From Eledone cirrhosa (lineage: Eukaryota): 64,000 bases of DNA. Positions 1 to 64,000 of the stretch are shown in pieces. The DNA is taken from NCBI GenBank assembly GCA_964016885.1, contig OZ024743.1:34286001-34350000 (forward strand), given 5' to 3'. Every line of letters starts with the position of its first letter. The stretch's first letter is position 1. A program made the translations under genes and the position numbers. Under the pieces are notes generated by a model that worked only from the letters and a program-made list of their open reading frames with translations, did not search any database and was not told where the DNA came from.

Positions 1-9
1 GGAGCACTG

Positions 10-132
10 ACTCACTTTCTAATCTGGATCTGATATCATAGTTCAATTGTCTGCTGTCTGTAACAGTGTTTCTGGTTTATTATCAGCAGCTACCAACTTG
101 AGGTCATCAATATACAAAAGATAGTTGAATGT
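10..132 (-). pseudogene. Decayed non-LTR RT fragment (R4/Dong-like)
   Basis: Minus strand translates to FNYLLYIDDLKLVAADNKPETLLQTADN*, resembling the NHLLYMDDLKL RT motif; in-frame stop follows. Confidence 0.6.
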
Positions 133-345
133 CCCAATCTGGTTTGTTTGTAACTGGTGATGTCGAGATTTGCTTGCACCAATCTTTGTACATTTTATGC
201 CTCAGTTTCAAATTATGTGTTTCACTAAGTAAACTTAGGCTGGATGCAGGGCCGGACATTCATCTGTGGAGGCCCTAAGCTTTATGCAATTTGAGGCCCT
301 TCGCTAAAGAAAATATAATTATTACTTTTTATATTAATGTTTAAC

Positions 346-1192
346 GTAAATAAACCTTGGGTGCTTCGAAAATTATCGAGACGAAGTACGAATATATTTG
401 AAATTTACAGAAAAGGTTGAAAACTCGAACGTGAGAAACAGCTGTGAAAACAGCCGAATACCGTCAATAATAACAGCATGGAATTCGAGTGAAATTCCTC
501 TAAGGACAGAAAAACAGTAGCAGTGATCGCTATAGAGGTACCGAAAGTTGTGAGTTGGGTGAAATTTATAGATGGTGTGTTGGCACAAAGGAGTGATAAG
601 TAAGGAAGAAAAGGAAAACGTGGCGACTAAGGTTACAATAAGAGTGGAGATTAAAGTTACAAATCTTACCAGACGATACAAAATCACAAATGTACCTAAA
701 ACCTCTTCCGCTCTCACCTGGTTTGTAGTTTCACAAAAGCATGAGAGGACTATAATTTTTCATGTCAGCTCGTGCAGCAGAAACAAAATTAACCTTTCTG
801 TTGGTATGTGATGACAATAAAACAAAACAGAATAGACGGACAGACAGGCAGACGAACCAGGGAGCGAGAGAAAATACTCCTGGTCAGTATTGCGTCGCTA
901 GCTAAAAGAAAAGGCAGAATCCTAGGGTGGGAGTGGAAGCAAGTGGAAGCCACAGTAGGAACAGCTAGCGTGAGAAAGGACAAGTGAATAATGGGGGAGA
1001 GAGAAGACGACAAGAGACAGAAGAAACAACGAAAGGAAAGTGGTCGGCCCCTGGTCAAGATTTTTGTCCATATTGGAAAGCAATAAAATCATAGCTTATG
1101 ATAAATGTAAATAAACAATGAGTGCTTCGAAAATTATCGAGACGAAGTGCGAGTATATTTGAAATTTATAGAAAAATTTGAAAAATTGAACG
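346..1192. repeat. ~86 bp diverged direct repeat (346-431 and 1107-1192) bracketing an unclassified repeat remnant
   Basis: GTAAATAAAC...GTGCTTCGAAAATTATCGAGACGAAGT(A/G)CGA(A/G)TATATTTGAAATTTA(C/T)AGAAAA occurs twice, 761 bp apart. Confidence 0.7.
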
Positions 1193-1423
1193 CGTTAATG
1201 TTTATGATAAAGAATAAAAAGTATATATAATATATATAATTTTTGATGATTTAGTTTTAAAGAATAAAAACTAATGATAAAAGAAAAATATATTAAATAT
1301 AAAAACAACTGAGTTGAATGATGTTGTTTGTATTGCTTGGTATTTTTGTGTGGTGGTATAACGGAGTTGGCTTGTATTGATATAAGACGTATTCCGATGA
1401 TTACTTTACACTATTATTATTTG

Positions 1424-1760
1424 GGATTGGCAGTATCGGTAGAGGGCCGGACACTATGCTTTGCAGCATAGAGTTACGGCCCTTTACGTTCCGAGTTCAA
1501 ATCCCGCCGAGGTTAACTTTGCCTTTCATCCTTACGAGGTCGATAAAATAAAGTACCAGTAATGCACTGGGATAATTGCTGGCCTTGTGCCAAAAAGTAG
1601 AAAATTATTATTTTATTACAAATATCAAATCCCGCCGAGATTAACTTTGTCTTTCATCGTTACGGGGTCGATAAATAAAGCACCAGTAATGCACTGGCGT
1701 CGATTTAATCGATTTCTCCCCTCAAATTGCTGGCCTTGTGCCTAAAGTAGACACAATTGT
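1424..1760 (+). mobile_element. tRNA-derived SINE (Meta-domain-like core) plus a tandem 3' partial copy
   Basis: A-box-like TGGCAGTATCGG, B box GAGTTCAAATC, core GCCTTTCATCCTTACGAGGTCGATAAAATAAAGTACCAG, tail GGCCTTGTGCC; partial copy from about 1626. Confidence 0.85.
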
Positions 1761-2170
1761 TTCATTACATATATTTATGTTATGTTTTCATCATTTAGTT
1801 TCATTTGGTTCGCTGATTTTAGTATTATCGGATATTTTCCATACTCGTCAATAATTATTCATTTTTATTTATTTATTTATTTATATATTTATTTATTTTC
1901 TTACTCAGTATTTTGTTGTTGGTTGTCCTGTTGTTTATTGATTGATATGTATCCTGCAGCAGCCTTAGGAATTTAAGATAAATCTTATGGTTGTTACTGT
2001 ATCTCCCCCCTAAAAAAAAAATAGTTTTATGTAGAGTCAGGAAATTCACATTTCTAGCCTACATTTTTGGACCAACCATTTAAACTTCTTGTCACTATCC
2101 TTAAAGTTCTCAGTACAATTATGATGATAACAACTTTACGGCAATTTCAAATTCTCTGTATATTTTAGAA

Positions 2171-2470
2171 CAAGCATGGGCAACCCTTTTCGAGAAGCGG
2201 GCCGCATGAGATATGGCTCATCATCAGGCGGGCCACAAGCGCTAATTTACATTCGTGCCCACATTAAAAAAAAGGGTGGTAATTAAGGTTGTTTTGATTT
2301 GTTTCTTCAGAATTCGTACACGTTTTTTTCGTCGATCGTAAAAATGATAGAAAGATAAATTATGACTGAATTGGGGTAAAAATTGGGGTAAAAAAATCAG
2401 AAACATTTCACTTAGGTGACTTAGGCGAGCCATTCAGAAAACTTCGCGGGCCGCAGGTTGCCCATGACTG
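2171..2470. mobile_element. hAT (Charlie-like) MITE
   Basis: TIRs CAAGCATGGGCAACC / GGTTGCCCATGACTG, subterminal GCGGGCC motifs, perfect 8-bp TSD TTTTAGAA (2163-2170, 2471-2478). Confidence 0.88.
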
Positions 2471-2624
2471 TTTTAGAACTTGGTATTTTTTCTATTTTCT
2501 CGCCTTCTTTATCTCCCATTCATACAGGAAGGAGGCGACATCGGTTAACTAATACACTATTTTCTATTTATTGTGTTTTCCTACATCTAGGTTTGAATGT
2601 TTTATTTTCCTATCCGATCGAATC

Positions 2625-3000
2625 TCCAGTCATGCACTGGGGTCGATTTAATCGACTTTCCCCTACCCCAAAATTGCTGGCCTTGTGCCTATATAAGAAA
2701 CCATTATTATTGGTGGATTGACAGTATCGGTAGAGGGTCGGACGCCATGCTTTGACGCATAGAGTTACACGGCCCTTGCCATTCTGAGTTCAAATCCCGC
2801 TGAGGTTAACTTTGCCTTAACTTCATCCTTACAGGGTCGATAAAATAAAGTACCAGTAATGCACTAGGGTGATTGCTGGGCTTGTGCCAAAAGTAGAAAC
2901 AATTATAAAGGCGGTAGATTAGCTGTATCGGTAGAGCGTCTAACAACATGCTTTGCGGCATAGCGTTACGGTTCTTTACGTTATGTATTCAAATCCCGCC
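2625..3000 (+). mobile_element. Head-to-tail SINE cluster (3' fragment, full copy 2712-2905, 5' fragment)
   Basis: Same A/B box, core and tail motifs as the 1424 copy. Confidence 0.8.
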
Positions 3001-3033
3001 AATAGTAGAAATCCTTACTACTACTACTACTAC

Positions 3034-3065
<32 letters not shown>

Positions 3066-3568
3066 AGATTAAATTCCCACAATTCTGCCTCTTCTCTCCT
3101 GTCTGTTTTGCATGCCTCCCTTCCATGGTAGTTAAAATCGGTTAAATAATCACTGCGTGGTTGTAAACAACTTTATTCTACAAAAATATGTTCCAACATG
3201 ACCAAAGTCATGAACACAAACAGGTCGTGCAACATCTACAGCAACAGCAACAACAATAAGAGTAGTTAGCAACAACAGCAATAACCACGATGACTATTGT
3301 GGTAACAGTAGCATTGGGCACTTGCAGAATAACAATGAGTGCAACGTTAAAATGCAGCATTACCAGAATACTTGCAACATAAGAGTGTTTATGCAAATGG
3401 CAATATTTATGTTAGGACATTGCAGTTTAAATCTGGTAAATATATATGTGCAAACGTAAACAATGAGAATGCCATATACATGCAACCTGAGCTCTGTCAA
3501 ATAAGTTGATATATACATACAAAATAAATAAGTATATGCATACAAAAGTCAGTACGCATGTATATATA

Positions 3569-3908
3569 TCATCATCATCATCATCATCATCAGGTTTAGC
3601 GTCCGTGTTCCACGCTTGCATGGGTTTGGACGTGGGGTTTTCCCACTTGAGGCAAGAGTGGTTGTCTTGCTCGCATAGGACTGTCTGGCGGGTTTTCTAC
3701 AGTTGGATGCCCTTCCTAACACCAACCACATTTACAGTGTGGGGCTGGGAGGTTTTTACCGTGTTGCCTACACGGCCACATTACAGCGTGGACTGTCTGG
3801 CGGGTTTTCTACAGCTGGATGCCCTTCCTAACACCAACCACATTTACAGTGTGGGGCTGGGAGGTTTTTACCGTGTTGCCTACACGGCCACATTTACAGC
3901 GTGGACTG
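3569..3908 (-). mobile_element. SINE/LINE 3' end with (GAT)n tail and a ~112 bp internal tandem duplication
   Basis: (CAT)n followed by GGACTGTCTGGCGGGTTTTCTACAG(T/C)TGGATGCCCTTCCTAACACCAACC...CACGGCCACATT present twice. Confidence 0.6.
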
Positions 3909-5414
<1,506 letters not shown>

Positions 5415-5447
5415 ATAAATATATTAGCATACATACATGCATACATA

Positions 5448-6337
5448 CAGTGGCGGACTGGCCAGGCCTCCAGGTTGCCTAATGGCAAGTGGGCCTCAGG
5501 AGGCCCAAGGTAGCATTGCAAGAGGCCACAGTAGCATTGCAGGGCCCACTGTAGTATTTTAGCGGCCAATGCTTTGCTTTCAACAAATACTTGAAATCTA
5601 AGAGAAAGAATAACATTTAAAAAAAGATAAATAAAGTAATTAAGCAAAGTATTTGGTCAACCAATTCCCTATGGAATTAATAGAAACCAAAATATACGAT
5701 AGTGCAAATAGCTGGAGTCAGTGGTTGCACATGCTACTAAATCTAAAGCTTCGTTTATTCATTCATGCATGCAAACATATATATATATAGACACAGACAC
5801 ACAAGCATATATGTGTGTATATATATATATATTTCATGTTTCATGTAAACAAACATTCGTCTCATTCTGACGTCACCAGCCCTGTTTTTCCACATGTGCG
5901 TTTTATTTTCATAATCACGCATGATGTTAAACTAGCCTGCTTTTAAATTCCCTTTATGGCATATTAATCAGTGAGATTTTGGTTATCATGCTGCGCTCTG
6001 CTGACGATCGAATTCCAACCGTGACCATCCCACTGAAAGTTTTCGTTTAATAGTCTTTTCAAGACTATATAGAGCATTTGTAGTTGTTCCAAATTGAAGG
6101 ATGAGTATTTTAAACTTTATTTTATCATGAGTTAAGGCTCTATTGATTTTTCCCTGGATTTCACTAAATTCTGTTGGATAAATCTATTTCCTGATTCTTT
6201 TTGAATTGAGTTTGAATTATTTTTCCCACATCTTACGTCAACTATTTTCCCATTTTGACGCTATAGTCACTTATATATTATATATATATATCATGGAATA
6301 CTGTTGGCTTCTTGCTACAATACTTTCTATACTTTTC

Positions 6338-6403
<66 letters not shown>

Positions 6404-6484
6404 TTACACTCGAACTACTGAAGAAATCATATTTGGTATCAATGGGTTAAAGACATCTGTAAAATCAATTAGTGGTGAAGGTGT

Positions 6485-6530
<46 letters not shown>

Positions 6531-6769
6531 TGAGTGAGTGTGAAAGACCAAAGATCATTATTGAAAGTCTCTGGATTTTGCAAATTACATAATATTTTTT
6601 ATTGGAGAATGTGAAGTATTTTTCTGCAAAAATTTGATTGCACTGTTTTGTTCTCACTTATGTATTTTTGGAAAATGTTATTTATTCATTATAAAAATTA
6701 AACGATAGCATTCTATATGTAGGTGGGCCCCCTTCATCTGGCACCCAATATTTTTAGACCTCCTCCGTC

Positions 6770-6837
<68 letters not shown>

Positions 6838-7695
6838 GCCAATCAGTGTAAGTTTGAATCTTATTGACATGCAAAAACATATATATAGGAATAAGGTAAG
6901 CCCAAATCATAGTAGATTCAAATATCACAGAGAGAAAGAGAGAGGGGGGCAGGAGAAATGAGTTGCAACAGAAATGAAACATGGATTACTCGTTAAAAGA
7001 TAGTCTAGATAGATGTGAAACAAAACGAGGATGTAGTTTATGGAACACCCAAATGATTTAGAAGTCGACCTTAAGTAGCATCAATAACATTAAGAAAGAC
7101 ATGAACGACACCACAGCACTTTGTTTTGAAAATTTTGAAAGTAGGTTTATAAGAATAAATTTTCATAAGATTTTTCGTAGTTGTCTCAGTGGCCTAGTGG
7201 TAGGTACTAGAGATGGTGGAGATCATGGCCTTGGGTTCAATCCTGGTCAAGTTTTTATTTTACAACCAATAGAAAAAAAAATGAAAAGGTTTACTGGGAA
7301 CCCTACTCCCGACCAGGGTCGAACTTCAGACCAGGATCACCACCGTCTATGATTCCTCCAACTAGGCCACAAAGACAGCTACAACAGTATGATGAAAATT
7401 GATAATTATAAACATACTTTCAAAATCAGTTAAAAAGCAGTGGTGTCGTTCATGGATTTCCTAGAGCTATTAGTAATATTTAGGGTCGACTTCGGGTCAT
7501 TATTGAAAGTCTCTAGATTTCGTAAAATACATATCTTTTATTGGAGAAGGTAAGATATTTTGATTGCACTTATGTATTTTTTGAAAATTATTTGAAAAAT
7601 ATTTATTCATTATAAAAATGAAATGATAGCAATCTATATGTAAGTGGGCCCCCTTCATCTCCTAGCAACCAATATTTTTAGACCCAGTCCGCCGC

Positions 7696-7697
<2 letters not shown>
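5448..7697. mobile_element. Non-autonomous hAT-like DNA transposon with nested insertions and a duplicated right end
   Basis: TIR CAGTGGCGGACTGG / CCAGTCCGCCGCTG (13/14), candidate 8-bp TSD CATACATA / CATATATA; ~220 bp right-end segment also present at 6553-6773. Confidence 0.65.
7052..7501. repeat. Imperfect inverted repeat whose arms each carry an inward-facing tRNA-like head
   Basis: GAAGTCGACC...CATGAACGACACCAC...GTGGCCTAGTGG...GGTTCAATCCTGGTC is mirrored by GACCAGGGTCGAAC...AACTAGGCCAC...GTGGTGTCGTTCATG...GGTCGACTTC. Confidence 0.75.
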
Positions 7698-7739
<42 letters not shown>

Positions 7740-9063
7740 GTTAGTCCTTCATCAGTGATCTTCCAACCATCATTGGTATTTCATCGCTTTAAAGACCATA
7801 TACCTCCGGTTGGTGCGAGCAACGGCTAAAAAAAGTCGTTGGGACACGTAAATAAAGGGGACACAAGAGTGTAAACAAACAAAGATGGTGAAGCAACCAA
7901 AAGTGAGGAAGAAAGAGTCAAGTCCCAAATTTCCATGAATATAAGTTCGGTGAAATCGTGAACGAGAGAGAATAAAGACCATCAAACCTGGTTGGAATGT
8001 GAGCAAGGAAGGAATTCCGTACAGGTCTAACGAGAGGAAGAAGGAATCTAGTCTGTGAATTCGGTGAACATAAGTTCTGTGAAATCGTAGACGAGAGAGA
8101 GAAAAAAAGCGAACTGGCCTGACCAAGAGTGCGAAAGAAAAGAATTACGCACTGGTCAAACGGGAAGAAGGAGGAGGAGGAGAGGTAGTAACAGAGAGTG
8201 AGTGAGTGAAGTGTGATGAAGAGGCTAACAGAGAGAGTGACTGTTAGAGAGGGTAAAGATACAGAGAAAGAGGAAGCAGTAAGAACGAAATAGACGGGTC
8301 ACAGCGGGAGAAAAAATATGTGTAAATATGAGAATAAACGTGCTTGTGTGTGTGGTAATAAGACGCGTCTTCCATATGATATATCATGATTGGACTTAGT
8401 GAGGCATCATTTGACAACAGAGCTCAACAAATATTCATACATATTAGGAACCTTTTGGAGCTAGACATGAGTCTAACTACGAAAAGAATAAACGGAAATA
8501 AATTCACAAAAAGTCATCTCATAAAAATTAAAATCTCGATTATCTGAACGAGGTGTTTTTTGTTGTTTCTTCATAGTTTCACAAATGTACAATACTTTTG
8601 TCGAATTTTGAAACCTTTTGGTATATCGGATACTTTAAATATGTTGAAATTATTCCAATAATATATAAAGTGATAGGCTGAGATCAAACTAGTTAACTAG
8701 ATAACAAAAACGTATATTAGGGAATATGCTGGTCTCATTATCATGAGGTTGTAGTTTCGATTACTGGACCGGGAACGGCGTTGTGTTTTTGAACAAAATA
8801 TTTTATTTCGCGTTGTTCCGAATGATATGCGGCAGGTTGTATTTGCAATAAAGGTAATGATTCGGACGGTGGTATTTTGGCTATGATCGGTATGACAATG
8901 ATGATTGTTGTTGTAGTGGGGATTATTATGCTGGTAGTGGTGAAGGGGGTCAGGGTGTTGGTGGTGGTGATCATATTTTGAGGAGTGTGACAATGGGGGT
9001 ACTGTTCATCGTGATTAGACCGATGGGAGTTGATGGTACATAGGGACAGTGGTATTGGTCTAG

Positions 9064-9270
<207 letters not shown>

Positions 9271-9424
9271 GGGCTGTTGAGTAGGTATATATGGTGGTGC
9301 TAGTTCATGAGTGGTGGCCATAATAGTGGAAAATCAGACAGTTATTGATGGTGGAGTTGGTGGAGGTGATTAATGTCCAAATGAGAATTGCTGAAGGTAG
9401 CTAAATAAAGAATCATAACAAATA

Positions 9425-9612
9425 ATTGTTTCTAAATTTGTCACAAGGCCAGCAATTATCCCAGTACATTACTGGTACTTTATTTTATCGACCCCCGTAA
9501 GGATGAAAGGCAAAGTTGACCTTGGTGGGATTTGAACTCAGAATGGAAAGGGCCGTAACTCTATGCTAGAAAGCGTGACGTCCGACCCTCTACCGATACT
9601 GCCAATCCACCA
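9425..9612 (-). mobile_element. tRNA-derived SINE
   Basis: Reverse complement of the family motifs (CTGGTACTTTATTTTATCGACC, GGATGAAAGGC, GATTTGAACTC, CCGATACTGCCAATCC). Confidence 0.85.
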
Positions 9613-9644
9613 CTCTTCGGGACGTAACAAATAATGAACCCCAC

Positions 9645-9935
9645 ACACCACCACTACCACCATCACTACCACCACCACCACCAACACTACCACCACCACC
9701 GCCGCCACCACTACCACCACCGCCACCACTACTACCACCACCACTGCCACCACTACTACCACCCCTACCACCATCACCACCACCAACAACACTACCACCA
9801 CCACCAACAACAACAACACTACCACCACCGCCACCACCACCACCATTACTACCACCATCATCACCTCCACCACCACCACCACCACCACCGGTACCATTAC
9901 TACCACCACCACAACCACTACCACCACCACCACCA
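9645..9935. repeat. (CAC)n-type low-complexity repeat
   Basis: CAC/CAA/TAC runs. Confidence 0.9.
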
Positions 9936-10579
9936 AAAAAGGGATTAAAACAAAGTATAACTAGAACTAAAGTACTGCTAATAATAAATTAAAAGTCTAA
10001 CTAAGACGTATTTGTATAACAAAACGGTATGAAGAGGGGGCAGGACGGTATTAGATGAAGGGCAACGCTGCTGCACATTGCTAAGAATAGTTGGGTGGCT
10101 TGAGTACTTCAAAGGATAAAAATATTAAGAGAGCAACTTGGGTGTTACGTATTCAAAGGAAGAATACAGACAGCGTTCTTGAATTTCACAGAAAAAACAA
10201 ATACACTGAAGTGCATTTCAAAATACGTCTGAGGATGAAACAATGTTGAGAGAGACAGACGGATAGGGTGGAGGTGGCAGAAAGGTAGAGATAGAAGAGT
10301 GGGTAAAAGAGGGAGAGTGTAGGTGAGTGAAGGAGAGAGAGAGAGAGGAAGGGGGAGAGTGTGAGGGAGGGAAAGAGAGAGATCGAAATTGGTAAAATCA
10401 TTAAGCAAACTAACTGTTTTTAATAAGGTGACAAATGACGGTTTCAGCAGACATCCTTTTAGAATGTTTAAATGTCATGGTGAGCGTTGTTGCCTGGACG
10501 GTCAAGGTTGCTGAATAACTATTAAAACTGCCATCTCTGCGATATTGAGAAAGAGAGGAGGTGTGCGAGGGAGAGAAGA

Positions 10580-11072
10580 CAGACAGAGGGTTAGACCGAC
10601 AGACTGACAGAGAGTTAGACCGACAGACTGACAGTTAGAAAGACAGATAGACAGAGAGTTAGACCGACAGACTGACAGTTAGAAAGACAGATAGACAGAG
10701 AGTTAGACCGACAGACTAACAGTTAGAAAGACAGATAGACAGATAGTTAGACCGACAGTTAGAAAGACAGATAGACAGAGAGTTAGACCGACAGACAGAC
10801 AGTTAGAAAGACAGATAGACAGAGAGTTAGACCGACAAACTGATAGTTAGAAAGACAGATAGAGAGAGAGTTAGACCGACAGTTAGAAAGACAGATAGAC
10901 AGAGAGTTAGACCGACAGGCTGACAGTTAGAAAGACAGATAGACAGAGAGTTAGACCGACAAACTGACAGTTAGAAAGACAGATAGACAGAGAGTTAGAC
11001 CGACAAACTGACAGTTAGAAAGACAGATAGACAGAGAGTTAGACCGACAGGCTGACAGTTAGAAAGACAGAC
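10580..11072. repeat. ~44-bp GACA/GATA-rich minisatellite (about 11 units)
   Basis: Unit GAGTTAGACCGACAGACTGACAGTTAGAAAGACAGATAGACAGA, with 36-bp deletion variants. Confidence 0.9.
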
Positions 11073-11299
11073 TAATTTCTGTTTATTTGCCACTAAGGCA
11101 CAAAAGAAAGGGACATGTACATGGGGGGGGGGGGAGTTTACATGAAAACCGAGTAAGAATAATGTAATAAGTAAAATTTTAACAAGAAGGTCCTCAATAG
11201 GGAGGGATCGTTTTGGGGTCACACACACCCCCGAAAAAAAATGTGCGACCCTTCTCCATGGGAGCACAAAGAGAGGGTGCTCCCTTCTTCCTTTTCCAC

Positions 11300-14200
11300 C
11301 TACAGGCTGAGGTAGAGAGAAGGCCCATTCACACGGGCCATTCTCGCAACTGTCACCCACCTTTCATAAAACTGGCTGGAGTGGAGCACCTCTCTCTCCA
11401 TCCTGATCCTTCTTCCGAAATGGTATCGGAAGAAAAGGACCAGTTGTTGGCCGGAGAGAAAGGTGTCCGACCTCAGCCCTTTCAGACGCGTCCACCATAT
11501 AACCTCTTTTACCATGGCTATTACACAGAGGAAGACCGCCTCTTCTTCATTTTTGAAGGGAGGAGGCGGCTTGATCGTTACAATGGACTCGGTGGTCAAC
11601 CTAATTGGTCCCACCCGTGACAGCAGTTGTTCGACATAGCCCCACAGATCGGCAACGCCCGGGCATTGCACCAATGCGTGCGCAACGGTTTCCTCGTCGC
11701 GCACGCATCTGGGACAGATCTTTTTCGAGGGATCCCTACCCGGGCGCCCTTGTCTGTAGAGCTTATCCCGAACAGGCAGAGCCCCTCGGTAGCACTGCCA
11801 GGCCAAGGACTTCTGGAAGTTGTCCATAGGTCCCGGGCCGAAAGTCCTACCGAATAGACTGGCCAGTTCGTCCTCCTCCGTGCCTAGGGTTTCTCCGAGG
11901 GCGTCGTCGCACCAGCTAACCACCAGCCCTCTATATAATGACGAGGTGGAGTCTCCATCGATAGCCGGGTCCGCCTGCCAGAGAGCGGTGAGCGCCTGGG
12001 CACACTCGGTGTGCCAGTCGCCCAGTTTTCTCGGTCTTTGCTTCACCCAGGACTGCAGCTCGGTGAGCGAGACGAGCCTCGGGAAGGCTCGCCTCACAAA
12101 CGGGGCCCACACCTGTTGACCGGTGAGGAATACCTGGAGGTGCCTTAGCCTCAATGCGTGTTTACGCATTTTTAGCCACGGCATCCCCAGCCCTCCTTTA
12201 AAAGGGTGTTGACAGCAGATGGAACTCCTCACCAGAAGAGACCTCTTCTTCCAAAGGAAATAAAAGAGTGCGCGCTTCATTTTGGCAAGGATCTCACTCG
12301 GGCAAGGACGACAGTCAAGCGGTAATAGATGACGGACGCTATGTAAGCGTTCGCCACCTCCGCCCGACCTTTCAGGGATAGTTTGCACTCGGCCCACTTC
12401 TGGGTCAGTGCAAACACCCTATTCGTCACCTCACCCCAGTTTTTCTCCACCTGGAGGTCCGGACGGAGCCAGACCCCAAGCAACTTCACCTGGCCCTCCG
12501 TCCACCGTCCGACGATACCGTCGCACGACATCCCTTTTCCCCTCCACTCGCCGAGTTGCAAAGCGACTGACTTGTCCCGGTTCAGCTTAGCCCCTGTCAA
12601 CCTTTCGTACTCCTCCAGTAAGGTGCCGATTGCCTCGATTTCCGCGGTGGTCGACACCATAACTGTTACGTCATCGGCGTAGGACGACACCGCTTTGCGC
12701 AATCACGGTTCAAAAGGGATGCCCTGCAACAACTCCAACTTCCGCAGTAGTGGCTTGAGAGCCAATACATACAGAAGGGAGGAGAGAGGGCACCCCTGTC
12801 GGATGGACCGGGTGATTTCGAACGGCTCCGAGAGGTAGCCGTTCACCTTGACTCTAGAGCAGATGCGGCTGCTGTGCATGGCAGTGATCCAGCCCTTGAA
12901 AACGGGTCCGAACCAAGCCGCCGCTAGCGCCGCATCTAGGTAACCATGGGCCACCCTATCGAACGCTTTAGACTGATCTAAATTTATCAGGGCCCCACCA
13001 AAGCCGGGTTCGTTCCCAACCCTCTCTATGATGTATCGCATGAGGTGGAGGTTGTCGTGGATGGACCTGGACGGGATAGCGCATGTCTGCGCATCTCCCA
13101 CCAGGCCCCCCACGACAAGCGCCAACCTCTTCGCTAACACCTTGGCCAAAATCTTTAACTCTGCATTTAGCAGAGTTATGGGCCTAAAATTACTAATGTC
13201 ATCCCCCTTGTTCTCGTCCTTCCTCACTAGCGAGACTACGCCCTTGGTCACAGAACAGGGAATTCTCCCGTTCTGTTGCCAGTTGCAGTAGACCGCCTCG
13301 AGGAGATCGGGGAACAAGTCTGGCATATTAATATATAGTTCGTAGGGCAGACCATCGAGCCCTGGAGATTTGCGTTTGCCGCATAGGCTCAGCACGTCCC
13401 CTATTTCAGCAGCTGAGATCGGCCGGTCGCAGGACCTCTCCTCCTTGTCCGAAAGACGCGGCAGGCCGTCGAGGTATGGACCGAAATCCACATCTCCAAC
13501 CGGCCCCCGCCCCTTCCGAACAATCGGGCAAAGTGCCTTTGAAAGGCCTCGCACATTTACTTAGGTTCAAGGATCACCCGTCCATCCTGGTCTCGCAAAG
13601 ACCGGATAGTGGATTTAATGCCACTTTTCGCTTCTGTCACGCGGGCCCAGCTAACAGCTTTGGTCCCCTCGTTTCCCAGAGCACGTATTTTGCTTCGGAC
13701 AACTCGGCCTTCGTGTTTCGCGTCGAAGAACTGGTTCAAGGCCGTTCTCGACGCTTGCACTCTGGCCACGTTGCCGCTTCTCATTGCCTCTTCAACATTA
13801 ACTACCAACTCCCTTTCCTTCCTATTTCTATCTGAAGCTAACTCCTTACTAACTCCTATTGAAACTACTCTAATCTCTCTATTTAGAGAGCCCCACCACC
13901 TGCTGTTGACGATGGCCCCCGTCATCCGCTCCTTAACTAAGGTTCTAATCCGGTCACTGTAAGCTCTACTTGCCGGTAAGGACAAGTTGAGCTTCCAGTA
14001 ACCGGGTCCCTGCCTATGCGTTCTATCAAGGTGGACTACGCAGGTCACTAACTTGTGGTCTGAATAGCCCACCATGAGCATTTGTGGACAACTTAAAAAG
14101 TCCCTATCCTTAATTCTAACTAAGAACCTATCTAGGTACGATCTAGATTGACCACTGTTATTTGACCAAGTCCAGGTTGGCACAGTCGGAAAATCTAGTC

Positions 14201-14703
14201 GGTATCTATCGGCCAGGTCAAATTGGCCGATTAACCCCTTAAGGCTGTTACACCCCCCTCTATCGGGACATGCCCCTACATAGTCCCAACGTGCATCTAG
14301 GATACCATTCCAGTCCACCACTAAAAGCAAGGAGCGGGACGTCCCTAGAAAAGTCTCCAAAAGGGGCGTATACGGCGACAAGCCTAAAAGCTTCGCCTTC
14401 ACCATTGCCAAGGTCCAGAACCACGAGTCGACCCTCCGGGTCCAAGTGTACCATCTGTGTAGCGAGACCCAGATGTTTTTGCAGCAGAACGACAACCCCA
14501 CCCCCATCTCCGGGCTGACAGAGATATGCGTGCATCTCAAAGTCATCAAAGGTGGGGGCTAGCTGTCGCACGCTGCTGATCCGGGCCTCGCAAATAACCA
14601 TCACATTTATACATTGTGACCTGAGGTCATTTAGAAGTTTAGCTTGCTTCCAAGGTGAGCCCAGGCCACGCGCATTTAGACAACCTACTCTTAACACAGC
14701 CAT
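11300..14703 (-). pseudogene. Tx1 ORF2 (APE endonuclease, reverse transcriptase, C-terminal zinc finger), disrupted
   Basis: GCLNARGL, AVYAP, DWN, SYLDR, SDH (EN); PGLDGLP, RPITLLN, KAFDRV, RQGCPLS, YADD (RT); CPRC...HALVQC. Frameshifts near 14360, 13555 and 12290, stop at 12703. Confidence 0.93.
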
Positions 14704-16510
14704 GTTGGTGGCAAAGAAAGAGGCACTTACCTCTCTGCGTCCCGGGGTCTGGGCTGCTCAGTTTCCATAGGGCTGGTGGAGGGGTTGTTGGGTGGGTGGT
14801 GGTTTGTGGTGGTGTGGGGGTATTAGTGTGTGGTGGGGTTGGGGTGTTTGGAGTTGTGTGGGTGTTTGAGGAGGGGAGGGGAAAAGCTTTCAGGAGGACG
14901 CGGTTGAGTGGCCTGGTGCAGGGTGTCCCCATGTCCTCAGGGTAAATGTTTTTCAAAGTTTTGAAAATGTCAAGTGGGACTTTCACCATTTTCAGGTTAG
15001 GGAGTCCCATTGCCGTTACGAAATTCGGCCCTTCGGTTTGTATCAAAGGGTTGTTTTCTATTTTTTCAGTTAGGTTTTTATTGTTTTTGTTTATGTATGT
15101 GTAGAGTTTTTGTGTTGTTGTGTTTGTTTTTGCTTGTTGTTCTTAAGTGAGTTTGCGTTTTATTGTCTGTGTTGTGTTGTCAGGTGGGGTTATTTTTGTT
15201 TGTGTGGTGTGTGTACGTTTTTTTCTTTTCACTTTTTGGAAGGGAGCCCCCTCGTCTTCCGACGATATGAGCTCCTCTTCCGTATTGGAGGGGAGGGGTA
15301 TATCTCCGGGTTGTGTATGAACTGCGTGTGTTTTTGTATTTGTGTTCTGTGGGGTGGGGCTGGGTGGGACCGTGTTTTTGGTTGTTTTCTTGAGCTGTTG
15401 TTGATGTTGTTGTTGTTGTTGTGGTGGTGGTGGTGGTGGAGGTGTTGTTGGTTTTTGTTGTCGTTGTGGTGGTGATGGTATTGTATTTTGTTGTTTTTGT
15501 GATGGTGGTGCTGGTTGTTTTTGTTGTTGTTGTGGTGTTTGTAGCAGTGGTTTTTTTGTTGTTAGTAGAGGGCAGGCTGTCCTCTGGTGACCTCTGCCAG
15601 CGCAGTGGTAACATGAGGGTCTCCTGCCTTCCACTGTGATATTTATGAAGGTTCGCCCATCCAGTAGGACTCGGTCGGGTATTCCGGAGATTCTCTCAGG
15701 TGTCATCTGTAAGAGAACCTCCAGACTTTTCCCCCCGAACAGTCCACTGGTGGACTTCCCTGCTGAAATAAGTATCTCCTTTTCTAGGTCCGTAAATCCT
15801 GTTAGGACGGACCAGATGTTAATTTCTGGCGTTGGGCGCCACATTCTTATTCTTTGTGTTCTTCTTCCTTTATATGTGGGGAAGAAGGTGTATTGTGGTG
15901 ACACTATAGGTGCCACCGAATATTTTTGCGCCAGCATTTCGTCCTTCATTCGGACCATAATGCTGGCATACAGCTTTCCTCTTTGAATAAAGAGTATGTC
16001 CTTTTTAATGTCTTTCAGAACCAGCTCAATTTGACTTTCTGTCAATTGAGCTGGCTTTCTTGTTGCGTTGGTTATAGTCCTGTAGGTTACGGTATTCCTA
16101 TATAGCTGTTGACGCACTTCTTCTGGGGAGTTGATCCTAAAAGAACCATCCTCGCCAAAAGATACGTATTTTCTAGCATCTAGCAAATTTTGCTTAGCGT
16201 TCGTGATATCTATTGGCTTGGACTCGATAGCTTTCCTGACCGTTTGGGCAAAAGAAATTTTGTTGTCTTTGTTTGTTGTTGTAATGTTGTTGGTTTCATT
16301 ATTTGTGGTGTTATTTTTTTCTTCAAAATTAAGTTTATCATTTGAATTAATATTCTTTTTTTTTTCATTGGAGAGGAGGGGCTGTTCAACAGTTTGAACT
16401 GTTGTTCCCTCTTTCCCGCTTATTTTTTTGGTAGGCGTGGCGTTCGCTTCCAATATGGCGATATCGTTTTCGACGATATCGATAAACATTTCTGAATTAA
16501 ATATTTTCAC
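14639..16510 (-). pseudogene. Tx1 ORF1 (gag-like CCHC zinc-knuckle protein) with one in-frame TAA at 15143-15145
   Basis: CYHCAGRGHQRTAC = CX2CX4HX4C; Q/P/T-rich tail; ORFs 15143-16510 and 14639-15046 are in the same frame with an open linker after the stop. Confidence 0.8.
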
Positions 16511-16670
16511 CCCAAAAGGGGTGAAAATATATTTACCCTACGTCTACAGTCCCAGACTAGGGGTTAGCGTCAATAATAAAAAACAATTCAAATAATTCAC
16601 TCACAAATACAAATATTCCAGGTAAAAATTACAAATCGCAGAGCCGATATGAAAGACGTCTACTATCCTC

Positions 16671-18470
16671 AGAGAGACAGACAGACAGGCATATAGTTAG
16701 ACCGACAGACAGGCAGATAGTTAGACCGACAGACAGGCAGATAGTTAGACCGACAGACAGGCATATAGTTAGACCGACAGACAGGCAGATAGTTAGACCG
16801 ACAGACAGGCAGATAGTTAGACCGACAGACAGGCATATAGTTAGACCGACAGACAGGCAGATAGTTAGACCGACCGACAGGCAGATAGTTAGACCGACAG
16901 ACAGGCAGATAGTTAGACCGACCGACAGGCAGATAGTTAGACCGACAGACAGGCAGATAGTTAGACCGACAGACAGGCAGATAGTTAGACCGACAGACAG
17001 GCAGATAGTTAGACCGACAGACAGGCAGATAGTTAGACCGACAGACAGGCAGATAGTTAGACCGACAGACAGGCAGATAGTTAGACCGACCGACAGGCAG
17101 ATAGTTAGACCGACAGACAGGCAGATAGTTAGACCGACAGACAGGCAGATAGTTAGACCGACCGACAGGCAGATAGTTAGACCGACAGACAGGCAGATAG
17201 TTAGACCGACAGACAGGCAGATAGTTAGACCGACAGACAGGCAGATAGTTAGACCGACAGACAGGCAGATAGTTAGACAGACAGATAGACAGATAGTTAG
17301 ACCGACAGACAGGCAGATAGTTAGACAGACAGATAGACAGATAGTTAGACCGACAGACAGGCATATAGTTAGACAGACAGATAGACAGATAGTTAGACCG
17401 ACAGACAGGCAGATAGTTAGACCGACAGACAGGCAGATAGTTAGACCGACCGACAGGCAGATAGTTAGACCGACAGACAGGCAGATAGTTAGACCGACAG
17501 ACAGGCAGATAGTTAGACCGACAGACAGGCAGATAGTTAGACCGACAGACAGGCATATAGTTAGACAGACAGATAGACAGATAGTTAGACCGACAGACAG
17601 GCAGATAGTTAGACCGACAGACAGGCAGATAGTTAGACCGACCGACAGGCAGATAGTTAGACCGACAGACAGGCAGATAGTTAGACCGACCGACAGGCAG
17701 ATAGTTAGACCGACAGACAGGCAGATAGTTAGACCGACAGACAGGCAGATAGTTAGACCGACAGACAGGCAGATAGTTAGACCGACAGACAGGCAGATAG
17801 TTAGACCGACAGACAGACAGATAGTTAGACCGACAGACAGGCAGATAGTTAGACCGACAGACAGGCAGATAGTTAGACCGACCGACAGGCAGATAGTTAG
17901 ACCGACAGACAGGCAGATAGTTAGACCGACAGACAGGCAGATAGTTAGACCGACCGACAGGCAGATAGTTAGACCGACAGACAGGCAGATAGTTAGACCG
18001 ACAGACAGGCAGATAGTTAGACCGACAGACAGGCAGATAGTTAGACCGACAGACAGGCAGATAGTTAGACCGACAGACAGGCAGATAGTTAGACCGACAG
18101 ACAGATAGACAGATAGTTAGACCGACAGACAGGCAGATAGTTAGACCGACAGACAGGCAGATAGTTAGACCGACATACAGACAGATAGTTAGACCGACAG
18201 ACAGGCAGATAGTTAGACCGACAGACAGGCAGATAGTTAGACCGACCGACAGGCAGATAGTTAGACCGACAGACAGATAGACAGATAGTTAGACCGACAG
18301 ACAGGCAGATAGTTAGACCGACAGACAGGCAGATAGTTAGACCGACATACAGACAGATAGTTAGACCGACAGACAGGCAGATAGTTAGACCGACAGACAG
18401 GCAGATAGTTAGACCGACAGACAGATAGACAGATAGTTAGACCGACAGACAACAGACAGACAGATAGACA
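16671..18470. repeat. 24-bp minisatellite (about 74 units)
   Basis: Unit AGTTAGACCGACAGACAGGCAGAT, highly homogeneous. Confidence 0.97.
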
Positions 18471-18974
18471 GAACGTGGTAAGCGTATCTGCGTGTGTGTG
18501 CGCATGTGTGTGTCAGCGTGTACGTGCGTACATATCCGTGTACGTGTGTATACATACGCATATGTACGTATTTATACATTTACATTTAATGGTACATGTG
18601 CCTGTCGAATGCTCAGCTACCTGCATGTTAATTTCACCAGCAGGTTGTTCAAACAATTGATGAAAGTCCAATACGATACGTAGGATATTGGTTGATTTTC
18701 TCGAAAGCTATTTACAAAATCTACAGCAAATATACTTCAATGGGATGGTCATGGCACAAATGTCTTGGACTAAACGAGGGAGCAACTTGCTAGAAATAAC
18801 AGCTATATCTCTCTAACATCACACGATTAAAAGAACATAATGGTCAATGTTTTCTATGAACAACTGGACAGTGTTTCTCAAGGTGGGATGTGAGCGTTAG
18901 GGCTAGGCCTCCTCCTGAGGAGTGTGAAAGCAACATTAAGGATTGATAAAGTACTGAAAAATTACTATGATTAA

Positions 18975-19197
18975 CCCTTTAGCATTTAAACTGACCGTAT
19001 TCGGCTAGAATTCCCTCACCTCTTTCTGTGTTCAAACCGGCCGTAACTAGCCACTTTTATTGATGTTAAGGTATTGTTCTCAAAATAAATAACATCAAAA
19101 TCTCGTAGATTCAATATGATGTGAGATAATTATGTGAGATAAAGCCTTTACCATGAAAATATAATAGTAAATATAGAGTAATGTAAATGCTAAAGAG
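18975..19197. mobile_element. piggyBac-type MITE, copy 1
   Basis: TTAA-CCCTTTAGCATTTA ... TAAATGCTAAAGAG-TTAA: TIR plus TTAA TSD. Confidence 0.8.
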
Positions 19198-19241
19198 TTA
19201 ATACAATTAGATTGGTTGTTACAGCTATAACTTTGTTATTA

Positions 19242-19415
19242 TATCGGTAGAGGGTCGGACGCCATGCTTTGTAGCAAAGAGTTACGGCCCTTTATGGTCT
19301 GAGTTCAAATCCCGCCGAGGTTAACTTTGCCGTTCATCCTTACGGGGTCGATAAAATAAAGTACCAGTAATACACTGAGATAATTGGTGGCCTTGTGCCA
19401 AAAGAAGAAACAATT
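19242..19415 (+). mobile_element. SINE body with disrupted 5' end (part of a duplicated composite)
   Basis: TATCGGTAGAGGGTCGG...GAGTTCAAATC...GGCCTTGTGCC. Confidence 0.8.
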
Positions 19416-19424
19416 ATATTATGT

Positions 19425-19472
<48 letters not shown>

Positions 19473-19854
19473 TGTTTATTAATAAAGTGGGGATGGACTT
19501 TTAGTAATATTCAGTTGGAAATTTGTCAGTTTGAGAATCACTGCGATAGAGTATACTTGGCCCACATCTTACGAGGTAGATTATTTCCCCCACATCTCTG
19601 CATTATTGAAGGACCGTTTACATACAAGATCTTTGTTTAAAAGTACCTACGTATGCTGATGTTTTTCAGAGGGCATAAGATCAAGTTTTCTAGAAACTTA
19701 GAAAACCCAAGAAAAGATATAATAGAAGTGGCTAGAGTTTATTAGCTTACATAAAGTGATGCGGTTTCTCTTGAATTTCATTTATACATTTTCCGACCGC
19801 GTAATATAATAACAATTATATTTAAAACCGCATAAGATGCGGGCTCATTATAAT

Positions 19855-20053
19855 GTGGATTGGCGGTGGGTTGGCAGTATCGGTAAAGGGTCGGATGCTA
19901 TGCGTTGCAGCAAAGAGTTACGGCCCTTTATAGTCTGAGTTCAAATCCCGCCGAGGTTAACTTTGCCTTTCATCCTTACGAGGTCGATAAAATAAAGTAC
20001 CAGTAATGCACTGCGATAATTGTTGGCCTTGTGCTAAAAGTAGAAACAATTAT
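19855..20053 (+). mobile_element. tRNA-derived SINE
   Basis: A/B box, core and tail motifs. Confidence 0.85.
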
Positions 20054-20379
20054 AATATTTATCGTCACTACATTGCGCGATCGAACCCGCTGGACAAATA
20101 TAACAAACGTTTTAACAATCTGTCTCTGCAGAAAACAGAGAAATCAGCCTGATTCTTTCGGTCATCTCAGTCAATAAAGAGGTTGTATATATTGCCAGCC
20201 AAGAACATAAACGGCAAATAATTTCATTCACTTTCTAAATAAATTCAAGTCATTTTGCGTATAAAGAAAATAATTTCAGTATGAAAGAGTTATATTATCA
20301 GATTAATAGATTAGCTCGAAATACAAACAAATGCTTCAACTGAATATACATACATGCTTACACATATATATATATATAT

Positions 20380-20860
20380 ATATAAGTATGTATACGTACA
20401 TACTTATATGTATACTGACGTACAGTAGTATGTTTATATATATACATACATGCACACATATATATATGTACGTATGGATTCACCGAACATTTATTATAAT
20501 GCTCGGTGTGTTTGTAAACAAACATCCCGAATTAAGCCGTAGTGTCTAGCAACCATCGTTGCTCATTTGTTCAACCCTGACAAAGGAACGCTGTACTAGT
20601 TTCAAGCTTATTAGCTATCGTCAGCAACGTATACCTTCCTGCCAGATGATTGAACGTCTGAAAGTATATACTTTCCTTATGCATATTAACGGCTGAGCAG
20701 CCTAATTTGCATATCGAGTGAGTTACAAACACACCGAGCATTATAATAAATGTTCGGTGAATCCATACGTACATATATATATGTGTGCATGTATGTATAT
20801 ATATATACATACTACTGTACGTCTGTATACATATATGTATGTACGTATACATACTTATAT
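20380..20860. repeat. Inverted repeat, 138-bp arms around a 205-bp spacer
   Basis: 20380-20517 is the near-exact reverse complement of 20723-20860. Confidence 0.9.
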
Positions 20861-21012
20861 TTAAGTAACAGCTGTACTAAGGGTGAGAAATGAAATTTCG
20901 TTTCATTTTTTCCGTTTATATATATATATATATACATACATACACACACACATACATACATACATACATACATACATACATACATACATACATACATACA
21001 TACATACATACA

Positions 21013-21043
<31 letters not shown>

Positions 21044-21359
21044 GGTGGCTGCCAACTCGTTTTCGAGTACGGCCACTACTTTATATCCATGTAGGAGAAC
21101 CCCTACCGAAGCGCTGAACGAGTGTGACTTTTTAGTCCAGCCAGCGACTTGAAAACTCTGGTAAAAACACTACACTTGTGACAATTATTGACACATAGTG
21201 CTGGGCCCATGGTACCATGTGACGACAAGTGCAGAGAGATCTCCAGATATAAAGCAATGCCTGTGCCGTGAAGCTTTTATAGTGAGCAAAGGCACTGCAC
21301 AAAGCCAGTCCCACTCTCTTAACCAAGATGATATTTACCAAAAAGAAGAACAAGTCAAC

Positions 21360-21632
21360 ATCATTGGATACCATCAGGGTTGCAGGTATTATATCAGAGT
21401 TTTCCTTCTCCTAGAATTCTGCCTTGACAAAGGCTAAGGGGTCATCTCTCCCGGTGATTTTGGATGGCCATTGACTCTTAAGAGCTCCTTTGCCCTTTGA
21501 CAGGTTTTGTTTTTAGTCCTGCAGGATGTCCAAAGTCACCCTCCTCACCAAGAAACCTTGGTGGGGTTGCCAGTTTAGTCGCCAACGACCCGACCATGAG
21601 ACAGGTTGTACTGGGATACATGTTACCAGTAG
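21360..21632 (-). mobile_element. Probable RTE-type LINE/SINE 5' UTR fragment
   Basis: Minus strand has GGCAACCCCACC...CTAGGAGAAGGAAAACTCTGA, reminiscent of RTE leaders; flanked by (CATA)n. Family call is from recall only. Confidence 0.35.
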
Positions 21633-21954
21633 CACATACATACATACATACATACGTACACACATACACACCTACATACATGCATGCTTATATACATACA
21701 TACATGCATACGTACATAATACATGCATACATACATATATACAGCAATTCCAATAACATCAATAACAATAACAACTTCAATAACAACTGCCAATATATCG
21801 GCAACATAACAAAAAATGAATATCAGTAATAAAATTGCATCAACGGAGCCAATGAGAATGCTTTTAAGTGTTAGCTTGATCTGCTAAAAATAACAGCCAA
21901 ACTTCCCTCAAATATCTATTGCTTGAAAGAAACAAAGGACGAACATATAGAATA

Positions 21955-22170
21955 ATGATTTCTAGTATAGGCACAAGGCCAATAATTTAGGCGGAGGGGA
22001 AAGTCGATTAAATCGACCCAGTACGTTACTGGTGCTTTATTTTATCGACCCCGTAAGGATGAAAGGCAAAGTTAACCTTGACGGGATTTGAACTCAGACC
22101 GTAAAGGACAGTAACTCTATGCTGCAAAGCATGGTGTCCGACTCTTTACCGATGCTGTCAATCCATCGCC
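21955..22170 (-). mobile_element. tRNA-derived SINE (long variant)
   Basis: Family motifs including the GTCGATTAAATCGAC segment. Confidence 0.85.
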
Positions 22171-22288
22171 CTTTGAATAATGATAGTTCAAATAAACAAA
22201 CATCGATATAGTTACAATTGGAATGTCTCTTTATGTGGCTCTCCAGAAACTCATTGGCACTATTTGTTTCAATGTAGAAACTATCAGT

Positions 22289-22362
<74 letters not shown>

Positions 22363-22964
22363 GAGAGAGACCATGTTGAAACCAGTCTTTAAAAAACTAC
22401 CAACATTGGAAGTTCAATATTTGATTATAGGTCTACCAACTATAAACAAAATCTTTGAGTACATGGAAGCTACAAAAATATTCAACAACAGAAACTTCTA
22501 GATGTTCTACAGCTTCCCTCGTTTCCTGTTTCTTTTTTATTTTCCTATTTATAATCTGCCTCCCATTAGCCTTCAATGTTTGAAATTTTATCTATATATT
22601 AATTTCAACAACGTCAGTATTCCGTGTGTCATAATTCATAGGTTTCAAACGACTCTGCCCACCTCAACGACGCCAAACTTAAATTAATACGCATAATGCT
22701 AATGAGGGAGTGAGAGGGGAGAGTAAGAAACAGAGAGTCAGAGTGAACGCTGTAACTATTACCATGTGTGCGTGTGTATGTACGTGCGCGTATGTTTATG
22801 TGTGTGTGCGTGCGTGCAGCGTTCCACAGAAAGTAAAAACTATCAACATGTGTGAGTGTGTATGTGTGTGTAAGTGCACCGGTGCGTGTGTAAGTTTACG
22901 TGCGTGTGCGCGTTTCCATGCGTGTATGTGTGTGTACATGGGGCGTTCCACAATCGCCACGCAG

Positions 22965-23685
22965 TTTATCTGTCTGTGTGCCTGTCTGTCAGTCTAACAT
23001 ACACAGAGTTGTGAAGGAAGTAAAGAGGGACCTTTTTTTACATTGACAGACATCTTTTATATTTATTATTGTGTCATTTTTTGACAATTGCTCGAAATGA
23101 ATACTGATAATAAAAGCAATTCGACTTTATCAAACAGTGAACTACAGCGGCGACGGCGTGCAGCCAGGAATGAAGAAAAACCGGCCGAACATCAGAGGCG
23201 AAGACGTGCCGCCATGAATGAAGAAGAGCTGGCTGAACAACGCCAACGAAACACTGGAGCCAAGCAGCGACGGCGTGCTGCGATGGTTGAAGACGAACTG
23301 GCTGAGCATCATCTTTTATATTAATTATCTATATCGATATCTACATATAATATAAAAGATTGGAACTTCCATCATCCTTTTGAGAAACGTGGAACAATCA
23401 CGTCTATGCAATGATACACGTTTTACAGTCAGACAGAAGATGAACCATCTCCTAGAGGTCATAATTCTAGGTGGGAGCACCTAGAATTGTTCATATACTA
23501 TGGACAAGCGGTACAACGAAGAATCTGGTATATCTGGAAGATTCTTTTTTACTGTTTTCTGTACACACAGACACCACGGACTCGCCTCATACTGTAACCA
23601 GACAAACATCCAATACAGTCATTTTCTCTTTTACCTGTCTTCTCTTATCATCTGTTTACCCGGCGAAGCTGGGTACGTCAGCTAG
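22965..23685 (+). mobile_element. Internally deleted Helitron remnant
   Basis: 3' hairpin TACCCGGCGAAGCTGGGTA then CTAG (23682-23685); VGAPRIVHILWTSGTTKNLVYLE resembles the Pif1/RepHel C-terminus; (QRRRRAA..EE)x3 resembles RepHel N-terminal charged repeats. 5' boundary uncertain. Confidence 0.7.
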
Positions 23686-24259
23686 ATTTAATAAAAATTT
23701 GTTCGATTTCAAATTTTTCTTATTATTACTTGTCTCACTAGCTGTTTTTGATTACCAATTGTAAGGAGTACTCGATACTTCCCCTAGTCTGTCGTGACTT
23801 ACTAGCTCTACACGGACGTTTAAATTGAATAAATAAATAAATACGGTATCAGCAGCTGAAGGTATCAGCAAGATTCACACAACAATTTATAACATCAATG
23901 ATAATAACAACAATAACAACGACAATAACATATTAACCAACAACAACAATACAGCAAAAATATCACCAATATGTAGGATGTAAAGTCTCGAAATAAATTG
24001 GTATTTCGAACATGTCTATTAAAGGAAGGTGGTGGAAAGGACTTTGTTTATCAAAGGGGAGATAGTTTAGGGGTCATTCAATGGGCAGCACAGTCCATTA
24101 TGGGTAGCTGATTGGGTTCGTTGCAATATGCTAAGAATCAACCTTTGGCATGACATTTCAAGTGAAGGGAGAGCACTTATTTACTAGGGCATAAGTATAT
24201 GTTTAATTGGGGAAGCACGCGTTGTATGAGTAAAAATGTAAATATGTATATATGTTTGT

Positions 24260-24297
<38 letters not shown>

Positions 24298-24444
24298 ACA
24301 TGTATATATATATATATATATATGTACATACATACATATATATATATACATACATACATACAAATATATACATATATATAATAGGTAGCAAGAATTTATA
24401 TTGATATTTTAAACATATATATATGTGTATATATATAAAAATAT

Positions 24445-24588
24445 ATAGGAAAATGTTCAAGACCCCGATGGCAGAGCTCAAGCCGTTTCGACGGCTATTC
24501 CTGAACTCTATTATCCACTCTACTACCCAAAGTATTGAGTACTCTGGTGAGTTATGGTCCACCTGGTTCCTTACCACACTTCCTTCGT

Positions 24589-24654
<66 letters not shown>

Positions 24655-24732
24655 CACCTAAAACCCTCCATGCCCTGTTATATATATTTATTTAGGTATC
24701 ATGCATTTACATTAAGATTTTATTCATATATG

Positions 24733-24765
<33 letters not shown>

Positions 24766-25010
24766 GTGTGTGTGTGTGCATATATTTCAGAATAACACTA
24801 TAGTAACGGCTTATTGAATGATACACAGGCCTTCTGATGAGGGTCCAATTAAATGCGAAAATCAAGTAACGGCGTTTATAATATTTTCCCTTTACATGGA
24901 AATTCGTATTTTCTGACATGTTTAAATATTCTATATATTAAATATGTGTATATATTTATACACCTTGGTGCAGTCACGATTACACACTGTATCTATATAG
25001 ATATAACTTT

Positions 25011-25057
<47 letters not shown>

Positions 25058-25330
25058 CACAAAGAAAGTGTGGTAAGATACCAGGTAGACCATAACGCAC
25101 CAGAGTACTCGATACTTAGGGCAGTAGAGTGGGACCTCGACGGCTGAGCTCCGGCCGTCGGTGTCCTGACTCTTAGAGAGAGAGAGAAGGAGAGGGGGAG
25201 AGAGGGGTAGATTGAGAGAGATATGAAGGAAGAGGAGAAATAGATATAACAGCACAGTTAATACTCTTTTCCTAATATATATCTTCATTGTACTGTATCC
25301 CGTAGCTGTGTTGTTTCCCCTTTACTTTGT
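24445..25330. mobile_element. TA-anchored short interspersed repeat family, two copies in opposite orientation (24445-24590, 25056-25330)
   Basis: Shared GAGTACTCTGGTG.GTTATGGTC.ACCTGGT.(T/C)CTTACCACACTT; related pieces at 5225-5302 and 62095-62167. Confidence 0.65.
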
Positions 25331-25391
25331 ATATATATATATATATGAAACAAAAACAAAGAGCGCTTACATCATCAATTATTCTTTATTT

Positions 25392-25436
25392 GCTGACAGT
25401 GTTTCGTCCTTGCATAATTGCAGGACTCATCAGAGC
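25392..25436 (-). ncRNA. Minimal type I hammerhead ribozyme
   Basis: Minus strand GCU-CUGAUGA-GUCCUGCA(AUUA)UGCAAGGAC-GAAA-C(ACU)G-UC-AGC: full catalytic core, stems I-III, GUC cleavage triplet. Confidence 0.8.
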
Positions 25437-26930
25437 GTTATAAAGAGGAATTAGATCAATAGTATAAACTCTACTGACCTATATCACAAGAACGATCCAT
25501 ATGTAGCACAGAGGACTAAGAAGAGTGGGGTGCTTGGACGACGCGTCACCGCTAGAAGCCGATACATATAAGATGGAAATCAGTTACAATAATTAAAGAT
25601 AAGGAAAAATAAAAGATAAGGAAATTAAAGATAAGAGATAAAACGTAAAGGGTAGAGTCTAGAGGTAAGGATAAAATAAAGATAACAATAAAGTGATGAT
25701 AATATAAGAAAATATAAAAAAATAATAAAAAATAATAAAAAATAATAAAAATAAAAATGAGAATAAAATATGAGAATAAAAATAGGAGGTGATAAAAATA
25801 AAGATAAAAATAAAAATGAAACATAAAAGATAACACATTAAATAAGCAATGCAAATAAATGCAAATAAGTGTAGTTGTAGACAGTAAAGGTTTTCAGAGG
25901 TGACAGTTTAAGAATATTATCAACGAAAGTGAATGAGGTAGGCAGAGTCAGATATAGCGGGAGCCAGATAAAGCGATCATATAGTGGAATTCCATGTATC
26001 CATCACAGTATGGCAACAAGTGTTATAGGTGGCGTTCAAATGCAATTTATCTGTGTGGTTCACATAACTTATAGGTCGCTAAAGCAAAGCGTAGTGGAAA
26101 CAGGTGAAAGCAATCATCATGGATATCAGTAGAATATAACGTTTGCGTGTGTGTGTGTGTCAGTCTACATAGACCTACGTACATACGCACGCACTCATAT
26201 ATATATATATATATACATACATACATGTATCTACGTGTTCCATTCGTCCGTGTTACCCCTTACGATTACAATACCATCCACTCCAGTCTCTTGTTGGGAT
26301 CAATACTTCCGCATCATAGCTGTGGGGTTGTGATTCCATGCAATCCTAAGTTTCCCAGCATACCACGTGGTGTAACGAATCACTTAAATTATCCAAGTCA
26401 TACAAGTATAGATGAAACTATACATATTAAGCTGTAAGGTACATTCGGCGCATCCACAGTATCGCTTACTATATTCCAACCTGGTACAATGGTACTCCAA
26501 TATGTTCTAATTTAATTAATTAAATCAAATCAATTGACCGTTTAATTCCAGTCTTTACAACGTTCCAGTGCTTCTGTGTTCTTCACTTTGCCCACATTCA
26601 AAGATCCACACTCAGAATATGATGACGTAGTAAACATTTCGAATGTACATCATAACGCTCCTAGCAGGCTGGCCATTCCCTTGGGGGAAGGATAAGGGAG
26701 GTCAGTCTGGCCGTCTATTTACGAAGATACAGATTAAATCATTCCGCGATAGGGGGACAACTCTAGATTGCACCCATTTTGACCAAACCCGCCAGAGACA
26801 ATTAACGCAATATCAAATACCCGCGGTATGAGTTGTTTATATATATATATTGTTTTATGATGATATATAGCTCTGATTATTTAATTTATTAATTTTCATT
26901 GTGCCACAAAATGACCCGTTGCAAAACACG

Positions 26931-26962
<32 letters not shown>

Positions 26963-26988
26963 TGTATGTATGTATGTATGTATGTATG

Positions 26989-27040
<52 letters not shown>

Positions 27041-27043
<3 letters not shown>

Positions 27044-29934
27044 GGGTAGATAACAACAATGAGCCAGTGGAAAGAGACAGGAGTAATTATGAGTGACATA
27101 GAAACAACCATGAGGCTGTTGGTGGAAATAGAAATAGAAACAACACAACTAACAATAACAATAGCACTAGTACACATAAAGCAGCAGCCTGGAACTCTAC
27201 GTTTTATAATCCCTCCGATAAATCGTTCGAACTGCGACGAGTCCACGCCACGACTTTACCATTTAACAAACGCACGCAATTGCCGTCGCAGGTCGATGAA
27301 CAAACAGAAGCACAATTTAGTATAGCTAGATCCGAACTTAGAAATATTATAGAACAGTATAGCAAGAAGCATAATAGAATGGAGGCCCAGCAACTGGGAG
27401 AAAAATCTGTAAATGGCTTGCGTAAGCACATGCAGCGCTCACGTAATAGAGAGATAGCATGCTTTCCAACAGACAAGTCTGGCAGAATGTCGGTTGGCAG
27501 CCTGCCAAACTACATCCAGGCAATGCAACCCCACATCACTAACACAAGAGAGGTAACACCACAGGAGCATGAGGATAGAGAAAAAGCCCTCAATGCCCAT
27601 ATGGTGATGTGGACGAATATAATGCAGCCCAACAAAAGAACTGCCAACAACTTCCAGGCCTGGAACAATGACGTGCCGGCGTTGTATGGGCTTCGAAAAG
27701 ACCATAAAACGGGCTGTGACCCTGTCGCGGGACCACCAACACGGCCAGTCTGTGGAGCTAACATTGCTAGTAACTACAGACTGTCCTACTTCCTCTTCCT
27801 GATCATACGCCCCATCATTGAAATGTCCCCAGATGTATGTGACAGCACGGAGGACCTCCTCAGCAGAATCGGCGTGAGTAACCGAACTAGGGACCTAACA
27901 AACTGCATAATAGGCAGTATGGATGTTGTGTCCCTGTATCCATCTATTGACGTGGATTTTGCTGTGGAGAAATGCGTAGAAATGATCAGTGAGAGCAAGG
28001 TTGAGTTCCGTGGGATTGATACCAGTGAGCTGGGACTCCTACTTAAGCTTACCTATAGTAATAATTACCTAGACACATATGACCTTAGCAACCTGTGCCC
28101 TACAAGACCAGCAAGAGGCAGACCACCTACCATTACCTCAATGGCCAAGAAAACCCACACAGATAGATGGAACGGGTGGACCAGAGCCATACGGACACCC
28201 GAAAACCACGATGAACTGAAGAAAATGATTGCACATGCGGTAGGGGCCAGCATAAAACTAACCCTTAAGGAACATATGTTCAAGTTTAATGGATAACATA
28301 TGCCCAAGGGGAAGGAGCAGCCATTGGTGTTAGCATTGCAGGCGACATAGCTAACTTATTCATGGTAGGGTGGGACAGTAGACTTAAACTTAAACTTAAA
28401 GAACAATTAGAAGACCCCTTAACCCTGATAATGTACTCCCGCTACGTTGATGATATAAACATCGTAGTTAAGACACCCCCACTAGAGAACAGTCAGGAAC
28501 TAGAGAAAAACACAATGGAAAGCATCCAGCAAATAGCAAACTCCATCCACCAGAGCATTAGAGTTACTATAGACTACCCAAGTAAACACCCCAACCATCG
28601 ATTACCTGTACTAGACACAGAGCTCTGGTTAGATACCATTAACAACAAAAAACAAATCCTCCATTCCCATTATGCCAAACCCATGACTTCCAAACATCTG
28701 ATCCACCGAAACTCGGCCGTTTCGGACCATACCAAAATCAACATACTGATTGCGGATTTGGTACGGGTGATGAGAAATGTGTCCCGCATGTGCAACCCCG
28801 AAGAACTAGAGAGACACATACAACACTTCATCCACCGTATGCAGTTCTCTGGCTACAATCAGAGAGATAAAATCAGAGTGTATAGAGGAGCCAGAACCAA
28901 ATGGGAAAAAATGGTAAATAATGTCACAAATGGGACCTGCCCCTTGTATAGGAGCAAATTTTGGAATAGAATAGAAAGAACTAGGAATAAGGTTAATAGA
29001 ATAAACTCATGGTATGATAGCAATAAATACCAGAGTGTAATGTTCATCGATACAACCCCTAGAGGTGAATTAGCTTACAAATTTAGAAGGGCCCTAGATA
29101 AATATAAACTCAATATTAAGATAGTAGAAAGACCAGGTACCTCCGTAAAAACACTTATTAGCAAGACATACCCTTTTCAAAGACCCTCATGTATAGATAA
29201 GAAATGTATAACCTCTAAAATAAGCCCCCATATTAACTGTAAAACTAGAAATGTAGTGTATAGCATAAGATGTACTGAAGGACAATGTAGATATAAGAAT
29301 ATAGTGTACATAAGTGAGATAGCTCGTAGTATAGGGGAACGGATAAATGAACACTGGCGAGACCTTCAAGATAGTAAAGAATCATCTGTACTCTACCAAC
29401 ATGCTAAAATAGAACACAAGGGGAAATTAGAGAACATAGAAATAAAAATAGAATCTACACACAGAAAAGACGCAATGTTTAAACAAATCACAGAGGCAAT
29501 AAACATAAACGAACTCCAACCAAAATTAAATAGAAAACATGAATGAAACAGCAACATCACAACTTACAATTAAGGATAAAATGAAAACACACACTTACAT
29601 AGAACAAACAACCAACCAGTAACATGTAAATAAACAAATAAATGAACATAAACACACACAGACACCCGGATGTGGCACATGCGCAAACTAAGCAAACAAA
29701 ACACACAAAAACAAGATGGCGTAGGACAGTACAAAGGAGAGGCACAAAAACAAAGAAAAGAATCCTAGTCACTGAAGAGGTCACAGAATGTGTGATGAAA
29801 GAACTTTGACAATATATAAACAATCATCTTGTTGTGGAACCAACCAACCAACCGGAAATTTATAAATTCCTAAATTTATAAATTTATTATAATAAATTGA
29901 AGTGAAAGCAACTGGTGCGTGTGTCTCCCAAAAT

Positions 29935-29941
<7 letters not shown>
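27041..29941 (+). mobile_element. Penelope-like element (RT + C-terminal GIY-YIG; possibly Naiad-like), 5'-truncated, between (TA)n tracts
   Basis: RT and GIY-YIG motifs, 3' UTR with hammerhead-like core, both ends abut (TA)n. Confidence 0.9.
27280..29546 (+). pseudogene. PLE RT-GIY-YIG ORF with one frameshift near 28295
   Basis: TDKSG, LYGLRKDHK, RPVC, SMDVVSLYPSI, FKFNG / TYAQGEGAAIG (shifted frame), RYVDD, LPVLD, CKTRNVVYSIRC...YISE...ERINEH; the frame stays open upstream to about 27095. Confidence 0.9.
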
Positions 29942-29989
<48 letters not shown>

Positions 29990-29995
29990 CAATTG

Positions 29996-30058
<63 letters not shown>

Positions 30059-30226
30059 ATATTTTGGGAGACACACGCACCAGTTGCTTTCACTTAAATT
30101 TATTATAATAAATTTATAAATTTAGGAATTTATAAATTTCCGGTTGGTTGGTTCGTTCCACAACCAGATGATTGTTTATATATTGTCAAAGTTCTTTCAT
30201 CACACATTCTGTGACCTCTTCAGTGA
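29769..30226. repeat. Tail-to-tail inverted duplication of the PLE 3' end around a (TA)n centre
   Basis: 29769-29941 versus reverse complement of 30054-30226 differ at about 4 positions. Confidence 0.92.
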
Positions 30227-30234
30227 GTGGGATT

Positions 30235-30272
<38 letters not shown>

Positions 30273-30516
30273 ATTCTAGCTTCAACTTTTCGCCTTAACC
30301 CTCAACCCAGACAGAGATTTATCAACTTCTCAACATGTTTTTCATGTGTCCATCTTTTCACCTATCATCTTTTAACTTTCTCACCCAGTCCGCCTTTCAT
30401 GTGAATCCTATTATTTTCACACAAAGCGACTCACGGAAAACTACATGATTCTCTAATCTATAAAGGAAGGTACAATTTGTACGCAGGGGAACAGGTGTAC
30501 AAATTGTACCCGGCAG

Positions 30517-30705
30517 GGGATTGGCAGTATCGGTAGAAGGTCGGATGCCATGCTTTGCAGCATAGAGTTACGCCCCTTTATAGTCTGAGTTCAAATCCCG
30601 CCGAGGTTAACTTTGCCTTTCAACGTTACGGTGTCGATAAAATAAAGTACCAGTAATACACTGATGTAATTGCTGGCCTTGTGCCAAAAATAGAAACAAT
30701 TATTA
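30517..30705 (+). mobile_element. tRNA-derived SINE
   Basis: A/B box, core and tail motifs. Confidence 0.85.
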
Positions 30706-31088
30706 TTTTCCCAATAGTATATAGTGATATTGGCTTATCATTACTGGCAATGGAGTACATGTTTATAGAGAACATGCTTCAACTGACATATAACCACGTG
30801 GCTTTCGTCAATCGCAATAAAACAAAGTGATTAAAAATATCAAAGAAACATATTTTGAACCCTTTCTAATCAGGAACAACTCACACCTAAAAACTTTACA
30901 TTTACAGGTGCTAATCATCATAATCCCTGATAATTGCTCAGTCTTTCCAGTACGATTATGAGAGAGACAGACAGGGGATAATAGAGATGAACTGAAGCGT
31001 GGAATATTGTATGGGGCATATGTTAACATGACAAAACAATAACGATATACCGATGCAACAAGAAATCAACTGATACAATATACAATAA

Positions 31089-31122
<34 letters not shown>

Positions 31123-31225
31123 TTGATGATGATGATGATGATGAAAATGATGATGATGATGACGATGATGGCGGTGATGATGATGATGATGATGATGATG
31201 ACGTCGACAACGATGTCAATCATGT
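31089..31225. repeat. (GAT)n microsatellite
   Basis: Visible run. Confidence 0.9.
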
Positions 31226-32322
31226 TGATAATGGTGGTTATATTATATAGATACCGAATGATAACGATGGCGATGAAGAATATGTGTTATTGTTGCTGTT
31301 TAGACTCGGGTCAGCCCTGATGGAGCAATAACTTGTATGATGAAAGGGGTTTCAGTCGGGACCTTGATAACCCAATTCTTTTTTTCAGACATCATTTAAC
31401 TTGGGCTATGTTATCCTAGATGTCCTTCTTTTAAGACTATGTTTTTTTTTATTTCACGGAAATTTGGCTGCTATTTCTAATCGAGCTCTCTTGTTGGTTC
31501 AATGATTATATCAATGGGAATGATAATGGTCATAATGATAAGACCGGGGCTGATGATGATGCCGGCGATGACGATGATACTGGTGGTGGTGGTGGTGGTG
31601 GGTTTGGTGGTGATGTTGGTGATGATGATGAGGAGAAAACTGGTGGAGATGGTGACGAAGGTGGGGCAATTTCCGTTAATCTTCTGGATTAACTTGTGAT
31701 TAACTTTAGTTAAATCCTTCACTCAAGTTACAATTGGTTTATCTCAAGCCTACTGCTGGTCCAGCAACAGGCTAATTAAACTGTATATAATCCACACTAA
31801 TTCCATCCATCCATCCAGTCAACCAGCCAGCCAGACAGACAGACAGCCTATTAACACAGCCATCTACAACAATATCGCCTCCACCGCTACCATCAATAAC
31901 ACTACCACAACAACAACTAATATAACTTCACAATGACTACTAATGCACTTACCACCAACAACAAAATCACCCCTGCCAACATCTTCATCACTACGAATGC
32001 CACCACCACTAACACCAGCACCACCACCAATACACTAACGCCACTATGACCACCACCAACAACACTACTACCAATACCTGCCCCAACACTAATGCCAATC
32101 ATTACCACCAGCAGCAATGTATACACAACTACTGCCGTAACTAACATCATTAAAACTAGCACTACAACCATCACCATCATCAAAATGATCACTACTACTA
32201 TTACAACTATTACTACAATAACTACTATGAACCTCCATCTTCTCCACCCCTGGTACTACTACTCCCACCATCGCAAAGGTATTATCGACTCTACTAATAT
32301 TGATTTCTAATATAGGCAAAAG

Positions 32323-35300
32323 TTGGTGAATTAGCAGAGTAGTTAGAACGTCGGATAGAATGGCAGAGTGGTTAGAACGTCGGATAGAATGGCAGAGTGG
32401 TTAGAACGTCAGATAGAATGGCAGAGTAGTTAGAACGTCGGATAGAATGGCAGAGTGGTTAGAACGTCGGATAGAATGGCAGAGTGGTTAGAACGGCTGA
32501 TAGAATGGCAGAGTGGTTAGAACGTCAGATAGAATGGCAGAGTGGTTAGAACGTCAGATAGAATGGCAGAGAAGTTAGAACGTCGGATAGAATGGCAGAG
32601 TGGTTAGAACGTCAGATAGAATGGCAGAGTGGTTAGAACGGCTGATAGAATGGCAGAGTGGTTAGAACGGCTGATAGAATGGCAGAGTGGTTAGAACGGC
32701 TGATAGAATGGCAGAGTGGTTAGAACGTCGGATAGAATGGCAGAGTGGTTAGAACGGCTGATAGAATGGCAGAGTGGTTAGAACGGCTGATAGAATGGCA
32801 GAGTGGTTAGAACGTCGGATAGAATGGCAGAGTGGTTAGAACATCAGATAGAATGGCAGAGTGGTTAGAACGTCGGATAGAATGGCAGAGTGGTTAGAAC
32901 ATCGGATAGAATGGCAGAGTGGTTAGAACGGCTGATAGAATGGCAGAGTGGTTAGAACGTCAGATAGAATGGCAGAGTGGTTAGAACGTCAGATAGAATG
33001 GCAGAGAAGTTAGAACGGCTGATAGAATGGCAGAGTGGTTAGAACGTCAGATAGAATGGCAGAGTGGTTAGAACGTCGGATAGAATGGCAGAGTCGTTAG
33101 AACATCAGATAGAATGGCAGAGTGGTTAGAACGGCTGATAGAATGGCAGAGTCGTTAGAACGTCGGATAGAATGGCAGAGTCGTTAGAACGTCGGATAGA
33201 ATGGCAGAGTGGTTAGAACGTCGAATAGAATGGCAGAGTGGTTAGAACGGCTGATAGAATGGCAGAGTGGTTAGAACGTCGGATAGAATGGCAGAGTGGT
33301 TAGAACGTCGGATAGAATGGCAGAGTGGTTAGAACGTCGGATAGAATGGCAGAGTGGTTAGAACATCAGATAGAATGGCAGAGTGGTTAGAACGTCGGAT
33401 AGAATGGCAGAGTGGTTAGAACGTCGGATAGAATGGCAGAGTGGTTAGAACGTCGGATAGAATGGCAGAGTGGTTAGAACGTCGGATAGAATGGCAGAGT
33501 GGTTAGAACATCAGATAGAATGGCAGAGTGGTTAGAACGGCTGATAGAATGGCAGAGTGGTTAGAACGGCTGATAGAATGGCAGAGTCGTTAGAACGTCG
33601 GATAGAATGGCAGAGTCGTTAGAACGTCGGATAGAATGGCAGAGTGGTTAGAACGTCGGATAGAATGGCAGAGTCGTTAGAACGTCGGATAGAATGGCAG
33701 AGTGGTTAGAACGTCGGATAGAATGGCAGAGTGGTTAGAACGGCTGATAGAATGGCAGAGTGGTTAGAACGTCGGATAGAATGGCAGAGTGGTTAGAACG
33801 TCGGATAGAATGGCAGAGTGGTTAGAACGTCGGATAGAATGGCAGAGTGGTTAGAACATCAGATAGAATGGCAGAGTGGTTAGAACGTCGGATAGAATGG
33901 CAGAGTGGTTAGAACGTCGGATAGAATGGCAGAGTGGTTAGAACGTCGGATAGAATGGCAGAGTGGTTAGAACGTCGGATAGAATGGCAGAGTGGTTAGA
34001 ACATCAGATAGAATGGCAGAGTGGTTAGAACGGCTGATAGAATGGCAGAGTGGTTAGAACGGCTGATAGAATGGCAGAGTCGTTAGAACGTGGGATAGAA
34101 TGGCAGAGTCGTTAGAACGTCGGATAGAATGGCAGAGTCGTTAGAACGTCGGATAGAATGGCAGAGTGGTTAGAACGGCTGATAGAATGGCAGAGTGGTT
34201 AGAACGGCTGATAGAATGGCAGAGTGGTTAGAACGGCTGATAGAATGGCAGAGTGGTTAGAACGGCTGATAGAATGGCAGAGTGGTTAGAACGGCTGATA
34301 GAATGTCAGAGTCGTTAGAACGGCTGATAGAATGACAGAGTCGTTAGAACGTCGGATAGAATGGCAGAGTGGTTAGAACATCAGATAGAATGGCAGAGTG
34401 GTTAGAACGTCAGATAGAATGGCAGAGTGGTTAGAACGTCAGATAGAATGGCAGAGTGGTTAGAACGGCTGATAGAATGGCAGAGTGGTTAGAACGGCTG
34501 ATAGAATGTCAGAGTCGTTAGAACGGCTGATAGAATGGCAGAGTCGTTAGAACGTCGGATAGAATGGCAGAGTGGTTAGAACGTCAGATAGAATGGCAGA
34601 GTGGTTAGAACGTCAGATAGAATGGCAGAGTGGTTAGAACGGCTGATAGAATGGCAGAGTGGTTAGAACGGCTGATAGAATGGCAGAGTGGTTAGAACGG
34701 CTGATAGAATGTCAGAGTCGTTAGAACGGCTGATAGAATGACAGAGTCGTTAGAACGTCGGATAGAATGGCAGAGTGGTTAGAACATCAGATAGAATGGC
34801 AGAGTGGTTAGAACGTCAGATAGAATGGCAGAGTGGTTAGAACGGCTGATAGAATGGCAGAGTGGTTAGAACGTCGGATAGAATGGCAGAGTGGTTAGAA
34901 CGTCAGATAGAATGGCAGAGTGGTTAGAACGTCGGATAGAATGGCAGAGTCGTTAGAACGTCAGATAGAATGGCAGAGTGGTTAGAACATCAGATAGAAT
35001 GGCAGAGTGGTTAGAACGTCAGATAGAATGGCAGAGTGGTTAGAACGGCTGATAGAATGGCAGAGTGGTTAGAACGTCGGATAGAATGGCAGAGTGGTTA
35101 GAACGTCAGATAGAATGGCAGAGTGGTTAGAACGGCTGATAGAATGGCAGAGTGGTTAGAACGGCTGATAGAATGTCAGAGTCGTTAGAACGGCTGATAG
35201 AATGGCAGAGTCGTTAGAACGTCGGATAGAATGGCAGAGTGGTTAGAACGTCGGATAGAATGGCAGAGTGGTTAGAACATCAGATAGAATGGCAGAGTGG

Positions 35301-38300
35301 TTAGAACGGCTGATAGAATGGCAGAGTGGTTAGAACGGCTGATAGAATGGCAGAGTGGTTAGAACGGCTGATAGAATGGCAGAGTGGTTAGAACGTCAGA
35401 TAGAATGGCAGAGTGGTTAGAACGTTGGATAGAATGGCAGAGTCGTTAGAACATCAGATAGAATGGCAGAGTGGTTAGAACGGCTGATAGAATGGCAGAG
35501 TGGTTAGAACGTCGGATAGAATGGCAGAGTCGTTAGAACGTCGGATAGAATGGCAGAGTGGTTAGAACGTCGGATAGAATGTCAGAGTCGTTAGAACGGC
35601 TGATAGAATGGCAGAGTGGTTAGAACGTCGGATAGAATGGCAGAGTCGTTAGAACGTCGGATAGAATGGCAGAGTGGTTAGAACGTCGAATAGAATGGCA
35701 GAGTGGTTAGAACGGCTGATAGAATGGCAGAGTGGTTAGAACGTCGGATAGAATGGCAGAGTGGTTAGAACGTCGGATAGAATGGCAGAGTGGTTAGAAC
35801 GTCGGATAGAATGGCAGAGTGGTTAGAACATCAGATAGAATGGCAGAGTGGTTAGAACGTCGGATAGAATGGCAGAGTGGTTAGAACGTCGGATAGAATG
35901 GCAGAGTGGTTAGAACGTCGGATAGAATGGCAGAGTGGTTAGAACATCAGATAGAATGGCAGAGTGGTTAGAACGGCTGATAGAATGGCAGAGTGGTTAG
36001 AACGGCTGATAGAATGGCAGAGTGGTTAGAACGGCTGATAGAATGGCAGAGTCGTTAGAACGTCGGATAGAATGGCAGAGTCGTTAGAACGTCGGATAGA
36101 ATGGCAGAGTCGTTAGAACGTCGGATAGAATGGCAGAGTGGTTAGAACGGCTGATAGAATGGCAGAGTGGTTAGAATGGCTGATAGAATGGCAGAGTGGT
36201 TAGAACGGCTGATAGAATGGCAGGGTGGTTAGAACGGCTGATAGAATGGCAGAGTGGTTAGAACGGCTGATAGAATGTCAGAGTCGTTAGAACGGCTGAT
36301 AGAATGACAGAGTCGTTAGAACGTCGGATAGAATGGCAGAGTGGTTAGAACATCAGATAGAATGGCAGAGTGGTTAGAACGTCAGATAGAATGGCAGAGT
36401 GGTTAGAACGTCAGATAGAATGGCAGAGTGGTTAGAACGGCTGATAGAATGGCAGAGTGGTTAGAACGGCTGAGAGAATGTCAGAGTCGTTAGAACGGCT
36501 GATAGAATGGCAGAGTCGTTAGAACGTCGGATAGAATGGCAGAGTGGTTAGAACGTCAGATAGAATGGCAGAGTGGTTAGAACGTCAGATAGAATGGCAG
36601 AGTGGTTAGAACGGCTGATAGAATGGCAGAGTGGTTAGAACGGCTGATAGAATGGCAGAGTGGTTAGAACGGCTGATAGAATGTCAGAGTCGTTAGAACG
36701 GCTGATAGAATGACAGAGTCGTTAGAACGTCGGATAGAATGGCAGAGTGGTTAGAACATCAGATAGAATGGCAGAGTGGTTAGAACGTCAGATAGAATGG
36801 CAGAGTGGTTAGAACGGCTGATAGAATGGCAGAGTGGTTAGAACGTCGGATAGAATGGCAGAGTGGTTAGAACGTCAGATAGAATGGCAGAGTGGTTAGA
36901 ACGTCGGATAGAATGGCAGAGTCGTTAGAACGTCAGATAGAATGGCAGAGTGGTTAGAACATCAGATAGAATGGCAGAGTGGTTAGAACGTCAGATAGAA
37001 TGGCAGAGTGGTTAGAACGGCTGATAGAATGGCAGAGTGGTTAGAACGTCGGATAGAATGGCAGAGTGGTTAGAACGTCAGATAGAATGGCAGAGTGGTT
37101 AGAACGGCTGATAGAATGGCAGAGTGGTTAGAACGGCTGATAGAATGTCAGAGTCGTTAGAACGGCTGATAGAATGGCAGAGTCGTTAGAACGTCGGATA
37201 GAATGGCAGAGTGGTTAGAACGTCGGATAGAATGGCAGAGTGGTTAGAACATCAGATAGAATGGCAGAGTGGTTAGAACGGCTGATAGAATGGCAGAGTG
37301 GTTAGAACGGCTGATAGAATGGCAGAGTGGTTAGAACGGCTGATAGAATGGCAGAGTGGTTAGAACGTCAGATAGAATGGCAGAGTGGTTAGAACGTTGG
37401 ATAGAATGGCAGAGTCGTTAGAACATCAGATCGAATGGCAGAGTGGTTAGAACGGCTGATAGAATGGCAGAGTGGTTAGAACGTCGGATAGAATGGCAGA
37501 GTCGTTAGAACGTCGGATAGAATGGCAGAGTGGTTAGAACGTCGGATAGAATGTCAGAGTCGTTAGAACGGCTGATAGAATGGCAGAGTGGTTAGAACGT
37601 CGGATAGAATGGCAGAGTCGTTAGAACGTCGGATAGAATGGCAGAGTGGTTAGAACGTCGAATAGAATGGCAGAGTGGTTAGAACGGCTGATAGAATGGC
37701 AGAGTGGTTAGAACGTCGGATAGAATGGCAGAGTGGTTAGAACGTCGGATAGAATGGCAGAGTGGTTAGAACGTCGGATAGAATGGCAGAGTGGTTAGAA
37801 CATCAGATAGAATGGCAGAGTGGTTAGAACGTCGGATAGAATGGCAGAGTGGTTAGAACGTCGGATAGAATGGCAGAGTGGTTAGAACGTCGGATAGAAT
37901 GGCAGAGTGGTTAGAACGTCGGATAGAATGGCAGAGTGGTTAGAACATCAGATAGAATGGCAGAGTGGTTAGAACGGCTGATAGAATGGCAGAGTGGTTA
38001 GAACGGCTGATAGAATGGCAGAGTGGTTAGAACGGCTGATAGAATGGCAGAGTCGTTAGAACGTCGGATAGAATGGCAGAGTCGTTAGAACGTCGGATAG
38101 AATGGCAGAGTCGTTAGAACGTCGGATAGAATGGCAGAGTGGTTAGAACGGCTGATAGAATGGCAGAGTGGTTAGAATGGCTGATAGAATGGCAGAGTGG
38201 TTAGAACGGCTGATAGAATGGCAGGGTGGTTAGAACGGCTGATAGAATGGCAGAGTGGTTAGAACGGCTGATAGAATGTCAGAGTCGTTAGAACGGCTGA

Positions 38301-41300
38301 TAGAATGACAGAGTCGTTAGAACGTCGGATAGAATGGCAGAGTGGTTAGAACATCAGATAGAATGGCAGAGTGGTTAGAACGTCAGATAGAATGGCAGAG
38401 TGGTTAGAACGTCAGATAGAATGGCAGAGTGGTTAGAACGGCTGATAGAATGGCAGAGTGGTTAGAACGGCTGAGAGAATGTCAGAGTCGTTAGAACGGC
38501 TGATAGAATGGCAGAGTCGTTAGAACGTCGGATAGAATGGCAGAGTGGTTAGAACGTCAGATAGAATGGCAGAGTGGTTAGAACGTCAGATAGAATGGCA
38601 GAGTGGTTAGAACGGCTGATAGAATGGCAGAGTGGTTAGAACGGCTGATAGAATGGCAGAGTGGTTAGAACGGCTGATAGAATGTCAGAGTCGTTAGAAC
38701 GGCTGATAGAATGACAGAGTCGTTAGAACGTCGGATAGAATGGCAGAGTGGTTAGAACGTCGGATAGAATGGCAGAGTGGTTAGAACGTCGGATAGAATG
38801 GCAGAGTGGTTAGAACGTCGGATAGAATGGCAGAGTGGTTAGAACATCAGATAGAATGGCAGAGTGGTTAGAACGGCTGATAGAATGGCAGAGTGGTTAG
38901 AACGGCTGATAGAATGGCAGAGTCGTTAGAACGTCGGATAGAATGGCAGAGTCGTTAGAACGTCGGATAGAATGGCAGAGTCGTTAGAACGTCGGATAGA
39001 ATGGCAGAGTGGTTAGAACGGCTGATAGAATGGCAGAGTGGTTAGAACGGCTGATAGAATGGCAGAGTGGTTAGAACGGCTGATAGAATGGCAGAGTGGT
39101 TAGAACGGCTGATAGAATGGCAGAGTGGTTAGAACGGCTGATAGAATGTCAGAGTCGTTAGAACGGCTGATAGAATGACAGAGTCGTTAGAACGTCGGAT
39201 AGAATGGCAGAGTGGTTAGAACATCAGATAGAATGGCAGAGTGGTTAGAACGTCAGATAGAATGGCAGAGTGGTTAGAACGTCAGATAGAATGGCAGAGT
39301 GGTTAGAACGGCTGATAGAATGGCAGAGTGGTTAGAACGGCTGATAGAATGTCAGAGTCGTTAGAACGGCTGATAGAATGGCAGAGTCGTTAGAACGTCG
39401 GATAGAATGGCAGAGTGGTTAGAACGTCAGATAGAATGGCAGAGTGGTTAGAACGTCAGATAGAATGGCAGAGTGGTTAGAACGGCTGATAGAATGGCAG
39501 AGTGGTTAGAACGGCTGATAGAATGGCAGAGTGGTTAGAACGGCTGATAGAATGTCAGAGTCGTTAGAACGGCTGATAGAATGACAGAGTCGTTAGAACG
39601 TCGGATAGAATGGCAGAGTGGTTAGAACATCAGATAGAATGGCAGAGTGGTTAGAACGTCAGATAGAATGGCAGAGTGGTTAGAACGGCTGATAGAATGG
39701 CAGAGTGGTTAGAACGTCGGATAGAATGGCAGAGTGGTTAGAACGTCAGATAGAATGGCAGAGTGGTTAGAACGTCGGATAGAATGGCAGAGTCGTTAGA
39801 ACGTCAGATAGAATGGCAGAGTGGTTAGAACATCAGATAGAATGGCAGAGTGGTTAGAACGTCAGATAGAATGGCAGAGTGGTTAGAACGGCTGATAGAA
39901 TGGCAGAGTGGTTAGAACGTCGGATAGAATGGCAGAGTGGTTAGAACGTCAGATAGAATGGCAGAGTGGTTAGAACGGCTGATAGAATGGCAGAGTGGTT
40001 AGAACGGCTGATAGAATGTCAGAGTCGTTAGAACGGCTGATAGAATGGCAGAGTCGTTAGAACGTCGGATAGAATGGCAGAGTGGTTAGAACGTCGGATA
40101 GAATGGCAGAGTGGTTAGAACATCAGATAGAATGGCAGAGTGGTTAGAACGGCTGATAGAATGGCAGAGTGGTTAGAACGGCTGATAGAATGGCAGAGTG
40201 GTTAGAACGGCTGATAGAATAGCAGAGTGGTTAGAACGGCTGATAGAATGGCAGAGTGGTTAGAACGTCAGATAGAATGGCAGAGTGGTTAGAACGGCTG
40301 ATAGAATGGCAGAGTGGTTAGAACGTCGGATAGAATGGCAGAGTCGTTAGAACGTCAGATAGAATGGCAGAGTGGTTAGAACATCAGATAGAATGGCAGA
40401 GTGGTTAGAACGTCAGATAGAATGGCAGAGTGGTTAGAACGGCTGATAGAATGGCAGAGTGGTTAGAACGTCGGATAGAATGGCAGAGTGGTTAGAACGT
40501 CAGATAGAATGGCAGAGTGGTTAGAACGGCTGATAGAATGGCAGAGTGGTTAGAACGGCTGATAGAATGTCAGAGTCGTTAGAACGGCTGATAGAATGGC
40601 AGAGTCGTTAGAACGTCGGATAGAATGGCAGAGTGGTTAGAACGTCGGATAGAATGGCAGAGTGGTTAGAACATCAGATAGAATGGCAGAGTGGTTAGAA
40701 CGGCTGATAGAATGGCAGAGTGGTTAGAACGGCTGATAGAATGGCAGAGTGGTTAGAACGGCTGATAGAATGGCAGAGTGGTTAGAACGGCTGATAGAAT
40801 GGCAGAGTCGTTAGAACGGCTGATAGAATGGCAGAGTGGTTAGAACATCAGATAGAATGGCAGAGTGGTTAGAACGGCTGATAGAATGGCAGAGTGGTTA
40901 GAACGGCTGATAGAATGGCAGAGTGGTTAGAACGGCTGATAGAATGGCAGAGTCGTTAGAACGGCTGATAGAATGGCAGAGTGGTTAGAACATCAGATAG
41001 AATGGCAGAGTGGTTAGAACGTCCGATAGAATGGCAGAGTGGTTAGAACGTCGGATAGAATGGCAGAGTGGTTAGAACGTCGGATAGAATGGCAGAGTGG
41101 TTAGAACGTCGGATAGAATGGCAGAGTGGTTAGAACGTCGGATAGAATGGCAGAGTGGTTAGAACGTCAGATAGAATGTCAGAGTCGTTAGAACATCAGA
41201 TAGAATGGCAGAGTCGTTAGAACATCAGATAGAATGGCAGAGTGGTTAGAACGTCGGATAGAATGGCAGAGTGGTTAGAACATCAGATAGAATGGCAGAG

Positions 41301-43914
41301 TGGTTAGAACGTCGGATAGAATGGCAGAGTGGTTAGAACGTCGGATAGAATGGCAGAGTGGTTAGAACGTCGGATAGAATGGCAGAGTGGTTAGAACGTC
41401 AGATAGAATGGCAGAGTGGTTAGAACGTCGGATAGAATGGCAGAGTGGTTAGAACGTCAGATAGAATGACAGAGTGGTTAGAACGTCAGATAGAATGGCA
41501 GAGTGGTTAGAACGGCTGATAGAATGGCAGAGTGGTTAGAACGGCTGATAGAATGGCAGAGTGGTTAGAACGGCTGATAGAATGTCAGAGTCGTTAGAAC
41601 GGCTGATAGAATGACAGAGTCGTTAGAACGTCGGATAGAATGGCAGAGTGGTTAGAACATCAGATAGAATGGCAGAGTGGTTAGAACGTCAGATAGAATG
41701 GCAGAGTGGTTAGAACGGCTGATAGAATGGCAGAGTGGTTAGAACGTCGGATAGAATGGCAGAGTGGTTAGAACGTCAGATAGAATGGCAGAGTGGTTAG
41801 AACGTCGGATAGAATGGCAGAGTCGTTAGAACGTCAGATAGAATGGCAGAGTGGTTAGAACATCAGATAGAATGGCAGAGTGGTTAGAACGTCAGATAGA
41901 ATGGCAGAGTGGTTAGAACGGCTGATAGAATGGCAGAGTGGTTAGAACGGCTGATAGAATGGCAGAGTGGTTAGAACGGCTGATAGAATGTCAGAGTCGT
42001 TAGAACGGCTGATAGAATGACAGAGTCGTTAGAACGTCGGATAGAATGGCAGAGTGGTTAGAACATCAGATAGAATGGCAGAGTGGTTAGAACGTCAGAT
42101 AGAATGGCAGAGTGGTTAGAACGGCTGATAGAATGGCAGAGTGGTTAGAACGTCGGATAGAATGGCAGAGTGGTTAGAACGTCAGATAGAATGGCAGAGT
42201 GGTTAGAACGTCGGATAGAATGGCAGAGTCGTTAGAACGTCAGATAGAATGGCAGAGTGGTTAGAACATCAGATAGAATGGCAGAGTGGTTAGAACGTCA
42301 GATAGAATGGCAGAGTGGTTAGAACGGCTGATAGAATGGCAGAGTGGTTAGAACGTCGGATAGAATGGCAGAGTGGTTAGAACGTCAGATAGAATGGCAG
42401 AGTGGTTAGAACGGCTGATAGAATGGCAGAGTGGTTAGAACGGCTGATAGAATGTCAGAGTCGTTAGAACGGCTGATAGAATGGCAGAGTCGTTAGAACG
42501 TCGGATAGAATGGCAGAGTGGTTAGAACGTCGGATAGAATGGCAGAGTGGTTAGAACATCAGATAGAATGGCAGAGTGGTTAGAACGGCTGATAGAATGG
42601 CAGAGTGGTTAGAACGGCTGATAGAATGGCAGAGTGGTTAGAACGGCTGATAGAATGGCAGAGTGGTTAGAACGGCTGATAGAATGGCAGAGTCGTTAGA
42701 ACGGCTGATAGAATGGCAGAGTGGTTAGAACATCAGATAGAATGGCAGAGTGGTGAGAACGGCTGATAGAATGGCAGAGTGGTTAGAACGGCTGATAGAA
42801 TGGCAGAGTGGTTAGAACGGCTGATAGAATGGCAGAGTCGTTAGAACGGCTGATAGAATGGCAGAGTGGTTAGAACATCAGATAGAATGGCAGAGTGGTT
42901 AGAACGTCCGATAGAATGGCAGAGTGGTTAGAACGTCGGATAGAATGGCAGAGTGGTTAGAACGTCGGATAGAATGGCAGAGTTGTTAGAACGTCGGATA
43001 GAATGGCAGAGTGGTTAGAACGTCGGATAGAATGGCAGAGTGGTTAGAACGTCAGATAGAATGTCAGAGTCGTTAGAACATCAGATAGAATGGCAGAGTC
43101 GTTAGAACATCAGATAGAATGGCAGAGTGGTTAGAACGTCGGATAGAATGGCAGAGTGGTTAGAACATCAGATAGAATGGCAGAGTGGTTAGAACGTCGG
43201 ATAGAATGGCAGAGTGGTTAGAACGTCGGATAGAATGGCAGAGTGGTTAGAACGTCGGATAGAATGGCAGAGTGGTTAGAACGTCAGATAGAATGGCAGA
43301 GTGGTTAGAACGTCGGATAGAATGGCAGAGTGGTTAGAACGTCGGATAGAATGGCAGAGTGGTTAGAACGTCGGATAGAATGGCAGAGTGGTTAGAACGT
43401 CGGATTGAATGGCAGAGTCGTTAAAACGTCAGATAGAATGGCAGAGTGGTTAGAACGTCAGATAGAATGGCAGAGTGGTTAGAACGTCGGATAGAATGGC
43501 AGAGTCGTTAGAACGTCGGATAGAATGGCAGAGTGGTTAGAACGTCGGATAGAATGGCAGAGTGGTTAGAACGTCGGATAGAATGGCAGAGTCGTTAGAA
43601 CGTCGGATAGAATGCTTTATGGTATTAGTTCCAGCTCTCTGCTCTCTGAGTTCAAATCCCCCCGAGGTCAACTTTGCCTTTCATCCTTTCGACCTCGATA
43701 AAAAAACGTACCAGTCAACTACTGGGGTGAATTCTTTCTCTATATTTCTTTCTCGTTTCCTCTCTCTCACTTTCTATCCTTTTCTGGACGAAATCTGCTG
43801 TACTCAGGCCTGGAGAGGGATGGGCTCCGCCAGGCTTAAAAAGAAAAACGCCCAAGTATGTCAATACGGCGTCCCTAAGACTCTATCAGAAGGTACGGCG
43901 CCATACATACATAC
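32323..43914 (+). mobile_element. Single SINE insertion with internally amplified head, flanked by a 14-bp TSD
   Basis: TSD AATATAGGCAAAAG at 32309-32322 and 43915-43928; starts TTGGTGAATTAGCAGAGTAG; after the array come the B box, core and a (CATA)n tail. Confidence 0.85.
32332..43614 (+). repeat. 29-bp satellite, about 389 units, with higher-order structure
   Basis: Unit TGGCAGAGTGGTTAGAACGTCGGATAGAA with few recurring variants (GTCG/GTCA/GGCT/ATCA; GTGG/GTCG; GGC/GTC/GAC). Confidence 0.98.
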
Positions 43915-44290
43915 AATATAGGCAAAAGGCGAGCAGATTGTTTTGGGGTGGGGAGATCAAAGTTGATTAAATCAACTCCAGTACTTGACTGGCATCTTAT
44001 TTTATCGGATCGGGAAGATTGAAATAAAAACTTAATTTTGGTGGGATTTGAACTCAGAATTTAAAGAGCCAGGAGAAATATCACAAAATATTTTAACCGG
44101 CGCTCTACCAATTTTGCCAATCGACCATGTTTCTCGCCTCTACTAATATTTGTTTCTAGTATAGGCACAAAGCCAGCAATTTGAGGCGGATGGGAAATTC
44201 GATTAAATCCACTCCAGTGCATTTCTGGTACTTTATTTTATCGACCCCGTAAGGATGAAAGGCAAAGTTAACCTCGGCGGGATTTGAACT
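43915..44290 (-). mobile_element. Two minus-strand SINEs; the first is the host split by the 11.6 kb insertion
   Basis: Tail TTTCTAATATAGGCAAAAG at 32304-32322 continues at 43929 into the SINE body; second copy at 44150-44290. Confidence 0.8.
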
Positions 44291-44324
44291 CTCTAACAGC
44301 ATTAATAACAGCACACACTGCCAA

Positions 44325-45413
44325 AAGCTCCACCACCACCACCACCACCACCATCATCATTAGCGTCAACACTAACACTACCACAATCTACAAATACTCT
44401 CACCAAAACCACTACCATCAGCATCACCTCCACCATCACAACCACCAGCACCACTACCATCGTTACTTTCACCACAATAACCGCAACCACTACCATTACC
44501 ATCAACCCCATCACCACTATAAGCACCAACTCTACCACTCCCCCCCCCCCCACACACACACACCAATAAACACCACCACCACCGCCAGCACCAATAACAA
44601 CACCGCCATAAGCCCCAACGTCTAAACTAGGATCAATGTCACTACCATCACCGCTCGTTACTATCAACGCTACAACCACCACCATGAACATCACCACCAC
44701 CACCACCACCACCACAACCACCACTACGACCACGACCACCAATACCACAACTACCATCACCACCATCACCACCACAACCAACAGTACAACCACCACCATC
44801 ACCAGCACCACCACCACCACAAATACCATCACCACCATTACTACTACCACCAACACCACAACAAAACCACCAATACCACAACCACCACCACCAATACCAC
44901 CACCACCACCATTACCACTACCACAATCAATAACAACAACAACAACAACAATGTTCGTGACTCTTCCCGCAGTCACCACCACCACCACCATCACCACCAC
45001 CACCACAACAACAACAACCACCACAACAACCACCAACACCAACACCACAACAACCACCACCACCACCACCACAACAACAACAACCACCACAACAACCACC
45101 AACACCAACACCACAACAACCACCACCACCACCACATCAACAACAACAACCACCACAACAACCACCAACACCAACACCACAACAACCACCACCACCACCA
45201 CATCAACAACCACCACAACAACCACCAACACCAACACCACAACAACCACCACCACCACCACAACAACAACCACAACAACCACCAACACCAACACCACAAC
45301 AACCACGACCATCACCACCACAACAACTACCACCATCACCACCACCATCACCACCACCAACACCACAACAACCACCAACACCACCACCACCACAACCACT
45401 ATCACCACCACCC
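44325..45413. repeat. (ACC)/(AAC) low-complexity tract with ~57-60 bp local periodicity
   Basis: CAC/AAC runs; source of the poly-T/poly-V ORFs. Confidence 0.9.
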
Positions 45414-45669
45414 GCTAATAAACTGTGTTTATATAATCTTCACCGAGACTTAACCGTTCAGCCCTCCGAAAGTGGCCCCATTTCCAGCACTTTGGGTGGG
45501 CCACTATAGGTATGTGGTGAAAGATCAACACTGATTACTTAAGCAACACTGCGTAGTTGTTCAGTTTTGGATGGTTATCATTTTTACTTTGATTAATTGC
45601 TAACATTAGAGGTGAATTCACATTTCAATATTAACGAAGATGGGTATGTGTGATTGTCTGCCCGTATGT

Positions 45670-45670
45670 G

Positions 45671-45764
<94 letters not shown>

Positions 45765-46140
45765 TATATGCATATATATTTATACATATATATATGCATA
45801 TATATTTATACATATATATATGCATATATATTTATACATATAAACATATATATATATTTATACATATATATTTATACATATGTATATGCATATATATTTA
45901 TACATATATATATGCATATATATTTATACATATATATATGCATATATATTTATACATATAAACATATATATATATTTATACATATATATTTATACATATG
46001 TATATGCATATATATTTATACATATATATATGCATATATATTTATACATATATATATATGCATATATATTTATACATATATATATATGCATATATATTTA
46101 TACATATATATATATGCATATATATTTATACATATATATA

Positions 46141-46171
<31 letters not shown>

Positions 46172-46172
46172 A

Positions 46173-46203
<31 letters not shown>

Positions 46204-46215
46204 ATATATACATAT

Positions 46216-46262
<47 letters not shown>

Positions 46263-46285
46263 CATATACATATATATACATATAC

Positions 46286-46317
<32 letters not shown>

Positions 46318-46438
46318 ATATATATACATACATATATATATATATATATACATATATATATACATATACATATATATATACATATATATATACATATACA
46401 TATATATATACATATACATATATATATACATATACATA

Positions 46439-46490
<52 letters not shown>

Positions 46491-46557
46491 CATATATACA
46501 TATATATATACATATATATATACATATACATAAACATATACATATATATATATATAC

Positions 46558-46600
<43 letters not shown>

Positions 46601-46607
46601 TATATAC

Positions 46608-46672
<65 letters not shown>

Positions 46673-46768
46673 CATATATATATATACATATATATATATA
46701 CATATATATATATACATATATACATATATATATACTTATATACATATATATATATACATATATATACA

Positions 46769-46800
<32 letters not shown>

Positions 46801-46859
46801 CTTATACATATATACTTATACATATACATATATATATAAATATATATATATATATATTT

Positions 46860-46906
<47 letters not shown>

Positions 46907-47352
46907 CATACATACATACATACAAACACGCACACAGCTACGTTTGTATAAATATATCCTCAAACTCACATACACACACATACACGTACACATACATACA
47001 TACATACATACATACATACATACATACATACATACATACATACATACATACATACATACATACATACATACATACATACATACATACATACATACATACG
47101 TGTCAGTGTGTGTGTTTGTATACATGTATATATGTATGCTACTGTCTATTTATATATGCATGTGTGGTAAAAAGCTGTGTTGTGTAAACTAAATATAGTG
47201 AAAAATAGTTCAAGATCACTTCTTAACTCTCTAACAGCACTTTTTGTTTATTTCTCTAATTTGTTATATCTAACGCTACAGTCGATTTATCAAGACAAAA
47301 CAATATAATCTGACTAGTTCACATGTATATATGTACACACACATACGCACAC

Positions 47353-47403
<51 letters not shown>

Positions 47404-47753
47404 TATATATATATATAAATAATTATATATATAAATATATATATACTTATATATAAATATAAATTATATATACGTATATATACGTACATACATATACACA
47501 CACACACACACATATATATATACACACACACGCACACACATATATATATATATGCATATATATATATGCATATATATATATATATACATATATATATACA
47601 TATATACATATATATATATATGCATATATATATATATGCATATATATATACATGCATATATATATACATGCATATATATATACATATATATGTATATATA
47701 TGCATATATATACATGCATATATGAATAAACAAATATATATTTACGTATGTAT

Positions 47754-47795
<42 letters not shown>

Positions 47796-48000
47796 ATGCA
47801 TATATATATATATATGTGTGTGTGTGCGTGTGCGTGTGTGTATATATATGTGTATGTGTGTGTGTGCGCGTGTGTGTGTGTATATGTGTGTACGTATATA
47901 TACTACATACATATATATATATATATACGCACGTACGTATATATGTATGTATGTATATATGTATATATGTATGTATATATGTATGTATGTACGTATATGA
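45670..48000. repeat. Extended (TA)/(TACA)/(CATA)/(TG) microsatellite field
   Basis: Visible simple repeats with a short unique interval at about 47100-47330. Confidence 0.93.
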
Positions 48001-48124
48001 GTGTGTACCAGCGTGAGTACACGTATAAGTAATTTAACAGTGTTTTCTGTTAATATTCTGTTAATTTTATTTTTTTTTTTTTACATATAATACTGAAGTA
48101 GCTTCTCATGTTGATCTTAGATTT

Positions 48125-48258
48125 AATAATTGTTTCTACTTTTGGCACATGGCCAGGACATTTGAGGGGAGGGAAAAAGTCAATTAAATTGACACCAGTA
48201 CATTACTGGTACTTTATTTCATCGACACCGTAAGGATGAAAGGCAAAGTTAACCTTGG
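48125..48258 (-). mobile_element. SINE 3' portion
   Basis: TGTTTCTACTTTTGGCAC...GGATGAAAGGCAAAGTTAACC. Confidence 0.8.
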
Positions 48259-48259
48259 A

Positions 48260-48710
48260 AGTTTTTGTCTTGTATTTATTTTCGTTTTTGTCTTCTGGTT
48301 TTGTCTTCGGGACCCCCCCCCCCCCCCCTTATCTTCACTTGGAGATGAGGAGGTTCCGGCATCTGTTTCGGGTTTTATTAGATGTGTTTTATTTTTGCTG
48401 TGGGTGTCTATGTGTGTGTTTTGTGTTTTGAGGTGGCGGTGAGTGTGAGAAGGAGAGGGAGTGCTTTTTTCATGGACTCTCCCTGGGTGGTTCGGTTGCT
48501 GTTGTTGGTGGTGGTGGGTGTTCAGTTATTGATGTTGTTGATGTTGTTGGTCTTGATACTGTCATTGCAGCTGCTGCTGGTGTTGTTGGTGAACCAGATG
48601 TTGTTGTTGGTCGTTGTTGTTTTGGTTGCTGTTGTTACTGTTGAGGTTCGGGTATCGGCAGCAAGGGTCCTCTGTCTTTTGTTGAGGCAATGCGAACTTT
48701 GTTCATCTTC
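48260..48710 (-). mobile_element. Possible Tx1 ORF1 low-complexity remnant
   Basis: Minus strand is Q/T/P-rich, ending ...TSSSPSEDKGG..PKTK, similar in composition to the ORF1 tail (ISSEDEGAPFQKVK) at 15200-15550. Confidence 0.35.
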
Positions 48711-48718
48711 CCATTGTG

Positions 48719-48860
48719 AAGACGCATGGCTTAGTGGTTAGAGCATCGGGCTTGCAATCGAAAGGTTGTGAGTTCAATTCTCGGACCGGGTGATGTGTTG
48801 TTTCCTTGAGCAAGACACTTTATTTCACGTTGCTCCAGTTTACTCAGCTGTAGAAATGAG
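48719..48860 (+). mobile_element. CORE-type tRNA SINE
   Basis: A box TGGCTTAGTGG, B box GAGTTCAATTC, CORE-like TCCTTGAGCAAGACACTT. Confidence 0.8.
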
Positions 48861-49109
48861 ATGATAGGACTGGGGTCCCTATCATTAAATCACCCAAGAC
48901 ACCTCCAGCGAGATATACCTTGGAGGAGGCCAGCTAAACCTGCATAGGTGTGAGCTGTAACAACAACAACAACTTGTGAGAGGGAATCAAAATAAATTGG
49001 TCCGTTTTGCACTGTATCACAGAGTACAGCTTAGCAAGGGCCTCGCTATTGACGAGCACCAACATGCTCCTCCCAAACTGCTTGGCCCTTGCCACATGTT
49101 GAATGTCTG

Positions 49110-49154
<45 letters not shown>

Positions 49155-49268
49155 ATGAAGAACTAGCGTCCGAATCGTTAAGACCCTCTTCTTGCTATAT
49201 CAAACGTTAACCTAATATATCCCTTCCATATACTGTACCGATTGTGTTGTTATTTCTGTTTGCCTTTT

Positions 49269-49318
<50 letters not shown>

Positions 49319-51007
49319 GCTCCGTTGAAATGTGTTCACCTTTAATTTATTGATGGGATCAGTGGCGTTATTCGTTATCTAAAAACAAAAACAGGGCCGT
49401 TTTTCGACCAGACCCTTTATGAAAAAGAAAACAAGAAGAAAAAGAAAAAGAAAAAGAAAAAGAAAAAGAAGAAGTCGGTTTCGGGTTAAATAACAACATA
49501 GGGGTGCTTCAACGAGCTCTCTGCACGACTTAAACTAAATCTAACATCGCCAAAATAGAACTGGAAGAAAAAGATTTTAAAAAGTAAATCAACACAGAAA
49601 ACTAAGAGATTATTCTAATGTAAGGCATATGTCCATCACATGCGATATCTCAGCGAGACAACATGCAACGCGTGAAAAAATTAAATCAACACGAAAAATT
49701 ATGAAGCGAATCACTAAATACAGACATAAAAATTCTTTAAGTACGAAAATCATTGCGTATGCAATTTAATGTTTATGCATCATACGCTCGAAAACATGTG
49801 ACACAAACGAAGCTAATCAAACGCAAAATGAACTTCTAAACACAAACAAAACAAAAGAGAACGAATAATCTCGAAACATGTCTTCAAACATATTACTATC
49901 TGCATTATAAAAAAAAAAAGCAATCAACTGTACCCGGTGATAAATCTAAAATAGAGGTTTCAAAGTGTAAATTTTATGTAATAACTCTACGAACTTTGTC
50001 TCATAACATGGGGAGCATAGACAGCATCCTTTCAAAAGGTTAACATTGTAAACACAGGCCTATCTCTGGACGTCTCTCGGCGTCCAAAGGAAAAGTAAAA
50101 TTAAAAGAGAATGTTGAAAAAATGATGTCTAAATTGAGGTGTCACATGCATTCTACACAGCAACACTGTATCCCAAAATAAACGAAAGCTTTATAAAAGA
50201 GATATATAAGCTATGAGAAAAAAGAACAAAGAATCAAGGAAAAGTATTGCACCAGAAACACCGGCAGACGTACGAAGATTTATTGGACGGAAGGCCAAAG
50301 AACCCAAAATTGAAATAAAATACACACTGAATATAAACCAATTAACCAAATATAACAACGTGTTATCAACGAAAATAGTGCAACAAAACTTATCTTTCCT
50401 TAAAAGCCACAATAATACAAATATACAATAAATGATGATCTAAAACAAAGTGAAATTATTATATAGCTGTCCACGCAAGAAATAAATCACACCCATAGAC
50501 ATAAAAACAGAATGTCAAAGACCATAGAAACAGGCAATGAAATACACAGGCGCAACAAAAATATAACATCCAACCCACACATAACAATAAAAGAAATATA
50601 AACCCACACTACGACAGAGCCACTAAAATTGAAAATGAGAATGTCTGATTGAAGAAATATAGAAAACAGAAGAGAACATTTCAAAATCAGTTAGCAAATC
50701 TCAACGTGACCATCTTCATAGTTTCAGAAAAAAAATGAACACCTTCTCAATGAAAGAACAAATAAATATATCAGAGTCCTGCAAGAATGTATGCTCATGA
50801 CAACAGATTGCTTGAATATCGATAGACTGCGTGATTTGATTGATTCAGTAGCAAAAGTGATATCAAAGGAAATTTGTAAGGATCTAACATGCAAAAGAAA
50901 ATAACAAAAAAATATAACATAAGTAAAATAGAAGACACCTTGGAAGCAAAAACAAAACCTCATGCCGCATAAATCGTTATGAAAAGTATGAAAGCTTCTT
51001 CCAAGAA

Positions 51008-51330
51008 AATAATTGTTTCTACTTTTGGCACAAGGTCAGCAATTACCCAGTACTAGTACTTTATTTTATCGACCCCATAAGGATGAAAGGCAAAGTTAAC
51101 TTCGGCGGGATTTGAACTCAGAATGACAAGGACCGTAACTCTATGCGTCAAAGAAAATAATTGTTTCTACTATTGGCACAAGGCCAGCAATTACCCAGTA
51201 CTGGTACTTTATTTTATCGACCCCGTAAGGATGAAAGGCAAAGTTAACCTCGGCTGGATTTTAACTCAGAATGGCAACGGCCGTAACTCAATGCGTCAAA
51301 GCATGGCGTCCGACCCTCTACCGATACTGA
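51008..51330 (-). mobile_element. SINE with ~143 bp tandem duplication of its 3' part
   Basis: CAAGAAAATAATTGTTTCTACT...CCGTAACTC(T/A)ATGCGTCAAAG appears twice. Confidence 0.85.
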
Positions 51331-51384
51331 CACCAAACGATTCTATACAAACAGTAACTGTAACTACTACGATATTGACTGCAG

Positions 51385-54300
51385 GGACCCGAATTAATAT
51401 GTCTGCAGTGCCTAGTAGTGCTATTTTTTGTTTGTATGTCCTGGAAGTTTTGTTATATACATGTCTGTGTGTGTGTTTCTTTATCATTCCGAGAGCACCT
51501 ATTTCTGCCGTGAGTCTGTGCCATCTTTTTTATGTTGGTATTTCGTATTGTTGGAATAACTTCCAGAGTATATAAATCCCAATTCTATCATGTCTGTTGA
51601 TATTTTTTTTTTTTGCTAAGACTGGGCAGCCAGAGATGACATGGCTAATTATTTCTTCCCCACCTTCAGTTCTGCAGTTACTGTGGTCTGCTTCATTGTG
51701 TACTACTGGTGGTTTCTGGTGGTGGAGGAGCTTAGATCTTGGGCTGTGAGTAAAAATCCTTTAGTCTCCACTTTTAGTCATGAGTTTCAGAGCCAGTTTT
51801 ATGTATTTTGCTTGTCTACTTCCATTCTATTCAGACTTTTCGGGTATTAGCCATGTAAGGGTTTTTCTTGTCATCATTTAAGCATGGATTCTGGAGGTCT
51901 GTTTTCAATTTAGATTTTGTTTTTCACAATTTCTGCCGTTTCTTCTTTGATATCTTTTCCCTCACAATTATCTGTCAATCCAGTTTCTGTTTTGAATTTG
52001 TTGGCTTCCTTGAAGAAAGTAAACAACAGTTTGTTTTGTTCATGTTCCGTGGATATTTCTATTAAATTTCATTTGTTCTTCATTAGATAATTTTGTAGTC
52101 CTACGTTGGTTATTTAATAATAGTTTTCTAGTTTCAAAAGGCCTCCTCCTTCTTGTATACCTGGTAGACACAATCTTTATTCATCTGATTTTGGATGAGT
52201 ATCCGCGCTAGTTCTTTTAGTGTCTAATTCAGAATATTAGCTTATAACTAGGATCGCTAAAATATTGATACTAGTTACCTTATTGTTTTCGTTTAGTATA
52301 TAGTTTACCTTTTCAATCTTTTCTATAGTCTTTGTGTGTTAGACCGTGCCTAGTTCATTGATTCCTAATTATTTGTACGACTGTGTTTGATCTAATTCTT
52401 TTATCTCGGTTTCTTTATCTAGCATAGTATTGGTATTTATTACTAGGTTTCTTCTCTTCAGACTTGCCTTGGCGCATTTTTCTTTCGTCCAAATTTCTTG
52501 CCTATTTGTAAATTCATGTAGTATCTGGAGCCGTGTTTTGAATTGTCTCTCATATGCTGCATGCAGCTTTAGATAAACTATATACAGGAGATGGTTAATT
52601 TTCTTGTTGTAGCATTTACACCCCGCAGTCCAGATCTGTATTTTAGATATTGGTGTCAGTACTCGGCAGAAAAACAGTGGTGTCCCTTGAAATATTCCTC
52701 TGTTGATTGAGATGGGCTCAGTTTTTATATTTCCATGATTCGTTTGTACAAGGGTTGACAAAAAAGTTCATACACTGACTATAAAGGAGTGATGCTAGTG
52801 CTGTGAAATATTGCATGCATTAATTTCAACTCTTCTCATTAATAACTGCATTGTTTCTTTCCAGGGACTATGTTGAAAAGTAAACCTCATTTGGTCATTC
52901 CTTGTATCTGAAGAACTGTTTGTCACTTACTCATGGCATGTTTGATATATATTTTCATTGTTGGCGCTACTTTATTCATGGCTATTATGATCAGTATCCA
53001 TGGGGAACACTGTCAAATGCCTTTGGTAGTCATTCCATGCAATGCTGAGGTTTCATTTGGCAATATCGGGAGAGTCTAAGAAATTGCTTTGCTGCAAATA
53101 GTTTGGGCCCTTTATGGTCTGAGTTCATATCCCGCCGAGGTTAACTTTGCCTTTCATCCTTACGGTGTCGATAAAATAAAGTACCAGTAATACACTGTGA
53201 TAATTGCTGGCCTTGTGCCAAAAGTAGAAACAATTATTATTATTATTTTGCTTTTTCTGCAGTTTTTAGTATTGTCTTCATTGATTTAACAACTGATCTT
53301 TACAGCACTATGAGTTTTTGCATTATCTTTTCTGTTCTTCTGGAAGCAGGTTTTTTGTTCCCCACAGTTGTTCGAGTGCTGTGTTCATTGTTCTTGCTAG
53401 TTCTGTCCACAGTAATTACCCTTCTCTTGTCGATAATATGCTCCACATCTCTTGCACTTATTTTACTTTCAGGGCTACATTTACCTCTATTTTACTTCTA
53501 TTAATTTCCTGGTAGAGTCGTTTTGGGTTGGAGTGAAATAGATAGTTTTGTTCAAAAAAATGTTTCGCACTTTTAATACCTCCAGATCCTTTGCAAGTAT
53601 TTGTTGTTTTAGGCATTCCTTAGTCTCCAGGATTTCCCTTTCTACTATATTATATTTATTTAGTATTTTTATTTTATTTTCTATTCCTAGTTTTATTGTT
53701 TTCTTTCCTATTTCATTTAGGATTGAGGGGTCTTTTCTTTTATTTTCTATATTTCCTTGTATCTGGGATTTCCATGTTTGCGGGGCTTTTGTTATTCTTG
53801 TTTCTATAAGGGCTCCCCACTTTCTTTCGTAACAACAGTGGCCGCTGTATTTATTGTTATTTAGCTTTATAATACTAATGTTTCTATTCGGATTTATTAA
53901 ATCTATGATGACTAGGTTAACGTATTTTATCATTGCTGCTGTTTTATAATTAATATATCTTCGGGGGTGTATTCTTTGGTCCAAAGGGAGATCTATTGTT
54001 TGGAGTTCTTGGATTATTTCCAGCTTATCTTATTGCGGTCCTAAATTTCGTCTTTAGAGTTTCATTCCCCTCCCCACCCCCATAAATCTCCTCTTATTTC
54101 TTTTCATTTGTATATTTTTGTATTTTTGTTTGTGTTGTACTGAACCAGTTTTTGTTGTTTTAGTACTCAGTATGTCTTTTAAAATTGAAGTTTGTTGTGT
54201 TTTGCTATTTGCTTTATCTGTTTTGGATATGTTGATCTTATCTCCATGTTTAAAATTCTCAGTATATTTATGTTAGTTATTTTGTGTTCGTTATTTGTGT

Positions 54301-54540
54301 TTCCGTTGTGTATTTGTTCTTTCAAGTGTTCTATTTCCATGTCTGATATTTGTTTTTAATATGTATCTCCTCAAATTCGCTAGTTTGTTGGCGTCGAGTT
54401 TTAAATCAGACTGTGGGTTGTTGATGTTTCTTTTGCCAGCTTATGTGTGCTGTTGTCGTAAAATATGCGTGTAAAATCGAAGAATATTCCTCTCGTGTCC
54501 ATTTGTATCTTTTTGATTTTATTTGTGGCACTTGAGGGGT
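51385..54540 (-). mobile_element. Heavily decayed R4/Dong-type (RLE) LINE, near full length
   Basis: In order on minus: RYKWTREEY (about 54480-54512), RGIFQG..PL, INHLLY, EKCAK, HVISGCPVLAKK..RHDRIG, terminal QKIALLGTADIL; many stops and frameshifts. Confidence 0.8.
53087..53245 (+). mobile_element. 5'-truncated SINE inserted in the R4/Dong LINE
   Basis: B box, core and tail with (ATT)n. Confidence 0.8.
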
Positions 54541-55156
54541 AAATCCTGTTCTCTATTTAGAATAATCAATTTTTGTTGGGTACCGGCCCTTATCTTTCTA
54601 AAACTGTACGCTGTTGCACTCATCAGTCTTCGTACATTTTTTTTAATAAGCTCAAAGAATGAAAATCCATACATCTATGTGATTCATATGTACACATCTT
54701 TCGCTACTTTTATAATAGGAACACTTTCAATACAATCAATAAAGTTTATGTTACATACATCAGTATTCATTTTTTGTTTGTTTGTTTGTTTGTTTTTCTT
54801 GTTTCATTTTTGTTTTGGTTTATTGTTGTTTTAATCGTTATTATTTAGGGCTCGTAAGCTCTCCACGTCTAGTTGTGGTTGCTTTTCAACTAGTTGCAGG
54901 TTTCGTCCGTGGTTTCGGTGTTAACAAATAAATTTATATCTTAGGGACAATCCATACGAAAAATATATTTTTGGTAGGGTTCAAAGGCTCTTGTCTAACA
55001 TATTTCTCTTCATTTCTTGGGTATATTTACTATTGCTTCGTTAACGATGTCCGATTTAATTCAAATCTTGCTGAGAGTTTCGTTATAGGCATCCGTGATG
55101 TTATTATTATTATATAGATTTGGATTGATAAAGTGCTGAGAAATTACTATGATTAA

Positions 55157-55379
55157 CCCTTTAGCATTTAAACTGACCGTATCCGGCTAGAATTCCCTCA
55201 CCTCTTTCTGTGTTCAAACCGGCCGTAACTAGGCACTTTTACTGATGTTAAGGTATTGTTCTCAAAATAAATAACATCAAAATCTCGTAGATTCAATATT
55301 ATGTGAGATAATTATGTGAGATAAAACCTTTACCATGAAAATATAATAGTAAATATAGAGTAATGTAAATGCTAAAGAG
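55157..55379. mobile_element. piggyBac-type MITE, copy 2
   Basis: TTAA-CCCTTTAGCATTTA...TAAATGCTAAAGAG-TTAA; nearly identical to 18975-19197. Confidence 0.8.
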
Positions 55380-55423
55380 TTAATACAATTAGATTGGTTG
55401 TTACAGCTATAACTTTGTTATTA

Positions 55424-56080
55424 TATCGGTAGAGGGTCGGGCGCCATGCTTTGCAGCAAAGTGTTACGGCCCTTTATGGTCTGAGTTCAAATCCCGCCGA
55501 GGTTAACTTTGCCTTTCATCCTTACGGAGTCGATAAAATAAGGTACCAGTAATGTACTGGGTAATTGCTGGCCTTGTGCCAAAAGTAGAAACAATTATTA
55601 TTATATAGATTCGGCCCTTGTGGCCAATAAATTAAATCATGATTATATAGATAGGGTGGTGGATTGGCAGTATCGGTAGAGAGTCGGACGCCATGCTTTG
55701 CAGCAAGGAGTTACGGCCCTTTATGATCTGAGTTCAAATCCCGCCGAGGTTAACTTTGCCTTTCATCCTTATGGGGTCGATAAAATAAAGTACCAGTAAT
55801 AGCGTGGGATAATTTCTGGCCTTGTGCCAAAGGTAGAAACAATTATTATATAGATCGGTTAAGGCGGTGAATTGGCAGTATTGCTAGAGCGTCAGATACC
55901 ATGCTTTTCAACGTAGAGTTACGACCTTTTACGATCTGATTTCAAATCCCGCCGAGGTTAGCTTTGCCGTACATCCTTACGAGATCGATAAAATAATGTA
56001 CCAGTAACGCACTAGGGTTGATTTAATCGACTTTCTCCTCCCCTAAAATTGCTAGCCTTGTGCCTATAGTAGAAATCATT
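55424..56080 (+). mobile_element. Three head-to-tail SINE copies
   Basis: Copies at about 55424-55600, 55655-55850 and 55862-56080, each followed by TATAGAT or TATAGAG. Confidence 0.85.
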
Positions 56081-56975
56081 TTTTATAGAGATCGGTGGAT
56101 TGACATTTCATGTTGTTCCTTCTACCTGGAATTGCGACCGATGGATAGTATTAGCAATTGGAAAGACCAACGGAAACATTGTTTCCTCGGTCCGATTTGA
56201 CCAAAGTCGATCGATTAATATAAAATTGACCATTGAAGGGCCACTCAGACTTTATGTCTTCTGTTATTCTCTGTCTGTTCTAGAGTTTTACACGCGTTCA
56301 CTATGTGGGGGACACTTTCTGTATTAACTCCAAACAGCACTTCACAGTTTCATCAAGATGATACACCCCTTTAGTAATCAACTTAGTACACAAAGTTTAG
56401 TCTTAGGCTTAGATAAGAAATGTTTCAGTTTCCCTTTTTAAATCTCTGCGGGAGGGGGGAATCCAAAGGTCTTTCGGTCGTTAATTAATTTGTCATTCAA
56501 ATTGGCCATGCAATGTCTTTCCAACTATCGCTTCTCTTTTTTTTCCAGCCTAGATTCATCTCCCAACCTCTCCTTTATTCTCCATCTTCTGCCTTCTTAG
56601 GACCAATACTGCTGAGGCATACTGTACAAGTCTTTTGTTACTATTTATAAGATGTTTATTAATGGCTCGACTCTCATTCACGATACATTCCTCTCTATAT
56701 ATTTCATGTACAGCCGATTTACATTTAATTTTGGATATAACACCTCATGCATAAATATCATTCTTCTTATTTATCTCATCAAACTTAGCCTTAGTACATT
56801 GCGAATCCCAGCACGGTACTGTATCACAAACACAGCAAATTTCCAGCAAGCAGTTTTGACTTAAGGGGAAGTTTTAGCCTGTGAAAATATATATTCTTTA
56901 CATTGTCTCTCATTGGTCCATACAGTGTCTCTCAAATCTCTTGGATTTGCACCCGTCATCTCTTGGTGCATTTAG

Positions 56976-57180
56976 TTATTCCTTAGACAGTAATTCGATA
57001 CTAGTTACATGAGACGTTTTCATCCTTTTCACCTTGGCAGTTGCATATTTTGCGAGGCCCAATTCTATGCCTATGTCTCGGCTGCACCTTTGGACTGACT
57101 GTATTAGGGAGTCTAGTTGTGTTTTAAACCTTGCAATCGATGTCAAATCGTCTATAAACAATATTATTTTATTTCTTCGA
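56976..57180 (-). pseudogene. Second decayed R4/Dong-like RT fragment
   Basis: ILFIDDLTSIARFKTQLDSLIQSVQRCSRDIGIELGLAKYA. Confidence 0.7.
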
Positions 57181-58030
57181 AAGTTTTCTACCAATTTCTG
57201 CTGCATTATCTGGTGCACCCCGAACTCTTGAAGTGTGTGCAGCATTATGTGTTCTTATTTTTGTCAGGGTATTGCACGTATAAACTTATGCTTATGTTCT
57301 GCATTAGTCTCCTTTCTTATGAGGTTTAGCTTATTGTTTCTTGTGTTATTTTATTCTTTGGTCTGTTGTGTGTAACCTCAGTTGTTACTTTGTTGTGTAC
57401 TGATTCTGTAGAGTATATGTTGTTTGAGTAACGTTGTTTTATTTTATTAGGTGCTTATTGTATAGGATGTGTATTGTATGTGAAGTCTGTTCTATTTTTA
57501 TACAGTTTGTTGTGTTGTGAACTCTGGTATAGTTTCTTTAATATCATTATTATCATTTCAATATTCTATCTCAATTTATCGTTGTCGTCATCGTTGTCAT
57601 CAACTTTTCTATCATCGTCGCTCCTGCTGGGAATGCCATCATTAATTCAATCTGATGTATTATTAATGCCTACCAACACTACTTTGATACACGCCCTACT
57701 TCCTCACCTTATCCTTAATGTCTACAACCCATTTTTTGACTTCAGGACCCAATTCATGAAAATCCCTTTCTGTTTCACACGTGCACACACAACACACCCC
57801 TACACCAACATATATTCACCTTCCTTCTCCTTTTCGCTCTCTCCCTCCCTCTCCTTACACCATTCCTCTTACTTTATATAGCATTACAGCCCCACCCCAT
57901 CCATTTTAGCCGTTGCGTACGTCTACGTGTTAACAACCTCATCGGTATGCTACATTTATACTCCTATTTCATATACTTCATCCACCAATACCAACAGATG
58001 AGCATCCTTCGCAAAGAACAAGACAACAGC

Positions 58031-58063
<33 letters not shown>

Positions 58064-58557
58064 AGCAGCAGCAGTAGTAGTAGTAGTAGTAGTAGTATCT
58101 CCGTCACGAATACATGCACACACACACTAACGTATGATAGGGTGAAGTTTGTTTGTTGACTACCTCCCACCATCTAACTCATCTTTCTAGGAAACACACA
58201 ATCATTCACAAGAACACACAGACGCATGCACACATATACATACATAAATGTATACAGATACACACAAGTACACACTCTCACACCTACTCCTTTTAATCTA
58301 ATATTTTATAATCGTGTGTAAGGAAATATATTTCAGCCCACCCTGTAGACGCCACCACATCGTTGTTTTCAACCACCTAACTATCCTGGAACCTTTTCTG
58401 TTTACATATTTTACACTCAATCTTAGCCATGCTTCAATCACGTGACCTGACACCATTAGTGAGGTTATCGACTCTGTCAGACTCACTTAGTGTCGGGTCC
58501 AAAAATGTACGCCACCAACATTAAGGGAGCAATGTTCCTACGTCTATACTTAAAAAA

Positions 58558-58969
58558 AAAAAGTGAAGAAACTTTTCAGATATTCCGAACAGATTAAACC
58601 ACATTCAGACAACAAGAACAATATTCATCTCCGAAAATAGATGGAACATTCCAGGGTTCAAGGAAGAGTAGGTTTTGCTAGATAATATACACAGCAGTTT
58701 ATGTAGGCACTTGGTAGTTTTGGTAAAAGGGATTAAAGTAAGCGTTATAAATAACGCTTACTTTCTTTAATCCCTAAGCTTTTACCAAAACTACTAAGTG
58801 CCTACAAAAACGGCTGTATATATTATCTAGCAAAACCTACATAACTCAAACACCCGAGCTCTTCCTTGAACTCTGGAATGTTCCATCTATTTTCGGAGTT
58901 GAATATTGTTCTTGTTTTCTGAATGTGGTTTAATCTGTTCGGAATATCTGAAAAGTTTCTTCACTTTTT
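58558..58969. repeat. ~410 bp spacer-less foldback palindrome
   Basis: Centre AAGCGTTAT-AA-ATAACGCTT (58749-58750); arms pair to the ends with a few mismatches and indels. Confidence 0.93.
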
Positions 58970-58989
58970 GGTATAAGATAGTATAAGAT

Positions 58990-59810
58990 AGAGGTGTTCA
59001 GGTATTGGTTGAAGTGTTCACTAGTTGATGGAAGTGTTCAGGTATTGGTTGAAGTGTTCACTCGTTGATGGAAGTGTTCAGGGATTGGTTGAAGTGTTCA
59101 CTCGTTGATGGAAGTGTTCAGGGATTGGTTAAAGTGTTCACTCGTTGATGGAAGTGTTCAGGTATTAGTTGAAGTGTTCACTAGTTGATGGAATTGTTCA
59201 GGGATTGGTTAAAGTGTTCACTCGTTGATGGAATTGTTCAGGGATTAGTTGAAGTGTTCACTAGTTGATGGAAGTGTTCAGGGATTGGTTAAAGTGTTCA
59301 CTCGTTGATGGAAGTGTTCAGGTATTAGTTGAAGTGTTCACTAGTTGATGGAAGTGTTCAGGGATTGGTTAAAGTGTTCACTCGTTGATGGAAGTGTTCA
59401 GGGATTGGTTGAAATGTTCACTCGTTGATGGAAGTGTTCAGGTATTAGTTGAAGTGTTCACTCGTTGATGGAAGTGTTCAGGTATTGGTTGAAGCGTTCA
59501 CTCGTTGATGGAAGTGTTCAGGTATTAGTTGAAGTGTTCACTAGTTGATGGAATTGTTCAGGGATTGGTTAAAGTGTTCACTTGTTGATGGAAGTGTTCA
59601 GGGATTGGTTAAAGTGTTCACTCGTTGATGGAAGTGTTCAGGTATTGGTGAAAGTGTTCACTAACTGATGGAAATGTTCAGGTATTGGTTCACGTGTTCA
59701 CTAGTTGATGTGAGTGTTCAGAGATTGGTTCACGTGTTCACTGGTTGTTGGGAATGTTCATGGGTTGGTAGAAGTGTTCACTCGTTGATGGAACTGTTCA
59801 GGTGTTGGTT
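58990..59810. repeat. 40-bp minisatellite (2x20-bp subunits, about 20 units)
   Basis: GAAGTGTTCAGGTATTGGTT + GAAGTGTTCACTCGTTGATG; degenerates toward the 3' end. Confidence 0.95.
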
Positions 59811-60103
59811 TAGAAAGAGCGTTTCAGAAAAATACTCCAGCCATTGCTATCCAGTCATTTTGCATATTTAGAAATTCTTCATTTCCCATCCCCATTTATT
59901 ATTACTATTATATATATATAATATATATATACCCTTTTGTGTGTGTGTGTGTGCATGTCTGTGTGTTTCTGATTGTTTGCCTTCTAAAGTACAATCGCAT
60001 TGCTTAAATATGGTTTCAGGGAGAGAGAAAAAGCATTTTATGGGAATGAACCGAGAATCTCTTGGAACAACAGCAATTTCCCCCCTACTGCCTTGTTTTG
60101 CCA

Positions 60104-60210
<107 letters not shown>

Positions 60211-60566
60211 TCTCTTTCCCTATCTCCCCTCTCTCTATTCTTCTCTGTCTATCTTTATCTCATTCTCGATTTTCTCATAACTCCTTCTCTCCCCGCTTTA
60301 TTTATTAGGGAATATAAACGAACTCACCTAGAAACACACCGGTTTATATTAGGAACATATACCATATATATATATATATATATATACGTACACACCCATG
60401 TACGTTTGTATGTATGTGTGCATATATTTCGTGAAAAATATGTTAATCATTAATGCATAAATACAAACATGTACATCCATACATCTGTACACCAATACAG
60501 AAACACAGCTCTTATCGAAGTACATGTACACACACCCATACACACACACTCACATACAAACACATT

Positions 60567-60598
<32 letters not shown>

Positions 60599-60901
60599 CA
60601 TATATATATATTCCTGGGAGGCAAGGTTGTATATGCGCTTTATTGAATTATACAAATCATATAAGATCTTATGTGAGAGTGTTTGTGTGTGCAGGTGCGG
60701 TTTATGCTATGTTTGTGTGTGTGTGAGTGTGTGTGTGGCGTATGTGTGGCGTGTGTATGTGTGTGTGTGTGGCGTATGTGGGACTAAGCAGATTCATGAA
60801 TGCAGTCAAGTTGGAGCACAAATAATAGACTGACGCCAAATAACCAGAGAAACGTCCAGGAATGTATGCAAACATACAGAGATACAAAGAGCAAACGGCG
60901 A

Positions 60902-60961
<60 letters not shown>

Positions 60962-61380
60962 TCACTCTATCACTCTCTCACCCTCTCATTCACATTCAAA
61001 ATACCGACAACAAAAACAAAATCACAACATCTATAACCCATCACTGCTTCTATATATGTACCAATAGTTTCTTTGTGAATTGCCAGCATTGAGGCACTCG
61101 TTCACTAAACAAGGTATGACACATCTGTTAACGTAGCCCTAGATGTACTGTATTTAGAGGAAAAAATGCATGATGCTTATGTATGGAACGCCTTTGATAA
61201 TGAATCTGCTTGTACGGGTAGGACCTGTGACTAAATAACAGAACAGTTGAATAAATATATAAACATATATACAAGCATAAATGTTCCCTCTTTACAATAA
61301 ATATATGTTTACGGCCATATTTAAGAGTATGTCCTATAATATATTAGATCGCTGAGACAGTTCTGGTTATAACTCCATCG

Positions 61381-61590
61381 GATTGGCAGTATCGCTGGAG
61401 CGTCGGTTAACATGTTTATGGCATAGAGTTACGGCCTTTTATGATCTGAGTTCAAATCCTGCCGAATTTAGCTTTGTCTTTCATCGTTACGGGATCGATA
61501 AATAAAGTACCAGTTATGCAATAGGGGTCAATTTAATCGACTTTCCCCATCGCCAAAATTTCTGGTCTTGTGCCTAAATCAAAAACCAAT
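61381..61590 (+). mobile_element. tRNA-derived SINE (older, long variant)
   Basis: A/B box, core and tail motifs. Confidence 0.8.
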
Positions 61591-61714
61591 ATTGTGTATA
61601 AGCGTTGAGCCGATACGGTCAAATCAAACCCACGTCGAACAATGCCAACCTAACATTGGAAATTAACGAAGTATTTGTTAAATTCTTCGTTGTTGAATTC
61701 CTATTTATTTCACT

Positions 61715-61840
61715 CACAAGGTTTGGATAAACCTGGAAGCTATGACAAAAGACACTTGCTTAAGATATCACGCAGTGTGATTGAACGCAGGACCTCATGA
61801 TTTCGAAACAAACTTCTGACACATTCAGCCCAGCTGTACC
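61715..61840 (-). mobile_element. Diverged CORE-type SINE remnant
   Basis: AGACACTTGCTTAAG...GATTGAAC, the reverse of CORE and B box. Confidence 0.55.
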
Positions 61841-62201
61841 CACGGGCGAGAGAATGTCATACTAAAACAGAAACAAAGAGCCCCGGACAATGTATATACA
61901 AAAGATAGAGGGACATAAAACGGGCAAGAAAAGTGTCAGAGGGACGAACAAGAGAAGAGAAATAGAGGGAAAGAGTCAACGAGATGATAGAACGGAGAGA
62001 GAGAGGGGTGGGTAAGGACTGAGAGGGGGAGCAAAACTATTCCCATAAAGCCATTCTAACTCCATTAAAACTCCAAATTCTTTGCAGCAAACATCCTCAG
62101 TAGCAACAGTATCGAGTACTCTGGTGCGTTAAGGTCCACCTGGTATCTTACCACTCCTTCTTTGTTATATATATATATATATATATAAAGAGAGAGAGAG
62201 G

Positions 62202-62243
<42 letters not shown>

Positions 62244-62398
62244 CAAAAGAGAGATACAAAAATCTTATTATATTCACACTTTACCCTTTCTTGAGGAGTA
62301 CAAAAAATAGAGACAGGGTCACAAAGGATAGATATAGAAAATAAAAGGTATTCCATAAAAAAACGAATATATATATATATATTCATTATATATATTCG

Positions 62399-62476
<78 letters not shown>

Positions 62477-62772
62477 ATTTATTTGTTTAAATGTATATAT
62501 CACTCGACATAACAGGGCAAGAGTATGCATTCTTCGTGTGTTCCTGTGATTCACTTCAAAGGAATGGATCCGAAAGACTTACCCTAGAAGGAACAAATTA
62601 TCCAAACCCATCAACGCTTTTTATATTGGCTTTTGTTTCTTCGTGTTTTATTATAGTTAGTTTTGTTTATTTATTTGACTGTTTGTCTTTTGTTTTGTTT
62701 ATCTATCATTTAGCTTGATAAGAATTAACTGAGAAAGAATAAACACGAGAAAATAGAGAAGGTGAAAGGGAA

Positions 62773-62810
<38 letters not shown>

Positions 62811-62863
62811 GGGGTGAGAATGAGTTGAGTGTTGACTTGTGCGAGGATGGAGGTTGCTGTACA

Positions 62864-62915
<52 letters not shown>

Positions 62916-63310
62916 TGGTGTGTGTGTGTATGTATGTACGAATATGTACACACCGTATATATGCGTATATAAGTCGAGAAATATGTGAAAAGAAAATTTG
63001 ATGGTAAAATGATATATTTGAGGTCAATATTTTGTCGATTTTCCCCAATCAAGGTAGTAAAATATCTGGATTAGTTTACAATAAAACACTGTATTTCTAC
63101 ATTTCATGTAACATCATTAGTATTATTTAATCATTCCTTTGAAAATATCTCCAACACATTTTTATAATTGAAATTTTTAATATCCTATACTCATTCACAC
63201 ACACACAGAAAGACACGCACATACATACATGCACACTTGCACATACACCACAACGTACAACAACGCACACACACTTGCACACCCACGCCAACTGTTTTAC
63301 TCTGACTTAA

Positions 63311-63525
63311 TAGTTTCTGATTTAGGCACAAGGTCAACAATATGGAGGGAGGGGAAAGTTGATTAAATCGACCCCCGCACGTTACTGGCGCTTTATCTTT
63401 TGATCCCTTAAGGATGAAAGACAAACCTAACCATGGTGGGATTTGAACTCAGAATGAAAAGGGTCGTAACTATAAGCCGTAAAGCATGCTGTTCAATGCT
63501 CTGTCGATATTGCCAATCTACTGCC
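63311..63525 (-). mobile_element. tRNA-derived SINE (long variant)
   Basis: Reverse complement of the family motifs. Confidence 0.8.
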
Positions 63526-64000
63526 TTTCTCTGACTTAATATATTTTGTTTCAATCTTACTTCTGACTTTTAATCTCTCCAGACGCTAAACTCCGCCAGT
63601 TGCAGCCTGAGTATCAAATGAGATATTTTCTCCACAAAGTTCGCTCACTAACAGCAGAGTTTATAAACTTTCAATGTTACTTCTGTTTTATTCCTTTCGC
63701 TCTCTCTCCTTTCTCCCGGTCTTGCCCTCCCTTTTTCTCACTCTGCCTCTCCTCTTTCTCGCTAGCTGTTTCTCCCTCTCTCTTATACGCTATGAATTTC
63801 TATATAAAGTTCTCTTATTCGACTTCTTGCTTTCAAATACTCCTAGCATATGTGTGGCAGGAAGTGAACAAAATTTCGAGAAACTTGTTGAAACTATGTG
63901 ACGGATGAAATAGTAAAAAATATATGATTCCCCAAAATAAAAACGAAAAGAAAAGTAAATATTTCTGGAACATATAATCGGTTCTCCGTGGTATTTTGAG

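Follow-up and report, generated by a model that had tools for sequence, protein, structure and literature searches.

How can a short retroposon come to hold, between its 5′ end and the rest of its body, hundreds of tandem copies of a piece of its own promoter? The window, by which we mean the whole stretch of 64,000 nucleotides analysed here, raises this question at positions 32334–43614 of its plus strand, where TRF reports an array of period 29 with 389.0 copies, 94% matches and 0% indels, the length being that of the assembly. The unit consists of an A box and the following 18 nt of a tRNA-like head, and by its size the array is a minisatellite. Set in a fixed 29-bp register from 32354, it splits into 388 whole units of 28 types with zero indels; the mean identity over pairs of units is 93.3%, 11 units are singletons, and the two changes of the unit ending in GGCT are each present in 143 of the 388. 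The strict A-box motif TRGCNNAGYGG, taken over from a preliminary description of this DNA, is found in 300 of these units, and inside the array there is no exact B-box match on either strand and no T4 terminator on the plus strand. The central picture of that description—a roughly 389-fold array of 29-bp units containing an A box, lying between the 5′ end of a SINE and the remainder of the same SINE, with one B box near 43648—was confirmed, both ends of the array being seen and the B box giving one match. The copy number itself rests on the assembly, because no listed piece spans the stretch: 20 of the 24 listed sequencing runs contain part of it, none half or more, and no RNA run is among those listed. 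In exact-pattern searches, neither the unit junction nor the SINE core had a match in viral contigs, prokaryote genomes or metagenomes. Among the amplified unit variants in 32354–43605, G>A at CpG sites is common. A coding role was considered and rejected, as the reading frames across the junction are repeat read-through.

Collapsed to a single unit, the element is 340 bp long, and all its parts lie on the plus strand. Its 5′ leader (32323–32333) precedes the first A box and aligns both with the leader of the copy at 55938 and with the consensus of the loose ends that single-unit heads show. At the other end of the array, the second-last A box (43555–43565) is a strict match 83 nt upstream of the B box, and the last (43584–43594) has one mismatch and lies 54 nt upstream; the copy closest to the B box is therefore the mismatched TGGCAGAGTCG, with a strict copy the next one out. 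The single B box at 43648/43649–43659, set off from the array by a spacer, and the A boxes were assigned with the consensus motifs. There follow a core common to the window's abundant SINE family (43660–43730), a 3′ module that is absent elsewhere in the window and multicopy in public runs (43731–43901), and a (CATA)n tail, read as (CATA)3C (43902–43914). A run of four Ts is a termination signal for Pol III, and the sole such run of the element, at 43780–43783 within the 3′ module, may halt transcription ahead of the tail. With its A and B boxes, short length, lack of coding sequence, dispersed copies, simple-repeat tail and target site duplication (TSD), the element has the features of a tRNA-derived SINE. 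ARAGORN reported no tRNA genes, and Rfam gave no tRNA match and three hits at chance level; RNA folding of the last unit together with the body gave nothing out of the ordinary (z = −0.40).

The family to which the element belongs could be followed both within the window and outside it. A scan of the 64 kb anchored on the B box recovered 18 SINE copies, and in 10 of the 17 others an A-box-like word lies 63–65 nt upstream of the anchor, the distance in the last unit of the array being 64; the last A box thus occupies the position of the single A box in those copies. Of the 24 public runs, four were compared with 43548–44340 at 85% likeness: X1 and X2, from one sample of organism A, X4 from organism B, and X23, which holds raw RAD reads. 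Organism A may or may not be the species of the window (share 0.38, with one 139-nt contig identical to the flank). The family is large, with 125,838 contigs of X1 matched to the stretch. Exactly at 43584, 764 contigs of X1 and 786 of X2 depart from our sequence, and the leader that they carry there, ending in GGCGGCGAAT, matches the leader at 32323. Judging from these contigs, a single A box after an ordinary leader is the family's usual 5′ head. The check proposed in the preliminary description, to collapse the array to one unit and align it with the family, came out in favour of a SINE origin, since six window copies align colinearly with the last unit and body and the public single-unit heads align with the 5′ end; the size of the parent element, given there as about 330 bp, has to be revised to 340 bp. 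Words of the SINE core had no match to CORE, V or Meta domains in the bivalve Meta/V/CORE supplement or in a second supplement, the search covering material other than files 5–8 of PMC9115989. In the 3′ part of the element, public contigs of X1 and X2 show a joint that returns from 43841 to 43810 and brings in 11 additional letters, and depth drops sharply past 43841; the segment 43810–43841 is likely a second tandem-prone segment and a module border of the family.

The arrival of the element is recorded in its flanks. A 14-mer occurs twice in the window, at 32309–32322 and 43915–43928, with zero copies on the minus strand; the match stops at both edges and has a chance expectation of about 7e-6 in a junction space of 30 × 30, the final G possibly being the SINE's first base instead. 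Outside the 14-mers lie the parts of an older, minus-strand SINE: on the left, its distal tail (32290–32308, left border approximate; blastn 85% over 40 nt to 44131–44170) and on the right, its head, B box (~44043–44055), core and proximal tail (43929–44125). Set side by side, the flanks join up like five intact SINE tails of the window. Both 14-mers contain GGCAAAA, whereas all five of the intact tails compared have GGCACAA; as the two copies share a change that is absent from the five tails, the duplication post-dates a mutation of the host, and the common derived base identifies the pair as a TSD rather than two separate tails. The 340-bp SINE was inserted into the tail of an older minus-strand SINE with duplication of the target, just as had been proposed from the 14-mer bracketing the element and splitting its host. 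The host SINE is itself the downstream member of two SINEs arranged head to tail (43929–44300, minus strand), and further tandem SINE pairs and a triple are found in the window at 51003–51301 and 55400–56090.

Body and array appear to differ in age. Over 43606–43914, at least 17 sites per ~300 bp set the SINE body apart from the X1 majority (17 of 21 among the rows listed, with 345 more beyond these), a divergence of at least ~6%, and the longest family contigs show 15–20 differences per ~120 nt from it. The array, on the other hand, contains letter-identical blocks of 44, 32, 31, 29 and 27 units, the longest 1,276 bp in size; in 30 shuffles of the unit order, the longest identical run was 8 units. 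The 44-unit block at 34094–35369 (plus strand) is identical to 38937–40212 and is part of a higher-order repeat of ~68 units, or ~2 kb, seen about three times, the copies of which carry a few private changes and gains or losses of units. Because the body has diverged while blocks of up to 1,276 bp remain identical, it is likely that the element was inserted long ago and that the array grew recently; we infer that the blocks were made by successive unequal exchanges or conversions after the insertion. The distance of the body from the majority could instead reflect membership of a young minor subfamily rather than age. The earlier proposal of an insertion followed by amplification of the A-box segment in place is supported, with the refinement that the present array was probably shaped by block duplications that are recent compared with the insertion.

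The explanation that we favour, and regard as probable, is that of a SINE-derived minisatellite, in which the 29-bp A-box segment expanded in place and at the DNA level, long after the insertion and most likely neutrally. First, a tRNA-type SINE would have retrotransposed into the tail of the older SINE and made the duplication, as expected from established SINE biology. The 29-bp segment would then have been doubled through slippage or unequal repair at a microhomology of 2–4 nt, either at this locus or already in the source copy; GAAT/TG does flank the segment on both sides. Finally, a few unit variants would have arisen, and unequal exchange or gene conversion would have multiplied them as blocks of 7 to ~70 units, the newest rounds leaving the identical blocks of 0.8–1.3 kb. 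Counting against the second step, the microhomology of this locus is shorter than the flanking repeats of 5–20 bp in the usual minisatellite model, as set out in the accessible part of PMC3389668. The product is most likely neutral DNA of variable length.

The array does not stand alone, however. A joint between units, reaching back 58 nt, is present in X1, X2, X4 and the RAD reads of X23, where it is supported by 13 reads with 8 starts and 58 nt on the short side, and X1 and X4 contain further diverged units with joints in that register. These joints indicate that tandem arrays in the same register occur elsewhere and in two organisms, seen as unit joints. Most of the outside unit depth carries C>T at 43558: the T makes up 79% of the depth in X1 and 59% in X4 and is found in 31 of 41 RAD reads but in none of the 388 units of the window, so the array here would have expanded independently of the form commonest outside. 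The summed X1 depth of the unit is 479k–594k against 247k for the SINE head (depths are not copy numbers), and the unit sequence is scarce in RAD reads though deeper than the head in the contig runs, a combination that fits long arrays distant from the cut sites. In the RAD reads, depth is ~50 over the second-last unit and ~1,200–2,400 over the last unit and head, which suggests that ~2–4% of the sampled heads continue into another unit, the reads coming from 8–19 start points and possibly very few loci. Among the listed pieces of the four runs compared, we found no junction-spanning piece and no empty allele. The idea of a one-off record of the birth of a satellite is not upheld by these data; this SINE family most likely has many arrays in the same register, ours among them, and since such arrays exist elsewhere, the first duplication perhaps did not take place at this locus.

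Whether a duplicated head could be inherited through RNA depends on the spacing of the promoter boxes. The gaps from A box to B box run 54, 83, 112, 141, 170 nt and so on, and the accessible part of PMC11724288 gives a natural A–B spacing in tRNA genes of 31–93 bp. As only the gaps of 54 and 83 nt fall within that range, no more than two A boxes, the last ones, could pair with the B box today, and a long ladder of start sites 29 nt apart, as imagined in the preliminary description, seems unlikely. With 11 kb between its first A box and the B box, the long form has, for the same reason of distance, probably never passed through a Pol III transcript; a form of two units could have done so.

This bears on the strongest competing explanation, in which the units were seeded by descent: a source SINE with two or a few units was transcribed from its upstream A box, at 83 nt from the B box, before retrotransposing, and the seeds expanded afterwards. 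Such seeding is compatible with growth in place and merely shifts the first duplication to a master copy. It would account for the one unit junction that organisms A and B have in common in their diverged tandem copies, for the RAD heads that run into a further unit and for the family leader retained by the element, and the 83-nt gap is within the natural range. The commonest outside form, with its T at 43558, is however not the ancestor of our array, a fixed microhomology would yield the same register repeatedly too, no duplicated head is seen in any of the window's 17 other SINE copies, and the RAD reads may stem from very few loci; on balance, we consider this explanation possible but unlikely. 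Equally tentative is a broader picture of an octopod SINE lineage whose own promoter holds the seed of a satellite: with the A-box head doubled and transcription still possible from the upstream box, retrotransposition would plant two-unit seeds, all in one register, throughout the genome, and these would grow into a multilocus 29-bp family shared between species. Our locus would be a complete, TSD-bounded specimen of this cycle.

Compared with expansion in place, it is very improbable that the A-box segment, shared with a pre-existing satellite, let a block of that satellite enter the SINE through gene conversion or ectopic recombination. The excess of unit over head depth in X1 (again with the caveat that depths are not copy numbers) and the rarity of the unit in RAD reads, as expected of long arrays distant from cut sites, would suit such an origin, but the commonest outside variant is missing from the array, the first and last units meet the leader and body without a scar, and the higher-order blocks are internal duplications of one another.

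A functional array, acting as a ladder of Pol III start sites or as a sink or boundary for TFIIIC, is less probable still. The strict A box in 300 of 388 units and the lack of plus-strand T4 in the array would suit such a role, and in yeast SNR6, where A and B boxes can be up to 202 bp apart around a positioned nucleosome, pseudo-A boxes have been suggested to sequester or guide TFIIIC (accessible part of PMC9136082). Against this, the locus has only one B box, and the affinity of TFIIIC is nanomolar for the B box and micromolar for the A box (accessible part of PMC11724288); in yeast, the longer transcript obtained with a partial second A box stayed <10%, and that box was no substitute for the genuine one, as far as the accessible account of that work goes. 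A B-box-like word on the minus strand of 300 units was examined as a possible promoter and rejected: it has one mismatch in its core and gives no exact match. A weaker form of the idea, limited to two boxes, stays alive because the nearest A box is mismatched and the second is strict. Finally, that the array is real but its length or its higher-order blocks are an assembly artefact is likewise hardly probable: long identical blocks are where assemblers err and no spanning long read was seen, but the blocks differ in private variants and in gains and losses of units, 11 units are singletons, and a TSD with a shared derived base is not a product of an assembler.

Duplicated segments inside retroposons are well known, the VNTR of SVA being one that is copied along with its element. 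Rodent B1, with an internal duplication of ~30 nt (cited in PMC10702118), resembles our element in the same way, a segment of similar size being duplicated inside a retroposon and copied with it. As far as the available descriptions go, the B1 and SVA duplications are family-wide and carried through RNA, whereas the family of our array is mostly single-unit and passage of the long array through Pol III transcription is implausible.

The closest parallels are sSat1–3, satellites built from segments of tRNA-derived SINEs and described across the genomes of 56 squamates (Vassetzky et al. 2023, PMC10702118). There, as here, a sub-segment of a tRNA-derived SINE is repeated in tandem and the end units run on into the SINE, and minor loci retain both SINE termini; sub-variants alternate, and the squamate satellites form multilocus families shared across species. 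Individual loci hold up to 320, ~950 and >1,200 units, with 94% unit similarity in the 320-unit locus. By the definition used for sSats, our array has a SINE sub-segment as its unit, at least four middle monomers (389) and both ends continuing into the SINE, and it is homogeneous, with 93.3% mean identity, 28 types and block repeats. Its unit of 29 nt, however, contains the A box alone, whereas squamate units are ~70–290 nt long and that of snakes holds box B; the range of 70–290 nt is an observed one, obtained in a search that required fragments of at least 20% of the SINE length. The main text of that study is without the terms 'box A', 'TSD', 'target site' and 'higher-order', and its Fig. 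S8B may show TSD-bounded loci; its authors were unsure of such satellites beyond squamates (PMC10702118). The reading in the preliminary description, of a satellite birth recorded with its origin intact, is weakened as a one-off, SINE-derived satellites that keep both SINE ends having already been described.

In humans, according to the accessible part of a survey by Ahmed and Liang (2012, PMC3389668), 23% of minisatellites are derived from transposable elements (TEs) and known models explain ~6% of these; some TE regions are minisatellite hotspots, and some repeats, such as LTR12, were spread by transposition. The human cases likewise have their start within a TE, Alu for instance, and grow through local duplication, but Alu-derived arrays average only ~2.3–2.4 units, compared with the 389 units and higher-order blocks of our array. 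In octopods, the tRNA-derived SINEs OR1 and OR2 are CORE-SINEs (accessible parts of PMC4824008 and PMC5804259) and, likened by description, share with our SINE a tRNA-type head, a conserved core and, for ours likely, an octopod host. Accessible sections of other work describe bivalve SINE tandems made of whole elements (PMC11481361) and, in a 2025 review, name SINEs as a source of satellites (PMC12692304). Our literature search found no report of an octopus SINE satellite or of tandem A boxes, a weak result as subscription journals and repeat databases were thinly covered. What is likely new in comparison with the known SINE satellites is the short unit with only an A box, the intact TSD, the higher-order blocks and the probable octopod host, and SINE-derived satellites would then likely extend from reptiles to cephalopods and to a unit with the A box alone. 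As it stands, the locus illustrates a known process with unusual clarity and adds no new biology.

Its value lies in what has been preserved. The start of minisatellites and satellites is still poorly explained, and here the order of events can be reconstructed because the starting sequence, the insertion scar, the parent family and the variant code of the units have all survived. A survey of the family could separate recurrent births from inherited seeds. The locus is also a natural test of the choice of A box by TFIIIC, with a strict box at 83 nt and a weaker one at 54 nt from the same B box.

The window contains other mobile and repetitive DNA. An L1/Tx1-like LINE lies at 11300–16537 on the minus strand, with an ORF1-like frame, matches to RVT_1 and zf-RVT, and ORF2 in frameshifted pieces. 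Its relatives comprise 19 matches, the named eukaryotes being Argonauta hians (61%) and Octopus sinensis (43%); the remainder are metagenome or unnamed entries, one of them a protein labelled as coming from a bacterial MAG. These two relatives make an octopod host likely. A search with ORF1 gave no hit. Related GACA-rich tandem arrays flank the LINE on both sides (10577–11071 and 16670–18472), one of them made of 73.5 copies of 24 bp, and the LINE was possibly inserted into, or targets, a GACA-rich repeat. At 27097–29546 on the plus strand there are two frames, of 399 and 418 aa, that overlap and on visual inspection resemble a Penelope-type reverse transcriptase with a GIY-YIG nuclease; neither had a Pfam match at E 0.001. 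A second minisatellite, at 58987–59810, has 20.6 copies of a 40-bp unit with 89% matches.
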